DNA of 64,000 nt from Acidimicrobiaceae bacterium (GTDB lineage Bacteria > Actinomycetota > Acidimicrobiia > Acidimicrobiales > RAAP-2): positions 127,587-191,586 of the forward strand of contig DAIDLE010000002.1 in assembly GCA_027449665.1 (NCBI GenBank). The letters run 5' to 3'. The notes below the pieces were generated by a model. The model had not been told where the DNA came from and searched no databases. It saw nothing but the letters and a program-made list of their open reading frames with translations. How positions within the stretch are numbered: the first letter of the stretch is position 1; every line of letters starts with the position of its first letter. The position numbers and the translations under genes are program-made. Below are positions 1-64,000 of the stretch, in pieces.

Positions 1-1318
1 CGAGTGTCGCGTTGTCGGTGTCGGGGGCGAGCAAATGATCAAGCCAGTCAATGTACTCGTCAGAGCCCGCACACCGAAACTGCGCGGACAGCAGACGGCG
101 ATGCACCGTCGCACCCGCGGCGCGCGCGGCGCGTTCGATCTCCGCCTGATCACCAATATCGCGCCAGGTGACTTTTTGCGAATCGTCCACGAAAAATACT
201 GCGACGCGCGCGGCGGCGATGATCTCCGCGATCTGATCGACGCCCCGGTTGCCGTAGAGACCGCCCTGACGCACGAGTCGATGGGCCTCGTCCACGAGCA
301 GGACGTCGTACGGTTCGCCGTCCAACGCGTAGAACGAATCCGAGCCGATGAACAGCTCGCGAATGTCTCGGTCTCGTTTCGATCCGCGCAGTTTCGCCTC
401 GTACACCTTCCGCGGCGCAGCGTTCTTGGACACGTAGCGCGTGTTTCGCTGGGATCCGGTAAGGCGCACCAGGCCGTTGACGGCGATCAGTGACTTACCG
501 GTACCCGGGCCACCTCGAACTATCACGACCGATTTGGAGCCAGGTGACGTTCTACGTTCCACGTCGATGATTGATTCGAGCGCGAGCTTCTGTTCGTCAA
601 TGAGCGCGAACTCGTCGTTACCTCGCAACATCGACCCGAGCGCGTCGACGAGTTGCTTCGCGGGGCGCAGCGCACTCGCGTCGAGTCGCTGCAGCACAGC
701 GGTCCCAGCGCCTCGCTGCACGCGTTGGGCGATGTGACGGCGAAGGTCGCGATACTCTCCCTTGATGAAGAGTGGCGCGCGATCCACGTTGTCACGCTGC
801 TCGGGCGCGCCGAGCACCGCCCGTGTCTCGCAGTTATGCACGTAGGCACACGGGTGGATCGTGATCGACTCGTCACGCACGACCTCGTAGAAGTCCGACA
901 GCTGCCTGGCGTACGACCAGGCTTGGTACGACGGATGGGCGACGTCGCGCTGAGCGCGGCCGACCACGGTGCGCACGCAGTCGCGCAGTGGTGACGGCTC
1001 GACCACGGTCCACTGCTTGAGTTCAACCACGACGAGGTTCGTGCGACCGATCTCGTCAACGCCGGTGATGATGAAGTCGATTCGTTGGCGGCGGCCGTTG
1101 ATGCGGTACTCCACGGCGACGCCGGCGTCGTCGGGGATCTCGGTCGTGTTCACTACGTGAAACATCGCGTTCCCGAGCGAGTTGTGCCACGCCTGGTACT
1201 CGGGTGAACCGACGGGAATCGCGAGACCGAGTCCACGCCGCACCGCGTCACGAATTCGGTCCTCGATGTCGGGGGCGTCGGTGAGGAAGCGCTCCTTGGT
1301 GGCCACGTAGGCGAGCAC
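1..1318 (-). CDS. DUF2075-like P-loop NTPase/helicase with an N-terminal PD-(D/E)xK-like nuclease motif; the 3' end runs off the window
   Basis: Absent from the ORF track because there is no stop inside the window. My own reverse-strand translation starts at GTG (complement of 1316-1318), with AGGA 7 nt upstream and an in-frame TAG 3 codons upstream. It reads VLAYVATKERF...RIDFIITG...NLVVVELKQW (D...ExK type)...VIVRGGPGTGKS (Walker A)...DVLLVDEAHRL (Walker B/DEAH) and stays open to position 1. Confidence 0.7.
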   Translation of the reverse strand, partial: MLAYVATKERFLTDAPDIEDRIRDAVRRGLGLAIPVGSPEYQAWHNSLGNAMFHVVNTTEIPDDAGVAVEYRINGRRQRIDFIITGVDEIGRTNLVVVELKQWTVVEPSPLRDCVRTVVGRAQRDVAHPSYQAWSYARQLSDFYEVVRDESITIHPCAYVHNCETRAVLGAPEQRDNVDRAPLFIKGEYRDLRRHIAQRVQRGAGTAVLQRLDASALRPAKQLVDALGSMLRGNDEFALIDEQKLALESIIDVERRTSPGSKSVVIVRGGPGTGKSLIAVNGLVRLTGSQRNTRYVSKNAAPRKVYEAKLRGSKRDRDIRELFIGSDSFYALDGEPYDVLLVDEAHRLVRQGGLYGNRGVDQIAEIIAAARVAVFFVDDSQKVTWRDIGDQAEIERAARAAGATVHRRLLSAQFRCAGSDEYIDWLDHLLAPDTDNATL

Positions 1319-1385
1319 GTGTGGATCCTACTGACGCTCGCGATCGTGAGTCGGCGACCTACAGTGAACCGGGGAGAGGAGCATC

Positions 1386-2078
1386 GTGACCACCCAGCCA
1401 TCCGCGCGCCGCCGACTCATCCCCGCCACCCTGCTCGCCGCGCTTGCGGTTCTGAGTTTGCTGACGGCGTGGCTGTCGAGTCGTTCGTCGCCCTCAAGCG
1501 TCCCGGGTCCAGAGGGCGTCGTCGTGCGCAACGTGCCCGACTTGGCGGCTGCCGGCGCCGCCAACGGATCCGCCGTTGATGGGATCCACTGCAACACCAT
1601 CGGACGAGCCGTCGTGCACTACCACGTTCACGTGCTGGTGTCGATCTACGTCAATGGTCGTCGCGAGCGGTTGCCCGCCGGCATCGGCATCACCGCGCCG
1701 GCCGTGTCAACGGGTTCGGGCGACTCCACGTTCGTCGACGTGGGACTGCACGACTGCCTCTACTGGTTGCACACCCACGCCTACGACGGCATTGTCCACG
1801 TCGAAGCGCCGGAGAAGGCGAGATTCACGCTTGGACAGTTCTTCGACGTCTGGGGCCAGCCACTCTCGTCATCGCGCGTCGGTCCGGCGACCGGACCGGT
1901 CATCGTTTTCGAAAACGGTGTCCGCTACCACGGCGATCCCCGCCTGGTACCCCTCATCGCCGGCGGTGTCTTGCAGATCGACGTCGGATCGCCAGTCGTC
2001 GCCTTTCAGCCCGCGAGGTTCCACGTCACGGGCGAGTGTGGCGACGGCACCAACGGCTGTGCGACCCGAGTGGGCTGA
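1386..2078 (+). CDS. hypothetical membrane-anchored/secreted protein with His-rich motifs
   Basis: 230 aa ORF. The N-terminus has an RRR plus hydrophobic anchor (LIPATLLAALAVLSLLTAWL). Motifs HYHVHV and LHTHAYDGIVHVE are present. No family recognised. Confidence 0.55.
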   Translation: MTTQPSARRRLIPATLLAALAVLSLLTAWLSSRSSPSSVPGPEGVVVRNVPDLAAAGAANGSAVDGIHCNTIGRAVVHYHVHVLVSIYVNGRRERLPAGIGITAPAVSTGSGDSTFVDVGLHDCLYWLHTHAYDGIVHVEAPEKARFTLGQFFDVWGQPLSSSRVGPATGPVIVFENGVRYHGDPRLVPLIAGGVLQIDVGSPVVAFQPARFHVTGECGDGTNGCATRVG

Positions 2079-2104
2079 ACGCTAGGACGAGGAGACGGAG
2101 AACC

Positions 2105-3085
2105 ATGAACATACTGATCGTGGGCGGCACCTCGTTCGTCGGTCGAGCGATCGCCTGGTCGGCCCTTCGCGAGCACCACGTGAGCGTCCTCAACCGCGGC
2201 CAGACGCCGGCGGACCTGCCCGAGACCGTCGAACGCCTCGTCGGCGATCGGAGTGGCGATCTGCGCTGTCTCGTCGGTCGCCACTTCGACGCAACGATTG
2301 ACTGCATCGCCTACCGTCCGAGTGACGTGGACCATCTGGCCGACGCCCTCGGTGACCGGGGCGGCCATCACGTGCACATCTCCTCAGTCTCGGCGTACGA
2401 CCATCCGCCGGCCGGCGCGGCGGAGGCGACCGCCTCGATCTACGCTGACGACCCGGCCATCGCGGATCAGCCGGTCACGGCCGCGACGTACGGGCCGTTG
2501 AAGGCGATGAGTGAACGACGAGCGGTCGCGCGTTTTAGCGACGTGGCGGTGGTGCGTCCAACCTACGTCATCGGCGCCCACGACGCGACACTGCGCTTTC
2601 CGTACTGGGTCGCTCGGGCCGCGCGCGGCGGTGAGATCGCCGTGCCGGGTCCCAAATCGGGTCGCTTGCAGTACATCGACGCGCGCGACCTCGCCGACTT
2701 CGTCGTGCTGCTCGCCAGTACCGCCACGTCGGGCGCGTTCCACGTCGCCGGCCCCGAACCCGCGGCCGGGTACGTCGACACCGTCGAGCGGGTGATCGAC
2801 CGCGTGGCCCCCGCGGGCACGACCGTAACCGTGCTCGCGCCCGAACTCGTCGACCGGTTGGGCGTGGCCGGCCGCTTCCCTCTGTGGCCCGGCGTGACCA
2901 ACGACGGCGCACTGGAGGTCAACAGCGCGTTGGCGCTGGCCCGGGGCCTCGTGCGTCGCCCACTCGAGTCGAGCATCGATGAGGTTGCCGCGTGGTGGAA
3001 CGACCGACCGTGGCCCACTCGGTGGCTCAGCCCCGACGACGAGGCGCGCCTCCTCGCTGAGCAGCGAGCCGCGTCAGCGACCTAG
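2105..3085 (+). CDS. NAD-dependent epimerase/dehydratase family protein
   Basis: An internal ATG follows GGAGACGGAG. The N-terminus MNILIVGGTSFVGRAIA is a Rossmann GxxGxxG motif. The ORF-track start at 2036 overlaps the upstream gene and looks too long. Confidence 0.75.
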   Translation: MNILIVGGTSFVGRAIAWSALREHHVSVLNRGQTPADLPETVERLVGDRSGDLRCLVGRHFDATIDCIAYRPSDVDHLADALGDRGGHHVHISSVSAYDHPPAGAAEATASIYADDPAIADQPVTAATYGPLKAMSERRAVARFSDVAVVRPTYVIGAHDATLRFPYWVARAARGGEIAVPGPKSGRLQYIDARDLADFVVLLASTATSGAFHVAGPEPAAGYVDTVERVIDRVAPAGTTVTVLAPELVDRLGVAGRFPLWPGVTNDGALEVNSALALARGLVRRPLESSIDEVAAWWNDRPWPTRWLSPDDEARLLAEQRAASAT

Positions 3086-4338
3086 AAGCCCGCTGTCCCG
3101 TTGGGCGTCCCGTTGCCCGTCGGGCCGTTGTAGCCGTTGTAGTTGCTCAGACTGTAAGCGGCGTTGCACAGATAGTCGGTGCAGTGTCGTGCGTTCGACC
3201 CGCTCGTCACCTTGTTCAGCGACGAACTGTCCATGTAGAGATTCTTCGCCGACACGGTCGACGAGTTACCCGCCAGAGCGTAGATCGAGGCGATGATCGG
3301 CGAGGCGACGCTCGTACCGCCAAAGACCAGCCACCCGGTCTGACCGTAGGTGTCGTAGACCGCGACGCCGGTGCTCGGGTCGGCGTCGGCGGCCACGTCG
3401 GCAACCGTCCTGCCTGAACACAGTGTTGTGGGCTGCCAACCGGGATTCTGGTCGTAGGCCGAGCAGCCCGATCCCGTGCCCGACCAGACCGTCTCGCTCC
3501 AACCTCGTTTGTCAGTTGACTTGGTCAGTGTCGTGCCACCGACCGCCGTCACGTCGAGCGAGGCCGCTGGATACTCGGCACCGTAGCCACTGTCGCCCGC
3601 GCTGGCCGTGATAGCGATGCCCGGGTGATTGAAGTAACTGGCGGTGTACGACGAATCGCTCGACGACACCGACGCGCCGTAACTATTCGAGATGGCCGCC
3701 GGTTTCTGCGACGCCGCGTAGTTGACGGCCGTGCCGAGATCGGCCATGCTCGCCGAACTCGCCTCGACGAGCAGGATGTGACAGTAGGGACAGATCGCCG
3801 AGACCATGTCCAGGTCGAGGGAGATCTCCTCAGACCACGATGAATTGTTACCCGGCAATGAACTACCACCCGCCTCGTTGACCTGCGTGACGCAACCAGA
3901 CTCTGTCGACGGGTCGCACGACGGTAAACCCAGCGTGCTGCGGTACACGGCAACGTCCGATATGGCGTTGGGGTCGTTGTACGCGTCAACGATCGCTACC
4001 GTCGGCGGCGCTGTGGTCGTGTACTGAGTGGCGCTGTACGCCGTCAGCCCGTACGCCGACTGGAGATCTTGCGGGTAGTACCCCGATGGAGCCCCGCCAC
4101 CACCCGACGGGGGTTTCTTGCCACCCTTGGCGTTCGTCGAGGGACCGTGTACACCCTGCCAGTTGACGCTGGGGTCGAGAAGTTGGATTGCCCCACAGTG
4201 CGCGATGCCGGGTGCCTGGGACGGCGTGCACGCCGCAAGGAAGTCGCTCGCCACCGACGGCCGCACCGCGCCGGCGGGTAGTACCGCCAAGGCGCTGAGC
4301 AGGGCGACGGCGATCACGCCAACGAATGACTTTCTCAT
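3082..4338 (-). CDS. secreted S53 (sedolisin-like) / S8-clan serine peptidase
   Basis: A signal peptide MRKSFVGVIAVALLSALAVLPAGA follows a GGGGGAAG RBS. Motifs WSEEISLDLD, ASAGDSG and the serine motif GGTSVASP are present. Confidence 0.75.
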   Translation of the reverse strand: MRKSFVGVIAVALLSALAVLPAGAVRPSVASDFLAACTPSQAPGIAHCGAIQLLDPSVNWQGVHGPSTNAKGGKKPPSGGGGAPSGYYPQDLQSAYGLTAYSATQYTTTAPPTVAIVDAYNDPNAISDVAVYRSTLGLPSCDPSTESGCVTQVNEAGGSSLPGNNSSWSEEISLDLDMVSAICPYCHILLVEASSASMADLGTAVNYAASQKPAAISNSYGASVSSSDSSYTASYFNHPGIAITASAGDSGYGAEYPAASLDVTAVGGTTLTKSTDKRGWSETVWSGTGSGCSAYDQNPGWQPTTLCSGRTVADVAADADPSTGVAVYDTYGQTGWLVFGGTSVASPIIASIYALAGNSSTVSAKNLYMDSSSLNKVTSGSNARHCTDYLCNAAYSLSNYNGYNGPTGNGTPNGTAGF

Positions 4339-4521
4339 TGCTTCCCCCGATACGCCGACCACTAACCCTGCGTTAGAGGTGGGATGCGACAACTCTACGT
4401 GCGCACTGCGCAGATCGTCAACCATACGGGCATCGTCAAGTCTCGCCCTCAAACGTCGTTCAGTTAGACGCCGTCGGCCCCGATGCGCGCATGGGCGGTC
4501 CGCACGTAGGACAATGGAGTC

Positions 4522-5025
4522 GTGGGTGACGCGCGAGAAGACCGGCTCGCTCGCGTCATCAACCTATACGAGTCGGCCGTCGGCAACTACCTGCGCCGAC
4601 GTCTCTACCCGCTCAGCGCGGCTGACCTCGACGATCTGGTCGCCGAGACCTTCACCATCGTGTGGCGCCGCCTCGAGTCGCTGCCGGTCGACGCCGAGCT
4701 GCCGTGGATCATCGGTGTGGCGCGCAACGTGCTGCGCAACGCGCAGCGAGCACGTCGCCGCCGCGACGCCCACGAGGGCGCAGTTCGACCGTCGCACAGT
4801 TCCCCTTCCGCCGAAGACGTCGTCGCCGCCGACGCCCGCGTGCGCGACGCACTGAAGAACCTGCGCGACGACGACCGTGAGATTCTGCTCCTGCACGAAT
4901 GGGATGGTCTCGCGATCAACGACGTGGCGAAACTGTTCGCGATAACGCCTGACGCCGCGGCCGTTCGCCTCTCTCGCGCACGCAGCCGGTTCCGCACGCT
5001 CTACGACCAGCGGGGCGACGAGTGA
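4522..5025 (+). CDS. ECF-type RNA polymerase sigma-70 family factor
   Basis: Region 2-like LVAETFTIVWRR and region 4 HTH LAINDVAKLFAITPDAAAVRLSRARSRF. The length (167 aa) is typical of ECF sigmas. Confidence 0.85.
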   Translation: MGDAREDRLARVINLYESAVGNYLRRRLYPLSAADLDDLVAETFTIVWRRLESLPVDAELPWIIGVARNVLRNAQRARRRRDAHEGAVRPSHSSPSAEDVVAADARVRDALKNLRDDDREILLLHEWDGLAINDVAKLFAITPDAAAVRLSRARSRFRTLYDQRGDE

Positions 5026-5055
5026 AATATCGGGGACCCCGCGGACAGGTACGAA

Positions 5056-6042
5056 GTGAAGGAGAGAGTGATGCGTGACGCGTTCGAGGCACTCGCGGCC
5101 GAGGACCCGGCGGCCGCGGCCTACCACCACGGTGATCTCGCGGGCTTGACGGCGCGTATCGTCTCGACCAGGACGCGCACCGCCCGAGCGCCCCGGGCGT
5201 TTCGCACGGCAATCGCCGCGGTCGTCGCGGCGACGGGCGCGATGACCGCGGCCCTCGTCGCGCTGCTCGCCGCGGGCCCGACGCTGCCAGTCCTGGCGTT
5301 CGCAGCGCCGCGTCCGGCCACTCTCTATGCGGCGGCGAAAACAGCCACCCCGTCGGTCGGCACGGTCATGCCAAGGCGTCCGCTGGCCATGCCGGTGACC
5401 GGTGCACTCGGTCCTGCCCCGTCGCTCGCCGCCGCCTACCGAGTGACGCTCCCCGGTACGAGCCTTCGTGTAGTCGAACGACTCGCAGGATCCCTGGGCG
5501 TCGTCGGGTCCATTGGCGCCTACAACGGCACGGTGTTCTCCGAGACGTCGCGCGCTGGCGCGCGCGTCGTCTACGACACGTCGTCCGGACTCGCCACGTG
5601 GCGCTACCAGTCCGGAACCACGCCGGGGCTAACCGTTGCTGAGCTCGAGCAGGCAATCGCGGACGAGCACTGGGCGTACCGCGTCGCCGTGGCGTCGCGC
5701 GGTGGCGCGGCCGCGGTCGTCGTCGACGGCTCCGTGACCGCGCTGCGGGTCACGACGACCGTTCGGCGCGGCCACGTGGTTGACGCCTCCGGTCCCGCTT
5801 TTCGCGTCGCCGCGAGCGTCAACTATCCCCTGCGCTCGCCCACCGGCGCTCTCGCCGGGTTGACGAGTGTGGCGCCCACTCGCGCGACGTCGTATTCGCT
5901 CTCGTGGTCCGCGTACACCTTGTCCGACAGCACCATCTGGCTGTTGCCAACTTTCGTGTTTCGCGGCCGCACCGGTGGGCACCCGTGGACGGCCAGTGCA
6001 CTCGCGGTCAAGACGGCTTCGGTCACCGGCACCGGTTCGTAG
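5056..6042 (+). CDS. putative anti-sigma / single-pass membrane protein
   Basis: Lies immediately downstream of the ECF sigma. It has a short cytoplasmic N-terminus, one hydrophobic helix (AIAAVVAATGAMTAALVALLAAG) and a large extracytoplasmic domain. The function is inferred from position only. Confidence 0.5.
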   Translation: MKERVMRDAFEALAAEDPAAAAYHHGDLAGLTARIVSTRTRTARAPRAFRTAIAAVVAATGAMTAALVALLAAGPTLPVLAFAAPRPATLYAAAKTATPSVGTVMPRRPLAMPVTGALGPAPSLAAAYRVTLPGTSLRVVERLAGSLGVVGSIGAYNGTVFSETSRAGARVVYDTSSGLATWRYQSGTTPGLTVAELEQAIADEHWAYRVAVASRGGAAAVVVDGSVTALRVTTTVRRGHVVDASGPAFRVAASVNYPLRSPTGALAGLTSVAPTRATSYSLSWSAYTLSDSTIWLLPTFVFRGRTGGHPWTASALAVKTASVTGTGS

Positions 6043-6043
6043 C

Positions 6044-7720
6044 TCAGCGTCGTTCGATCAGGTCGAAGTACTCGTCACGCCACAGGTCGAAGTACTCGTC
6101 GGGGAGCAAGACGACGTGAGTCGGTTCGAGCCGTTCGACGAAGGCTCGCTCGTGGCTGACGGCCACCATCGTGCCTCGCCACTGGCGCAACATCTCGCCG
6201 AGCGCGACCACGCTCGCCGGATCGAGGTTGTTCGTCGGCTCATCGAGCAAGAGCAGGTTCGCCCGGGACGCCGCGAGGATTGCCAGGGCCAGCTTCGCCC
6301 GCTCGCCGCCCGAGAGCGTGCCGGGCAGTTGGTGAGCGGCCGAACCCTTTAACCCGAAGGCGCCGAGCAGCGCCCGCCGCTGAACCTCGGTTTGAACCGT
6401 CGCGTCGGCGAGGTGCTCGAGCACGGACTTGGTGAAGTCGAGCTGCTCGTGCTCTTGGGCGAAGTACCCGACTTCGACGTTGGCCCCGAAGCGCACGACG
6501 CCGTCCTGGGGCTGCTGGGTGCCCGCGAGGCAGCGCAGCAGCGATGACTTGCCCGCGCCGTTGCGTCCGACGATCAGGATTCGATCGCCGCGTCGCGTGA
6601 TGAACGACGCGTCGCGCAGGACCTCGAGTTCGCCGTAGCGAACGACGAGGTGCTCAACCGCCATCGGTACGTCACCGCTACGCGGTGGCTCGGGCAATCG
6701 GAACCGAACGGACCGCTCCTTCTTGGTGACCTCGACCCGACCGCTCTCGAGTTTGCCAACCCGACGGTCAAGGACCTTGGCCTTGCGAGCCCTCGCCTCG
6801 GTCTGGCCGCGCATCGAGTCGGCGAGGGTCTTCAGTCGGCTGATCTCGGCGTCCTGGGCCGCGGCCAACTTCTCCTCGCCGAGGCGTCGTGCCTCGTCCT
6901 GGGCCAGGTAGGACGAGTAATTTCCCTTGTACTCGCGCACCTGTCCATCGCGCAACGCCAACACGCGATCGATTGCCTTGTCGAGCAGGGGCAGGTCGTG
7001 GCTGATGACGATCACGGTGCCGCGAAAGCGCTCGAGCTCGTCGAAGAGCCATCGCTTCGCCGCCATGTCCAGGTGATTCGTGGGCTCATCGAGCACCATG
7101 ATGTCGGGTCGCTCGTAGAGCACGCGCATGAGATCAACTCGCCGACGCTGGCCGCCCGACAGTGACCCCAAGTCCTCGAGCAGCAGCGCTTCGTCGAGAC
7201 CCAGTCCGGCCGCGAGGCGGGCCACCTCAGACTCGGCCTCGTACCCGCCCCGTTCGCCGAAGTCGGCCTCGAGCGAGGTGAATCGCTCGATGGTCTCATC
7301 GTTCGGGTGGGCCGCCAGCTCGTGACGGGCGTGCTGCATGTCGGCGTCGAGCTGATCGAGTCCGCGCGCCGAGAGCACGTGCGAGAGACCAATCGGCTCG
7401 ACGCCGAGGCCGCCGACGATGGGCTCCTGGGGCAAGTGACTGAGCGTGCCGTGGTGCGTGACGCTCCCGGACATCCGCAGGTGCTCGGGAGTCTCGCCGC
7501 GTAGCACCGCGAGCAGCGTCGACTTGCCAACGCCGTTGCGTCCGACGACGCCGACCTTCTCCCCGTCGCCCACGGTGAACGACACGGTCTCGACGATGCG
7601 ACGCGCGCCAATCTCAATGGCCAAATCCCGAGCGATCAGCAACTCAGTGACCTGGCTGGCGTAGGGAACTATCGAGTCCGCGGAGTCGTGAAGGAGTTCG
7701 TCGCGCGGCCATGTCACCAT
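6044..7720 (-). CDS. ABC-F family ATPase (two ABC domains, no membrane domain)
   Basis: Two Walker A motifs (GRNGVGKST, GRNGAGKSS), two signature motifs (LSGGQRRR, LSGGERAK) and a charged inter-domain linker. The start is uncertain (ATG 7720 chosen; ORF-track start is 7774). Confidence 0.85.
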   Translation of the reverse strand: MVTWPRDELLHDSADSIVPYASQVTELLIARDLAIEIGARRIVETVSFTVGDGEKVGVVGRNGVGKSTLLAVLRGETPEHLRMSGSVTHHGTLSHLPQEPIVGGLGVEPIGLSHVLSARGLDQLDADMQHARHELAAHPNDETIERFTSLEADFGERGGYEAESEVARLAAGLGLDEALLLEDLGSLSGGQRRRVDLMRVLYERPDIMVLDEPTNHLDMAAKRWLFDELERFRGTVIVISHDLPLLDKAIDRVLALRDGQVREYKGNYSSYLAQDEARRLGEEKLAAAQDAEISRLKTLADSMRGQTEARARKAKVLDRRVGKLESGRVEVTKKERSVRFRLPEPPRSGDVPMAVEHLVVRYGELEVLRDASFITRRGDRILIVGRNGAGKSSLLRCLAGTQQPQDGVVRFGANVEVGYFAQEHEQLDFTKSVLEHLADATVQTEVQRRALLGAFGLKGSAAHQLPGTLSGGERAKLALAILAASRANLLLLDEPTNNLDPASVVALGEMLRQWRGTMVAVSHERAFVERLEPTHVVLLPDEYFDLWRDEYFDLIERR

Positions 7721-7736
7721 TCTGCCCCAGGCCGCG

Positions 7737-8390
7737 GTGTGGCACGATAGCCGGGTGCCCGATTCCCTTGTCATTGACCTCTGGAGTGACGTGGTGTGTC
7801 CCTTCTGCTACTTGGGTTCGCGCCAGCTCGATCTCGCCATCGCGAGTCGGGGCGACGACGTGGCGGTGAGCGTCACCTACCACGCCTTCGAACTCGACCC
7901 CGCCGCCACCGCGAGCACGATGGGACTCAACGAGCTGCTGGCGACCAAGTACGCCATGCCGCTCGAGCGTGCTCGGGCCCTCAACGATCGGCTGAGCAGC
8001 CAGGCGGCTGAACTCGGTCTCACGTGGTCCCTCGAACGTGCGCGACCAACCAACACCCGTGACGCCCATCGACTCGTTGCGCTCGCGAGCGAGCAGGGAC
8101 GGGGTGCCGCCATGGCGCGGCGGCTCCACCGCGCCTACTTCAGCGAGGGACTGCTGGTGAGTGACCACGCCACACTCGACCAACTGGCCGAGGACGTCGG
8201 TGTCGTCGACTCCACTGAACTGTGGCGGGGCGATTCCCACCTCGACGCCGTCCTTGCCGATGAGACGAGGGCCCGCGAGCTCGGCATCACGGGTGTTCCC
8301 ACCTTCATTGTCAACGGTGCCCTCACGATCGTGGGCGCCCGTGGCGAGAGCGCCATCCGCGAGGCGCTCGATCGAATCGCCGGCTCGTAA
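7737..8390 (+). CDS. DsbA-family (FrnE-like) thiol oxidoreductase
   Basis: IDLWSDVVCPFCYLG carries a CPFC active site, and the C-terminus has GVPTFIV. A GTG at 7755 is an alternative start. Confidence 0.8.
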   Translation: MWHDSRVPDSLVIDLWSDVVCPFCYLGSRQLDLAIASRGDDVAVSVTYHAFELDPAATASTMGLNELLATKYAMPLERARALNDRLSSQAAELGLTWSLERARPTNTRDAHRLVALASEQGRGAAMARRLHRAYFSEGLLVSDHATLDQLAEDVGVVDSTELWRGDSHLDAVLADETRARELGITGVPTFIVNGALTIVGARGESAIREALDRIAGS

Positions 8391-10868
8391 CTAGTCAACC
8401 ACCGCCGGCACGACGGCCGCGGTCGCCACGCTGTGCCCGTCATCGAGGTTCATCACGCGCACGCCCGTGGCGTCGCGACCCTGCGAGGAGACTTCGCGAA
8501 CCGGCGTTCGAATGAGCACGCCGCCGCTCGAGGCCAGCAGCACCTCATCGGCCAGCTCCACCATGAACGCCGCCACGACGAAGCCGCGGGCCGCCGTCAG
8601 TCGGATGGCTCGAACCCCCTGGCCACCGCGGCCCTGGGCGTTGAAGCGCTCGGTTTTCACGCGCTTGCCGAATCCGGTGTCGGTGACGAGGAATAAGTCG
8701 GCGTCGGCGCGAACGACGTCGAGCGATATCGCTCGATCATCGTCCTTCAGACGAATGCCTCGCACGCCGGTGGCGTCGCGACCCATCTCACGCACCTCGG
8801 CCTCGGTGAAGCGAATGGCCATCCCTCGAAAGGTGACCATCATCAGGTCATCGGCGCCACTCGTCGCCACAACTCGAACGACCTCGTCGCCGTCACGCAA
8901 CTTGATGGCAATCCAGCCCTCGCGACGAGACTTGTCGTATTCGGAGAACGACGTCTTCTTCACCGTGCCGTTCGCGGTAGCGAAAACGAGGAACTTGTCG
9001 CGCGGAAAGTCCTTGGTCGCCACGATCGCCTGGATCGACTCGTTTGGCAAGAGGTTGAGCAAGTTGACGACCGCCGTTCCCTTCGCCGTGCGCTCCTTCA
9101 TCGGTATCTCGTGCCCGCGCAGCCGAAAGACTCGACCCCGGTTCGAGAAGAGCAGGAGGTGGGCGTGCGTCGTCGTATGCACGATCTGGTCCACGAAGTC
9201 CTCGTCGCGCAGCTTGGCCCCCTGCACACCCCGACCCCCACGGCCCTGGGTCCGAAAGGCGTCGGCCGACACGGACTTGACGTAACCAGCGCGGGTCATC
9301 GTGATCACCACGTCCTCGTCGTCGATCAGGTCCTCCACGCCTAGCTCACCGGGATCGTTCACCACCTGGGTCAGCCGCTCGTTGGCGTACTTGGTCTTGA
9401 TCGCCGAGATCTCCTCCGCGATAACCGCTCGCAGCTTGGCGTCGCTCGCCAAGATCGCGCGAAGCTCGTTGATCGTTTCGGCTAGACGGACCATCTCCTC
9501 TTCGAGTTCGCTTCGCCCGAGCCTGGTCAGTCGCCCCAGAGTCATGTCGAGGATGTGGTTCGCCTGCTCCTCGGAGAAGGAGAAAGGGGTGGCCATCAGG
9601 GATGTGCGTGCCGCGGGCCGATCATCTGAACCCCGAATCGTCGCGATCACTTGATCGAGCATGTCAATGGCTCGCAAGAGTCCTTCGACGATGTGGGCCC
9701 GAGCTTCCGCCTTGCGCAGGCGAAACTGGGTGCGCCGGGTCACGACCTCAATCTGGTGAGCGATGTAGTGGGTCAATGCTTGGGACAGGTTGAGCGTTCG
9801 CGGCACCCCGTCAACGAGCGCCAGCATGTTCACCGCGAACGTCGTTTGCAGGGTGGTGTTCTTGTAGAGCTTGTTCAGCACTACGTTGGCATTGGCGTCG
9901 CGCTTGAGGCGAATCACCAAGCGGGCTTGGCGGCCAGCCGAGTCGTTCTGCACGCCGGCCACCCCGTCCAATTCTCCCGCCTTCACGAGGTCGTAGATTT
10001 TCTCCTCGACTGACTCCACCGATACTTCGTAGGGGAACTCGGTGACGACAATGTGGGTCTCGCCGCGGTGCTCGTCAACCTCGGCCACCGCGCGGACCTT
10101 GATGGAGCCGCGTCCGGTGCGGTACGCGTCGAGGATGCCCTGTCGACCGAGAATCTGCGCGCCCGTCGGGAAGTCGGGACCCTTGACGAATCGCATGAGG
10201 TCGTCGGGGGTAGCGCTGGGGTTGGCGAGGAGGTGCAATGTTGCGTCGATGACTTCGGCGAGATTGTGAGGCGGGATCTTGGTTGCCATGCCGACGGCGA
10301 TGCCTTGTGAGCCGTTGACCAGAAGGTTTGGGAAGCGACTCGGCAGCACGGTGGGCTGCTGGTTCGTGTTGTCGTAGTTGGGTTCGAAGTCGACCGTCTC
10401 TTCGTCAATGGAGTCCAGCAACTCCAGGGCGAGCGGGGCGAGGCGGCATTCGGTGTAGCGCATCGCGGCCGCACCTTCGTCGGGGCCCGTACCACCAAAG
10501 TTGCCGTGACCACTGATGAGCGGGTGGCGCATGGCGAAATCCTGGACCATGCGCACTAAGGCGTCGTAGATCGCGCTGTCGCCGTGAGGGTGGTACGTCC
10601 CCATCACCTCACCAACCACCTTTGCGCACTTCGTGTGCGGTCGGTCAGGACGAAGACCCTGGTCGAACATCGAGTAGAGAATCCGTCGGTGAACGGGCTT
10701 GAGCCCGTCTCTGGCGTCGGGTAGGGCCCGCGAGACGATGACGGACATCGAGTACTCGAGAAATGACCGCTCCATCTCAAGGTTGATCTCGATCGGTTCG
10801 ACGTAGCCGACGACGACCTCGCCGACGTCGTCGGACGAACTCGCGGGAATGTTCTTTTTTCGGGCCAT
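8391..10868 (-). CDS. gyrA: DNA gyrase subunit A
   Basis: 825 aa. Motifs include [29 protein letters not shown] and AAAMRYTE, followed by C-terminal beta-pinwheel repeats. Confidence 0.97.
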
Positions 10869-10880
10869 AGTTCTCCGGAC

Positions 10881-12884
<2,004 letters not shown>

Positions 12885-12946
12885 CTACCCGAATGACTGT
12901 GACACCACTCTGCCTGACGAGCGGTCCGTGACCTCGCGAGCCGTGG

Positions 12947-13252
12947 TTACGGCGAGGTGAGCGAGGTCCGTAACGCGCGGGGCGCCTCGTCGCCGAGTGA
13001 CGAGAACGTGGCCAGAATCGACGCTCGTTGGTGGTGGACGCGTTGGGCATCAGCCCCCGTCGGTACGGCGATGACTAAGACGCCGTCGCGAATAAATAGT
13101 GGTCGACATCGTTCACGAATCGTGCTGTCATCGCACTGGTCCCACAGAGTCTGAATTCGATCACTGAGTCGTAGGTCGACACGTCGTAGGCGTCCAGCTA
13201 CGCCGTCGAGCACCTCGCGCAGCTCGTGAGGCTCGTCGCGTCGTCTGGTCAT
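12947..13252 (-). CDS. DUF721 (DciA-like) small protein
   Basis: 101 aa, sitting in the conserved actinobacterial slot between recF and gyrB. The call rests on size and position, which match the Rv0004-type DUF721 protein. Confidence 0.65.
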   Translation of the reverse strand: MTRRRDEPHELREVLDGVAGRLRRVDLRLSDRIQTLWDQCDDSTIRERCRPLFIRDGVLVIAVPTGADAQRVHHQRASILATFSSLGDEAPRALRTSLTSP

Positions 13253-14331
13253 GGTTGTCCTGTGGTGAGATCCACGATCGCTGCTGGTGCTAGGCGTGTT
13301 GGTAGAGGTGTAGCTGTTGTCACCAGTGTTTGTCCCGCTGGGAGTAGATCGAGCAACCGGTCGCTGCGAACTGGATCAAGCTCACTGAAGACGTCGTCGA
13401 GTAGCAGTAGTGGCTCAACACCGCGACGTTGGCGTACGAGCTCATGACCGGCGAGACGCAGCGCTAGCGCAAGGGAACGCTGCTCCCCTTGTGAGGACTG
13501 TCGTCGCGCGTCTCGAGTATCTAGGGTGACAATGATGTCGTCGCGATGTGGACCAAGGGTGGTGTGTCCTCGCGCAAGGTCATCATCGATGATGTCGCGT
13601 AGGGCAGCCACGAGCAATCCTCGCCATGACCGTTCGTACCCAACCGCAACCACCTGCTTATTATTGGCGAGTGCAGCGTAGTACTCCTGCACCAAAGGCG
13701 CGAGACCGACGAGCAGCGCCACGCGTTCATGGGCGAGTTCTTCGCCGATCGACGCGAGATCCACTGTCCACACATCGAGTTCATCACGCTCACCCGATGT
13801 AGGACGTTTCCCAGTGAGCCGACGCAGTAGGGCGTTTCGTTGAGTCAAAGTTCGAGCGAAGCGTTCGAGTAGTTGACTGCTGGTCGGTACGACGTCGTCC
13901 AGGAGGTGGTTGATGAAGGTACGACGGTGTTCGGGTCCTTGGCGAACTACATCAACTCCCTCGGGGGTAAATACCGTCAGCGGCAACGCCGCGGCGAGGT
14001 CCACGCGTGACGTTGGCCGTTGGCCGTTGATCAGCATTCGCTTCTGGGTTGATCGAACTCCTTTGGTAATGGTGAGGTCGACTTGGAGTCGCCGCTCGTG
14101 GTGGAACAGAACACCGTGCACCTCGGCGACGGATGACCCGGTCCGCACCATGTCACCCGCGTTGGTGGTACGAAAGGACCCGCCTGTCGCGAGTGCGTAG
14201 ACCGCTTCTAGAACAGAGCTTTTCCCTGTGCCGTTAGGGGACAATAAGACGGTCACGGCCTGGGGATCGGGCTGGAAGTGTAGTTCGTGGAACAGACGAA
14301 AATCTCGAACGGTGAGTTCGTGGAGTCCCAC
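13249..14331 (-). CDS. recF: DNA replication/repair protein RecF
   Basis: The N-terminus LTVRDFRLF...LSPNGTGKSSVLEA is a Walker A motif. A C-terminal LLLDDVFSELD Walker B is present, and the gene follows dnaN. Confidence 0.93.
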   Translation of the reverse strand: MGLHELTVRDFRLFHELHFQPDPQAVTVLLSPNGTGKSSVLEAVYALATGGSFRTTNAGDMVRTGSSVAEVHGVLFHHERRLQVDLTITKGVRSTQKRMLINGQRPTSRVDLAAALPLTVFTPEGVDVVRQGPEHRRTFINHLLDDVVPTSSQLLERFARTLTQRNALLRRLTGKRPTSGERDELDVWTVDLASIGEELAHERVALLVGLAPLVQEYYAALANNKQVVAVGYERSWRGLLVAALRDIIDDDLARGHTTLGPHRDDIIVTLDTRDARRQSSQGEQRSLALALRLAGHELVRQRRGVEPLLLLDDVFSELDPVRSDRLLDLLPAGQTLVTTATPLPTRLAPAAIVDLTTGQP

Positions 14332-14345
14332 GTCAGTCGTACGTA

Positions 14346-15446
14346 CTACTGCACACGTACGGGCATCAGCAGATACCGAAAACGTAGGTCGTCGACGCCA
14401 TGAACCATCGCGGGCCGGACTGAATCTGACATCTCCAATACCACTTCGTCTCCGGTTACTGCTTCAATCCCGTCGATGAGGAAGTTCGGGTTAAACGCAA
14501 TAGTTAAGTCTTCTCCGACGTAGTCGGCGTCCACGTTATCTTCAACCCCACCGGCATCTTGGCTCTGAGTTCGGATCTCCACCATTCGGTCTTTAACAGT
14601 CAGTCGCACTGACGAGGTGGAGTCCTTGGCGAGGAGTTTGGCACGGCGTAGTGATGTGAGCAGTGTGTCTTTCGCAACGCGTAATTGGCTGGGGTAACTA
14701 GCGGGTATGAGTTGAAGTACGGATGGATAGTTACCCTCAATCAACCGCGAAGAAATGTTGGTGCGGCCGACGAGGAAAGAGATCTCCGATTCGGTAAGTG
14801 TTACGCCAATCTCGGCGTTGGGCGCGAGCGACGATGAGGCTCGCTGCAGCTCTTGGAGAGCTCGAGCGGGTACAAGAAGGTCGTGTGCGGCACCGAGTGA
14901 GGAGACCCCAGGTACGTCACGAACGGCGAGGCGGTACGAATCGGTGGCGATAAGACGCAGCGCCTCCTTGTCGGTTGTTAGTAGTACACCGGTTAGCAGT
15001 GGCCGTGCGTCGTCGGTCGCGGCTGCCCGCACAACCTGATTGATCGCTTGAATTAGGTCAACGGCCGGGATCGTAATGAGGTTTCCTGTAATTGGTGGCA
15101 GTTTGGGATAGTCCATGGTTGCGAACGTCCGTAGTGAAAACTTTGCTCGCCCAAGTGACACCTCGACGACTTCGTCGTTGCTGTCGATCGTCACCGCGCC
15201 GGCCTCTAGTGAACGGACTGCGTCGACGATCAGTCGCGCTGGTATCACCACGGAGCCGTTTTCCAGACCAATCACGTCAACGGTGGTTCGAACGGTGATA
15301 TCGAGATCCGTGCCAGTAATGATCAACTCATTGCCGGTGAGAGTGAGTAGGACGCCCGACGTCGCACCGACGAGGCGGGTCGACACGACGCGACTGGAGA
15401 GGGTAAGCGCTTCAACTAAAATGTCCCGCTCGGATTTGAACTTCAT
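14346..15446 (-). CDS. dnaN: DNA polymerase III beta sliding clamp
   Basis: 366 aa starting MKFKSERDILVEAL, with three-domain clamp length, immediately downstream of dnaA. Confidence 0.95.
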   Translation of the reverse strand: MKFKSERDILVEALTLSSRVVSTRLVGATSGVLLTLTGNELIITGTDLDITVRTTVDVIGLENGSVVIPARLIVDAVRSLEAGAVTIDSNDEVVEVSLGRAKFSLRTFATMDYPKLPPITGNLITIPAVDLIQAINQVVRAAATDDARPLLTGVLLTTDKEALRLIATDSYRLAVRDVPGVSSLGAAHDLLVPARALQELQRASSSLAPNAEIGVTLTESEISFLVGRTNISSRLIEGNYPSVLQLIPASYPSQLRVAKDTLLTSLRRAKLLAKDSTSSVRLTVKDRMVEIRTQSQDAGGVEDNVDADYVGEDLTIAFNPNFLIDGIEAVTGDEVVLEMSDSVRPAMVHGVDDLRFRYLLMPVRVQ

Positions 15447-15575
15447 CGGCTGCCTTTCGTCGACTACTGAGGTTACGTCTCTTGGTCTGTAGATGGGGTG
15501 GTTGGTAGTAGTAGGGGTGTGTGGTGTTGTTTGTTTTCCATCTTTCCTGGTAAATAGCTATTTATATAATCTGAG

Positions 15576-15584
15576 TTACCCACA
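15576..15584 (+). promoter_or_regulatory. DnaA-box-like 9-mer TTACCCACA
   Basis: One mismatch to TTATCCACA; directly abuts the A/T run. Confidence 0.5.
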
Positions 15585-15682
15585 CGGCTGTTCGAAACTA
15601 TCTCAACCAATTGCTATGAAGTCTTACGTGATGTTGAAAACCAAAGAGTTTCTCACCGTACCCAAACAACAATTCACCCATG

Positions 15683-15691
15683 TTGTGCACA
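15683..15691 (+). promoter_or_regulatory. DnaA-box-like 9-mer TTGTGCACA
   Basis: One mismatch to the actinobacterial TTGTCCACA; lies 2 nt from the dnaA stop codon. Confidence 0.45.
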
Positions 15692-15693
15692 AA

Positions 15694-17058
15694 TTATTCG
15701 AAGCCCTCCCCTTGGAGTCGGCGCTTCAAGTGATTGATCTGGGCGAGTAGATCGCCGTTGAGGGGCAACTGCTGCTTGATCTTCTCTACCCCACTGATCA
15801 CCGTCGTGTGATTACGACCATCAAAGATTCTCGCGATCATGGGGTATGAGTAGTTGTCAAGTAGTTCTCGGATGAGATACATCGCTACGTGGCGTGCGTG
15901 CACCAACGGACGAAGTCGCTTCGAACCCTTGATTTCACCGACTGATAGTCCGTAGTAGTCCGACACGGCGTCCAAAATCGCCTCAGGTTTTAACGAGATC
16001 TGCTCGTGTCCCAGATTGTTGAGGTGATTCTTCGCTAAATCGAGCGAGATTGGCTCCTGGCGCAGATTTGCGAACGCCCGCAGCATTGTTACTGAGCCTT
16101 CCAGCTCACGAATATTGTCCCGCACCCGATGAGCGATCCACTCGGCCACGTCACGCGGTAGGTCGACGTGTTCGGCCTCGGCTTTAGCGTGGAGAATCGC
16201 AATTCGTGTTTCTAGATCGGGCTGATCGATTTCGGTGACCAACCCCTGTAACAACCGACTACGGAAGCGTTCCTGGATGCCCGCGAGATCGCGTGGAGAT
16301 CGATCCGACGTTAGGACGATCTGTTTACCATCGCCGTGCAGCGCGTTGTAGGTGTGGAATATCTCTTCATGGAAAGTCTCGCCACGCGTTTCCATGAACT
16401 GGATGTCGTCAATCAACAAAACGTCGTTCTCGCGATACCTCTCGTGAAGTGCGAGCTGAGTACGTGTTTGGATTGCGCGAATGAAATCGTTGAGGAACGT
16501 TTCAGTGGAGACGTAGAGAACTTTGCGTTGAGGATAGTTCTCGTGCACATAGTTACCGATGGCGTGGAGCAAGTGCGTCTTACCAAGGCCAGAGTTGCCG
16601 TAGATCATCAACGGGTTATAGGCGCGACCAGGTGTTTCAGCTACCGACTGTGCCGCGGCAAAGGCGAGGCGGTTGGATGGACCGGGCACGAATGAATCAA
16701 AGGTCATTCGTGGATCGAGGCGAGCTGGACGATCGATGCTCACCGCAAAGGTGGCTGAAGCGACATCACTTGGCCTAGGGGGTGCTGGATCCTCACTCAC
16801 TGTCACCAACTGGTCACTCACGGTTAACAAGACGCGCACATCGCTACCGATAACCTGCTTCGCTTGCTCGATAATGAACGGCAGATACCGTTGCTGAACG
16901 CGCTGAAGCTGGATCTGATTGGGAGCACCAATGACAAGCTCGTCATCGTGATAATCCACAAGCCGGAGTGTATTGAGGCCAGCAGACCAGACGGCCTCAG
17001 ATGCATTACCACGTATGGAGTCTCGAAGTGCTACCCAAACATCCTCTCCATTCGTCAC
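15694..17058 (-). CDS. dnaA: chromosomal replication initiator DnaA
   Basis: Motifs GNSGLGKTHLLHAIGN (Walker A), LLIDDIQFM and the C-terminal DNA-binding helix HTTVISGVEKI. The start is set at the GTG preceded by GGAGGAG; the ORF-track start is 17094. Confidence 0.97.
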   Translation of the reverse strand: MTNGEDVWVALRDSIRGNASEAVWSAGLNTLRLVDYHDDELVIGAPNQIQLQRVQQRYLPFIIEQAKQVIGSDVRVLLTVSDQLVTVSEDPAPPRPSDVASATFAVSIDRPARLDPRMTFDSFVPGPSNRLAFAAAQSVAETPGRAYNPLMIYGNSGLGKTHLLHAIGNYVHENYPQRKVLYVSTETFLNDFIRAIQTRTQLALHERYRENDVLLIDDIQFMETRGETFHEEIFHTYNALHGDGKQIVLTSDRSPRDLAGIQERFRSRLLQGLVTEIDQPDLETRIAILHAKAEAEHVDLPRDVAEWIAHRVRDNIRELEGSVTMLRAFANLRQEPISLDLAKNHLNNLGHEQISLKPEAILDAVSDYYGLSVGEIKGSKRLRPLVHARHVAMYLIRELLDNYSYPMIARIFDGRNHTTVISGVEKIKQQLPLNGDLLAQINHLKRRLQGEGFE

Positions 17059-17086
17059 AATGCTCCTCCACAAGTCACAACTGACA

Positions 17087-17095
17087 TTTTCCACA
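17087..17095 (+). promoter_or_regulatory. DnaA-box-like 9-mer TTTTCCACA upstream of dnaA
   Basis: One mismatch to the TTATCCACA/TTGTCCACA consensus; lies in the dnaA-rpmH divergent spacer. Confidence 0.45.
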
Positions 17096-17258
17096 GGTCT
17101 TGAGCGCCAGATCCTCTCTCTGGCCCGGGAACCGTCACGTTACACCGTCAGCAGCCAGCGGGTCGGGTTCGCTCAGTACGGTAGGATATCCCCGTAGCGC
17201 TCGCCACCCCCAGGGGGTGTCGCGTAGCGTGTGCGACATCGTGTGAGAAGAGGTTTCT

Positions 17259-17393
17259 GTGAAGCGGACGTATCAACCCAATAAGCGAAAGCGCGCGAAA
17301 ACCCACGGTTTTCGAAGCCGGATGCGCACTCGAGCTGGTCGCGCAGTGCTCAAGGCTCGGCGTGCCAAGGGCCGTCACTCGTTAACGGTGTGA
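17259..17393 (+). CDS. rpmH: 50S ribosomal protein L34
   Basis: Too short for the ORF track. My translation is [44 protein letters not shown], with a GAGAAGAGG RBS. Confidence 0.95.
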
Positions 17394-17396
17394 GAG

Positions 17397-17729
17397 ATGC
17401 CCGATCGGGTCCAGACCCGACGGCAATTCGCGCGACTATCGACCCCCACAGCGCGTGGTCGAAGCGGTCCGCTGCGAATCGTCTTCGCTGAACCGACCGC
17501 AGACGACGATGCCGTGGCCGCCGCATACGCGATCAGCCGTAAAGTTGGAAACGCGGTGGTACGTAACCGAACTCGACGTCGACTCCGATCACTCTTGGAT
17601 GAGGTCAGTCTAACAATCAAGCCAGGAACATACCTGATCAAATGCTCAATAGAGATTGGAAACCTCTCGTATGATGAACTCCGACGCCACCTTCGCCGCG
17701 CGCTCAAAGACGCACGACTCTTCCGGTAA
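17397..17729 (+). CDS. rnpA: RNase P protein component
   Basis: 110 aa basic protein starting 3 nt after rpmH. It carries the RNR motif region KVGNAVVRNRTRRRLR. Confidence 0.9.
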   Translation: MPDRVQTRRQFARLSTPTARGRSGPLRIVFAEPTADDDAVAAAYAISRKVGNAVVRNRTRRRLRSLLDEVSLTIKPGTYLIKCSIEIGNLSYDELRRHLRRALKDARLFR

Positions 17730-17736
17730 CCCAACA

Positions 17737-17976
17737 TTGGGTACCCGGGTAGTGAGCCAGTTGATTGCGTCGTACCAACGCCTCACGAGCGGACGCCCGT
17801 CCCCGTGCCGCTTTTATCCATCGTGCTCGAACTACGCACTGGAGGCGGTATCTATTCACGGAGCTCGGTACGGCGTGTGGCTGGCACTTCGACGCGTGGT
17901 GCGATGTCGGCCCCTTGGCCCGCACGGGATCGATCTAGTCCCCGAAGTCCGACGTAGGACAAGGAGCCCGCAGTAA
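17737..17976 (+). CDS. yidD: membrane protein insertion efficiency factor YidD
   Basis: Motifs CRFYPSCSNYALEA and RCRPLGPHGIDLVP. The start is set at TTG 17737 just after the rnpA stop; GTG 17752 is an alternative. Confidence 0.8.
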   Translation: MGTRVVSQLIASYQRLTSGRPSPCRFYPSCSNYALEAVSIHGARYGVWLALRRVVRCRPLGPHGIDLVPEVRRRTRSPQ

Positions 17977-18920
17977 TGGCCTCGATCACTCACACCATAG
18001 GTTCAATCTTCCAGCCGATTTTCCATCTGTTCGGTTGGATCCTCGCGTTCCTCTACGGTCTTGTTCCCAATTACGCGGTAGCGATCACCCTGCTCACCGT
18101 CGTGATAATGGGTGCGTTAACACCCTTTACCGTGAAGAGCACGAAGTCGATGATGGCGATGCAGAAGTTGCAGCCTGAGATCAAGAAGCTGCAGCAGAAG
18201 TACAAGGGCCCCGAAAATCGCCAGACGCTCAACGAAGAGTTGATGCGGCTCTACAAAGAAGAGGGGGCCAACCCGGTAGGGGGATGTCTACCCGTCTTAC
18301 TGCAGGCACCATTTCTATTTATTTTGTATAGTGTTATTAAAGGCTTGGCGAACGTCACTCCAGCCGGTGTGGTCCAACCCCGGTACATCCCCACCACGTC
18401 AAAGATGTACCAGAACCTGGTGGCGTCGCATGGACAGATCAATGCATTTGGTATCGATCTTAACCTAAAGCCATTTAGTCACCATTCCTCAATCGCCGCA
18501 GCCATCCCCTTCTTCGTCATGGTTGCGGTTGCGGTTGCGTTGCAGTACTTCCAAATGGCGCAGATGAATAATCGCAACAAGAAGAGTGGTCAAGCGATGC
18601 CGAGTCAGCAGCAGGCACTCCAGCGCTTTCTGCCAATTTTCTTCGCGTACTTCTACATCGTTATTCCGTCAGCGGTCGTCTTGTACATGATCGTCTCAAC
18701 GATCATCAGAATCATCACGCAAGACCTCATGTTCCGTGCCGGAGTATCTAACCCAAACAAGGAGCGCGAGCGCGAGATTCCGGCCGCCGGAAAGTTAGAC
18801 ACCAGCGATGCTGAACGGGAGAAACCAGCACCAACGCCATCCCCGATAAAGAAACCCTCAACTATCAAACCGCAGTCGCAGACGAGATCGCGGTCTAAGC
18901 GGAAAAGAAAGGCGCGTTAA
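17976..18920 (+). CDS. yidC: membrane protein insertase YidC
   Basis: 314 aa with motifs KMQKLQPEIKKLQQKYK and GCLPVLLQAPFLF and a basic C-terminal tail. A TAATG overlap joins it to yidD. Confidence 0.93.
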   Translation: MASITHTIGSIFQPIFHLFGWILAFLYGLVPNYAVAITLLTVVIMGALTPFTVKSTKSMMAMQKLQPEIKKLQQKYKGPENRQTLNEELMRLYKEEGANPVGGCLPVLLQAPFLFILYSVIKGLANVTPAGVVQPRYIPTTSKMYQNLVASHGQINAFGIDLNLKPFSHHSSIAAAIPFFVMVAVAVALQYFQMAQMNNRNKKSGQAMPSQQQALQRFLPIFFAYFYIVIPSAVVLYMIVSTIIRIITQDLMFRAGVSNPNKEREREIPAAGKLDTSDAEREKPAPTPSPIKKPSTIKPQSQTRSRSKRKRKAR

Positions 18921-18923
18921 CCC

Positions 18924-19838
18924 ATGGATTGGGTGGAGACAACAGGGAAGTCAATCGACGAAGCTACGACGCGAGCACTTGAGCACCTCGGTGTGACAAA
19001 AGACGATGCCGAAATTGAGATTTTGGAGGAGCCCAAGACAGGACTCTTTGGCCGGGTCAAGGGTGAAGCTCGAGTACGTGCCAGAGTCCGCCCAACTGGT
19101 CCACGGCCGAAGCGTACGCGCCGAACGGGTGGGCGAGAAGAAAAGGCTCGCGGTGGTACTCGTCCCGAGAAGCAACACGGCCATCGCAAGGATGATTCCA
19201 GTTCTCGCCGAGGCGCCGGAACGGGGAAGGCCGAACTGGCCCAGATCCCCAAGGAGAAGAAAGAAAAGAGCAATGGGGGTGACAGTCACCCCAAGAGAGT
19301 GGTTAAAGCGAAGCAGACCCCAAGGGTCGAGAAAAGTCCGAAAGAGGAGGACAAAGTGGCCGAGGGAATGTCTCTAGCCGAGCAAGGCGTAATTGCGCAG
19401 GAGTTCCTGCAAGGATTACTTACGACGATGGGAATCACCGCAGTAGTACGTGTGCAAGAACTCGATGAGGAGACAGTCGAGCTAGCGATCGACGCCGATC
19501 CACCAACGGAGTTGGGGATTCTCGTTGGTCCTCGTGGATTGACGCTTCAAGCCTTGCAAGAGGTGACTCGTACGGTCGTCCAGGCCAAGAGTACGGGACG
19601 GACTGACCGTATTTTGGTTGATGTAGCTCGCTATCGAGAGCGACGAGTAGCCGCGCTCGGCCGATTTGCTTTGAAGGTAGCGCAAGAGGTAGTCGATACT
19701 GGGGAGGAGCGCGCTCTGGAACCCATGTCTGCAGCGGATCGAAAAGCAGTTCACGACGCATTGACGAGTTTTGAAAATGTCGTGACCCGTTCCGAAGGTG
19801 ACGAGCCCCGCCGATTTGTGGTTATTGCGCCGGCCTAA
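18924..19838 (+). CDS. jag: Jag/KhpB-type RNA-binding protein (Jag_N, KH, R3H)
   Basis: The N-terminus is MDWVETTGKSIDEATTRALEHLGV. A long K/R/E-rich linker follows, then C-terminal KH/R3H-like segments (LEPMSAADRKAVHDAL). It occupies the conserved position after yidC. Confidence 0.85.
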   Translation: MDWVETTGKSIDEATTRALEHLGVTKDDAEIEILEEPKTGLFGRVKGEARVRARVRPTGPRPKRTRRTGGREEKARGGTRPEKQHGHRKDDSSSRRGAGTGKAELAQIPKEKKEKSNGGDSHPKRVVKAKQTPRVEKSPKEEDKVAEGMSLAEQGVIAQEFLQGLLTTMGITAVVRVQELDEETVELAIDADPPTELGILVGPRGLTLQALQEVTRTVVQAKSTGRTDRILVDVARYRERRVAALGRFALKVAQEVVDTGEERALEPMSAADRKAVHDALTSFENVVTRSEGDEPRRFVVIAPA

Positions 19839-19850
19839 CTGACTAGTGCC

Positions 19851-20468
19851 GTGACATCACCATGGTTGCGTCGCGCCCTCGAGGAATCGAGGGCGCGAGG
19901 TTTTTTAGGACCCAAAGCTGTCGAGACGCAAATCGACCACGCAACGGGCTTTATTGACGCGTGGGATTATTTTCGTTCCACTCCCCCACGACGTACGTTG
20001 GATTTGGGGAGTGGTGGTGGTCTTCCTGGATTCGTTCTACTTGATCACTGGGAACTACCAATGGTTTTGCTTGATTCAATGGAAAGACGCACCGAATTCA
20101 TGAAACACGTCTTGTCGTGGTCTGAAGTACCCCTAGGGGCCGAAGTGTGGCGGGGTCGCGCAGAAGACGTCGCCCGTGAGAATCGAGGTGACTCCCAGTT
20201 TGAATTGGTTACCTCTAGATCGTTCGGTTCGCCAGCAACCACGGCTGAATGTGCCGTACGCTTCCTCGAGCTTGGGGGTCTGCTCATTGTCTCAGAGCCC
20301 CCTGAAGGCGCTGGTCGTTGGGATACGGACGGATTGGATGAGTTGGGTCTCGAAGACTTGGGCACGGTTCGGGTCCACGCAGGTTTCGAGGTGATTCAGA
20401 AAGTACGGGTCACCCCGCCGGGGTATCCTCGCTCGTCTGGCACGCCAAAGAAGCATCCCATCTTTTAA
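19851..20468 (+). CDS. rsmG: 16S rRNA (guanine527-N7)-methyltransferase
   Basis: SAM-binding motif LDLGSGGGLPGFVL, 205 aa, conserved position before parA. Confidence 0.9.
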   Translation: MTSPWLRRALEESRARGFLGPKAVETQIDHATGFIDAWDYFRSTPPRRTLDLGSGGGLPGFVLLDHWELPMVLLDSMERRTEFMKHVLSWSEVPLGAEVWRGRAEDVARENRGDSQFELVTSRSFGSPATTAECAVRFLELGGLLIVSEPPEGAGRWDTDGLDELGLEDLGTVRVHAGFEVIQKVRVTPPGYPRSSGTPKKHPIF

Positions 20469-20484
20469 CGTTTCACGTGAAACA
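20469..20484. promoter_or_regulatory. parS centromere-like site (cGTTTCACGTGAAACa)
   Basis: 15/16 match to the palindromic parS consensus TGTTTCACGTGAAACA; begins 1 nt after the rsmG stop. Confidence 0.8.
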
Positions 20485-20562
20485 TGGCTGATTGCACTGA
20501 ACGCGTTCCGATAATCGAGTTACCAACGAGGCTGCAGCGTCTCCGTGCGACAGCAGTCGAAT

Positions 20563-20578
20563 GTTTCACGTGAAACAC
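20563..20578. promoter_or_regulatory. parS centromere-like site (TGTTTCACGTGAAACA)
   Basis: Perfect 16-bp palindrome identical to the canonical parS. Confidence 0.9.
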
Positions 20579-20717
20579 TGACGAATTGAAGCATGCCAAT
20601 CAAAATCCTCAGATGAGTGAAACGCTAGTCCAGCGTCAATCATGCTTAGGGTAAACACCGTCCGGTAAACATCCTCAGCCCTTGTACGCAACCGCAGTGA
20701 CGGACGTACGGTCTCGT

Positions 20718-21002
20718 TTAGCGTGAATAGTCGTGACCGTCGGCGTCTCCGTTATTTTGACTACGCTCGCGGATCCGTACCGCAACGAAGTCCGGCATGA
20801 TGGCACTCGCGTAAAGCTCCTTGCCTTCAGTGTCCAGAGACTGTCGACGTCCTTTGAAGAGCGTCCGTAAAGGCATGCCGCGATTGGAATAGGCAATCCC
20901 AGCGCGCGTATTCCATCGTTCACGGTTCGCTCGGCGATCAGTAACGTTTCGACGATAGTCATGTCGTGTGTCAGTACGAGGTCGGCATGAGTCGTCACGC
21001 AC
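20718..21002 (-). CDS. candidate small basic protein (94 aa), unknown function
   Basis: The GTG start is preceded by GGGAGG plus 5 nt. The product has an Arg-rich N-terminus (RPRTDTRHDYRRNVTDRRANRERW). No family was recognised, and an overlapping 109 aa ORF in another frame cannot be excluded. Confidence 0.25.
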   Translation of the reverse strand: MRDDSCRPRTDTRHDYRRNVTDRRANRERWNTRAGIAYSNRGMPLRTLFKGRRQSLDTEGKELYASAIMPDFVAVRIRERSQNNGDADGHDYSR

Positions 21003-21070
21003 AATTACCTCCCAGGGTCAGCGGGGTGTTGTCGGACATTCCTCTCGGCCAGAAGCGTGGATCCCGACGT

Positions 21071-21226
21071 CTATCTTGGACGCACCTGTTCGAGCTCAGA
21101 CATGTGGTTAGACCGGATCAACCAGTCAAGACGCGCAGGGCTTGGAGATGGGTGAGCGTTACGTAGGCGTACGTCGTGCGACCATGACATCGCCGCCGGG
21201 GCATTCATCAGGAACTCGTTTTCCAT
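21071..21226 (-). CDS. candidate small protein (51 aa), unknown function
   Basis: The ATG is preceded by AGAGGGA plus 7 nt. The product is MENEFLMNAPAAMSWSHDVRLRNAHPSPSPARLDWLIRSNHMSELEQVRPR. It lies 68 nt upstream of the 94 aa candidate on the same strand. Confidence 0.2.
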   Translation of the reverse strand: MENEFLMNAPAAMSWSHDVRLRNAHPSPSPARLDWLIRSNHMSELEQVRPR

Positions 21227-21323
21227 CGCACAGTCCCTCTTGCGGTTACGCTGGCTGGAATCAATGCGTTTGTGACCCCGGCTGCCGGAATACTGAGCCA
21301 GGCGATTCACGGCACGAAGTCGA

Positions 21324-21339
21324 TGTTTCACGTGAAACA
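21324..21339. promoter_or_regulatory. parS centromere-like site (TGTTTCACGTGAAACA)
   Basis: Perfect 16-bp palindrome identical to the canonical parS. Confidence 0.9.
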
Positions 21340-21647
21340 ATCCACCACGGCCTTACTCTGCCGGAATACTGCGAACTGGCCGATCGCAGTTGCGAGGTGT
21401 GACAATAGGCAACACCAGAAAGACCTGCTACGTCGGCGTAGCGTGGGAAAGTGGCTGTCGAAGCCGTACCGTGAGTCTCTCAGTGTATGACCCTACAATT
21501 CCCCCCGGAAGGACATGGACACATGCTCGTTGATGGTGTGACCGACATTGTGGGTGGAAATCGTTGAGTTGAGAAAGCAGCACTTCGCCTCAGTCGAGTG
21601 ACGTAATAAGCTCTCGGTAGTGGCGAGGTTTCTCGTGTAGCACTGAA

Positions 21648-21663
21648 TGTTTCACGTGAAACA
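21648..21663. promoter_or_regulatory. parS centromere-like site (TGTTTCACGTGAAACA)
   Basis: Perfect 16-bp palindrome, extended to the 18-bp ATGTTTCACGTGAAACAT. Confidence 0.9.
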
Positions 21664-21790
21664 TGCGGCAGGCGATGATGGGATGATCCCGTTGGAACCG
21701 ATCTTCCTGGCTATAACTCTCAATGAATGAAAGGATATTGCTAACGTGTGTTCGTCAGTTGGTAGTGGTAACCGCGGTGTGCACGATCAA

Positions 21791-21806
21791 TGTTTCACGT
21801 GAAACA
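21791..21806. promoter_or_regulatory. parS centromere-like site (TGTTTCACGTGAAACA)
   Basis: Perfect 16-bp palindrome, extended to 18 bp; lies 87 nt upstream of the parA ORF start. Confidence 0.9.
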
Positions 21807-21892
21807 TGGGTACTTGACGGCTTGAACAAAACAGAGTTGAATGGCAGGGGACTGGTGGGCCCCTCGCAGATCCTTAGTGCAGGAAGAGGCTT

Positions 21893-22666
21893 ATGGCGGA
21901 TGATGGTGCGATGAGAATTTTCGCCGTGGCCAACCAAAAGGGTGGGGTTGGTAAGACAACCACCACGACATCGCTAGGGGCGGCACTCGCGCAAAGCGAT
22001 AAGCGTGTCCTTGTGGTTGACCTGGATCCTCAGGGGAACGCCACGACCGGCCTCGGCGTCGACGGGAGAAAATTCGAGCGGTCGGTCTACGACGTACTGC
22101 TGAACGACGTCCCCATGGTGGACATCGTTGAACCAACTGGCTTCAACAACCTCTTTGTTGCACCCGCTACGCTTGATCTGGCCGGCGTTGAACAAGAGCT
22201 CACCTCGGTTATTTCTCGCGAGCTTCGACTGAAGCGAGCACTCGCGTCCGTTGACGGGGAGTTTGACTACATCTTCATTGACTGTCCCCCATCATTGGGA
22301 CTCATCACCATTAACGCGTTCGCAGCGGCAACGGAGATCATGGTTCCAGTTCAAACGGAGTTTTACGCACTCGAAGGACTCACCCAGTTGCAACGAATCG
22401 TTGACTTGGTTCAGCGCAATCTCAATCCAACATTACGAATTTCGAAGGTTGTCTTGACGATGTACGACTCACGCAATACGCTTTCCATCGATGTGGCCGC
22501 CGAGGTCCGGCGACACTTTCCCGAGGAGTTATGTCGGACGGTTATTCCTCGGACGGTCCGACTGGCTGAGGCACCATCATTCGGACAGCCCATTACGTAC
22601 TTCGATCCAAATTCGAAGGGTGCCAAGTCATATCGCGCACTAGCGGAGGAGATTATGAATGGCTAG
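21893..22666 (+). CDS. parA: chromosome partitioning ATPase ParA/Soj
   Basis: Deviant Walker A motif NQKGGVGKTTTT. ATG 21911 (MRIFAV...) is an alternative start. Confidence 0.95.
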   Translation: MADDGAMRIFAVANQKGGVGKTTTTTSLGAALAQSDKRVLVVDLDPQGNATTGLGVDGRKFERSVYDVLLNDVPMVDIVEPTGFNNLFVAPATLDLAGVEQELTSVISRELRLKRALASVDGEFDYIFIDCPPSLGLITINAFAAATEIMVPVQTEFYALEGLTQLQRIVDLVQRNLNPTLRISKVVLTMYDSRNTLSIDVAAEVRRHFPEELCRTVIPRTVRLAEAPSFGQPITYFDPNSKGAKSYRALAEEIMNG

Positions 22667-23588
22667 GAAACCCGGCTTAGGCAAGGGATTGGGCGCACTG
22701 ATTCCTGACACGGTGGACTCAACCGTAGAGCACGACGATGTTGATGTGGGCGGACCGCTACGACGAATACCGGTCGCGGCAATCCGTCCCAATCAGTTTC
22801 AACCGCGCAAAGCTTTTAATGACGATAGTCTTCACGCTCTAGCATCGTCAGTCCGTGAACTCGGCGTGTTGCAGCCATTAATCGTCCGCCCTGTTGAAGG
22901 TGAAGATGGCGTATTCGAGCTCATTGCGGGAGAACGTCGCTGGCGAGCCGCCGCGATCGCCGGTCTCGAAACCGTTCCGGTGCTTGTCCAAGTCGACGTT
23001 AACGATCGTCTCTCACTTGAACAGGCCGTGGTGGAGAATTTGCACCGCGTCGACTTGCACTCATTGGAAGAGGCCGCTGCGTACCAGCAGCTTATCGACG
23101 AGTTTGATTTAACTCACGAACAAGTTGCGCAACGGGTCGGTAAGAGCCGAGCAAATATTACGAACACATTACGACTTCTACAACTAGGTGAAGCTGCACA
23201 GGCGGCCCTGGTAAGTGGCGATATAACGGCGGGTCACGCCCGTTCACTACTGGCGATCTCCGATCCCGATGCGCAAGCGGTGATGGTGGCGAGGGTCATC
23301 AAGAATGAACTCTCGGTGCGGGCTACCGAAGAAGCGGTTAAGGCGTTTCTCGAGCCCAAGCCCGTCGTGGTTGATGAGCCAGCGTTACGCGAGGTGTCGG
23401 GTGCTCCGCGCCTTCGACCCGTGCCGGACGCGAGCGTCGCCGAACTCGAGCATCTGCTTGAGGACTACCTCAGCACACGGGTCCACGTGGACCTGAAGGG
23501 CCGAAATGGTAGGATTATCATTGATTTTGCCGATCTCGACGATCTAGAGCGGCTCTATATCGCTATTTCGCAGGCGAAGCAACCTTGA
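22659..23588 (+). CDS. parB: chromosome partitioning protein ParB/Spo0J
   Basis: ParB box LIAGERRWRAA and an HTH segment THEQVAQRVGKSRANITNTLRLL. It overlaps the parA stop by 8 nt. Confidence 0.95.
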   Translation: MARKPGLGKGLGALIPDTVDSTVEHDDVDVGGPLRRIPVAAIRPNQFQPRKAFNDDSLHALASSVRELGVLQPLIVRPVEGEDGVFELIAGERRWRAAAIAGLETVPVLVQVDVNDRLSLEQAVVENLHRVDLHSLEEAAAYQQLIDEFDLTHEQVAQRVGKSRANITNTLRLLQLGEAAQAALVSGDITAGHARSLLAISDPDAQAVMVARVIKNELSVRATEEAVKAFLEPKPVVVDEPALREVSGAPRLRPVPDASVAELEHLLEDYLSTRVHVDLKGRNGRIIIDFADLDDLERLYIAISQAKQP

Positions 23589-23590
23589 AC

Positions 23591-23620
23591 CTTCAACATA
23601 ACCCTTACGTTGAGGTTTTC
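23591..23620 (+). terminator. possible intrinsic terminator after parB
   Basis: The stem pairs CCT(T)CAAC (23591-23598) with GTTGAGG (23610-23616), giving 7 bp with one bulge and an 11 nt loop. TTTT follows at 23617-23620. Confidence 0.35.
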
Positions 23621-23717
23621 CCCAACTTGTGGATGAAGTTGTGGGTTACGGTGACTACAACCTAAAAATGGCGGAAATTCCCTAGTATTACGGCTCTGCG
23701 GTGAGCATGGGAAATGC

Positions 23718-24656
23718 CTAGTTGTGGAGAACTTTTGTCACAAGGGAGCAAATAACGGTTGCGATGGTCTCAAGTTGGCCGGCGTGGTGACCGTGTTCGA
23801 TGTGGAGCGTCGTCATCTTCGTCTCGCGAAGCAAGGGAAGAGCCATTCCCGTCACCTCCACCCGTGGCAAGTCACAGGAGTTGGCCAGCTCTGACGCAAT
23901 TGCACTCGCCAACTGCTCGCCTCGACGTGAATGTGACCGGTAACTTGCCCAGTAGTGCAAGTGGATACCGTTGATTGACTCGTTGAGCTCAAAGGAGAGA
24001 ACGAGACCGGCGTTGGCAGTGTTGGCTGACGCGGCGACCTCATTCGCGTCGCCGACCACCGTGCGACGCAGTTCCGCAGGTCCCATCCACGAGCTCGACA
24101 CCGCGTCCGCTAGTGCCGTGTCGCCGACCACGACGACCAAGTTGGTGGTGAACTCGTTAAAGCCAGCCCGGTCACGAGCGTCGGTGACCAGGTGTCGATC
24201 GGGAGCAATGGACGTCATGCGCGATAACTCGAGGAGTGTGGCCCGCGTCAGCGTTCCGCTCGGTTCGAGAGCGCGGTTGCGTTGAAAATCCGTTAGGGCG
24301 CCGTCGAGCAACGCGCCGAAGATTCCATCGATGCGACCAGGGTCAAAGCCGAGTTGCGCTAGTCGTACCTGTAGCTCCGCGACGTCGTCACCTCGCTGAT
24401 GGGGCCGCGTGAGGTAGAGGAGGCGATCGCCGAGGTGCCAACCGGCCTCAACCAGTCGAGCCCACGTGGTGGCGTCGACGTCACCGGTGATTGGTAGGCC
24501 TCGCGAACGCTGGAACGCCTCGACCACGGCAGCCGTGGCGTCGCCGAAGGATGCCAAGTCGTTGGTCAGTACTGCGTAACCGATACGTCGCAGTCGCTCG
24601 TGCAGCTCCTGGACGCGCGGACCGGAGTCGCCCCGTTGGAGTGAGCTCGTGATCAG
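23718..24656 (-). CDS. CwlM-like protein: two PG_binding_1 domains plus an Amidase_3-like C-terminal domain
   Basis: Two LGxxPGxIDGxFG / GLPxTGxVD type peptidoglycan-binding repeats are followed by an amidase-like domain. The gene sits after trxA, as cwlM does in mycobacteria. The start is uncertain: the ORF-track TTG is at 24557, but the first PG-binding domain continues upstream (see findings). Confidence 0.7.
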   Translation of the reverse strand: MITSSLQRGDSGPRVQELHERLRRIGYAVLTNDLASFGDATAAVVEAFQRSRGLPITGDVDATTWARLVEAGWHLGDRLLYLTRPHQRGDDVAELQVRLAQLGFDPGRIDGIFGALLDGALTDFQRNRALEPSGTLTRATLLELSRMTSIAPDRHLVTDARDRAGFNEFTTNLVVVVGDTALADAVSSSWMGPAELRRTVVGDANEVAASANTANAGLVLSFELNESINGIHLHYWASYRSHSRRGEQLASAIASELANSCDLPRVEVTGMALPLLRETKMTTLHIEHGHHAGQLETIATVICSLVTKVLHN

Positions 24657-24661
24657 GGTAG

Positions 24662-24988
24662 TTAGAGAGACGCGGTGATCTCGTGCAAGAGGGCGCCCTT
24701 GGGCTTAGCGCCAACGATGCGCGCCACGACGTGGCCATCTTTGAACAGCAGCAGCGTGGGGATACTCATCACCGAGAACTTCGTCGCCGTGGCGACGTTG
24801 GCGTCGACGTCGAGCTTGCCAATCGTGAACTTGTCGGCTTGCTCAACCGCAAATTGCTCGAGGATCGGCGCGATCATCTTGCACGGACCGCACCACTCGG
24901 CCCAGAAGTCAACGAGAATTGGCTTGTCGGCCGATCCCACGACCTCGTCAAACGTCGCGTCGGACAGTATCGTAATTGGACTCGTCAC
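24662..24988 (-). CDS. trxA: thioredoxin
   Basis: Active-site motif WAEWCGPCK. The start is set at the GTG after GGAGGAAGA; the ORF-track start is 25039. Confidence 0.93.
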
Positions 24989-25042
24989 TCTTCCTCCAGT
25001 GCATCTCGTCAGGGTCGTGGCAACCACCTTACCCACCAACGA

Positions 25043-25996
25043 TCATTCGCCTTGCGCCTCGAGCCATCGCTCGGCATCGATAGCGGCAATGCAGCCGGAG
25101 CCGGCTGACGTAATCGCTTGGCGATACTGGTCATCCTGAACATCACCCGCGGCAAAGAGTCCGTCCACGTTAGTGAAGGACCCTACGCCCGTGCGAACGT
25201 ACCCGTTGCCGTGCAACTCAACCTGCCCGTGCACGAGCGAGGTGTTGGGAACGTGGCCGATGGCGACGAAGACACCCGTCACGTCCATGATGCGTTCATC
25301 GCCCGTAGTCGTGTCGGCGACACGGAGTCCCGAGACCTTATGGTCACCGAGAACCTCGAGGACTTTGGTATTCCACGCGAAGCGGATCTTGTCGTTAGCA
25401 AAGGCCCGCTCCTGCATAATCTTGGACGCGCGTAGCGTGTCGCGTCGGTGGACGATGGTCACGCTCGACGCAAAACGCGTGAGGAACGTTGCCTCCTCGA
25501 TGGCCGAGTCGCCGCCACCGATGACGGCAATATCGTGGCCGCGAAAGAAAAACCCGTCGCAGGTCGCGCAGGTGGAGAGGCCGTGGCTCAACAGGCGGCT
25601 CTCACCCGGCACGTTCATCATCAGTGACTGGGCACCGGTGGCCAGAATGACGGAGTCGGCGGTAATGCTTGGTTCGACGTCCTCGGAAAGCCACGCGCGA
25701 AACGGTCGCTGGGCGGTATCCAGGCGCTGCACCTTGTTGATCCGCAGATCCGCCCCAAAACGCTCGGCTTGGGCGCGCATGTTCGCCATCAGTTCTGGCC
25801 CCGTGATCCCGTCGGGGAAACCAGGAAAGTTCTCGATGTCGGTGGTGAGCATCAACTGGCCGCCTGGCTGATCCGAGGTCGATGACGGTTCGCCCTCGAT
25901 AACAATCGGCCGAAGCTGCGCTCGCGCCGTGTAGATCGCGGCGGTCAGCCCAGCCGGCCCTGATCCGATGATCAGGACACGCGTGTGGTCAGTCAT
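25043..25996 (-). CDS. trxB: thioredoxin-disulfide reductase
   Basis: Motifs [14 protein letters not shown] (FAD), CATCDG (redox-active site) and [10 protein letters not shown] (NADPH). Confidence 0.95.
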
Positions 25997-26324
25997 GGGA
26001 AGTGCTCCGGACGGGGGCGGGGCGACGGCGGCGCCAGATCAGAAATCCCAGCGCTAGAGATACGACCCCAACGAGCACGTACGTGATCCAGACGCGTCCG
26101 GCGAAGAGGTAGACGTCCATGAGGCGGACGATTCCGATCACGAGCACGATCACGAGCGCCAGCGTGACGAGCAGTAGTACGAAGATGAACGCGACGGTGC
26201 GTCCGGCGAGCAGTATCGGTCGCAGCACCTTGTCGTGGACGACATCGAGGACGTGGTCGAGGGACCCCAGCGCCTTATCGACGAAATCGGGTCCTCGTTC
26301 GGGGGGGGGACTTGTCTCGGTCAC
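25989..26324 (-). CDS. small integral membrane protein, unknown function
   Basis: 111 aa with two long hydrophobic helices. It overlaps the trxB start by 8 nt and contains a C9 homopolymer at codons 5-8. Confidence 0.55.
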
Positions 26325-26349
26325 GCTACGAACCTAGTGCGCTGAGTAG

Positions 26350-27189
26350 TCAGGCTCCAACCCAGCAGATCGCCACGATGCGCGGGCCGCCGTGGGTGCC
26401 GACAACGGGGCCAATGTCGGTAACGATGAGCGGTTCGTTCGAAGGGATGTCGCGAACCATCTCGATCAAGGTGCCAACGTCGTTGGCGTCGCCGTGCGCG
26501 ATGGCAATCCGCGAGAGTGGCGCGTGACGTCGCGCCACAGCCGCCACCGCGGCGAGGGCCTTCGCGCGCGTACGCTGACGACCCGCCTCGGCGACGACGC
26601 CATCCTTGAGCGCGAGCAGGGGCTTTATCGAAAGTACCTGACCGATCAGTGCGCGAGCGCCGCCAACGCGTCCGCCCTTCACGAGATGCTCGAGCGTGTC
26701 TAGCGTGCCGCAGACGCCGACTCGTTCGACTAGGTGCCGCGCGCGACTTTCCAGTTCGTCAATCTCGGCGCCGGTGCTGGCCAGCTCAGCCACGTCCATC
26801 GCGAGTAGACCTTGAGCCATCGACACCGCCTTGGTGTCCACGACGCGCACGGGGATCGAGTCGGCGACCGCATCGGCGGCGAGCGTCGCGGATTGGTGAG
26901 TCGCGGACAGGGCCGCCGAGATGGTGACGACCAGCACGCCGTCGCAGCCGTCGCGGCTCGCTCGCTCGTAGGCCTCTTGAAAGGCTCCGGGTGATGGCGC
27001 CGCCGTCTCGGGCAACACTTTGGACGCCTTGCACATCGCCCAGAACTGTGCGGGGGACAGGTCAACTCGATCAACGAACTCCTCGTCACCGAACCGTATG
27101 GTGAGTGAGACGATATCGATATCGAGGCGCGTAGCAATCTCGCCGGGCAGGTCGCTGGCGCTATCGGTAATCACGCGGATCTTGGCCAT
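26350..27189 (-). CDS. DegV family fatty-acid-binding protein
   Basis: An internal ATG after AAGGGGGA gives MAKIRVITDSASDLP, a typical DegV N-terminus. The resulting length is about 280 aa. Confidence 0.85.
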   Translation of the reverse strand: MAKIRVITDSASDLPGEIATRLDIDIVSLTIRFGDEEFVDRVDLSPAQFWAMCKASKVLPETAAPSPGAFQEAYERASRDGCDGVLVVTISAALSATHQSATLAADAVADSIPVRVVDTKAVSMAQGLLAMDVAELASTGAEIDELESRARHLVERVGVCGTLDTLEHLVKGGRVGGARALIGQVLSIKPLLALKDGVVAEAGRQRTRAKALAAVAAVARRHAPLSRIAIAHGDANDVGTLIEMVRDIPSNEPLIVTDIGPVVGTHGGPRIVAICWVGA

Positions 27190-27220
27190 GGGTCCCCCTT
27201 GGTGGTGGCGCCGGCCAGCC

Positions 27221-28804
27221 TTACACGTTCGAGCGCCGCCGGCCAGCGCGTCGCTGCCCGGCGGCAATGACCAGTACGTACGCGACGATGCCCACGGCGA
27301 CGGCGCCACCGAATCGCACGAGCAAGCCGAGTCCGATGGCCGCGGTCGACGAGGCGTAGACAACCGCCATCGCGAGCCCCGCGACCAGGGAGGCGATGAG
27401 ACTTCGGCGAACGTGCACTGACCAGATCGTCGACGTGATCGACACGTGCAGGCGCGCCAGGACGGTGAGCGCCACGACGGCGGCGATCGTGTAGGCGAGT
27501 GAGACGCTGGCGGTCAACTGCGCGAGGGAGTGACGGCCAATCGCGATGGCGAAGCCAATGGTGAGTGCGTTCTGTAGCAGGTAGAGCAGAAAGACCTGGC
27601 GAGCCCGCTGCATGGCTTGGAGGCCCCGTACGCCCAGCATGAACACGGTGAAGCCGGGCATGCCGGCGGCCAGGATGGCGAGCACGGTTCCGGCCGGAAT
27701 CGTGTGGGTCGCGTTTACGTGATTGAGCACCGCCACCAATGGCTGGCTGAGGATGATGAACCCGACGGTGCACGGGACGATGATGACGAGCGACTGGCGT
27801 AGACCGAAACGCAGTCGTTGGCTGAACGCCCCGTAGTCGTGGTCCGTTGCGAGCCGGGCCAATTGGGGTCCGAGTGAACTGAGTACCGATACGACGATGA
27901 CTGCGTACGGAATCAGGAAGAAGGACCACCCGTAGGTATAGGCACTCACCGGCCCACTGCCGCCCTCGCCAAAGGCGAACGCGAGTATCACGTAGAGCGA
28001 CGCCTGATTGGCGGCGACGACGAGCAGTGTCCAGCTCCCGAGTCGTGTGATCGCGCGCAGCGCCGGGTCGTGGCGGTCGAAGCGGGGTCCGATGCGCCAC
28101 AGGTCACTGCGGGCGAGCGAGGGGATGAGACAGAGGAACTGAACGGCGACGCCGAGCGTGGTGCCCAGGCCCAGCCACAGCAGGTCGTGGCTACCGGGCA
28201 ACTGGGACAGTACGGGGGTGGGGTCGACTAGGTGGAACCACACGAGGACGGCGACCGCGATGACGTTGTTCGCGACGGGAACCCACGCGGGCGCGCCGAA
28301 TCGGTGGCGAACGTTGAGCAACGCCGTGGCCAGGCCGATGATGCCGTAGAAGAAGATCTGGGGTACGAACCAGCGCAGTAGTTGGGTGGCCACCCGCCGC
28401 TGGTCGACGAGCGTACTCGCCGCACGGCCGACGTCAAGTTGGTGTAGCGCGGTGAAGCCGTCGATGATCCAAGGCGCCGTCCACCACGCGAGCACGGACC
28501 CGGCGATCAGGACCAGGACCGAGGCGGTGAGCACGGTGGAGATGGAGTGCCACGCGCGACGCTCGCCGTCGACCGCCAGTCGTTCGACGAAGACGGGAAT
28601 GTACGTCGCAATCATGACCCCCCCAAGTACGAGGTCAAAGAGCATGTTGGGGATCGTGTTGGCGAGGTTGAAGGCGTCGGCGAGCGGGGTGAAGCCCAGT
28701 ACCCACACCAGCACGAAGACGCGGACGAGACCGGTGAGTCGTGACACCAGCGTGCCGCTCGCCATGGACAGGACGCGCGAGGAGTGGTTTGAGGCGACGC
28801 TCAT
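27221..28804 (-). CDS. murJ: lipid II flippase MurJ (MviN)
   Basis: The N-terminus reads MASGTLVSRLTGLVRV..LADAFNLANTIPN, and the protein has many transmembrane segments. The start is set at ATG 28804, which forms an ATGA overlap with the upstream stop. Confidence 0.9.
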   Translation of the reverse strand: MSVASNHSSRVLSMASGTLVSRLTGLVRVFVLVWVLGFTPLADAFNLANTIPNMLFDLVLGGVMIATYIPVFVERLAVDGERRAWHSISTVLTASVLVLIAGSVLAWWTAPWIIDGFTALHQLDVGRAASTLVDQRRVATQLLRWFVPQIFFYGIIGLATALLNVRHRFGAPAWVPVANNVIAVAVLVWFHLVDPTPVLSQLPGSHDLLWLGLGTTLGVAVQFLCLIPSLARSDLWRIGPRFDRHDPALRAITRLGSWTLLVVAANQASLYVILAFAFGEGGSGPVSAYTYGWSFFLIPYAVIVVSVLSSLGPQLARLATDHDYGAFSQRLRFGLRQSLVIIVPCTVGFIILSQPLVAVLNHVNATHTIPAGTVLAILAAGMPGFTVFMLGVRGLQAMQRARQVFLLYLLQNALTIGFAIAIGRHSLAQLTASVSLAYTIAAVVALTVLARLHVSITSTIWSVHVRRSLIASLVAGLAMAVVYASSTAAIGLGLLVRFGGAVAVGIVAYVLVIAAGQRRAGRRRSNV

Positions 28805-30753
28805 CGAGCGTGTCGAGCTTTCGGGCGTCGGCGATGCGTTCGCCACCACCACGCGGCCAGAACGAGCAGTGACGCTGCGGTGAGCAAGTAGCCCACCACC
28901 GAGCTGCCCGCGATGCGGACCTGGATGGCGGCGTGGGCGAGCAGCACCCGTTGGTCAGAAGTCGTCACGTTGACTTGCAGGGTCAGGCTGTTGCCGCGCC
29001 GACTTGAGGTGGGGACGCGGATCGACGTCGTGGGCGAGCTCCACGACACGACGATGTTCGGCCCCTTAGGGAAGACGAGCTGGTTGGTGATTAGGTGCAC
29101 CACCGCCGTCACCGTGTAGGGAGCTGTGCTGTGCAGCGTGATCGGTAAGGCAGTACCCGGTCCCGCCAGGGTGATGGCGCTGGGGTCGACCGTGAACTGG
29201 GCGAGCTGCGCGTTCAAGACCGCCGCCGCGGCGTTAATGGCGTACTGGCGTTTGGTCGCCGAGCCGACGATCTCGCTCGACGCCGCTGCCACCCCCAAGG
29301 CGTAGGAAACCGCGCGATCGGTGATGGCCTGGCCGAATGAGTCAACTTGTGTCGCGAGGGTGCCGAGGCTCGATACGTTGTGCGCGCTCCACGTGGACGT
29401 CGGACCGGTTTCGAGGGTGCGCGTTGCTGGCGCGCCGTCGCTCGCAATGAGCGACGATGAGAACGATGGCGCGAGGCTTCCCGCCACGACGAAGGGATTA
29501 CCCCGGAGGCCCGCGATGACGTCGTTGAGATAGGGAATCGATGTCGCGGCTGCGGGAACCATCACGATGACCGTGCGGCTTGAAGGCGCGTTGGGCGCCT
29601 CGAAGTGCAAGAAAGCCAGCGTGGCTAGGGTGATCGCGGCTCGTCGGCCCGGTTCGATCGACCCGTCTACCGCGAGCTGCGAGAGGGGTTCATCGTCAGC
29701 GAGGGCCACGATCGATTCGCCGCCAGTCACGCGAAAAGGGGCCCCCCAGGTCAGCGTCGTCGAGGGAATGACCGTTAATCGATCTTCGGGCAGCACGACG
29801 TTCGCAACACCGGCCGACGACAGTGCGGCCAGGGTTGCCGCCGACGGCGATCCCTCGAGCAGCACCGGACCGTCGAGGTAGCGCCCGGTCATGGACTGGA
29901 CGAGCTGCCCGGCCAGGCCCAACTGGACCTTCAGCTCGGCGTCGAGGCCATTGGCGGCGAGGCCGGCGAAGTCGATCTCGCTGGGTGGCGCGTTGGCGAT
30001 TCGGTGGAGCGGGCTAGCGGCGGCGCGACTGAATGAGGTCCGCCACGTCCTGCCCGCCGTACCGGAACCGTACGCGTGGTCGAGTGTTTGGTAGTTCGCG
30101 CTCAACGTGATCGGAAAGCTCGGGTGTGCTCCAATGTCACTCAGCACCGCTGCCGTTCGTACTCGCTCAGCCCAGGTACCCGTCCCAAGGGTGGTGATCC
30201 AGTTCAGTCGCAGAGGATTGACGACGACGGAACTCTGCAGGGCTAGCAGCGACCACTCGATGGTCGTGGTTCCCCCGAGGTCAACCGCGACGCGAATGGG
30301 GTATACCCCGTCGCACGCTGATCCGTGACAGGGGAGGCGCAGCTGGGGGAGTGGACCGCAACGAGTCCGCGAGCGGATCGCCCGGTTGGAGAAGAGGCCG
30401 ATGATGACGGTCGCCGTTCGTGATGCCGTGCAGTCGGCTCGAGTACTGCCGGTGGAGGCGATCGCTGACCCGCTGACGCCGGCGCCGGTGATCACCGGAT
30501 CGATCTGGGAGCGCATGATGACACGTGGGTACAGGGCTACGGCAACCGTGAGATTATGGTCGGGTTGATCGAAGGCGAGGGTCATGGCGAAGCGCGCGTC
30601 GCCCGTCGGCGAGATCGTCGCCACCGAGGACTGGCGTACCACCGAGAAGTTCGAAGAGGTGGCGGCCCCCGCGGCCGAAGGCCACGTCGTCGTTGCGAGG
30701 CCGAGGAGTACCACGCTGAGCGCCCGCCACCAGGTCGAAAATCGGTGGTACAT
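28801..30753 (-). CDS. large secreted protein (DUF6049-like by position upstream of murJ)
   Basis: About 650 aa with an N-terminal signal/anchor (WWRALSVVLLGLATTTWPSAAGA) and a C-terminal transmembrane segment. It occupies the same position as the Rv3909-type protein next to murJ in mycobacteria. Confidence 0.6.
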   Translation of the reverse strand: MYHRFSTWWRALSVVLLGLATTTWPSAAGAATSSNFSVVRQSSVATISPTGDARFAMTLAFDQPDHNLTVAVALYPRVIMRSQIDPVITGAGVSGSAIASTGSTRADCTASRTATVIIGLFSNRAIRSRTRCGPLPQLRLPCHGSACDGVYPIRVAVDLGGTTTIEWSLLALQSSVVVNPLRLNWITTLGTGTWAERVRTAAVLSDIGAHPSFPITLSANYQTLDHAYGSGTAGRTWRTSFSRAAASPLHRIANAPPSEIDFAGLAANGLDAELKVQLGLAGQLVQSMTGRYLDGPVLLEGSPSAATLAALSSAGVANVVLPEDRLTVIPSTTLTWGAPFRVTGGESIVALADDEPLSQLAVDGSIEPGRRAAITLATLAFLHFEAPNAPSSRTVIVMVPAAATSIPYLNDVIAGLRGNPFVVAGSLAPSFSSSLIASDGAPATRTLETGPTSTWSAHNVSSLGTLATQVDSFGQAITDRAVSYALGVAAASSEIVGSATKRQYAINAAAAVLNAQLAQFTVDPSAITLAGPGTALPITLHSTAPYTVTAVVHLITNQLVFPKGPNIVVSWSSPTTSIRVPTSSRRGNSLTLQVNVTTSDQRVLLAHAAIQVRIAGSSVVGYLLTAASLLVLAAWWWRTHRRRPKARHAR

Positions 30754-30815
30754 GCTGACCCAGGCTACCGTCGCACGTGCCGCCTGAGCGGTCCAACTAC
30801 CCTTCAGTGCCAGTG

Positions 30816-32234
30816 ATGTCAATGGATCTGGCCCAGCAGCGCTTGAACGAGCTCGTTGACTACGCGCGTCCCCTCGCGCGCGTCTTCGCCGACGAGGGGT
30901 ACTCTCTGTACGCCGTTGGCGGTTCCGTGCGTGACGCCCTGCTCGGCGAGCCGCGGGGCGAAGGCTTCGAGATTGACTTCACGACGAACGCGAGACCCGA
31001 CGACATCGCGCGGATGATGGCGGGCGTCTGCGTCTCGCTGTGGGAGCAAGGCAGGTCGTTCGGCACGATCGGGGGCACGCTGCGGTCTAGCGGGGTGAAG
31101 GCGGAGGTGACAACGTTTCGCTCCGAGGCGTACGTCGATCACTCGCGTAAGCCGGCGGTGGACTGGGGCGATTCACTAGAGGTTGATTTGAGCCGTCGCG
31201 ACTTCACCATTAACGCCATGGCCCTGGACGTGGTGGCGCTCGCGAACGGCGCCGAGGGTGTCCGGACATTCTTCGACTTTCACCAGGGGTTCCTTGATCT
31301 AGCGGAACGGCGACTGCGCACGCCGACCGATCCCGAGCGACTCTTTCGCGATGACCCCCTGCGCATGTTGCGAGCCGCGCGGTTCGCCGCCCGCTTCCAT
31401 CTGGACATCGATCCCAGCGTCGAGGCGGCCGCGAGCGCTATGGCCAACGCCTTGGGCAAGGTGTCCGTTGAGCGGATACGAGGTGAGCTGGACCTCCTCC
31501 TCGTCACCGATCAGCCGTCGATTGGACTGGACTTCATCGTGCGGACTGGCCTCGCGGATCAGTTCATTCCCGAGCTACCACTGCTGCAGCTCGAACAAGA
31601 CCCGATTCACCAGCACAAGGATGTTCTCAAGCACACCTGGGCGGTGGTTGACAAGACGTCGCCGTCGCTAACGCTACGGCTGGCCGCACTCTTCCACGAC
31701 ATTGGCAAGCCGCGCACCAGAGAGTTCTCCGAGGATGGCGTGACGTTTCGGTTCCACGAGGTCGTCGGCGCGAAGATGACTCGAAAGCGGATGTCGGCGT
31801 TGAAATACCCTCAGTCGGTCATCGATGACGTCAGTACCCTCGTCGAGTTACACCTGCGATTCCACACGTACAAGATGGGGTGGAGCGATCGTGCCGTACG
31901 CCGTTACGTCCGCGACGCGGGTCCCCTGCTCAACGAGCTGAATGAGCTGACGCGATGTGATGCGACGACGCGCAACGCGCGTAAGGCCGTGACCTTCGCG
32001 AGGCGCATGGACGAGCTCGAGTCGCGCATCGCCGAAGTGCGCGCACGCGAAGATCTCAGCCGACTGCGACCGGCCCTCGATGGCGTGGCCGTCATGGAGC
32101 TACTGGGCGTGGGCCCCGGCCCGCTGGTCGGGCGAGCGCTCGACTTTCTGATGGAGATCAGGCTCGACGAGGGCGAGATCGACCCCACAGACGCCGCGAA
32201 CCGCTTGCGAGACTGGTACCAGCGCCAGGCTTAA
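30816..32234 (+). CDS. cca: CCA-adding tRNA nucleotidyltransferase / poly(A) polymerase family with HD domain
   Basis: Motifs YAVGGSVRDALLG, RRDFTINAMA and LFHDIGKP (HD domain). Confidence 0.85.
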   Translation: MSMDLAQQRLNELVDYARPLARVFADEGYSLYAVGGSVRDALLGEPRGEGFEIDFTTNARPDDIARMMAGVCVSLWEQGRSFGTIGGTLRSSGVKAEVTTFRSEAYVDHSRKPAVDWGDSLEVDLSRRDFTINAMALDVVALANGAEGVRTFFDFHQGFLDLAERRLRTPTDPERLFRDDPLRMLRAARFAARFHLDIDPSVEAAASAMANALGKVSVERIRGELDLLLVTDQPSIGLDFIVRTGLADQFIPELPLLQLEQDPIHQHKDVLKHTWAVVDKTSPSLTLRLAALFHDIGKPRTREFSEDGVTFRFHEVVGAKMTRKRMSALKYPQSVIDDVSTLVELHLRFHTYKMGWSDRAVRRYVRDAGPLLNELNELTRCDATTRNARKAVTFARRMDELESRIAEVRAREDLSRLRPALDGVAVMELLGVGPGPLVGRALDFLMEIRLDEGEIDPTDAANRLRDWYQRQA

Positions 32235-32259
32235 TGGGTGGCGGCGCCTCGTGGCGGGC

Positions 32260-33354
32260 CTACGGCCACACCAGGTTGGCGGCGCCGTCGTTGGCGAAGG
32301 ATTCGACCATGTCGTGGGCGACGTCATCGTGGAACTGCACGGGCGGTGACTTCATGAAGTAGGCCGACGGTCCGATGATGGGGCCGCCGATGCCCCGGTC
32401 AAGGGCAATTTTGGCGCAGCGCACCGCGTCGATGATGACGCCAGCGGAGTTCGGCGAGTCCCACACCTCGAGCTTCAGCTCGATGTTCAGCGGTACGTCG
32501 CCGAAGTTACGACCCTCCATACGGATGTAGGCCCACTTTCGGTCGGCGAGCCACGGCACGTGGTCGCTGGGGCCGATGTGCACGTCATCGGGTCCGAGGC
32601 GGCTGGTCTCCAGCTGCGAGGTTACGGACTGGGTCTTGGAGACCTTCTTGGACTCGAGGCGATCGCGGTCGAGCATGTTCTTGAAGTCCATGTTGCCACC
32701 GACGTTGAGCTGGTACGTGTGATCGAGCGAGAGGCCCCGATCCTCGAAGAGCCGCGCGAGGACGCGGTGCACGATGGTGGCACCCACCTGACTCTTGATG
32801 TCATCGCCGATAATCGGCACCCCGGCGTCGGCGAACTTCGTAGCCCACTCCGGATCCGAGGCGATGAAGACTGGTATGGCGTTCACGAAGGCGACGCCGG
32901 CGTCGATGGCCGCTTGGGCGTAGAACCGCTGGGCTTCTTCGGAGCCAACGGGGAGGTACGAGACCAAGACCTCCGCGCGCGCCTCGCGCAGCGCAGCTAC
33001 GACGTCGACGGGCTCGAGGGGGGACTCTTCGATCGCTGCCCGGTAGTACTTGTTCAGTCCGTCCAGCGTGGGGCCGCGTTGCACGGTGACGCCGAGTGAT
33101 GGGACAGTCGCGAACTTGATGGTGTTGTTCTGCCCACCGTCGATTGCCTTGCCGAGGTCGTTGCCGACCTTGGAGGCGTCGACGTCGAAGGCGGCGACGA
33201 ATTCGAGGTCGCTGACGTGGTAGCCACCCAGCACGACGTGCATGAGGCCCGGTACATCCTCGTCAGCCTTAGCGTCCTTGTAGTAGGTGACGCCCTGGAT
33301 GAGTGAGCTGGCGCAGTTCCCAACGCCAGCGATCGCCACGCGAATCTTCTCCAT
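32260..33354 (-). CDS. ino1: myo-inositol-1-phosphate synthase
   Basis: The N-terminus [22 protein letters not shown] and the length (364 aa) are typical of actinobacterial Ino1. Confidence 0.92.
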
Positions 33355-33375
33355 GGCTTTCCTTTCCTGTTCGGT

Positions 33376-33999
33376 CTACTTCGCGTCGTGCGCGAAGCGG
33401 TTCTGATTACTGCGTTCGGTGGTCAACAGGTCGTCGATCCACGCGAGGTCTAGCTCGACACCCTGAGCGGCGTGCGCCATGACGCTGCGCGCGTAGGTGT
33501 CGAGCAATTCGTTCTGTGCGCCCTGGCGCACTTCGGCCAGCCTGGCGAGCAGGTCCGCCCGTCGTCGTTCGAGGAGATTGACGCGCAGTGACGGCGTCAG
33601 GTACTTAGCCAGTGCCATGCGCATCGAGAAGTTCTTGCCGTCGTCGACGGTGGCCGGGTCCGCGAGCAGCGCGGCGAACTCCTGGCGACCACGCTCGGTG
33701 ATTCGATACACCTTGCGTCCCCGACGTCCTATGCCGGACGTGGCGCGCAAGGCTCGTAATGATGCCCGCTCGCCCGAGAGCGAACCGGTCGAGAGCGCTC
33801 CGAACCGTGATTCGGTCGGCGTGACTGCTTCGACGCTGCCGTGACGCTCCAGACGGGCGAGGGCCGGGTAGATCGACCCAAACGAGACGTTGGCCGAGAG
33901 GCCCAGGCGATCGCGCAATTGCGTGCGAATCTCGTAGCCGTGGTGATCACGATCCATCAAGAGCCCGAGTATGGCAATGTCCAACACGCGAATCATCAT
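33376..33999 (-). CDS. PadR family transcriptional regulator
   Basis: Winged-helix segment LDIAILGLLMDRDHHGYEIRTQL...GSIYPALARLERHG. The start is set at an internal ATG. Confidence 0.85.
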   Translation of the reverse strand: MMIRVLDIAILGLLMDRDHHGYEIRTQLRDRLGLSANVSFGSIYPALARLERHGSVEAVTPTESRFGALSTGSLSGERASLRALRATSGIGRRGRKVYRITERGRQEFAALLADPATVDDGKNFSMRMALAKYLTPSLRVNLLERRRADLLARLAEVRQGAQNELLDTYARSVMAHAAQGVELDLAWIDDLLTTERSNQNRFAHDAK

Positions 34000-34070
34000 A
34001 TCAAATCGATATATCGAACGTGACATTTGCTGAGCAGGCTGCGTGGGCTGGTCGTTGTAGTCTCGCCCCA

Positions 34071-34481
34071 ATGGATCGGACGATGCGCACCACGACGGCC
34101 GACGGTGCCGTGGTTGAGTTCGGTCTCGTTCGTCACGCGCTGCTGGAGAAGTTAGCGACGGGCCAGTTGCGCCGTGACGACGTCTGCGACGCCCACCCCG
34201 AGCTGGTGCGCGCCGCGCGCAACGTCGGCCGCTTCACGGGCGAGCAGTGTCCCGTTTGCCACGACGCTGAGCTGGTCGAAGTCACGTACGTCTTTGGGGC
34301 GAGGCTGCCGTCAGGAGGCACCTGCCCCACGTCGCGTGGTGATCTAGCCAAGCTCGAGCGCCGCGAGGAGCCAGTCCAGTGCTACGCGGTAGAGGTGTGC
34401 GTCGCGTGCCACTTTCACCACCTCGCCCGTCGGTGGGGGGCTGGCGGCCGCGTTCGCCGCGCGGCGCGGGGACGGGCCTAA
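34071..34481 (+). CDS. conserved actinobacterial Cys-rich protein (DUF5318-like)
   Basis: Two Cys pairs, CPVCHDAEL and CVACHFHH. It is divergent from the padR/ino1 pair, as in other actinobacteria. Confidence 0.6.
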   Translation: MDRTMRTTTADGAVVEFGLVRHALLEKLATGQLRRDDVCDAHPELVRAARNVGRFTGEQCPVCHDAELVEVTYVFGARLPSGGTCPTSRGDLAKLERREEPVQCYAVEVCVACHFHHLARRWGAGGRVRRAARGRA

Positions 34482-34490
34482 AGTCGAGAG

Positions 34491-35312
34491 GTGAGTCTCA
34501 GCGCCCCGGTACTACGCGCTCGAAAGCGGCGTCGTGGCGAGACGCCGATCGTGATGGTGACGGCGTACGACGAGCCGGCTGCCCGGTACGTCGATGCCGC
34601 GGGCGTGGACGTCATCCTCGTCGGCGACTCGCTGGCCAACGTCGTACTCGGGCACGTCGATACCCTGCACGTGACGATGGCCGATATGGTGCATCACGTG
34701 GCCGCCGTGGCCGCGGCTCGACCGTCGGCGCACGTGGTCGCGGACATGCCGTGGCTGAGTTACCACCTCGGCGAGGTTGACGCCGTGGGCAACGCAGCGT
34801 CGCTTGTTCGTGCAGGGGCCCAGAGCGTCAAGCTCGAAGGTGGCCGCAATCGCCTCGGTGTTATCCGCGCGATATTGGACGCCGAGATTCCGGTGATGGG
34901 CCACCTGGGACTCACACCCCAGAGCGTGCTGGCCTTCGGAGGCTTCAAAGTGCAGTCCAAGACCCGTGAAGCGGCGTCGATGCTGGTGGAAGAGGCGTTG
35001 CTGCTTCAAGGGGCCGGGGTGTACGCCATCGTGGTGGAAGGCGTGCCGGCGGCCGTGGGCACCATGGTGACCGAGGCCCTCGATATCCCGACCATCGGCA
35101 TTGGGGCAGGCGCTGACACCGACGGCCAAGTTCTGGTGTTCCATGACTTGCTCGGGCTCTCGGCGCGGACGCCGGCCAAGTTCGTGCGCCAGTACGCGGA
35201 CCTCGGCGCCGCCATTACGGACGCGGTGTCGCGGTACCGCGACGACGTGCGCTCGGGAGCGTTCCCAGCTGAATCGGAGTCCTATCCGAATCCCGCGGAC
35301 CTGTTCGACTAG
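34491..35312 (+). CDS. panB: 3-methyl-2-oxobutanoate hydroxymethyltransferase
   Basis: Motifs VMVTAYD, ILVGDSLANVVLGH, VKLEGG and HLGLTPQS. Confidence 0.93.
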   Translation: MSLSAPVLRARKRRRGETPIVMVTAYDEPAARYVDAAGVDVILVGDSLANVVLGHVDTLHVTMADMVHHVAAVAAARPSAHVVADMPWLSYHLGEVDAVGNAASLVRAGAQSVKLEGGRNRLGVIRAILDAEIPVMGHLGLTPQSVLAFGGFKVQSKTREAASMLVEEALLLQGAGVYAIVVEGVPAAVGTMVTEALDIPTIGIGAGADTDGQVLVFHDLLGLSARTPAKFVRQYADLGAAITDAVSRYRDDVRSGAFPAESESYPNPADLFD

Positions 35313-35424
35313 CCAAAGTGGCCCCGGTCGGTTAGACTCATCGGTCCCATCGGTGATGGGAAGAACCCTGCTCCGTTTTCCGCGGAGCCCGGCCGAGCCG
35401 GACCAGAGGGAAAGGAAAGTGGCC

Positions 35425-35742
35425 ATGAGGCCGTATGAGACGATGATCGTGTTCGACACGACTGTGGACGCCCAATCGATTCAGGTGGCGCTCGACCGAG
35501 CGCTAGAGACCGTGCGAATTAACGGTGGGACACCGGGGACGATCGACCGTTGGGGGAAGCGCCCGTTGGCGTACGAGATCAAGAAGCGCAAGGAGGGTTA
35601 CTACGTCCTCGTTGAGTTTGCGGGAACCACCGCCACCGTCGACGAGCTCCATCGGATTCTGACGCTGTCGGATGAAGTGTTGCGTTTCAAGATTCTTCGT
35701 CGTATTGAACGGACTGCTCGTCGGGCCCCGGCGTCGGCGTAG
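35425..35742 (+). CDS. rpsF: 30S ribosomal protein S6
   Basis: MRPYETMIVFD...WGKRPLAYEIKKRKEGYYVLVEF. The ATG follows GGAAAGGAAAG. Confidence 0.93.
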   Translation: MRPYETMIVFDTTVDAQSIQVALDRALETVRINGGTPGTIDRWGKRPLAYEIKKRKEGYYVLVEFAGTTATVDELHRILTLSDEVLRFKILRRIERTARRAPASA

Positions 35743-35769
35743 GTCCCAAGGAAGACGTGAGGAGAAGAG

Positions 35770-36216
35770 ATGCCCGATAACACCATCACGATCGTGGGGA
35801 ACATCACGCGCGATCCCGAGTTGAAGTTTTTGAACAGTGGTCAGGCGGCGGTGCGACTCTCAGTCGCCGTGAACCGTCGCTGGCAGAACCGCCAGACCCA
35901 AGAGTGGGAAGAGCGCGTCTCGTACTTCGAGGTCACCGGTTACGGACCGATGGCGGAGAACGCCGCGAACTCCCTCTCCAAAGGCAGCCGCGTCGTGGTC
36001 ACCGGCCGACTGGAGCAGCGCAGCTGGGAGACTGAGAACGGCGACAAGCGCTCGATCGTGGAGATCAACGCCGACGAGATTGCGCCGTCGCTGCGGTTCG
36101 CGACGGCGGTGGTCACTCGCACGCCACGGCCCGACGCACCCGCGCGTGACGCGGAACGCTCCGCTCCGCGATCCGCCGAACCCAGCTCGTACGCCTACGA
36201 CGAGGAGCCCTTCTAA
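35770..36216 (+). CDS. ssb: single-stranded DNA-binding protein
   Basis: OB-fold N-terminus [17 protein letters not shown] and an acidic C-terminal tip YDEEPF. Confidence 0.93.
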
Positions 36217-36668
36217 TGCCCCGCATCAATAACCCGAAACCGCCCAAGCGCGCGCCGAAGATCGACAATCGGCGCGGTGTCAAGAAGAAGCCCTGCGCCT
36301 TCTGTCAACACGGTGTCGACACCGTTGACTACAAGGATCTCGCCCAGTTGCGCAAGTACATCTCGGACCGCGGCAAGATTCGAGGCCGGCGAGTGTCGGG
36401 CAACTGCCAACAGCACCAGCGCGACGTGTCCGACGCGATCAAGACTGCTCGTGAGCTGGCCCTGCTGCCGTATACGCAGCGAACGGTGACCGAGCGGCGC
36501 GGGGGACGGGGCGGACGTGATGACCGCGGGCCGCGCGGGCCCCGACCCGACCGTGACGGAGCCCGCGCTGACGTCGACGCGGCACCGGTCAGCATCGACG
36601 ACGCGATGCTTGATGACGCGAGTGAGGCGGCGGCGGTGTTCGCGTCCGACGAGGAGGTGGACGAATGA
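36216..36668 (+). CDS. rpsR: 30S ribosomal protein S18 with a roughly 60 aa C-terminal extension
   Basis: The S18 core reads [60 protein letters not shown]. The same frame then continues through an RGG-rich and then acidic tail to an ATGA overlap with rplI. Confidence 0.88.
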
Positions 36669-37111
36669 AGGTTCTCCTGCGAAGTGACGTCCAGGGAGTG
36701 GGACGACGCGGCGACATCGTCGACGTGAAGGCGGGCTACGCCAGAAACTTCCTGTTGCCGACCGGTACGGCGCTGGCCGCCACCGATTCGATGGAGGCGC
36801 AGGCGACTGCGATGCGTCGTTCTCGTGATCTGCGCGACGCGAAGAGTCGCGAAGCGGCGATGACCCAGCGCGCGGTGATCGAGTCAACCGTGGTCACCGT
36901 GGCCGCCCGCGCCGCAAGCAACGGCCGACTCTTCGGATCGGTGACCGAGGCTGACGTGGTCAACGCGCTGCGCACGGCGACGGGGATCTCACTGGATCGC
37001 GGTGCCATTGCGATGGCCGAGCATCTGAAGGTGCTCGGCTCCGCGACGGTGACCGCGTCGCTGTTCGATGGGGTGGTTGCGACGGTAACCGTCGAGGTGG
37101 TAGCCAAGTAG
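36665..37111 (+). CDS. rplI: 50S ribosomal protein L9
   Basis: [32 protein letters not shown]. Confidence 0.92.
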
Positions 37112-37269
37112 CGCGTCGCCGCGACGCGACCGATCAGCGTTGCACCCGGCTCGGTCGGCCGTCAATGTGTCACAGGCATCGACGAAGATTCTGACGTGTT
37201 AGGCACAGGCATTTCCCCACGTTGTTGCTCTTGTGATGCACAAGCGCGGTCGGCGAGCGTTGGTGTCTT

Positions 37270-38637
37270 ATGACGCAGATCGAATCGGACCGTAGCCGTA
37301 CCGCGTCGGGTGGTGGACGAGTACCCCCGAGCGCCCTCGAAGCCGAGGAGTCGCTGATCGGTGCCATGCTGCTGTCACCCGAAGCCGTCAGCATCGCGTA
37401 CGAGACCGTGGTGGCCGAGGACTTCTATCGTCCGCTGCACGGTCAGATCTTCACGGCCATCCTGGCCCTCACCAACGCCGCCGAGCCGGTCGACTACGTC
37501 ACGGTTCAGGCGAAGCTGCAAGAGCACGGGTCCGCGGCGGTGGAGCTGGCGGTTTTGTCGTCGCTCCAGCTGAACACGCCTTCGGCCGCGAACGCCCAGC
37601 ACTACGCCGAGATCGTCCGTGACAAAGCCCAACAGCGTCGCCTGATCGCAGTGGCTGGCGAGGTCGTTGACGAGGCGTATCGCCCGACCGACGACGTCGT
37701 TGGCCTGATCGACGAGGCCGAACGCAAGATCAACGCCATCGCGGATAACCGGAAAGTCGACTCGGTGTCGCCGCTGCAGCGGCTGCTGCTCGCCGAAGCG
37801 GACATCCTCGAGACCCGTGGCGAAACCCGCGGCCAGCTCAACGGTCTGGAGACGGGCTACCGCTCGCTCGACCTCGTCCTGCAGGGCCTACAGCCGACGA
37901 GTCTCACCATCGTCGGGGCCCGTCCGGGGACCGGTAAGACGGCCTTTGCGCTCGGTATCTTGGTGCACGTGGGCGCGGTGGTGCAGCGCCCCGCGCTGTA
38001 TTTCTCGCTCGAGATGAGTCGCCAGGAGTTGGCGGAGCGCATTCTGGCGTCGACGGCGCGAATCGACTCGTCCAAGTTGCGCACTGGCGACCTCAGCGAG
38101 GGCGACTGGAATAGAGCGCACGAAGCCTTTGGGTTCTTGCAGTCAGCCAAGGTCTTCATCGACGACAATCCAGCCCTCACCGTCATGGACGTGCGATCTC
38201 GGTCACGGCGCATCAAGCAGCAACAGGGCGATCTCGGCGTGGTCATCGTGGACTACCTCCAGCTGATGAGCTCGCGCTCGCGAGCGGAGAACCGCCAGGT
38301 CGAGGTTTCCGATATGAGCCGGTCGCTCAAGATCCTGGCTCGCGAACTGCAGTGTCCGGTCATCGCGCTGTCGCAGCTCTCGCGCAAGCTCGAAGACCGC
38401 GCCGACAAGCGCCCGATCATGTCGGACTTGCGTGAGTCGGGCTCGCTCGAGCAGGACGCGGACGTCGTGCTCTTCCTCTTTCGTCCTGAACAGTACGGCG
38501 ACGTCACGAACGACAAGAAGGCCGACGCCGAGATCATCGTCGGCAAGAACCGTAACGGGCCGACGCGTAGTGCGCATCTGACGTGGCGCGGCGAGTTTGC
38601 CCGCTTCGACAACGTGGCCGAGGTTCGCGACTTCTAG
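37270..38637 (+). CDS. dnaB: replicative DNA helicase DnaB
   Basis: Motifs PPSALEAEESLIGAMLL, the Walker A GARPGTGKTAFAL and SLEQDADVVLFL. The length (455 aa) leaves no room for an intein. Confidence 0.95.
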   Translation: MTQIESDRSRTASGGGRVPPSALEAEESLIGAMLLSPEAVSIAYETVVAEDFYRPLHGQIFTAILALTNAAEPVDYVTVQAKLQEHGSAAVELAVLSSLQLNTPSAANAQHYAEIVRDKAQQRRLIAVAGEVVDEAYRPTDDVVGLIDEAERKINAIADNRKVDSVSPLQRLLLAEADILETRGETRGQLNGLETGYRSLDLVLQGLQPTSLTIVGARPGTGKTAFALGILVHVGAVVQRPALYFSLEMSRQELAERILASTARIDSSKLRTGDLSEGDWNRAHEAFGFLQSAKVFIDDNPALTVMDVRSRSRRIKQQQGDLGVVIVDYLQLMSSRSRAENRQVEVSDMSRSLKILARELQCPVIALSQLSRKLEDRADKRPIMSDLRESGSLEQDADVVLFLFRPEQYGDVTNDKKADAEIIVGKNRNGPTRSAHLTWRGEFARFDNVAEVRDF

Positions 38638-38759
38638 GCCACGCACACCGAGAATCAGTGACACGCGCCGACGCGGGTGCGCTCGCTGGTGCCTCCGTGA
38701 AATCACGAGGTCGCGACCCCGTGGTGCCCCGCTACCAATCCCGGTACCTCGGGCAGACC

Positions 38760-39755
38760 ATGGATGTGGTACCGGGATGTGGAGGTGGCGCAGTGACGAA
38801 CGTGGTAGCGCGGGTTGATCGCCTCGGTCTCGTCGGTTCCGGGATTCGTGATTGGGGCGTCAAGGCCCTCGAGCGGCGTCGTCGCACGCTCCAGATCATT
38901 CTTGGTTTCGTGTGGCTGATCGACGCAGCCCTGCAGTTCCAGCCCTACATGTTCACCAGGGCCTTCGTAACCGGTGCGCTGACGCCGACGGCGTCGGGGA
39001 ATCCCTGGCTGCTCTACCGGCCAATGATCTGGGCCGACAGTTTCATGGCGCACGACATTGCGTGGTGGAACGTGCTCTTCGCTACCATCCAATTGGCGAT
39101 CGCGATCGGACTCTTCTACCGACCCATGGTGCGTTGGGCGCTCGGACTGTCGGTGGTCTGGGGCGTAGCGGTGTGGTGGTTCGCCGAAGGCTTCGGTGGC
39201 ATCTTCACGGGCTCGTCGCCGCTCTCGGGCGAGCCAGGAGCCGTCGCGCTCTACGTGGTCGCGGCCGTGCTGGTGTGGCCGACGTCGGGTCGCGGCGCCG
39301 CGACCTCGGTAGCCGAGCGCAGCCCGTGGGGACGCGGCGCTGTGGCGCTGTGGATCGTCCTGTGGGGGAACTTCACCGTTTACCTGCTCACCCCGTCCAA
39401 TCGGTCGGCCCAGGGCCTGCGTTCGCTGATCGCGGGCATGGGTGCGGGCGAGCCGGGCTGGATTCAGTCCCTCGATCGGGGACTCGCGAACCTGGTGAGT
39501 GGGCGTGGCGTGGTGATCTCGGTGTTGCTCGCCGTGGTGTGCGCGGGTATCGCGGTTGGCGTACTCGTTCCGTCACTGACGCGCGCCGCGGTGGTCGCCG
39601 CCGTCGTCGTTGCGGCCGTCATCTGGCTCACCCAGGACTTCGGCGGCGTGCTCACGTCCCAGGGGACCGACGTCAACTCCGGCCCGCTGATCGCCCTGCT
39701 CGCGCTGGCGTACTGGCCGATGATCTCCGACCGAGCGCAGTCACCGTCGAACTGA
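38760..39755 (+). CDS. integral membrane protein, unknown function
   Basis: Multiple hydrophobic helices (ILGFVWLIDAALQF, LFATIQLAIAIGLFY, VVWGVAVWWFAEGFGG and others). The start is set at ATG 38760 because the upstream part of the ORF overlaps dnaB. Confidence 0.55.
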   Translation: MDVVPGCGGGAVTNVVARVDRLGLVGSGIRDWGVKALERRRRTLQIILGFVWLIDAALQFQPYMFTRAFVTGALTPTASGNPWLLYRPMIWADSFMAHDIAWWNVLFATIQLAIAIGLFYRPMVRWALGLSVVWGVAVWWFAEGFGGIFTGSSPLSGEPGAVALYVVAAVLVWPTSGRGAATSVAERSPWGRGAVALWIVLWGNFTVYLLTPSNRSAQGLRSLIAGMGAGEPGWIQSLDRGLANLVSGRGVVISVLLAVVCAGIAVGVLVPSLTRAAVVAAVVVAAVIWLTQDFGGVLTSQGTDVNSGPLIALLALAYWPMISDRAQSPSN

Positions 39756-39794
39756 CGTCGGGGGACCGGTCCTTGCGGGCCCCGGCGCGGGTCG

Positions 39795-41216
39795 CTAGCG
39801 ACCCAATGGCCGGGCGTCGACCGGTACCCGGTGCAGGGGTACCGTTGCGTCAACGGTGGTGCCCGAGCCGATCGACGAGGTGACCTCGCAGCGGCCATCG
39901 AGCAGGTTCGCGCGTTCGCGCATGCTCAAGATGCCCAAGTGGCTGCCGCCGATCAGTGCGACGCGGTCGAGGTCGAACCCGGTGCCGTCGTCGACGATGG
40001 TCACGCGGGCGGTGTCGGCGTCGTAGTGAATCGAGACGACGAGACGGGCGGCTTGGGCGTGACGAACGGCGTTGCGAACGGCCTCTTGGACGATTCGAAA
40101 TAGTCCGACTTCGGATTCGGGCGATCCCGAGGCGACCTCGCCGGTCACGACGAAGTCGGTCACCAGACCTTCGTCGACTTCGAGATCGACGAGCAGGCCA
40201 CGAACGGCGGCGACGAGTCCGTGCTGGTCCAGGCCCGCGGGGTGCAGACCGCGGGTCACGTCGCGCAGGTGGCCAACGACGTTCAGCAGCTCGTCGCGCA
40301 CGGCCCCGAACTGCTCGTAGCCGGCGTCGTCGTCGGGCGAGCCCAAGGTCTCGAGTCGTCTCGCCAGCTGCAAGAGCCGCTGCAGGGGATCGTCGTGTAT
40401 CTCTCGCGCGATGCGTCGTCGCTCGTCTTCTTGTGCGCGCAGGACCTCCATTGCCCAGGCGCGCGCCTCGCGCTCGGAGCGGTACTCTTCGGTCACGTCC
40501 TCGAGGACGACCTGACGCATGGGCCCGAGCGCGCTGGGCTCGAGGTTGGAGACTGAAAGCCGGAACGTTCGCTCGTCGCCGTCCACGCTCATCGACAGCT
40601 GCGTGGCCCGGCCGTCGGCCACGTCGGCGCTGGCGAGTCCGATGAGATCGGCCACGGAGCGTCCGAGCACGTCGCCCCAGATGCGCTGCGCGGCCGGATT
40701 GGCCTCGTGGACCACGCCAGCCGGGTCGATCAGCACGATCGGCGACGCGTTGGCGTCAAAGAGGCGATGGTAGTGGATCTCGGCGGCGCGACGTTCCGCT
40801 TCGGCGACCTCCGCGCGCGCCCGCTCGAGGTGAGCGCGTTCGATCTCGAGTCCGACGAACAGGGCGACGACGAACACCACCGAGAGCTGGACCAGGTCTT
40901 GGGCGTAGTGTCCCCGATCGTCGGGCAAGAGGACGTCAGGCAGCCACAAGATGATCGCCCACACGGTGGTCGCCGCCGACCCCGACAGGCCGTAGCGCAG
41001 GGCGGCGTAGCCCACGGGAATCAGCAGCAGATCGATCGGCACCCCGTAGGGCAGCACGCTGCCCTTGAGCAGGTTCTGGGTGTCGACGATGACGTGGATG
41101 ACTGCCCAGAAGACGATCATCGACTGCACCGCCCAGAAGGCGCGGTCGCGTATCGGCGGATGCAGCGCCCGTACCAGGATCTGGTGGATCGGGATGCGGG
41201 AGTTGTCGGCGTTCAC
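39795..41216 (-). CDS. sensor histidine kinase (multi-TM N-terminus, PAS-like, HisKA_3, HATPase_c)
   Basis: H-box EDERRRIAREIHDDPLQRL and ATPase motifs VRNAVRHA, DDGTGF and GSHLGILSMRERA. The GTG start forms a GTGA overlap with the stop of the upstream response regulator. Confidence 0.85.
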   Translation of the reverse strand: MNADNSRIPIHQILVRALHPPIRDRAFWAVQSMIVFWAVIHVIVDTQNLLKGSVLPYGVPIDLLLIPVGYAALRYGLSGSAATTVWAIILWLPDVLLPDDRGHYAQDLVQLSVVFVVALFVGLEIERAHLERARAEVAEAERRAAEIHYHRLFDANASPIVLIDPAGVVHEANPAAQRIWGDVLGRSVADLIGLASADVADGRATQLSMSVDGDERTFRLSVSNLEPSALGPMRQVVLEDVTEEYRSEREARAWAMEVLRAQEDERRRIAREIHDDPLQRLLQLARRLETLGSPDDDAGYEQFGAVRDELLNVVGHLRDVTRGLHPAGLDQHGLVAAVRGLLVDLEVDEGLVTDFVVTGEVASGSPESEVGLFRIVQEAVRNAVRHAQAARLVVSIHYDADTARVTIVDDGTGFDLDRVALIGGSHLGILSMRERANLLDGRCEVTSSIGSGTTVDATVPLHRVPVDARPLGR

Positions 41217-41887
41217 TTCGTGGGGTGGGGCGAGGCGAGGTGGTGCTCGATGGCGAAGATCGTGGCCTCGGTACGCGAGCGAACGCCGAGCTTGTTGAGT
41301 ATCGCCGAGACGTAGCTCTCGATGGTTCGCAGTCCAATGCCGAGCTCGAGGGCGATCTCCTTGTTCGAGCGGCCCCGCACGAGTGCGGCGATGACGTCGA
41401 GCTCGCGGGCGGTCAGCCGTCGGATCCACTCATCCTCGGGTTGCTGGTGGCGTCCGGCGAGGCGGTGCGAGAGTGTGCCATCGATCACGGTGCCGCCGAA
41501 GGCGACGGTTCGCGCCGCGGCAACGAACTCCGCGGCGCTCGCGGTCTTGAGCAGGTAGCCGCCAGCGCCCGCCGCGAAGGCTTCGGAAAAGTAGACGTAG
41601 TCGTCGTGGGCCGAGAGCATCAGGCAGCGAACCGGCAGATTCTCGGCGATGACGCCGCGCACGATGTCGACGCCGCTGCCGTCGGGAAGCTCGACGTCGA
41701 TCACCAGCAGGTCGGGGCGAAGGCGCCGCGCTGCGGCCAGGGCTTCGGCGACCGAGCCCACCTCGTCGACGACCACGACGTCGGGGTCGCGCTCGAGCAT
41801 GCGACGCGTTCCCTGGCGAACGACCTCGTGGTCGTCGACGACGATCACGGTAATGGGCGTTTGCGCAGCCGCATCGGAGTCGGACAC
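41213..41887 (-). CDS. NarL/LuxR-family response regulator
   Basis: Receiver domain (VIVVDDHEVV...LLVIDVELPDGSG...KTASA) plus a LuxR HTH (LTARELDVIAALVRGRSNKEIALELGIGLRTIESYVSAILNKLG). Confidence 0.9.
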   Translation of the reverse strand: MSDSDAAAQTPITVIVVDDHEVVRQGTRRMLERDPDVVVVDEVGSVAEALAAARRLRPDLLVIDVELPDGSGVDIVRGVIAENLPVRCLMLSAHDDYVYFSEAFAAGAGGYLLKTASAAEFVAAARTVAFGGTVIDGTLSHRLAGRHQQPEDEWIRRLTARELDVIAALVRGRSNKEIALELGIGLRTIESYVSAILNKLGVRSRTEATIFAIEHHLASPHPTK

Positions 41888-41922
41888 GGGTTCACCTTAC
41901 GGCGCGACCCCCGGGCAACTTA

Positions 41923-41937
41923 CCGTGGTTCCACGGG
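41923..41937. promoter_or_regulatory. inverted-repeat operator candidate CCGTGGTTCCACGGG (copy 1)
   Basis: A half-site, 2 bp spacer, half-site palindrome lying 36 nt upstream of the response-regulator start codon. An identical 15-mer recurs at 42103. Confidence 0.4.
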
Positions 41938-42101
41938 TCTAAAGACCTGAAATTGCACGTTGCGACTGATCGGACGGTGTGGACGATGCCCCCCAGTGGT
42001 CGTCCCGTGAGCGGCGGCGGTGAGGTCACGGCACGTGAGCGACCAGACGTCGGGGCTGTCGCGGGTACCGAACCAAGCATCGGCGCACGGCGGTCGAGGG
42101 A

Positions 42102-42117
42102 CCCGTGGTTCCACGGG
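42102..42117. promoter_or_regulatory. inverted-repeat operator candidate CCCGTGGTTCCACGGG (copy 2, perfect 7-2-7)
   Basis: A perfect 16-bp palindrome lying 100 nt upstream of the first cupredoxin gene ATG. Confidence 0.4.
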
Positions 42118-42216
42118 ACGACAGACCCGAGGGAATCCTCTAGCGGCCCGATGCGCGCCGACCAAGGATGGTCGAGGTCACCGTCACCATCTCGATGGCG
42201 ACCGGGAGGAGCAGTG

Positions 42217-42780
42217 ATGAGTAGTGGTTCGACCGTAGTGAGTCAAGGTCCCCGCGAGACCGAGTCCCACCGGTTGCGTGGCCTCTTGACACTGGTGACG
42301 GGCATCGTGCTCGTCGCGGCGGTGGTCTTCGCCATCACGGCCGGCGTCGGCGCGATCTGGCACAAGGTGACCGCGACGCCCGCGACGAGCGCGGCGCCGG
42401 CGAGCGCCGCCACGCCAGCCGCGGACACCGCGGCGGTGCAGATCAAACTCGCGGTGAACCCGCCGCCGCTCGGTGGCGTGAAGGGGTCCGACGGACTCAT
42501 CCACGACGCCTTCGTTCCCGCGTCGTTCACCATGACGGTTGGCACCACCTACGACGTCACGATCTACAACTACGACACCCAGTCTCACTCGTGGATGTCG
42601 CCCTCGCTCAACGTCGACGCGGTCGCGCCGGCGGGCAGCGCGACGTCGCCGTCGGTGACGCACTTCACGATTACGCCCAAGTCGGCGGGAACCTTCCAGT
42701 GGTTCTGCGCCTTGCCGTGTGACAAGTGGGCCATGGCCCACAACGGCTTCATGCGCGGCTACGTCACCGTCAAGGCGTGA
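42217..42780 (+). CDS. membrane-anchored COX2/CuA-like cupredoxin (paralog 1)
   Basis: The ATG follows GGGAGGAGCAGTG. An N-terminal anchor (LLTLVTGIVLVAAVVFAITAGVGAIW) precedes a cupredoxin C-terminus with SHSW...FQWFCALPCDKWAMAHNGFMRGYVTV, i.e. H...Cx3Cx6Hx3M. Confidence 0.75.
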   Translation: MSSGSTVVSQGPRETESHRLRGLLTLVTGIVLVAAVVFAITAGVGAIWHKVTATPATSAAPASAATPAADTAAVQIKLAVNPPPLGGVKGSDGLIHDAFVPASFTMTVGTTYDVTIYNYDTQSHSWMSPSLNVDAVAPAGSATSPSVTHFTITPKSAGTFQWFCALPCDKWAMAHNGFMRGYVTVKA

Positions 42781-42851
42781 GACCCGCCCCGCCGACGAGC
42801 CAGTTACGGACCACCAGTGATGAGCAGTACTCAAACAAAAGGAGATAAGTA

Positions 42852-43415
42852 ATGAAGCACCCCCTCACCAAGACCGTTGGCCTGATGTTGGCCGTCGCAC
42901 CACTGGTCGCCACTGGCGTGGTAAATGGCGCGAGCGCCGCCACGTCGATTCACGTGACCGAGGTGATGCAAATCCTGACCACGGGAACGTTGGCGGGTAG
43001 CGGTCAGCAGCCCAAGATCACGAACTCGTCGTGGACCGTGAAGAAGGGCGAGACCGTCACCGTGAAGATCGTCAGCTTTGACGACGGCACCGCGCCGTTG
43101 ATGGGCCAGTACATGAAGTACGCGAAGGTCATGGGCACCACCAACGGCAAGGAGACCGTAGCGGGCAAGTCGGTCACCAACGTGTCCGACATCAACGTCG
43201 CCCACACGTTCACGATCAAGGGCCTCGGTTTCAACATGCCGATCCCCGCCGCGCCGACCGGCAAGTCCGTCACCGTCGTGGCGACGTTCGTGCCCACCAA
43301 GACTGGCACGTTCGTCTGGAACTGCTTCGCCCCGTGCGGCACCGGCACGACCGGTATGGGCGGCGCGATGAAGACCATGGGCTGGATGACCGGCAAGGTA
43401 AAGGTCATCTCGTGA
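42852..43415 (+). CDS. secreted COX2/CuA-like cupredoxin (paralog 2)
   Basis: Strong RBS AAAAGGAG and a Sec signal peptide ending GASAA. The sequence NVAHTFTIKGLGFNMPIPAAP...GTFVWNCFAPCGTGTTGMGGAMKTMGWM aligns by eye to the COX2 CuA segment. Confidence 0.8.
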   Translation: MKHPLTKTVGLMLAVAPLVATGVVNGASAATSIHVTEVMQILTTGTLAGSGQQPKITNSSWTVKKGETVTVKIVSFDDGTAPLMGQYMKYAKVMGTTNGKETVAGKSVTNVSDINVAHTFTIKGLGFNMPIPAAPTGKSVTVVATFVPTKTGTFVWNCFAPCGTGTTGMGGAMKTMGWMTGKVKVIS

Positions 43416-44152
43416 GTGCCCGCCGAGCCACGAACGCGGGCGAGCCGGGGCGCGCTGACGGCCCCGGACCGCTCGCGCGGCTCGGCGCGGTCGACCCGCT
43501 CGAGCGACTCGGCCGCCTGAGCTGGCGTCGCCCCGTTCGAGCCTCGCGCAACGTCGGCCTCGTCGCCGTCTCGCTCGTCGGGATCCTCCTCGGGCTGGCC
43601 GTCACGGTGGCCCTAGTCGGCGGCATCGCGTCGGGGGTCGTTCGCGCGACACGCCCTGGCGCGCCGGCGACCCCGGCGGTGCGCGGCCACGTCACCGAGG
43701 TTATGAAGATCCTCACGACGGGGAACCTGCCGGGAACGGGGAATCAGCCCCAGTACACGAACGCCGACTGGACCGTCCACGTGAATGAGCGCGTGACGGT
43801 GAAGATCATCAGTTTCGACGACGGCACCGCGCCACTGATGGGATCCCAGATGATGTACGACCACGTCGTTGGCTCAACGACCGGCGACGAGCTGGTGGCC
43901 GGTCGGCCCGTGTCCTCGGTGTCTGACACCAACGTGGCGCACACGTTCACGGTGGTGGGACTCACGTTCAACATGCCGATCCCGGCCGCGCCGACGGGCA
44001 AGTCGGTGACGGTCGAGGCGACGTTCGTGCCGACCAAGACCGGAACCTTTACGTGGCAGTGCTACGCCCCGTGCGGCGCCGGCACGAACGGGATGGGTGG
44101 GGCAATGGCGACGATGAAGTGGATGGAAGGACAAATCAAGGTGATCGCATGA
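43412..44152 (+). CDS. membrane-anchored COX2/CuA-like cupredoxin (paralog 3)
   Basis: A GTGA overlap joins it to paralog 2. It has an N-terminal anchor (VGLVAVSLVGILLGLAVTVALVGG). Its mature part is closely similar to paralog 2 (HVTEVMKILTTGNLPGTGNQP..., TWQCYAPCGAGTNGMGGAMATMKWM). Confidence 0.8.
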   Translation: MSARRATNAGEPGRADGPGPLARLGAVDPLERLGRLSWRRPVRASRNVGLVAVSLVGILLGLAVTVALVGGIASGVVRATRPGAPATPAVRGHVTEVMKILTTGNLPGTGNQPQYTNADWTVHVNERVTVKIISFDDGTAPLMGSQMMYDHVVGSTTGDELVAGRPVSSVSDTNVAHTFTVVGLTFNMPIPAAPTGKSVTVEATFVPTKTGTFTWQCYAPCGAGTNGMGGAMATMKWMEGQIKVIA

Positions 44153-45003
44153 CGACGACACACGACGACGAAACTCGGATGGACGATGGCGAGCGCGACG
44201 ACCTCACCGTCGCCGCGGTGACAATTGGACGGCGCGGGCTGCTGCGAGCCGCGGCTCTCGGCGGTATCGGCTTGGGCGTGCTCGGGGCGCTGACCGAAAC
44301 GGTGGCCGCCGCGTCGCAGCCGGCGACGACGACGCCGTCGAGCCCGACCAAGCAGTGGTGCATGATTATCGATCTGCGTCTCTGCAATGGCTGCAAGCTC
44401 TGCACGACCGCCTGCCAGACGGCCCACTACCTGCACGAGGACCAGACCTGGATGAATGTCTACACGATGCAGAACGCCGCGGGCGAGGACTACTTCATGC
44501 CGCGGCCGTGCATGATGTGCGAAGACCCGGCGTGCGTGCCGGTCTGTCCGGTCGGCGCGAACTTTCGCACTGACGAGGGCCTGGTGCTGGTGGACCAGAA
44601 CAAGTGCATCGGCACGCGCATCTGCATGAACGCCTGTCCCTACGACGCGCGCTACTTCAACTGGACGGCGCCGCTGCCCGCGCCGCGCCAGCCATTCAAG
44701 CAGGAGCCGGAGTGGCCGGTGCCCCAAGTCATTGGCACGGTCGGCAAGTGCATCAACTGCGCGGCGATGCTGCCGTCGGGCCAGCTGCCCGAGTGCGTCA
44801 GCAACTGCCCGATGGGCGTGCTCTACTTCGGCGACCTGACCTCGGACGTGGCGGTGAACGGCATGGGTGCCACCGTCAAGATCTCGACCTTCCTCGCCGA
44901 GAACGACGCGGTCGTCTTCAAGGAAGAGTACGGCACCCACCCGCGGGTCTACTACATCCCGGGCCACGGACAGGACTTGAACAACAACCCGAGCGCGTCG
45001 TGA
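44149..45003 (+). CDS. Tat-exported four-cluster iron-sulfur protein (NrfC/PsrB/DmsB/NosG family)
   Basis: An ATGA overlap joins it to paralog 3, and the Tat motif is IGRRGLLRAAALGG. The Cys groups are CNGCKLCTTAC, CMMCEDPACVPVCP, CIGTRICMNACP and CINCAAMLPSGQLPECVSNCP. Confidence 0.9.
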   Translation: MTTTHDDETRMDDGERDDLTVAAVTIGRRGLLRAAALGGIGLGVLGALTETVAAASQPATTTPSSPTKQWCMIIDLRLCNGCKLCTTACQTAHYLHEDQTWMNVYTMQNAAGEDYFMPRPCMMCEDPACVPVCPVGANFRTDEGLVLVDQNKCIGTRICMNACPYDARYFNWTAPLPAPRQPFKQEPEWPVPQVIGTVGKCINCAAMLPSGQLPECVSNCPMGVLYFGDLTSDVAVNGMGATVKISTFLAENDAVVFKEEYGTHPRVYYIPGHGQDLNNNPSAS

Positions 45004-45025
45004 CGCGCCGAACAGGAGAGATTCG

Positions 45026-46429
45026 ATGACTGACGTTCTAGATCCCGTCTCGACGGGCCGCGCGAAGCCAGGTAACGCCGACCTGCGCGCTGTCGCAATG
45101 CGGCCGGTGCTCGAGACCCCGGGGTGGTGGTGGCCCGCCGTCGTGGTGCTCGGTGCCGTCGTGGTGCTCGGCGTCGTGGCCTGGGTCTACCAGGTGGCCA
45201 ACGGACTCGGCGTCGCCGGTTACGGCGACGGCGCGTTCTGGGCGATCTACGAGGCGAACCTCGTCGCCTTCATCGGCGTGAGCTACGGCGGGGCGGTGGT
45301 CTCGGCGATCTTGCGTCTCACGCACGCCGAGTGGCGCGCGCCCCTCACGCGCATCGCCGAGGCGACGGCGCTCGTGACCCTGCCTATCGGGATGGTCTTC
45401 ATCATCCCCCACCTGGGGAGCCCGAGCCGGGTCTGGGAGCTCGTCTGGCCCACCTACTGGAACCTCTCCTCGCCGATCCTGTGGGACTTCTTTGCGGTGA
45501 GCACCTACCTGCTCGCCACCATCGTCTTCTTCTACCTCCCGCTGATCCCTGACGCGGCGATCGCCCTCGAGCGTTTCGACGTCGAGCCGACGAGCGGACG
45601 CCTGCGCGTTCGCCAGTCGCTCTACCGGGTGTTGGTCGGTCGCTTCGGGGGCACGCCCTACGAGCGTCGCCGGCTGAACGGCGCGATCGGCCTCGTCGCG
45701 ATCATGATCATCCCGATGGCGGTGTCGGTGCACTCGGTGCTGTCCTTCGCCTTCGCGTCATCCTCGCGCGCCGGGTACTTGGAGACGATCCTGCCGGTCT
45801 ACTTCGTGGTCGCGGCGCTCTACTCGGGCGTGGCTCTCGTCGTGCTGACCGTCGCCGCGTCGCGCCGGCTCTTCCACCTCGAGGCCTTCATCACCCCGCG
45901 CCACTTCGTGCGGCTGGGCTTCTTGATGATCGCCTTCGGCGCGGCCTACCTGTACCTCACCTTCACCGAGTACCTGATTGACGGGTACTCGGGCACCACG
46001 GGCGCCGCGGCGTGGGTGTACCAGATCGTCGCCGGTCGCTACGCGATTCCGTTCTGGCTGTACTTCTTCGCGGGAGGGGTTATCCCCCTGGTCATCATGG
46101 CGTTTCGCCGGCTGCGCACCACCACGGGCGTGGTCGTCGCGTCAACGCTGGTGGTGCTCTCGCTCTGGATCAAGCGGCTCGTGATCGTCATCCCCCCGGC
46201 GACCGAGCCGCTTGTGAACTCGCCGCTGAAGAGCGCGGGGGTGCTCGCGGGGAACTGGGGCACGTACCACTTCACGTGGGTGCCGATCTCGATCACCGTG
46301 GCGGCCACCGCGGCCATCCCGCTGCTCTTGCTCGTCGTGTTCCGCTTCGTGCCCATTCTGTCCATGGCCGAGATCGAGGAGATCGACGAGGCGCACGAGC
46401 GCGCAACGGTGCAGGAGGTGGGAGCGTGA
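45026..46429 (+). CDS. NrfD/PsrC/ActC/NosH-family integral membrane quinone-interacting subunit
   Basis: 467 aa with about 10 hydrophobic segments counted by eye. It lies immediately downstream of the NrfC-like gene, and the ATG follows an AGGAGAG RBS. Confidence 0.85.
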   Translation: MTDVLDPVSTGRAKPGNADLRAVAMRPVLETPGWWWPAVVVLGAVVVLGVVAWVYQVANGLGVAGYGDGAFWAIYEANLVAFIGVSYGGAVVSAILRLTHAEWRAPLTRIAEATALVTLPIGMVFIIPHLGSPSRVWELVWPTYWNLSSPILWDFFAVSTYLLATIVFFYLPLIPDAAIALERFDVEPTSGRLRVRQSLYRVLVGRFGGTPYERRRLNGAIGLVAIMIIPMAVSVHSVLSFAFASSSRAGYLETILPVYFVVAALYSGVALVVLTVAASRRLFHLEAFITPRHFVRLGFLMIAFGAAYLYLTFTEYLIDGYSGTTGAAAWVYQIVAGRYAIPFWLYFFAGGVIPLVIMAFRRLRTTTGVVVASTLVVLSLWIKRLVIVIPPATEPLVNSPLKSAGVLAGNWGTYHFTWVPISITVAATAAIPLLLLVVFRFVPILSMAEIEEIDEAHERATVQEVGA

Positions 46430-46995
46430 TGTTCACGAAGCTTCGTTCCACGAGCGTACGCGGTGCGCTCGGCGCGCTCGGCGGCGTGCTGCTCTTCAGC
46501 GTCGCGGCGGCGGCGCTGCCGGCGGCGGCGGCGATGGGCGCCACGCTCTCGCTGACGTCAGCGACCCCAGCCAGTCAGCGCGGCGTCGAACTCTCGGCGC
46601 AGGTGAACGCCGGTTCCACGCCGCTGAGCGGGGTCACGGTCAACTTCTACGTGCACCTCGACGAGTTCTCGGGCGCGCCAGAGCTGCTCATCGGCACGGC
46701 GAACACCGGTCCCACGGGCGACGCAACCGTGACGTACCAGCCAACGTGGGCCGGCACGCAGCGTTTCGTGGCGACGGCCGTCGACGCGACGGGGGCGCCG
46801 CTGGCCACGTCGGCGCTGACGGTCCAGGCGGCGAGGACTGACCCGTTCGCGGGTCCCGTGGAGAGCCTGCGTCCCGATGGCCTCATCGGTCGCTGGGTGG
46901 TCGTGGTCCTGCTCGCGCTCGTCATCAGTGTCTGGATCACCTTGCTCGCCGTGGTGGTTCGCGTTCAGCAGGGTCCGGTCGAAGCCGCGCGGTAG
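46429..46995 (+). CDS. signal-peptide, Ig-like, C-terminally anchored protein
   Basis: A GTGATG overlap joins it to the NrfD-like stop. The signal peptide reads LLFSVAAAALPAAAAMGA. The beta-rich middle (GVTVNFYVHLDEF...GDATVTYQPTWAGTQRFVATAVD) has no Cys, and the C-terminal helix is WVVVVLLALVISVWITLLAVVV. Confidence 0.6.
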   Translation: MFTKLRSTSVRGALGALGGVLLFSVAAAALPAAAAMGATLSLTSATPASQRGVELSAQVNAGSTPLSGVTVNFYVHLDEFSGAPELLIGTANTGPTGDATVTYQPTWAGTQRFVATAVDATGAPLATSALTVQAARTDPFAGPVESLRPDGLIGRWVVVVLLALVISVWITLLAVVVRVQQGPVEAAR

Positions 46996-47042
46996 CGGCC
47001 GTTGGCCGCGAACCCCGGGTGATCGCGCGGTAGGTTGCTGAC

Positions 47043-47921
47043 GTGACCGACCACGCCCTCGCCGCGGTGAGCCTGTCGAAGCACTTCGGTACGACGCGGG
47101 CGGTCGACGAGGTGGACCTTACGCTAGACGCCGGCGAAGTGGTCGGCTTCCTCGGGCCCAACGGGGCCGGCAAGACGACCACGCTGCGCCTGCTGCTTGG
47201 GCTGCTGCGTCCGACGTCGGGCGCCGCAACGGTGCTCGGGCACCGCGCGGGGTCGCGCGAGGCCCGTCGCCACGTCGCCTACGTGCCCGGCGACGTGGCG
47301 CTGTGGCCTCAGCTCACGGGTCTCGAGGTGATCACGCTGCTCGGGTCGCTGCACGGACGCCTCGACTCCGCGTACCGCGATCGCCTCGTGGAGGCCTTCG
47401 ATCTCGACCCCGACAAGCGGGTGCGGGCCTACTCGAAGGGTAATCGCCAGAAAGTCGCACTGATCAGTGCCTTCGCGACCCGTGCCGAGGTCCTGCTCCT
47501 CGACGAGCCGACGGCCGGGCTCGACCCGTTGATGGAGCGCGTCTTTCGCGCGTGCGTCGTCGAGGCGCAGGACCGGGGCCAGGCGGTCCTGCTGAGCTCG
47601 CACGTGCTCGCCGAGGTGCAACACCTCTGTTCGCGCGTTGCGATGATCCGCCAGGGACGACTGGTCACGGTGGCGGCGATCAGCGAGCTTCGCCGCGTCG
47701 CCGGCGTCGAGCTCGACATCGCCGGGACCTTCGAGGACCTGAGTGCGGTGGCCGGCGTCAGCGTCGTCGCGGTCGACAGCGACGAGACGCGGGTGCGCGT
47801 CAACGGTCCTCTCGAGCCGCTGCTCGGCGCACTGGCGCGCGGTCAGGTGACGTCGCTGCGCACTCGCGAGGCGAGCCTCGAGGAGATCTTCCTCTCGTTC
47901 TACGACCCCGCGCACGAGTAG
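47043..47921 (+). CDS. ABC transporter ATP-binding protein (ABC-2/DrrA/NosF-like)
   Basis: Motifs GPNGAGKTT, YSKGNRQKVAL and LLLDEPTAGLD. Confidence 0.9.
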   Translation: MTDHALAAVSLSKHFGTTRAVDEVDLTLDAGEVVGFLGPNGAGKTTTLRLLLGLLRPTSGAATVLGHRAGSREARRHVAYVPGDVALWPQLTGLEVITLLGSLHGRLDSAYRDRLVEAFDLDPDKRVRAYSKGNRQKVALISAFATRAEVLLLDEPTAGLDPLMERVFRACVVEAQDRGQAVLLSSHVLAEVQHLCSRVAMIRQGRLVTVAAISELRRVAGVELDIAGTFEDLSAVAGVSVVAVDSDETRVRVNGPLEPLLGALARGQVTSLRTREASLEEIFLSFYDPAHE

Positions 47922-47923
47922 TC

Positions 47924-49504
47924 GTGGGTCCGCGAACCGCCGTCGGCGTGACGTGGCGCCAGCTTCGTCTCTCGACGGCGGTGATGACGTCACTCGTGGT
48001 CGCGATGGTCGCGCTCGGCGTGGCGAGCTACGACCTCAGCGGCGGAGCACCCGCGATGGTCGGCACGCTCGCGCTCGTGCGCAACCCGGCCTTCCGTGCG
48101 CTGTACGGCAACTTCAGCACGCTGGACACGGCGGGTGCCTTCGTGCTGTGGAAGCTCGGCCTCGTCGTGACGCTCGCGGTGGCTCTCTGGGGGGCGCTCG
48201 CCGCGACGCGCGTGACGCGCGGGGCCGAGGACGTGGGCACCTGGGACCTACTCGTCACGGGGACGGCGGGGCGCGGCGCCATCGTCGGCCAGAGCATGGC
48301 CGTGCTCGCCGTCATGGGCGTCGCCGTGGGCACCGCGGTCTTCGCGACGTTCGCGCTGAGCGGTCAGCGCCTCGCCGACAGTGCCCTCTACGGAGCCGGC
48401 GTCGTCGGGCTCGTCTGGTGCGCGCAGGCGGTTGGCGTGGCGGCCGCCCAGGTGCTGGCGCCTCGGCGCTCGGCGTCCCAGGGGGCGCTCGCGGTGGTGG
48501 GCGTCGCGTACCTCGCCCGGATGGTCGCCGACGCGTCTACGAATGGCGCGTGGCTGCGCGACGCGACGCCCTTTGGCTGGCTCGAGAACCTCGGCGCTTT
48601 CCAGCGCGCCGAGCCAATCTGGCTCGTCGCGCTGCTCGTCGGGCCGGCACTCGCCGTTACGGCACTCCTGCCGCTCGCGCGCCGGCGCGACGTGGGGCTC
48701 GCCCAGTGGACAAGGTCCGACCGGGCCGCGGCGCGCTCGGGCCTGCTGCGCACGCCGTGGCGATTCGCGTGGCGCGAGCTCGCCAGCACCATCGCGGTGT
48801 GGCTCATCGTGACCGCGGTGGTCGGCCTCGTGATCGGGTACCTCACGAACGCACTGGTCGTCTTTAGCCGCGGTGACCCGTCTCTCGGCCGACTGCTCGC
48901 GCGCTGGCACCTGGCGCTGCTCGCGAGCGTTCACGGCTTCGTCGGGGAGATCGGCGCGACGCTCGCCTTCGGCATCAGCTTCTTCGTCGTCTCGGCGGTG
49001 GCGACCGTCGGTGGCGACGTCAGCGCCGGGCGACTGGACCTGCCACTTGGCTACGGGGCCGGTCGCCGCTCGTGGCTGGCGGCGACCGTCGTGGCCACCG
49101 CCGGCGCGACGGTGCTGATCGCGCTCGTGACCGCGAGCGCGACCTGGATCGGCGTGGGTGCGGGCGGCTCGTCACTGGCCTTCGGCGCGGCCCTCGGCGC
49201 GATGCTGAACGCGATCTCGATCGCGCCGCTCGTTCTGGGCGCGACCGCGCTGGCCGTGTCGCTCGCGCCGCGGGTGGCCCAGGTCGTGCTCGCCGCGCTA
49301 CTCGCGGTCAGCTACTTGACCGCTGTTCTTGGCCCGGCGATGCACTGGCCGCGGCTGATCGTGGAGGCGTCGCTGTACCACTACGTGCGCTTGGTTCCCG
49401 CCGAAGCGCCGAACTGGCGCGCGACGGTCGTCTTCGCGGTGCTCGGCGCGGCGGCCTTCGCGGGCGGCCTCAGTCGATTTCGGCGGGCCGATCTCGTCGC
49501 GTGA
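47924..49504 (+). CDS. ABC-2-type transporter permease (large, multi-TM)
   Basis: The GTG start lies 3 nt after the ATPase stop. The product is about 526 aa and hydrophobic throughout. Assignment is by position and hydropathy. Confidence 0.7.
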   Translation: MGPRTAVGVTWRQLRLSTAVMTSLVVAMVALGVASYDLSGGAPAMVGTLALVRNPAFRALYGNFSTLDTAGAFVLWKLGLVVTLAVALWGALAATRVTRGAEDVGTWDLLVTGTAGRGAIVGQSMAVLAVMGVAVGTAVFATFALSGQRLADSALYGAGVVGLVWCAQAVGVAAAQVLAPRRSASQGALAVVGVAYLARMVADASTNGAWLRDATPFGWLENLGAFQRAEPIWLVALLVGPALAVTALLPLARRRDVGLAQWTRSDRAAARSGLLRTPWRFAWRELASTIAVWLIVTAVVGLVIGYLTNALVVFSRGDPSLGRLLARWHLALLASVHGFVGEIGATLAFGISFFVVSAVATVGGDVSAGRLDLPLGYGAGRRSWLAATVVATAGATVLIALVTASATWIGVGAGGSSLAFGAALGAMLNAISIAPLVLGATALAVSLAPRVAQVVLAALLAVSYLTAVLGPAMHWPRLIVEASLYHYVRLVPAEAPNWRATVVFAVLGAAAFAGGLSRFRRADLVA

Positions 49505-49505
49505 G

Positions 49506-50282
49506 CTATTTCGGCTGCATGCGGATGCCCGCGTCGAGGCGAACCGACTCGGCGTTCATGTAGCTGTTGGCCAAGAGCTCGACGACCAGTGACGCGAACT
49601 CGCTCGGGTAGCCGAGTCGCTTCGGAAAGAGCACGCCGGCGCCGAGGCGGGCCTTGAACTCGTCGGACTGGGGACCGGTGCCGTAGATCGGCGTGTCGAT
49701 CAGCCCGGGCAGGATGCAGTTCGCGCGAACGCCAATGGCCGCCAGGTCGCGCGCGAGCGGCAGGGTCAACCCGACGATGCCGCCCTTCGAGGACGAGTAG
49801 GCCACCTGACCGATCTGGCCGTCTTCGGCGGCCACCGACGCGGTGTTCACGATTGCGCCGCGCAGCCCGTCGACGTCGGGCTCGTTGTGGCTCATCTTGG
49901 TGGCCGCGAGCCGGCAGACGTTGAAGGTGCCGACGAGGTTGATCTCGATCACCTTGCGGTAGAGGTCGAGATCGTGGGCCGAGGCGTACTCGCCGTCTTT
50001 GCCGATGGTTCGCGTCGCCCACCCGATGCCCGCACAGTTGACGACCGACCAGAGCGGTGCCATGGCCGCGGCGGCTTCGACCGCGGCGATGACCTGGTCG
50101 GTATCGGTGACGTCGCAGTGCGCGTAGACGCCGCCCACCTCGTCGGCGATCGCGCGGCCGCGCTCGTCGTTGAGGTCGACGACCGCGACCCGTGCGCCGC
50201 GAGCGCTGAGCGCGCGCACGGTCGCCTCGCCGAGGCCCGACGCCCCGCCGGTAACGAGCGCCGATGTGTTGTGCAGTTCCAT
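49506..50282 (-). CDS. short-chain dehydrogenase/reductase (3-hydroxyacyl-CoA dehydrogenase-like)
   Basis: An internal ATG follows GAGGAGA. Motifs are [12 protein letters not shown] and YSSSKGG (YxxxK). Confidence 0.88.
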
Positions 50283-50371
50283 GGGGTCTCCTCGATTCGT
50301 GGCGTGGTGATGCCACTCTCGAGTCAAGCAGAGATCGCGGACGTCCTGGACCGACCGCCTAGCGTGGTGGC

Positions 50372-51427
50372 GTGGTGTCGCTCTACGACCTCGATCGCCC
50401 GGGACTGGCCGCGCTGCTCGAGGGCGAGCCGCCCTATCGAGTGGACCAGCTTTGGCGGGGCATCTGGACCGAGGGGCGCCCACTCGCCGACGTCACGACC
50501 GTGCCGACCCGACTCCGTTCGAGTCTCGCGGAGCGGTTCCCCCCGGCGATTCGCGCGCGCGCCGAGGTTACGAGCGACCGCGGCGCGACGCGCAAGTGGG
50601 TCTTTGAGCTCGACGACGGGGCGACGATCGAGACCGTGCTGATGGTCTACGGCGATCGCGTCACGGTCTGCGTGTCCAGCCAGGCCGGCTGCGCCATGGG
50701 CTGCACGTTCTGTGCGACCGGGCAGGCCGGCTTTTCTCGCCAGCTGAGCGTCGGCGAGGTCATCGAGCAGGTGCTCGTGGCGACGCGGTCGGCGGCGCCG
50801 CGGCGACTGTCCAACGTGGTCTTCATGGGCATGGGCGAACCCCTCGCCAACTATCGCGTCACCGTCGAGGCCGTGCGTCGGCTCCACGACGAACGGGGCC
50901 TGAGCGCGCGCCACCTCACCGTCTCGACCGTGGGCGTCGCGCCGGGCATCGAGCGGCTGGCCCGCGAGGGGTTGGCGCTCACCCTCGCCGTGAGCCTGCA
51001 CGCGGCCAACGACGAGACCCGCAACACGCTGATACCGCTCAATCGCCGCTACCCGTTGGCCAGGCTCTACGAGGCTTGCGAGTCGTGGACGAGTGCGACC
51101 GGACGCCGACTGAGCTTCGAGTGGGCGCTGATCGACGGCGTGAACGACACCGACCGGGCGCGCGACGAACTCGTCGACTACGCGTCGGGGCTGCGCGCGC
51201 ACGTGAACCTGATCCCGCTCAATCCAACCCCCGGCTACCTCGTTCGCGGTTCGCCGCCCGACCGCGTTCGGGCCTTTCGCGACGGACTGGTCGCGCGGGG
51301 CGTGAACGCGACGGTGCGCAACACGCGGGGCCGATCGATCGACGCGGCCTGTGGCCAGCTGGCGGCGGTCACCAACGCCCGCCGATCACTCTCGGTGCGC
51401 TCGCGCCGCGCCGTCGTTCCAGAGTGA
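50372..51427 (+). CDS. rlmN: 23S rRNA/tRNA (adenine-C2)-methyltransferase RlmN (radical SAM)
   Basis: Motifs YRVDQLW, CVSSQAGCAMGCTFCATGQ (CxxxCxxC) and MGMGEPLAN. Confidence 0.92.
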   Translation: MVSLYDLDRPGLAALLEGEPPYRVDQLWRGIWTEGRPLADVTTVPTRLRSSLAERFPPAIRARAEVTSDRGATRKWVFELDDGATIETVLMVYGDRVTVCVSSQAGCAMGCTFCATGQAGFSRQLSVGEVIEQVLVATRSAAPRRLSNVVFMGMGEPLANYRVTVEAVRRLHDERGLSARHLTVSTVGVAPGIERLAREGLALTLAVSLHAANDETRNTLIPLNRRYPLARLYEACESWTSATGRRLSFEWALIDGVNDTDRARDELVDYASGLRAHVNLIPLNPTPGYLVRGSPPDRVRAFRDGLVARGVNATVRNTRGRSIDAACGQLAAVTNARRSLSVRSRRAVVPE

Positions 51428-52624
51428 CGGGCGCCAGCGCACCAGCGCGAGGGCGCCGAGGATGCAGGCGAGCCCGCCCGACACGATCGAGAACTCAGTC
51501 GAGACGAGGGTCGCCACTGCGCCGGACTCGAGGTCGCCGAGTCGCGGGCCGCCCGTGACGACCGCGAGCTGGATGGCCGAGATGCGACTGCGGTACTCGT
51601 CGGTGATCGCCCCCTGCAAGATGGTGTTGCGCAGCACCGTCGAGATGACGTCGGTCGCGCCGGCGACGGCGAGGCACGCGAGGCCGACCCAGGCGACGTG
51701 CACCAGGCCGAAGAGCGCCATCGCGGCGCCCCAGCCGATGACGACCAGCACCACGAGGCGCCCGCGCCGATGGACCCGGGCGATCCAGCCGGTGACGAGC
51801 GCCATCGCGAGCGCGCCGACGCCCGGCGCGGCGTAGAGCAGTCCGAGCACCCGGGTCCCGCCGTGGTAGAGGGTGAGCGCGACGGCGGGGAAGAGGGCCC
51901 GCGGCAGCCCGAAGACCATCGCGTTGAGGTCGATCAGGTAGACGGCCTGGGTGATCGGGTTGGCGCGCACGTAGGCGAACCCGTCGCGGATGGCCCGCAG
52001 CACCGCCACGCCGTCGTGGAGGCCGCTCGGGGGGATCGGCGCCATGAAGCCCGTCGCGACGGCGAGCACCGCGAAGGTGGCGGCGTCGATGAAGTAGCAC
52101 GCGGCGAGACCCACCGCGGCGAGCAGCACGCCGGCGACCGCGGCGCCGACGATGGCCGCGACGTTGACGATCACCTGGTTGACCGAGTACGCCGAGACGA
52201 GCTCGTTTGCGTCGACGAGGATCGGAATGGTCGCGGTGCGGATGGGCCCGGCGAAGCCGCCGGCGCCGGCGGCCAGGGCCGCGAGGGCGAGCAGCGCCAC
52301 GAGGTGGCCCCGTGACGCGCTGGCGTTGAGCGCCAGGGCGAGGCTCAGCAACCCGAGCACGACCGAGCTCACGACGAAGAGCGTTCGCCGGTCGTAGCGG
52401 TCGCCGAAGGCGCCGCCCCACAGCGAGCCGCCAATGAGCAGGGGCAGCTGGATGAGACTCGCGACGCCCACCCAGAGGCTCGAGTGCGTCTCGCGATAGA
52501 CCTGGTACGGCACGGCCACCACCGTGAGGTTGCTGCCCAGCAGCGAGACGAGCTGGCCCGCGACGAGCAAGCGAAAGTCGCGGTGGCGCCGCAGCGGGCC
52601 GACGTCCACCATGAGCCGAGGCAT
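51386..52624 (-). CDS. MFS transporter
   Basis: About 12 hydrophobic segments. The N-terminus reads RDFRLLVAGQLVSLLGSNLTVVAVPYQVY. The start is set at an internal ATG. Confidence 0.85.
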   Translation of the reverse strand: MPRLMVDVGPLRRHRDFRLLVAGQLVSLLGSNLTVVAVPYQVYRETHSSLWVGVASLIQLPLLIGGSLWGGAFGDRYDRRTLFVVSSVVLGLLSLALALNASASRGHLVALLALAALAAGAGGFAGPIRTATIPILVDANELVSAYSVNQVIVNVAAIVGAAVAGVLLAAVGLAACYFIDAATFAVLAVATGFMAPIPPSGLHDGVAVLRAIRDGFAYVRANPITQAVYLIDLNAMVFGLPRALFPAVALTLYHGGTRVLGLLYAAPGVGALAMALVTGWIARVHRRGRLVVLVVIGWGAAMALFGLVHVAWVGLACLAVAGATDVISTVLRNTILQGAITDEYRSRISAIQLAVVTGGPRLGDLESGAVATLVSTEFSIVSGGLACILGALALVRWRPSLWNDGAARAHRE

Positions 52625-52675
52625 CCGTTTATGGTACGGGACTATGGTGGCGAAGGGCCGGTGGAAGGAGGTTCG

Positions 52676-53740
52676 GTGATCGCCGACGAATTGGTCCAGC
52701 TGCTTACGCCCGAGGGCGAGCGAGTTGAGCACCCCGAGTACGACACCTCGCTCGGGCGCGACGAGATCCTCAGCTTCTACCGCGACATGGTGATCGTGCG
52801 ACGGCTCTGCAACGAGTCAACGTCGCTGCAGCGCCAGGGTCAGCTCGCGCTGTGGGCGCCGCTGCAGGGCCAGGAGGCGGCCCAGATCGGCGCGGGACGG
52901 GCGCTCGCCCCGACGGACTTCACGTTCCCGAGCTACCGCGAGCACGGCATCGCCTGGACGCGGGGCGTGCCGCCGAAGGACATGTTGCGCATCTTTCGCG
53001 CGACGACGACCGGCGGCTGGGATCCGCAGCGCTACCGCCACTCGCTGCCCACGGTGGTCTTGGGCGACCAGACCCTGCACGCGGTGGGCTACGCGATGGG
53101 CGTCCAGCGCGACGGCGCGGACGAGGCGGTGATGACCTTTTTCGGCGACGGCGCGTCGAGCCAGGGTGACGTGCTCGAGTCCTTCGTGTGGGCCGCGTCG
53201 TTCAACGCGCCGGTCGTCTTCGTGCTGCAGAACAACCAGTGGGCGATTTCGGAGCCCGCGTCCCTGCAGACCAAGATCCCGCTCTACCACCGCGCGCACG
53301 GCTTCGGCTTCCCCGGGGTGCGCGTCGACGGCAACGACGTGCTCGCGATGTACGAGGTGGCCCGGCGCGCCCTCGAGCGAGCGCGCTCGGGTGCCGGTCC
53401 GACGCTGATCGAGGCCTACACCTACCGAATGGGCGCGCACACGACGTCCGACGACCCGACGCGCTACCGCGTGGACGCCGAGGTCGAGGTGTGGCGCCAC
53501 CGCGACCCGATCGAACGGGTGAAGGCGCTGCTCGTGCGCGAGTACGGCGTGGCGCGCGCGAACTTCGACGACGTGGCCGCCGAGGCCGAGACCCTCGCCT
53601 TGCAGCTGCGCGAGGACGTGCTGGCGATGGACAGTCCCGACCCGCTGACGATGTTCGACCACGTCTACGCCGAGCCGCACGCGCTGACCGAGGCGGGGCG
53701 CCGCGAGCTCGCCGAGCTGGTGACGGGCGGGCGAGCGTGA
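52676..53740 (+). CDS. 2-oxoacid (pyruvate/branched-chain) dehydrogenase E1 alpha subunit
   Basis: The GTG follows GGAAGGAGG. The TPP motif is GDGASSQGDVLESFVWAASFNAPVVFVLQNNQWAIS. Confidence 0.9.
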   Translation: MIADELVQLLTPEGERVEHPEYDTSLGRDEILSFYRDMVIVRRLCNESTSLQRQGQLALWAPLQGQEAAQIGAGRALAPTDFTFPSYREHGIAWTRGVPPKDMLRIFRATTTGGWDPQRYRHSLPTVVLGDQTLHAVGYAMGVQRDGADEAVMTFFGDGASSQGDVLESFVWAASFNAPVVFVLQNNQWAISEPASLQTKIPLYHRAHGFGFPGVRVDGNDVLAMYEVARRALERARSGAGPTLIEAYTYRMGAHTTSDDPTRYRVDAEVEVWRHRDPIERVKALLVREYGVARANFDDVAAEAETLALQLREDVLAMDSPDPLTMFDHVYAEPHALTEAGRRELAELVTGGRA

Positions 53741-54720
53741 GCACGCAGACCATGACCATGGCGCGGGCCCTCAACGAGGGTCTGCGACGGGCGCTGGAGA
53801 AGGACAAGAAGGTCCTCTTGATGGGCGAGGACATCGGCAAGCTGGGCGGCGTGTTCCGCATCACCGACGGGCTGCAGAAGGACTTCGGCGAGGATCGCGT
53901 CATTGACGCGCCCCTCGCCGAATCGGCGATCGTGGGCACGGCGGTCGGACTGGCGATGCGCGGCTACCGCACCGTCGTCGAGATCCAGTTCGACGGCTTC
54001 GTCTACCCGGCCTTCGACCAGATCGTCTCCCAGGTGGCCAAGCTCCACAAGCGCTCCGACGGGGTCTACACGATGGGTCTGGTCATTCGGCTGCCCTTCC
54101 AAGGCGGCATCGGCGCGATCGAGCACCACTCGGAGAGTCCCGAGGCCTACTTCGTGCACACCGCGGGTCTGCGCGTGGTCGCCTGCTCAACGCCGAACGA
54201 CGCCTACTGGATGATTCAGCAGGCCGTCGAGCACGACGACCCGGTTATCTTCTGCGAGCCCAAGAGCCGGTACTGGGAGAAGGGCGAGGTCGACCTCGAC
54301 GGCCCGTCGAACGGCCTCTTTGACGCGGTCGTTCGACGCGAAGGCGTCGACGCGACCGTCGTCGCCTACGGCTCGATGGTCAAGACCTGCCTGCGAGCCG
54401 CCGAAGTCGCAGCGGGCGAGGGCCGGTCGCTCGAGGTGATCGACGCGCGCGGCCTCTCGCCACTCGACCTCGACACGATGGCCCGGTCGATCGAGAAGAC
54501 CGGCCGACTGCTCGTGGTCCAGGAGGCGCCGCCGAGCGCCTCGGTCGGCTCCGAGATCGCCGCGGCACTCGGCGAGCGCTGCTTCTACTCGCTGCGCGCG
54601 CCGGCGACTCGGGTCAGCGCGTATCACGTCCCCTATCCGCCGTCACGGATCGAGGACGCGTACCGACCCAGCGTCGATCGTGTACTTGACGCCGTCGACC
54701 GCGTGATGGAGTTCGAGTAG
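53737..54720 (+). CDS. 2-oxoacid dehydrogenase E1 beta subunit
   Basis: A GTGA overlap joins it to E1 alpha. The sequence reads MARALNEGLRRALEKDKKVLLMGEDIG...DAPLAESAIVG. Confidence 0.92.
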   Translation: MSTQTMTMARALNEGLRRALEKDKKVLLMGEDIGKLGGVFRITDGLQKDFGEDRVIDAPLAESAIVGTAVGLAMRGYRTVVEIQFDGFVYPAFDQIVSQVAKLHKRSDGVYTMGLVIRLPFQGGIGAIEHHSESPEAYFVHTAGLRVVACSTPNDAYWMIQQAVEHDDPVIFCEPKSRYWEKGEVDLDGPSNGLFDAVVRREGVDATVVAYGSMVKTCLRAAEVAAGEGRSLEVIDARGLSPLDLDTMARSIEKTGRLLVVQEAPPSASVGSEIAAALGERCFYSLRAPATRVSAYHVPYPPSRIEDAYRPSVDRVLDAVDRVMEFE

Positions 54721-56075
54721 TGGCCGCGGTCTTCGAGCTGCCCGACGTAGGCGAGGGTCTCGTCGAGGCCGAGATCGTGGCCTGGAAGGTCGACGTGGGC
54801 GACGTCGTCGTCTTGAACCAGCCGCTGGTCGACATCGAGACCGCCAAGGCCACCGTCGAGCTGCCGAGCCCGTTCGCGGGAACGGTGATTGCCCGCCACG
54901 GCGAGGTTGGCGACGTCATGGCGGTCGGCGCCCCACTCGTGGAGATCGAGACGAGCGCGCCACCACCAGCGCCGACCACGGCGCCGTCGCCGGACGAGTC
55001 CGCCACGGGGTCGGGTCGTACGGCGGTCCTGGTCGGCTACGGGGTCGCCGACGACGACGCCGAGGTGACGCGGCGTCGTCGACCACGCGTCGCACCGGCC
55101 GCGATCACGTCGGGTGTCAGCGCCGCGGCGTCGCGCGCGCCGCGGTCGACGCCGCCCGTTCGCCTGTACGCGAAGCAGCACGGCCTGGATCTCGCCAGCG
55201 TTGCCGGGACGGGTCCCGATGGACTGATCACGCGTGATGACGTGGCTCGAGCTTTGGCCGGCGCGACGGCGACGCCGGGTTCGCCGCCGTCGGCCGCTCC
55301 GACCTCGGTGAGGCCGCTGAACCCGGTTGGGACGCGTTTCGCGGGCCGCGACCTCGAGCCGTGGGCGACGGGCCCCCTCGAAGAGCGCATCCCCGTGCGC
55401 GGGGTCCTACGCTCGATGGCCGACGCCATGACCCAGAGCGCGTTCGGGGCGCCGCACGCCGCGGTGTGGGTGCGCGTGGACGCAACGCGGACCGTCGAGC
55501 TGCTCGACGGGCTTCGCGGGCGTCCGTCGCTCGCCGGCGTTCGGCTCTCGCCGCTCACGATCGTGGCTCTTGCGGTCTGCGACGCGGCGCGCCAGTACCC
55601 GGGACTGAACTCGAGCTTCGACGCAACCGCTCAGGAGGTGGTGGTGCGCCGGCGAGTGAATCTCGGGATCGCCGCCAACACGGCCCGGGGCCTGATCGTG
55701 CCCAACATCAAGGGCGCCGACGCGTTGGACCTTCGCGCGATGGCGGTGGCGATCAACGAGCTGGTCGACACCGCCCGAGCCGGTACGACGACCCCCGAGG
55801 CGATGCTGCACACGACCCTCTCGATCACCAACGTAGGTCCCTTCGCCGTCGATGGCGCGGTGGCCATCCTGCCCCCGGGCACCGGCGCGATCGTTGCGGT
55901 CGGCCAGGTCGCCAAGCGTCCGTGGGTGGTCGGCGACGAGGTCGTCGCGCGCTACACCGTCGACCTGTCCATGTCGTTCGATCACCGACAGATCGATGGC
56001 GCGCTCGCCTCGTCCGTCATCGCGCACGTCGGGCGCTACATCGAGGATCCGGCGCCCTCACTCGTCGCTGGCTAG
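54720..56075 (+). CDS. dihydrolipoamide acyltransferase E2
   Basis: Lipoyl domain with IETAKA, a subunit-binding domain (PPVRLYAKQHGLDLASV) and the catalytic motif SFDHRQIDGA. Confidence 0.9.
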   Translation: MAAVFELPDVGEGLVEAEIVAWKVDVGDVVVLNQPLVDIETAKATVELPSPFAGTVIARHGEVGDVMAVGAPLVEIETSAPPPAPTTAPSPDESATGSGRTAVLVGYGVADDDAEVTRRRRPRVAPAAITSGVSAAASRAPRSTPPVRLYAKQHGLDLASVAGTGPDGLITRDDVARALAGATATPGSPPSAAPTSVRPLNPVGTRFAGRDLEPWATGPLEERIPVRGVLRSMADAMTQSAFGAPHAAVWVRVDATRTVELLDGLRGRPSLAGVRLSPLTIVALAVCDAARQYPGLNSSFDATAQEVVVRRRVNLGIAANTARGLIVPNIKGADALDLRAMAVAINELVDTARAGTTTPEAMLHTTLSITNVGPFAVDGAVAILPPGTGAIVAVGQVAKRPWVVGDEVVARYTVDLSMSFDHRQIDGALASSVIAHVGRYIEDPAPSLVAG

Positions 56076-56531
56076 CGCGCCGGCGAGCACCGCGAGCGCG
56101 CGATCGGCGTGCGCCATCATGTTGAGCTCGCTCGTGATCACGTCGAGCACCCTTCGATCACGATCGATCACGAAGGTGGTGCGGCGAACTCGGAGCACGT
56201 CGAGGCCGCGCTTGACGCCGTAGGCGCGCGCGACACGACCACCGACGTCGGCGAGGAGAGGAAAGCCGAGGTGGTGAGTGGTGTCGAAGGCCGCCTGCTT
56301 GGCGACATCGTCCATCGAGATGCCGATGCGCTGGGCACCGAGGGCGGCGAACTCGGCGGCGAGGTCGCGAAAGTGACAGCTCTCCGCGGTGCAGCCCTTG
56401 GTCATCGCGGCCGGGAAGAAGAAGAGGACGACCGGTGCGGTCGCGGTGAGCGTCGACAGGGTTCGGTCGACGCCGTGCTGGTCGGGCAGGGTGAAGTCGG
56501 GTGCGAGGTCGCCGGGTTTCATAGGTTGCAA
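56058..56531 (-). CDS. bcp: peroxiredoxin (Bcp/AhpC-TSA family)
   Basis: The motif FFFPAAMTKGCTAESC carries the peroxidatic Cys. Confidence 0.88.
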   Translation of the reverse strand: MQPMKPGDLAPDFTLPDQHGVDRTLSTLTATAPVVLFFFPAAMTKGCTAESCHFRDLAAEFAALGAQRIGISMDDVAKQAAFDTTHHLGFPLLADVGGRVARAYGVKRGLDVLRVRRTTFVIDRDRRVLDVITSELNMMAHADRALAVLAGALASDE

Positions 56532-56538
56532 CCTAGCG

Positions 56539-57228
56539 TCAGGGGTCGAGGCGAAAGCCGACGCCGCGCACCGTTACCAGGTGGCGGGGATGCGGGGGGT
56601 CGTCTTCGATCTTGTGGCGCAGCCGCTTGACGTGGGTGTCGAGGGTTCGCGTGTCGGTGAGGTCGAGTCCCCACCAGAGCGCGTCGAGGCACTCCTCGCG
56701 AGTGACGACCTGCCCAAGACGGCCGCTGAACAGGGCGAGCAGATCGAACTCCTTGCGACTCAGCGCGACGGCGGCGGCGTCCCTGGTCACCGTGCGTCCC
56801 ACGAGGTCGATCTCCAGATCGCCGACGGTGACGCGATCGGCGTCGGGCGCTGGCGCCGGGCGGCGCAGCACCGCGCGCATGCGCGCGACGAGTTCGCGGA
56901 GTCGAAAGGGCTTGGTCACGTAGTCGGCTGCGCCGATCTCCAGGCCGAGCACGACGTCGAGCTCGCTCGTACGTGCCGTGACCATGATTACCGGCGTACG
57001 GGTGTCGCGGACCTCGCGACAGAAGTCGATGCCCGAGCCGTCGGGCAGCATCACGTCGAGCAGGACGAGGTCGAGGGTGGCTCGCGCGAGGATGTCGCGC
57101 GCTTCGCGGATCGACGCGGCGCCGAGGACGGCGAATCCCTCGGCCGCGAGGCCGACGGCGAGGGCGTCTTGGTAGCTGGCCTCGTCCTCGACGACGAGCA
57201 CAGCGGGTCGACGCTCACGGTCGACCAC
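56539..57228 (-). CDS. OmpR/PhoB-family response regulator
   Basis: Receiver domain (VLVVEDE...LVLLDVMLPDGSG...YVTKPF) and a winged-helix C-terminus (RKEFDLLALF...VTVRGVGFRL). Confidence 0.9.
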   Translation of the reverse strand: MVDRERRPAVLVVEDEASYQDALAVGLAAEGFAVLGAASIREARDILARATLDLVLLDVMLPDGSGIDFCREVRDTRTPVIMVTARTSELDVVLGLEIGAADYVTKPFRLRELVARMRAVLRRPAPAPDADRVTVGDLEIDLVGRTVTRDAAAVALSRKEFDLLALFSGRLGQVVTREECLDALWWGLDLTDTRTLDTHVKRLRHKIEDDPPHPRHLVTVRGVGFRLDP

Positions 57229-57370
57229 GGCACTCCAGCGAGAGTGCGGCCAGCCACGCGCGGGTCGAGGGAGAACGAGCGACGGTGGCGGCCACGCGCC
57301 AACCGTAGGTTGGCAGGGTTACGCCAACGTGAAGGCCACCCGTCTTCGGCGTGGCCGGTACATGAAACTT

Positions 57371-58834
57371 TTACGCGGTGGCTACCGTGAACCCCTCGTA
57401 CTCGGTCGTGTTCGCGAGGTAGCTCCCCGTCGCTACGCACCGGTTGTCGGCGTGACAGACCAGGGCGTAGACGCCACCGTCGACGCCGACGCTGCCCGCG
57501 TGGCCGGGCAAGGTGATCTTGGTCGCGGCGCGCCACACGCCGTTGATCTGACTCGCCACCGCGGCCTGGTAGCGACCGCTCGAATCGAGGTAGGCGGCGC
57601 CGGCCCGGCAGTTGCCGACGCCGACGCAGGACAGCGCGACGACGCCCCCGTTCTTGCCGGCGGTCGAGCCGCCGGCGGGCAGCGCCAGCTCGACCGCGCG
57701 CTCCCAGACGCCATTGACCTCGTCGGCGATGAATCCCTCGTACTGACCGCTGCGGTTACGGTACTGGCCGCCCGCGCTGCACGACGTGGCGCTCGCGCAC
57801 GCGACGTCAACGTAGCCGTAGAAGAAGCCCTTGGGGTTCGAACCGGCGTTGGCCGGCAGGGCTACGGGCAGACCCGCGGACCACACGTCGCCGATCTCGC
57901 GCGCGGCGAAGACCTGGGTCGCCCCCGCGTGGTCGTAGTACGTGCCCACCGCCGTGCACGAACCCGGCCCCACGCAGGCGAGGGCGCTGAGCGTGACGTG
58001 CTCGTAGAGGCTCGCGTTGGCCGGCGGGATCACCGGCGTACCGGGCTGCCAGACGCCGCCGACCTCGTCGAAGAACACGCCGTGCTGGATGTTCTGATCG
58101 TCCAGGTAGGTGCCGATCGCGCTGCAGTCGCCAGCGCTCGGACAGGACACCTGCGAGATGACGAGAAAGGGATTGGCGTTCGCGCCCGCCGGCGCGCGCA
58201 GTGCCGTGGCGCTTCCCCACGTGCCGTTCACCTCGCTCACGGCGAAACCGGAGAGCGCGGGAATCGTGGCGCTGGTGTCGTACGTGCCCACCGCCGTACA
58301 GTTACCAGCCGACGAGCAGGCGACCGCGCGCAGCTGGGCCGTCTGACCGGTGGCGAGGGCGTCACTGGGAATGCTGGGACGAAACGCGGCCCGCCAGTGG
58401 CCCGCGACGTCGTCGGCGATGAACGGCTGGGTATCCCCGCTGGCCAGCTGGTACGCGCCGACCACGCTGCACGAGCCCGCCGCGCCGCAGGCGCTGGCGT
58501 TGGGCGTCGTGCCGGGCGATGCGGCGGCGTCGCTGGGCGCCTGGATGGTCACCGGGGGGCTCCACGTGCCGTTCACTTCGGTGAGGAGCAGTCCCTGGGG
58601 CTTGCCCGAGGTGTCGGTGTAGACCCCCGCGGCCACGCAGTTTCCCGTCGTGGGGCAGGCGAGCGTCGGCAGGTAGCCCTGGGGTAGCCCCTTAGCCCCC
58701 GCGGGCAAGGTCGCCACCTGCGCCGCACGCCACGTCGGTGCCGGGGTTGCCGCGCCGGCGAGGGCCGGCGACGTCGCGAGCACGACGGCGATCGTCGCGA
58801 GAACCGAGCGTCGGCGGAGGGGGAGCGACATCAC
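57371..58834 (-). CDS. secreted repeat protein (about 7.5 copies of a ~55 aa Cys-pair repeat)
   Basis: The signal peptide is MMSLPLRRRSVLATIAVVLATSPALAGA. The repeated motif is C-x4-x-C-x3-G-x-Y ... E/D-x-N/G-G-x-W, for example ACSSAGNCTAVGTY..SEVNGTW and ACVGPGSCTAVGTY..REIGDVW. Confidence 0.75.
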   Translation of the reverse strand: MMSLPLRRRSVLATIAVVLATSPALAGAATPAPTWRAAQVATLPAGAKGLPQGYLPTLACPTTGNCVAAGVYTDTSGKPQGLLLTEVNGTWSPPVTIQAPSDAAASPGTTPNASACGAAGSCSVVGAYQLASGDTQPFIADDVAGHWRAAFRPSIPSDALATGQTAQLRAVACSSAGNCTAVGTYDTSATIPALSGFAVSEVNGTWGSATALRAPAGANANPFLVISQVSCPSAGDCSAIGTYLDDQNIQHGVFFDEVGGVWQPGTPVIPPANASLYEHVTLSALACVGPGSCTAVGTYYDHAGATQVFAAREIGDVWSAGLPVALPANAGSNPKGFFYGYVDVACASATSCSAGGQYRNRSGQYEGFIADEVNGVWERAVELALPAGGSTAGKNGGVVALSCVGVGNCRAGAAYLDSSGRYQAAVASQINGVWRAATKITLPGHAGSVGVDGGVYALVCHADNRCVATGSYLANTTEYEGFTVATA

Positions 58835-58954
58835 GGTTCAGTGTAGGCGGGCTTCGCGGCGGCTCGGCGAGCGACGACGGTGCGGAACTGAACCACGATG
58901 CCGGTAGCACCGGGTGCGCGGTGGGACCCGGGCGCGGGCGGGTAGATTCGTCCG

Positions 58955-60592
58955 GTGAGCTTTGGCCACCCCGACGATCGCCCGCCCGCACCGCCACCGC
59001 GGGCCGGCCGCCCCCGCCATCGCCGCCGGACTCGTCGGCGCGGTCGCACCATCGCCATTGTCGCGCTGGCCGTGGTCGTGATCGCGGTCGGCGCGGTCGT
59101 GGGCGACTACTTCTATCTCAACTCGCTCGTCCATCGCGTGACGGTGAAACACGAGTCGGTGCGCTACAACAACACCGAGAACATCCTGCTCGTTGGCTCG
59201 ACGTCGCGCTGCGCGCTCAGCGTTCAGAACAAGGCGTACGGCCTGTGCTCGCAGGGCGTCACCGGCGTGAACAGCGACGTCGTCATGATCGTGCACCTCA
59301 ACTTCACGACCAAGAAGATCACCCTGCTCTCGATTCCCCGCGACCTCTTTGTCCCCAACGCCCGCACGACCGGGGCGAACAAGATTGACGCGGCGCTCTA
59401 CCAGGGACCGTCCCAGCTGGTCTCGGCGATCCAGAATGACTTCGGCATCCCGATCAACCACTACATCGAGCTCAACTTTGACACCTTCGCCAACGTCGTG
59501 GACGTGCTCGGGGGCATCAACATGTACTTCCCGATGGAGGTCTTCGACGCCTACTCGGGCCTGAACATCACGCACACGGGCTGCCAGCACCTCGACGGGT
59601 ACCAGGCACTCCAGGTCGTTCGGGCGAGGCACCTCCAGATGCGCCTGCCCGGCTACGGGCCCAATCACGCCACCTGGCCTCAAGAGGGTCTGAGCGACCT
59701 GGCGCGGATTCGGCGCGACCACGAGTTCCTGCGCGTCGTCGCCGAAGCCCTGAAGGCGAAGGGACTCGGAAACCCGATCACCGACCAGCGTCTCGCGACG
59801 GCCATCGCGCCCGACCTCGAGGTTGACACGAGCTTCTCGTTGTCGGACATGCTGAGCCTGGCGAGCAACTTCGCGGGGGTCTCGGTGGGCTCGGTGCCCG
59901 AGGTGACGATGCCCGTCGTGCTCTTGCAGACCGGCAGCTACCTGTACCAGGGCTACTACTACGGCGACGTCGAGTTCCCGATTGGACCGGCCGACACGAC
60001 GACGATCAGCCAGTTCCTCGAGGTCTCCCCCTCGACCAACACCATGAACGGCCGAGCGCTGCCCGCGCCCGCGCACGTCACCGTCTCGGTTTACGGCGGT
60101 ACGGGCGTAGCCGCCCAGGCGCCGGCGACCGCGGCCGCGCTGCGCCGGTTCGGCTTCGTCGCAAGCGTCGGGGGCAGTCTCGCGCCGGTCGGCGCGCGCG
60201 CCGAGACCGTCGTGTATCACGCGAGCGACACGCCCGCCTCAATCGGAATGGCCGAAGCCGTGATGGCTCACTTGAGCGGACCAGTGGTGATGGCCATCGG
60301 GCCGACGCGCGGCGGGGCCGACGTCACGGTCGTGACCGGTTCGGACCTCGGCGTCGTCGCGGCCGCCACGGCGCCCGCCGCGACCCACGCCACCACGACC
60401 ACCGCTCACTCGACCACGACGCGCGCGACGACCCACGCGGCGACGGGAACGACGACCACGATCACCACAACGGTGCTCGACCCGACGCTCGTGAAGCAGG
60501 ACTCGTCGTTCTCGGCGCCTACGGCGGTTGCGCAGCCCCTGCAGCCGTGGGACCCGCGGTCGTGCGGTCCCAACGGCACCGAGGGCCCCTGA
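58955..60592 (+). CDS. LCP (LytR-CpsA-Psr) family cell-envelope phosphotransferase
   Basis: An N-terminal anchor precedes the LCP core (NILLVGS...SDVVMIVHLN...LLSIPRDL...NKIDAAL...INHYIELNF). A LytR_C-like domain and a Thr-rich tail follow. Confidence 0.88.
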   Translation: MSFGHPDDRPPAPPPRAGRPRHRRRTRRRGRTIAIVALAVVVIAVGAVVGDYFYLNSLVHRVTVKHESVRYNNTENILLVGSTSRCALSVQNKAYGLCSQGVTGVNSDVVMIVHLNFTTKKITLLSIPRDLFVPNARTTGANKIDAALYQGPSQLVSAIQNDFGIPINHYIELNFDTFANVVDVLGGINMYFPMEVFDAYSGLNITHTGCQHLDGYQALQVVRARHLQMRLPGYGPNHATWPQEGLSDLARIRRDHEFLRVVAEALKAKGLGNPITDQRLATAIAPDLEVDTSFSLSDMLSLASNFAGVSVGSVPEVTMPVVLLQTGSYLYQGYYYGDVEFPIGPADTTTISQFLEVSPSTNTMNGRALPAPAHVTVSVYGGTGVAAQAPATAAALRRFGFVASVGGSLAPVGARAETVVYHASDTPASIGMAEAVMAHLSGPVVMAIGPTRGGADVTVVTGSDLGVVAAATAPAATHATTTTAHSTTTRATTHAATGTTTTITTTVLDPTLVKQDSSFSAPTAVAQPLQPWDPRSCGPNGTEGP

Positions 60593-60953
60593 TCAACCTA
60601 CGCTTCGCGAGTCGGTCTCGCGGCTTTGGTCAGTTGGCAGGGTCGAAGCAGCCCCTGGGAATACCGGCGCTACCGTGTGCTGGGTGGTGTCAGACCGTGA
60701 CGCGTCGCGTGCGGCGGTCGGTCGCGGACCGCTGAATCACGGAGGGCTGGCTCGACGAGCGTTGCGCAGTGGTCGGTGCCGGCACCGTGGACTACCAGTG
60801 TGGCTTGTCGAACGACGGTGCCCGGTGGAGACCGTTCGCAAATGCGGCGATCGAGGATGCGACCACCTCGCACCTACGAGGCCGCGATCGTCGTCGGGCC
60901 GTTACTGGCCGAGCCCTACCGTGGGAAGCGCATGTGAGGGTGTTGAACGCTCG

Positions 60954-61604
60954 CTACGATGCCGGCGGGGCAGATGGTGGGTCGTGCGGCCGACCGATGC
61001 CCGAGGCGAGCATGACGGAGTTGGGTATCTTGAGGATGCCGTCGTCGGTGCGAACCGTGACGTAGGTGAGGCCGGCGCCGAGTACGGTGACGTCGAGGAC
61101 GCCGAGGACACCTGAGCGAATGCGGATCTGCTCGCCGACCACGAAGGGCCGCGCAAAGAGCAAGACAATCGCGGCGAAAACATTGGCCAGACTCTGTTGC
61201 GCGGCGATACCGACGATGATGCCCGTGAGCCCGGCCCCAATGAGCAGGTGCTGAAGCGATACGCCGAGCACCCCGAAGAGTCCGAAGATGAGCAGCACGA
61301 TACCGACGCCGTTAACCACGAGGCGAACGGTCGCGCCGGCGGCGAGGCTGGCGCGACGCGCGACGGTGCGACCCGTGGCGCGGCCGAGGTGTCGGATCGC
61401 GTAGACGGCGCTCACGACCAGCACGAGTGCCGCCGCGGCGACGACGCCGTCGGAGTAGCTGTGGTGGGCGACGTCGCGCATGTGGCGTGCGACCGCGACC
61501 GTGGCGACCGCGACGACGGCCGTGGTCATGCCAATGGCCCACTCACGCCCGATGGTATGGGCGCCTTGACGCGACGAGTGGTTCGGGCTGGTCACCTCAA
61601 CCAT
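60954..61604 (-). CDS. small-conductance mechanosensitive channel (MscS family)
   Basis: Pore helix LTGIIVGIAAQQSLANVFAAIVLLFARPFVVGEQIRI followed by a beta domain (GVLDVTVLGAGLTYVTVRTDDGILKIPNS). Confidence 0.8.
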   Translation of the reverse strand: MVEVTSPNHSSRQGAHTIGREWAIGMTTAVVAVATVAVARHMRDVAHHSYSDGVVAAAALVLVVSAVYAIRHLGRATGRTVARRASLAAGATVRLVVNGVGIVLLIFGLFGVLGVSLQHLLIGAGLTGIIVGIAAQQSLANVFAAIVLLFARPFVVGEQIRIRSGVLGVLDVTVLGAGLTYVTVRTDDGILKIPNSVMLASGIGRPHDPPSAPPAS

Positions 61605-61870
61605 CGTAGGGACGTGGCCGATCTCGGGGCGAACGTAGCGTTGATCGAGGACGATGACGACACGCGGCGAGTGGTCCCGGCTCGGTATTCGGGCTGTCCA
61701 CGTCGAGTCGCAGTGGGTAGCTGGTGCACGCGACGACGCAGTTGCCGGCGCCCGCCGCGTCTACGGGGGTACTTGAGTACAAAGTCCCGCTCCTGAGGTG
61801 GCGCACTCGCTGCTCCAGGTCGTAGGTTCGCAGCTATGACGTTGTCGTCTCAGCGCGACGAGGGGGGATC

Positions 61871-62521
61871 GTGACGCGGGTGGAACGGGGGGCTTCGGCG
61901 ACGAGACAGTTCATCCTCGACTCGACGATCGAGCTGCTTGGGACTCGCCCGAGCGACACCATCCGTGTCTCGGACATCGCGGCGTACTCGCACGTGGGAA
62001 TACCCACCATCTACTACTACTTCGCGTCACGCGATCTGCTGATCTCGGAGGCGCAGGTCGAAAACTTCCGGCGACTGATCACGCGGCGGCACGCGCACCT
62101 AGACCGAATGCGCGACGCGCTCGACAGCAACGACCAGGCGGCGTGGAACGCGGCGTTGCACGACTATCACGTGGCCAACGCGTCGCCCGTGACCTTCGAC
62201 ACGATGTGGGACCTCGTGCGGGTGCTCGCGGACATCCGGACCAACCCCGCCGCCCGCCGCCGCTTTGTGGAGATCCACGATGGCGAACTGCTCGCTCGAG
62301 CTCGCATCGTCGAGCGAGCGCAGCAGCGCGGCTGGCTACGGTCCGACGTCGACGCGCGCGCCTACGTCGCCTTATCGGGCACGGTCGTGATCGGGCGCAT
62401 TCTGCTCGAAGGCTCGGAGCATTTCGATATCGATCCCGAGGCGATGCACGCTCTGCAGTGGTCGTTCATCGGCCCCCCGGTCCAGACGCCGTTGCCACAG
62501 CCGACGCCCGCGCTCGACTGA
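61871..62521 (+). CDS. TetR family transcriptional regulator
   Basis: N-terminal HTH IRVSDIAAYSHVGIPTIYYYFASRD. Confidence 0.85.
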   Translation: MTRVERGASATRQFILDSTIELLGTRPSDTIRVSDIAAYSHVGIPTIYYYFASRDLLISEAQVENFRRLITRRHAHLDRMRDALDSNDQAAWNAALHDYHVANASPVTFDTMWDLVRVLADIRTNPAARRRFVEIHDGELLARARIVERAQQRGWLRSDVDARAYVALSGTVVIGRILLEGSEHFDIDPEAMHALQWSFIGPPVQTPLPQPTPALD

Positions 62522-62596
62522 TCGCGTTGCGCAGGCAGCGCGCTGACGAGGCTACGCTGGCGTCCTCGTCGAGTCGCCACGGAGATCCCCCTGCCC

Positions 62597-63598
62597 ATGC
62601 GTGTCGTCACCCGCGGTGCCGTGGCCGGACTGCTCGCTTCCGCGCTGCTGGTGAGCGCCAGCGCCGGTGCCGCCACGTCGGCGACGTACGTCGCCCTCGG
62701 TGACTCGTACTCCTCGGGGGCGGGCCTCGGACCTTTTTTCGCCGGACCCGCTGGGTGTGATCGCTCACCCGAGTCGTTTCCGGCGATCGTCAGTCGCGCG
62801 CGGCACCTCCGTCTCGACTTCGTCGCGTGCGCGGGTGCCACGGTGAACCAGATCGACGCGCAGGTCGCCGCGGCCGGGCCCTCGCTTCGCCGAGCGAACG
62901 TCGTGACGTTGACCGCGGGCGGCAACGACCTCTCCTTTTCGGACTTGCTCGTCTCCTGTCTCGGCGGTGTGGCGACGACGACCGCGGCGACAGTGCAGTA
63001 CTTCTCGTACGCGAGCGGGCCAACGGCCTGCGCGTCGGCGGTGGCGACGGCGGCCTCGCTGCTCGGTGCGTCGGTGAGCGTCACGGGGGCACTGCGGGTC
63101 TCACCGGCGGTGGCGAACGCCCGCGTCGCCGCGGCGTCGCCGCTCGAACATCGCCTCACCGGACTGTTGCGCGCGACGCTCGCGGCGAGCCCGTTGGGCA
63201 ACGACGGACGGGGTGCTCGAGTCCTCGTCGTGAACTACCCCATGCTCCTGTCTGGCGCAGGCGCGCCGACGTGCCTCGTGGGCGCCTCGCCGATCTCGGT
63301 CGGCACGACGACCGGGTTCTACCCAGCTTTTGCGGGACCCGCCGCTCGCCAGCTCATTGCCATTAACCACTTGCTTCGGGTGGAGACCTCGACAGCGGTC
63401 GCTCGATTCACGATGTCCCCGTCTCGCCTGCGCGTCGTTTCGGCACCGGGCTTTGAGCCGCTTAACTGCGCGACGGGCTCGTCGAGTGACCTGAATGGAC
63501 TGTCGGCCGCGTCACTGCAATCTGGGGGCTCCTTTCATCCGACGGCCCTCGGTCAGCGGGTCCTCGCCAGTGCGGTTCGCACCGCATTGACACCGTGA
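62597..63598 (+). CDS. secreted SGNH/GDSL hydrolase
   Basis: Signal peptide plus block I YVALGDSYSSGAG, block III TAGGNDL and a C-terminal GSFHPT (the D-x-x-H region). Confidence 0.85.
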   Translation: MRVVTRGAVAGLLASALLVSASAGAATSATYVALGDSYSSGAGLGPFFAGPAGCDRSPESFPAIVSRARHLRLDFVACAGATVNQIDAQVAAAGPSLRRANVVTLTAGGNDLSFSDLLVSCLGGVATTTAATVQYFSYASGPTACASAVATAASLLGASVSVTGALRVSPAVANARVAAASPLEHRLTGLLRATLAASPLGNDGRGARVLVVNYPMLLSGAGAPTCLVGASPISVGTTTGFYPAFAGPAARQLIAINHLLRVETSTAVARFTMSPSRLRVVSAPGFEPLNCATGSSSDLNGLSAASLQSGGSFHPTALGQRVLASAVRTALTP

Positions 63599-63861
63599 TG
63601 TCGACGATGCACGAGTGAGGCTCGGCTGCGACCGACGCCGGAGGCGCCAGGTTCCGGACCTGAGCACACGCCGTCGTTCGCGTCTAGCAACGTGACCACC
63701 GCTCTCCAACGATTCGCCGATCACTTCACGGCGACGGCACGATCGGTGGCCGTCCACCGCGTTGGCGTGCGCGGCGGCGAGTCCCGCGGGTCCGTCGTGT
63801 ACCGGCGCGGTCGCTGGAGATGGGCGAGCACCGCGCAACTACTCACGCGCAACGCCGCGAG

Positions 63862-64000
63862 TCAGCGCGGACGAGTCGGGGCGCGGCGAGGGTCGACCGA
63901 CTCGAGAAGTAGTCGCCACTCGGCGCGCGCCACCGAGCGGCGCGCGGCCGTGACGGCGTCGGGATTGACCGAGATCGACGTGATACCGGCGCGAACCAGG
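63862..64000 (-). CDS. C-terminal fragment of a PEP-utilising enzyme (PEP synthase / pyruvate phosphate dikinase family); the 5' part lies outside the window
   Basis: My reverse translation from the window edge is LVRAGITSISVNPDAVTAARRSVARAEWRLLLESVDPRRAPTRPR-stop. LVxAGIxSISVNPDAV is the typical C-terminal segment of this family. Confidence 0.6.
   Translation of the reverse strand, partial: LVRAGITSISVNPDAVTAARRSVARAEWRLLLESVDPRRAPTRPR

What the first reader, a model, noticed from the sequence alone, without database searches (positions are those of the whole stretch)
42217..46995. Heme-free NrfC/NrfD-type quinone module in one operon with three stand-alone CuA-like cupredoxins
SEEN. Six co-directional genes are packed with stop/start overlaps (GTGA at 43412-43415, ATGA at 44149-44152, GTGATG at 46426-46431).
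- Three are paralogous COX2-like cupredoxin proteins: two with N-terminal membrane anchors and one with a Sec signal peptide.
- One is a Tat-exported (RRGLLRAAA) four-cluster ferredoxin.
- One is a 467 aa membrane protein of NrfD type with about 10 helices.
- One is a Cys-free Ig-like protein with a C-terminal anchor.
None of the six products has a CxxCH heme motif. No molybdopterin subunit, heme-copper oxidase subunit I or NosZ is encoded in this window.

ESTABLISHED. NrfC/NrfD-type pairs link the quinone pool to a periplasmic redox partner. Known partners are the NrfA/B hemes, the PsrA molybdoenzyme, the ActA/ActE hemes of alternative complex III, and the NosGH pair that feeds NosZ via c-type cytochromes in Wolinella-type nos clusters.

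INFERENCE. Here the partner slot appears to be filled by cupredoxins. That would make a quinol:cupredoxin (or, run in reverse, cupredoxin:quinone) oxidoreductase, a copper-based minimal analogue of alternative complex III or NosGH. I know of no characterised complex with this composition. One speculative role is to feed, or draw electrons from, a high-potential periplasmic donor or acceptor (for example Fe(II) or Cu(I) oxidation, or supply to a terminal oxidase).
Basis: partly seen in the sequence, partly recalled or inferred. Interest (0 to 1): 0.85.

Follow-up and report, generated by a model that had tools for sequence, protein, structure and literature searches.

The report
Haem-free, copper-linked ACIII-like quinol module
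This operon most likely encodes an undescribed membrane respiratory complex, related to alternative complex III, in which unusual copper proteins replace the usual haem subunits; it is conserved in hundreds of Acidimicrobiia, including a cultured acid-loving iron oxidiser/reducer whose iron-respiration machinery is unknown.

Summary
The six genes are real and arranged as described. The quinone module is specifically of the alternative-complex-III (ACIII) type:
- g5 aligns over its full length with ActC (236 bits) and keeps most of ActC's quinol-site and proton-path residues.
- g4 carries ActB's three-Cys motif (CIGTRxCxxxCP), so it likely holds one [3Fe-4S] and three [4Fe-4S] clusters.

The three small proteins have a cupredoxin fold of COX2/N2OR type, but they are not canonical CuA. 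Both bridging Cys and the first His are kept. The second His is absent in 147 of 148 family representatives, and two Met are invariant.

Synteny in 80 species genomes is strong:
- g4 lies next to g5 in 76/76 loci.
- A cupredoxin lies upstream in 62/64.
- g6 follows in 64/71, and it is fused to g5 in at least 14 protein clusters.

No haem, nos, act or cta genes are linked.

Carriers are Acidimicrobiia MAGs plus Ferrimicrobium acidiphilum. I found no paper describing this complex. My best reading is a quinol:cupredoxin oxidoreductase. The direction of electron flow and the final acceptor are untested.

The parts
38721..39755 (+). 'mem390': polytopic membrane protein with no Pfam family, a conserved seventh component of the cluster. 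The start follows the 344-aa gene call; the longest ORF begins at 38583.
   Evidence: It was found in 48 of 80 related loci. In at least 18 of these, including Ferrimicrobium, it lies between the g4 and g5 homologues. No His or Cys is invariant, so it is not a haem b protein. The AF2 model has pLDDT 84. Its best PDB fold hits are weak matches to the membrane domain of vitamin-K gamma-carboxylase (E 0.14, TM 0.45-0.49). In locus L038 it is fused in frame to a cupredoxin. In Kitasatospora a homologue lies next to a cupredoxin gene.
39795..41216 (-). Sensor histidine kinase with a membrane N-terminus, a PAS domain, HisKA_3 and HATPase_c. The likely GTG start overlaps the regulator's stop codon (GTGA).
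   Evidence: Pfam domains come and the start codon. An HK homologue lies within 10 kb of the cluster in 34 of 40 loci with full flanks.
41213..41887 (-). NarL/GerE-type response regulator, transcribed divergently from the operon.
   Evidence: It matches Pfam Response_reg and GerE. It is linked to the cluster in 34 of 40 loci.
41923..41936 (.). Palindrome CCGTGGTTCCACGG, copy 1. Candidate operator in the divergent promoter region.
   Evidence: The window holds only two copies, both between the regulator gene and g1. In related loci, 23 of 28 sites with at most 1 mismatch lie within about 650 bp (600 bp upstream to 50 bp inside) of the start of the first cluster gene, an enrichment of about 116-fold.
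42103..42116 (.). Palindrome CCGTGGTTCCACGG, copy 2.
42217..42780 (+). g1: membrane-anchored type-B cupredoxin. Motif: H..(x)..C-x3-C-x4-M-x5-M.
   Evidence: It matches Pfam Cupredoxin_1 at 29 bits and has a TM segment at residues 22-40. The family motif HS/TW...C.[LP]PC..[WF].M...G[FY]M is conserved, whereas the His after the Cys pair varies between H, T and N. A g1-type gene is present in 29 of 40 full loci.
42852..43415 (+). g2: secreted type-A cupredoxin with a signal peptide.
   Evidence: The AF2 model and Foldseek show a cupredoxin fold. H118, C158, C162, M173 and M179 are invariant. The family profile hits COX2/CuA domains at E about 1e-3.
43412..44152 (+). g3: type-A cupredoxin with an Arg-rich cytoplasmic N-terminus (conserved RLGRLSWRR) and one TM anchor.
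   Evidence: It is 65% identical to g2 and has a TM segment at residues 51-69. The N-terminal motif is conserved among g3-type homologues.
44149..45003 (+). g4: Tat-exported iron-sulfur subunit of ActB-C-terminal/NrfC type. It likely holds three [4Fe-4S] clusters and one [3Fe-4S] cluster.
   Evidence: It matches Fer4_11. The best NCBIfam hit is DsrO at 166 bits, below the 200-bit cut-off. PDB sequence hits are PsrB (1.6e-30) and ActB residues 783-962 (2e-20). The motif CIGTRICMNACPY aligns to ActB's CIGTRYCSNNCPY. Fifteen Cys are invariant in 79 homologues. It lies immediately upstream of g5 in 76 of 76 loci.
45026..46429 (+). g5: ActC-type NrfD-family quinol-binding membrane subunit with 10 TM helices.
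   Evidence: It matches Pfam NrfD at 97 bits. The family profile matches ActC of four ACIII structures over the full length (236, 209, 208 and 201 bits); PsrC was not hit at E<1. The ActC quinol-site residues H139, S164 and D169 correspond to H129, S149 and D154, all invariant. The gate residue R395 corresponds to R384 (residue list from PMC8076601).
46429..46995 (+). g6: cofactor-less extracytoplasmic beta-rich domain with a C-terminal TM anchor, probably a structural subunit bound to g5.
   Evidence: It follows g5 in 64 of 71 loci. It is fused to the C-terminus of the g5 homologue in at least 14 protein clusters of 640-745 aa. It has no Cys and no conserved His or Met in 61 homologues.

Best explanation
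The operon encodes a haem-free respiratory membrane complex derived from the ActB(FeS)/ActC core of alternative complex III.

Proposed electron path (inferred):
- Menaquinol is oxidised at the outward-facing quinol site of g5.
- Electrons pass through the Tat-exported g4 chain of three [4Fe-4S] clusters and one [3Fe-4S] cluster on the outer face of the membrane.
- They are then handed to copper centres in the membrane-anchored cupredoxins g1 and g3 and the secreted cupredoxin g2.
- These cupredoxins deliver them to a high-potential acceptor. Candidates are the CuA site of the aa3 oxidase or, in acidophiles, soluble Fe(III).

Other components:
- g6 is a structural subunit attached to g5.
- The upstream membrane protein (38721-39755) is a further subunit or assembly factor.
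- Expression is set by the adjacent PAS histidine kinase and NarL-type regulator acting on a palindromic operator.

What is shown: the gene set, the homologies, the cupredoxin fold, the motifs, the synteny and the fusions.

What is inferred: copper binding, physical assembly, the direction of electron flow, any proton coupling and the identity of the acceptor.
For: - The g5 family matches ActC over its full length at 236 bits, with quinol-site and channel residues conserved (residue list from PMC8076601).
- g4 shares ActB's three-Cys motif and has a Tat signal.
- g2 has a cupredoxin fold. The family is of COX2 type in sequence, with invariant His, Cys2 and Met2.
- All redox domains are predicted to lie on the outer face, from signal peptides, anchors and the Tat motif.
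- Linkage is tight: g4 in 76/76 loci, a cupredoxin in 62/64 and g6 in 64/71. The set persists down to about 50% g5 identity.
- g5-g6 fusions exist, and one mem390-cupredoxin fusion.
- Across the family there are no multihaem ORFs: 8 of 616 neighbouring ORFs carry a single CxxCH. No nos, act or cta genes recur in the neighbourhood.
- The quinol-to-copper direction is thermodynamically downhill. Menaquinone lies near -74 mV and cupredoxins at +150 to +680 mV (established knowledge).
- ACIII is already known to reduce a cupredoxin, auracyanin (PMC10873879 abstract).
Against: - No experimental data exist on copper content, complex formation or activity.
- The copper site lacks one canonical His. 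It could therefore be a Cu(I)-binding site rather than a redox site, and its nuclearity and potential are unknown.
- The same FeS/NrfD architecture runs in the opposite direction in Qrc, so architecture does not fix direction.
- The type-A cupredoxin also occurs alone in a Firmicutes MAG. mem390 homologues occur without the cluster in other actinomycetes. Not every part is therefore exclusive to the complex.
- The quinol-site residue D253 of ActC is Ala here.
Confidence: 0.55

Rival explanations
1. The complex is the same but runs in reverse. Electrons from an extracellular high-potential donor, Fe(II) at low pH, enter through the cupredoxins. Proton motive force acting through the ActC-like subunit drives them uphill into the menaquinone pool. 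This reverse electron transport would supply reducing power.
For: - The only named cultured carrier is Ferrimicrobium, an acidophilic Fe(II) oxidiser (PMC8790237).
- g5 keeps ActC's putative proton half-channel residues and the gate Arg.
- ACIII has been proposed to work in reverse electron transport in an iron-oxidiser-like electroautotroph (PMC5371394).
- Qrc, which has the same architecture, reduces quinone (PMC8076601).
Against: - The step is very steep, several hundred mV from a cupredoxin to menaquinone through low-potential FeS clusters.
- Ferrimicrobium is an obligate heterotroph, listed among the heterotrophic acidophiles in PMC8790237. It has little need for reverse electron flow.
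- No primary Fe(II) oxidase such as Cyc2 is linked to the cluster.
Confidence: 0.2
2. This is a copper-homeostasis or metal-handling system. The Cys/Met-rich cupredoxin-fold proteins would bind Cu(I) as chaperones or sinks, as the cupredoxin-fold chaperone CupA does. The FeS/NrfD pair would supply or remove electrons to change the redox state of copper or another metal at the cell surface.
For: - The conserved ligand set is His, Cys2 and Met2 without the second His, which suits Cu(I).
- Many of the carrier MAGs have sample codes that look like mine or tailings sites; this reading of the codes is from memory and could not be confirmed.
- The cupredoxin occurs on its own elsewhere.
Against: - No CopA, CopZ, CsoR, CopC/D or multicopper oxidase gene is linked.
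- The regulator is NarL-type with a PAS kinase, not a known copper sensor.
- The Cys-x3-Cys plus upstream His geometry aligns to the CuA electron-transfer site.
- Obligate linkage to a four-cluster FeS protein and a quinol site points to respiration.
Confidence: 0.1
3. The cupredoxin-fold proteins are the catalytic subunits of an unknown periplasmic reductase or oxidase, for example for a sulfur or nitrogen compound. The cluster would then be an ordinary NrfCD-type quinol dehydrogenase with a new catalytic head.
For: - The best fold hits include N2OR and nitrite-reductase cupredoxin domains.
- NrfCD-type modules normally serve a catalytic subunit (PMC8076601, Table 1).
Against: - The proteins are single small cupredoxin domains of about 150 residues with no second domain that could form a catalytic site.
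- Copy number varies from 1 to 3 or more per locus. That fits carriers better than a catalytic subunit.
Confidence: 0.1

Closest known systems
Alternative complex III (ActABCDEF; structures 6F0K, 6BTM, 6LOD, 8K9E)
   Same: g5 aligns over its full length with ActC and keeps the quinol-site residues His, Ser and Asp and the gate Arg. g4 aligns to the FeS half of ActB, including the CIGTRxCxxxCP three-Cys motif. The FeS subunit is exported by Tat to the outer face. In Chloroflexota, ACIII passes electrons to a cupredoxin, auracyanin.
   Different: There is no pentahaem ActA, no monohaem ActE, no molybdopterin-like ActB N-terminal half, no second NrfD-like subunit ActF and no ActD. Cupredoxins are encoded in the operon itself, together with two unrelated membrane-associated proteins (g6 and mem390). 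ActC D253 is Ala here.
Qrc (QrcABCD), DsrOP and Nhc: the other NrfD/FeS modules with 10-TM membrane subunits
   Same: They share the modular plan of a periplasmic FeS protein on an NrfD-like quinone subunit. g4's best NCBIfam hit is DsrO, and g5 hits DsrP weakly.
   Different: All scores fall below the family cut-offs: DsrO 166 against 200, QrcC 102 against 400, and DsrP 63 against 350. Those complexes use multihaem cytochromes c as partners.
NosGH menaquinol dehydrogenase of clade II nos clusters
   Same: It is an NrfC/NrfD-like pair thought to feed a copper enzyme whose entry site is a CuA cupredoxin domain.
   Different: No nosZ or nos accessory gene lies in the window or within 10 kb in about 80 related loci. 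Here the cupredoxins are free-standing domains.
CuA domains of COX2 / CtaC and N2OR
   Same: They share the cupredoxin fold, the V-x-H-[ST]-F first ligand segment, and the Cys-x3-Cys pair at the same loop position.
   Different: The second His (C-x3-C-x3-H) is absent in 147 of 148 family representatives. The canonical Met position is variable. Two downstream Met residues are invariant instead.
Rusticyanin, sulfocyanin and AcoP: cupredoxins of acidophilic iron oxidisers
   Same: They are extracytoplasmic cupredoxins of acidophiles. Rusticyanin and AcoP are among the fold hits.
   Different: Those are mononuclear His2-Cys-Met sites and are not encoded with an FeS/NrfD module.

Membership tests
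NrfD family (PF03916) membrane subunit | Pfam NrfD profile above the gathering score, with 8-10 TM helices | tested here: met
   g5 scores 97.4 bits against a cut-off of 25.8 and has 10 hydrophobic segments.
Alternative complex III | ActC-type quinol subunit | tested here: met
   The family profile scores 236 bits against 6f0k_C over residues 30-461. H139, S164, D169 and R395 are conserved; D253 is Ala.
Alternative complex III | ActB FeS domain with one [3Fe-4S] and three [4Fe-4S] clusters | tested here: met
   There are 15 invariant Cys in a 4+4+3+4 pattern. The three-Cys motif aligns to ActB's CIGTRYCSNNCPY. Cluster types are inferred from sequence only.
Alternative complex III | Molybdopterin-like N-terminal half of ActB | tested here: not met
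   g4 is 284 aa and aligns only to ActB residues 783-962. None of the window ORFs scanned has a molybdopterin domain.
Alternative complex III | Haem c subunits ActA (pentahaem) and ActE (monohaem) | tested here: not met
   None of the six products has CxxCH. Only 8 of 616 ORFs around the cluster in related loci have a single CxxCH, and none is multihaem.
Alternative complex III | Second NrfD-like subunit ActF | tested here: not met
   The only other polytopic protein, mem390, shows no profile similarity to the g5 family (hhalign probability 0.3%).
CuA centre (COX2/N2OR type) | Cupredoxin fold | tested here: met
   AF2 model with pLDDT 83.7. Foldseek hits N2OR, COX2 and other cupredoxins at probability 1.00 and E 3e-5 to 6e-4.
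CuA centre (COX2/N2OR type) | Ligand motif H-x(n)-C-x3-C-x3-H-x2-M | tested here: not met
   The first His and both Cys are invariant. The second His is absent in 147 of 148 representatives, and the Met position is variable. In the g1 type, the downstream His alternates with T and N.
CuA centre (COX2/N2OR type) | Pfam COX2 / NCBIfam CoxB above cut-off | tested here: not met
   COX2 hits in 14 of 28 members are all sub-threshold (best E 3e-4). CoxB gives E 0.0045-0.09.
CuA centre (COX2/N2OR type) | Binuclear mixed-valence copper (purple colour, 7-line EPR) | not testable with these tools
   This needs purified protein.
Type 1 blue copper proteins (plastocyanin, rusticyanin, auracyanin) | His, Cys, His, Met ligand set with C-x(n)-H-x(n)-M | tested here: not met
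   No conserved second His is present, and there is an extra conserved Cys.
NosGH / nos cluster | Encoded with nosZ and nos accessory genes | tested here: not met
   No such genes are in the window or recur within 10 kb in 80 loci.
DsrMKJOP / Qrc | NCBIfam equivalog cut-offs, and linked DsrMKJ or QrcAB genes | tested here: not met
   Scores are DsrO 166 against 200, DsrP 63.5 against 350 and QrcC 102 against 400. No linked haem or HdrDE-like genes were found.

The most novel reading that the evidence does not exclude
This is the long-sought quinone-linked iron-respiration module of acidophilic Gram-positive Actinobacteria. It would be a haem-free, ACIII-derived complex whose electron exit or entry wires are cupredoxins carrying a new kind of copper centre (His-Cys2-Met2, a CuA derivative without the acid-labile second His). 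It would couple the menaquinone pool directly to soluble Fe(III)/Fe(II) at the cell surface at pH 2, and would be switched by a dedicated redox-sensing two-component system.
Probability: 0.25. Interest if true: 0.9.

Novelty: new variant of a known kind. Interest (0 to 1): 0.74.

Why it matters
- Every NrfD-type respiratory complex catalogued in the 2021 review (PMC8076601) uses haem, molybdopterin or [NiFe] partners, and the word 'copper' does not appear in that review. A copper-wired member would add a new module combination to bacterial respiratory chains.
- It would show that the ACIII core can work without any cytochrome.
- The cupredoxins form a distinct family of at least 415 clusters at 50% identity. 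Their CuA-like Cys pair with a different terminal ligand set is of direct interest to copper-site chemistry.
- The cluster is present in cultured Ferrimicrobium acidiphilum. This organism both oxidises Fe(II) and reduces Fe(III), and I found no published mechanism for either activity in the papers searched. The cluster therefore gives a concrete, testable candidate for that open question.
- Public annotation currently labels these proteins 'polysulfide reductase NrfD', 'molybdoenzyme membrane anchor' or 'hypothetical protein', which is misleading.

Tried and rejected
1. Part of a split nos, act or cta locus: rejected. No such genes are in the window, and none recurs in 80 loci.
2. mem390 as a hidden cytochrome b or a second NrfD-like (ActF) subunit: rejected. 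It has no invariant His or Cys, and hhalign probability against the g5 family is 0.3%.
3. mem390 as a DoxX/HTTM member: unresolved. There is no Pfam hit for any of 26 members. The only support is weak fold similarity to the vitamin-K carboxylase membrane domain, so this stays a lead.
4. Hidden haem c elsewhere in the family's clusters: rejected.
5. Canonical CuA: rejected on the motif.
6. Literature precedent: nine of the ten allowed full-text searches found no description of an NrfD/ActC plus cupredoxin complex or of this cluster in Acidimicrobiia.
7. Confirming that the MAG sample codes (FK, DBS, YF, TL, MAS and others) are acid-mine sites: the search returned nothing. The acidophile link therefore rests on Ferrimicrobium and on 'Acidimicrobiaceae' MAG labels only.
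8. Sigma-70 promoter and terminator scan of the operon: uninformative, with 0 promoters and 1 chance-level terminator.
9. The downstream ABC transporter (47043-49504): not counted as part of the system. It is conserved only in the roughly 10 closest relatives.

Full report
**1. Observation**

Translation of the stated coordinates gives six intact, co-directional genes:
- g1 42217-42780
- g2 42852-43415
- g3 43412-44152
- g4 44149-45003
- g5 45026-46429
- g6 46429-46995

None of the products contains CxxCH.

Pfam and NCBIfam assignments:
- g5 is in the NrfD family at 97 bits.
- g4 is among the four-cluster ferredoxins (Fer4_11). Its best NCBIfam hit, DsrO, is below the cut-off.
- g1 is in Cupredoxin_1 at 29 bits, just above the threshold.
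- g2 and g3 give only weak CoxB and NosZ C-terminal hits.

Hydropathy shows the following:
- g5 has ten TM segments.
- g1 and g3 have single N-terminal anchors.
- g2 has a signal-like segment.
- g4 has a Tat signal (RRGLLRAAA).
- g6 has a signal plus a C-terminal anchor.

g2 and g3 are 65% identical. g1 is a distant paralogue, aligned to g2 through the metal motif.

The window itself is the chromosomal origin region. It carries gyrAB, recF, dnaN, dnaA, yidC, murJ and dnaB. None of the ORFs I scanned with Pfam (about 36 of some 57 candidates) encodes a molybdopterin protein, a haem-copper oxidase or NosZ.

**2. What the quinone module is**

A profile of 21 g5 homologues was searched against all PDB sequences.
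- It hits only ACIII subunits.
- ActC of Rhodothermus (236 bits, E 7e-69), Flavobacterium, Roseiflexus and Chloroflexus are matched end to end.
- ActF is hit weakly, and PsrC not at all.

I mapped the ActC residues listed by Calisto and Pereira (PMC8076601) onto that alignment and onto the invariant columns.
- Quinol site: H139, S164 and D169 correspond to H129, S149 and D154, all invariant. D253 is Ala.
- N-side half-channel: S103, R114, R119, E122, Y176, D191 and H247 are identical.
- The gate residue R395 corresponds to R384.

g4 has 15 Cys invariant in 79 homologues, arranged 4+4+3+4. Its three-Cys motif CIGTRICMNACPY aligns to ActB's CIGTRYCSNNCPY, whereas PsrB has the four-Cys version. 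The g4/g5 pair is therefore an ActB(FeS half)/ActC core. By sequence it carries one [3Fe-4S] and three [4Fe-4S] clusters.

**3. What the small proteins are**

An AF2 model of g2 built on 28 homologues (pLDDT 83.7) matches cupredoxins in the PDB. The matches are N2OR CuA domains, nitrosocyanin, rusticyanin, AcoP and ba3 COX2.

The family profile hits CtaC and Thermus CuA at E about 1e-3. In that alignment:
- VAHTF lies on VIHGF.
- C-APC-G lies on C-NQYC-G.
- The position of the second CuA His is a variable residue.

In the 28-sequence alignment, H118, C158, C162, M173 and M179 are invariant. An exhaustive HMM search found 415 clusters (50% identity) at E<=1e-10. In 147 of the 148 best clusters examined, the canonical C-x3-C-x3-H-x2-M motif is absent, and the pattern W-x-C-x2-[PA]-C-G-x-G...M-x5-M holds.

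The g1-type family keeps the same set of His, Cys2 and Met2, while the His after the Cys pair alternates with Thr and Asn.

So these are COX2-type cupredoxins with a variant site, not canonical CuA. Whether the site is binuclear cannot be decided here.

**4. Conservation and extra parts**

A scan of one genome per species found 276 genomes with a g5 relative. The best 80 (50-94% identity) are Acidimicrobiia or Actinomycetes MAGs plus Ferrimicrobium acidiphilum. The Ferrimicrobium protein is WP_298386235.1, annotated as a 'molybdoenzyme membrane anchor'.

Synteny from tblastn:
- g4 is directly upstream of g5 in 76/76 loci.
- A type-A cupredoxin lies upstream in 62/64, with 1-3 copies.
- g6 is downstream in 64/71.

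In the 40 loci with full flanks:
- a g1-type cupredoxin is present in 29;
- the membrane protein 'mem390' (window 38721-39755) is present in 25;
- one or the other is present in 35;
- the kinase and the regulator are each present in 34.

mem390 lies between g4 and g5 in at least 18 loci, including Ferrimicrobium.

Clustering of all neighbouring ORFs shows no other recurrent neighbour. Only 8 of 616 ORFs carry a single CxxCH, which is chance level.

Fusions:
- g5 and g6 are one polypeptide in at least 14 protein clusters.
- One locus fuses mem390 to a cupredoxin.

g6 has no conserved metal ligand.

mem390:
- It has no Pfam family.
- It has no invariant His or Cys.
- It is unrelated to NrfD.
- Its confident AF2 model only weakly resembles the vitamin-K carboxylase membrane domain.
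- Homologues occur in Kitasatospora next to a cupredoxin gene, but also without one.

The type-A cupredoxin also occurs alone in a Firmicutes MAG.

**5. Regulation**

The divergent intergenic region holds two exact copies of the palindrome CCGTGGTTCCACGG. These are the only two in the 64-kb window.

In 65 related loci, 23 of 28 sites with at most 1 mismatch fall within about 650 bp (600 bp upstream to 50 bp inside) of the start of the first cluster gene. The density is 0.54 per kb there against 0.005 per kb elsewhere. Relatedness of the loci is not corrected for.

This is most simply the operator of the linked NarL/GerE regulator. The kinase has a PAS domain, and its signal is unknown.

**6. 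Mechanism**

All redox domains are predicted to face outwards, on the same side as ActC's quinol site.

The best-supported model is a quinol:cupredoxin oxidoreductase. Electrons would run from menaquinol at g5, through the FeS chain of g4, to the copper proteins g1, g2 and g3, and then to a high-potential acceptor.
- This direction is thermodynamically downhill.
- It parallels the ACIII-to-auracyanin route.

The acceptor is unknown. Candidates are the aa3 oxidase or, given the carriers, soluble Fe(III).

The cultured acidophilic Acidimicrobiia both oxidise Fe(II) and reduce Fe(III) (PMC8790237). The papers I searched offered no molecular mechanism for them.

The reverse direction, from Fe(II) to the quinone pool driven by proton motive force, is the main rival. 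Its conceptual precedents are reverse ACIII in Ca. Tenderia (PMC5371394) and quinone-reducing Qrc.

A copper-handling role and a catalytic role for the cupredoxins are less likely, because no copper-homeostasis genes and no second domains are present.

**7. Comparison and novelty**

The system fails the membership tests for ACIII (no haems, no ActB N-terminal half, no ActF), for NosGH, Dsr and Qrc, and for canonical CuA or type 1 copper. It shares the ActB/ActC core and the cupredoxin fold.

The 2021 catalogue of NrfD-containing complexes lists none with copper. Nine of the ten allowed full-text searches found no description of this cluster.

I rate it a new variant of a known kind: a modular NrfD/FeS respiratory complex with a new partner class and a new cupredoxin subfamily.

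It is widespread, and it is experimentally approachable because a cultured organism carries it. All functional statements remain inference from sequence.

Noticed in passing
window 41923-41936 and 42103-42116: Two exact copies of the palindrome CCGTGGTTCCACGG lie in the divergent promoter region between the response-regulator gene and g1. Similar sites are about 116-fold enriched upstream of the homologous clusters in other genomes. This is probably the regulator's operator.
   Followed up: yes
window 38721-39755: A polytopic membrane protein with no Pfam family co-occurs with the cluster. In many genomes it lies between the FeS and NrfD genes. Its AF2 model weakly resembles the membrane domain of vitamin-K gamma-carboxylase. 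Homologues also exist in Streptomyces, Kitasatospora and Pseudonocardiaceae.
   Followed up: partly
P0059, P0088, P0093, P0102-P0119 (g5 homologues of 640-745 aa): In a more distant branch of the family, the NrfD-like subunit and the g6-like domain are fused into one protein.
   Followed up: yes
L038 5985-7643: A single 552-aa ORF joins a mem390 homologue to a type-A cupredoxin. This is one MAG only, so it could be an assembly or frameshift artefact.
   Followed up: partly
window 43412-43560 (N-terminus of g3): A conserved Arg-rich cytoplasmic segment (PLxRLG...DPLxRLGRLSWRRP) precedes the TM anchor of g3-type cupredoxins. The SWRR followed by a hydrophobic stretch might be an uncleaved Tat-type signal anchor.
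   Followed up: no
window about 14000-24000: G+C falls to 54-57% against 65-72% elsewhere. This stretch holds dnaN, dnaA and yidC and runs to about 23.6 kb (the two ORFs at 21893-23588 were not scanned; recF, 13249-14331, lies just before it), so it is probably the origin region rather than an island.
   Followed up: partly
window 41213-41216: The response-regulator stop codon and the likely GTG start of the histidine kinase overlap (GTGA). The longer 544-aa kinase ORF probably over-extends into an Arg-rich, non-coding-looking N-terminus.
   Followed up: partly
L085 10001-10591 (Firmicutes MAG GCA_019683835.1): A lipoprotein-type member of the g2/g3 cupredoxin family (53% identity) stands alone without NrfC/NrfD genes. 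An FTR1 iron permease and an iron-dependent repressor gene lie nearby.
   Followed up: no
window 47043-49504: An ABC transporter (ATPase plus a large permease) starts 47 bp after g6. It is conserved with the cluster only in the roughly 10 closest relatives, so it is probably not part of the system.
   Followed up: partly
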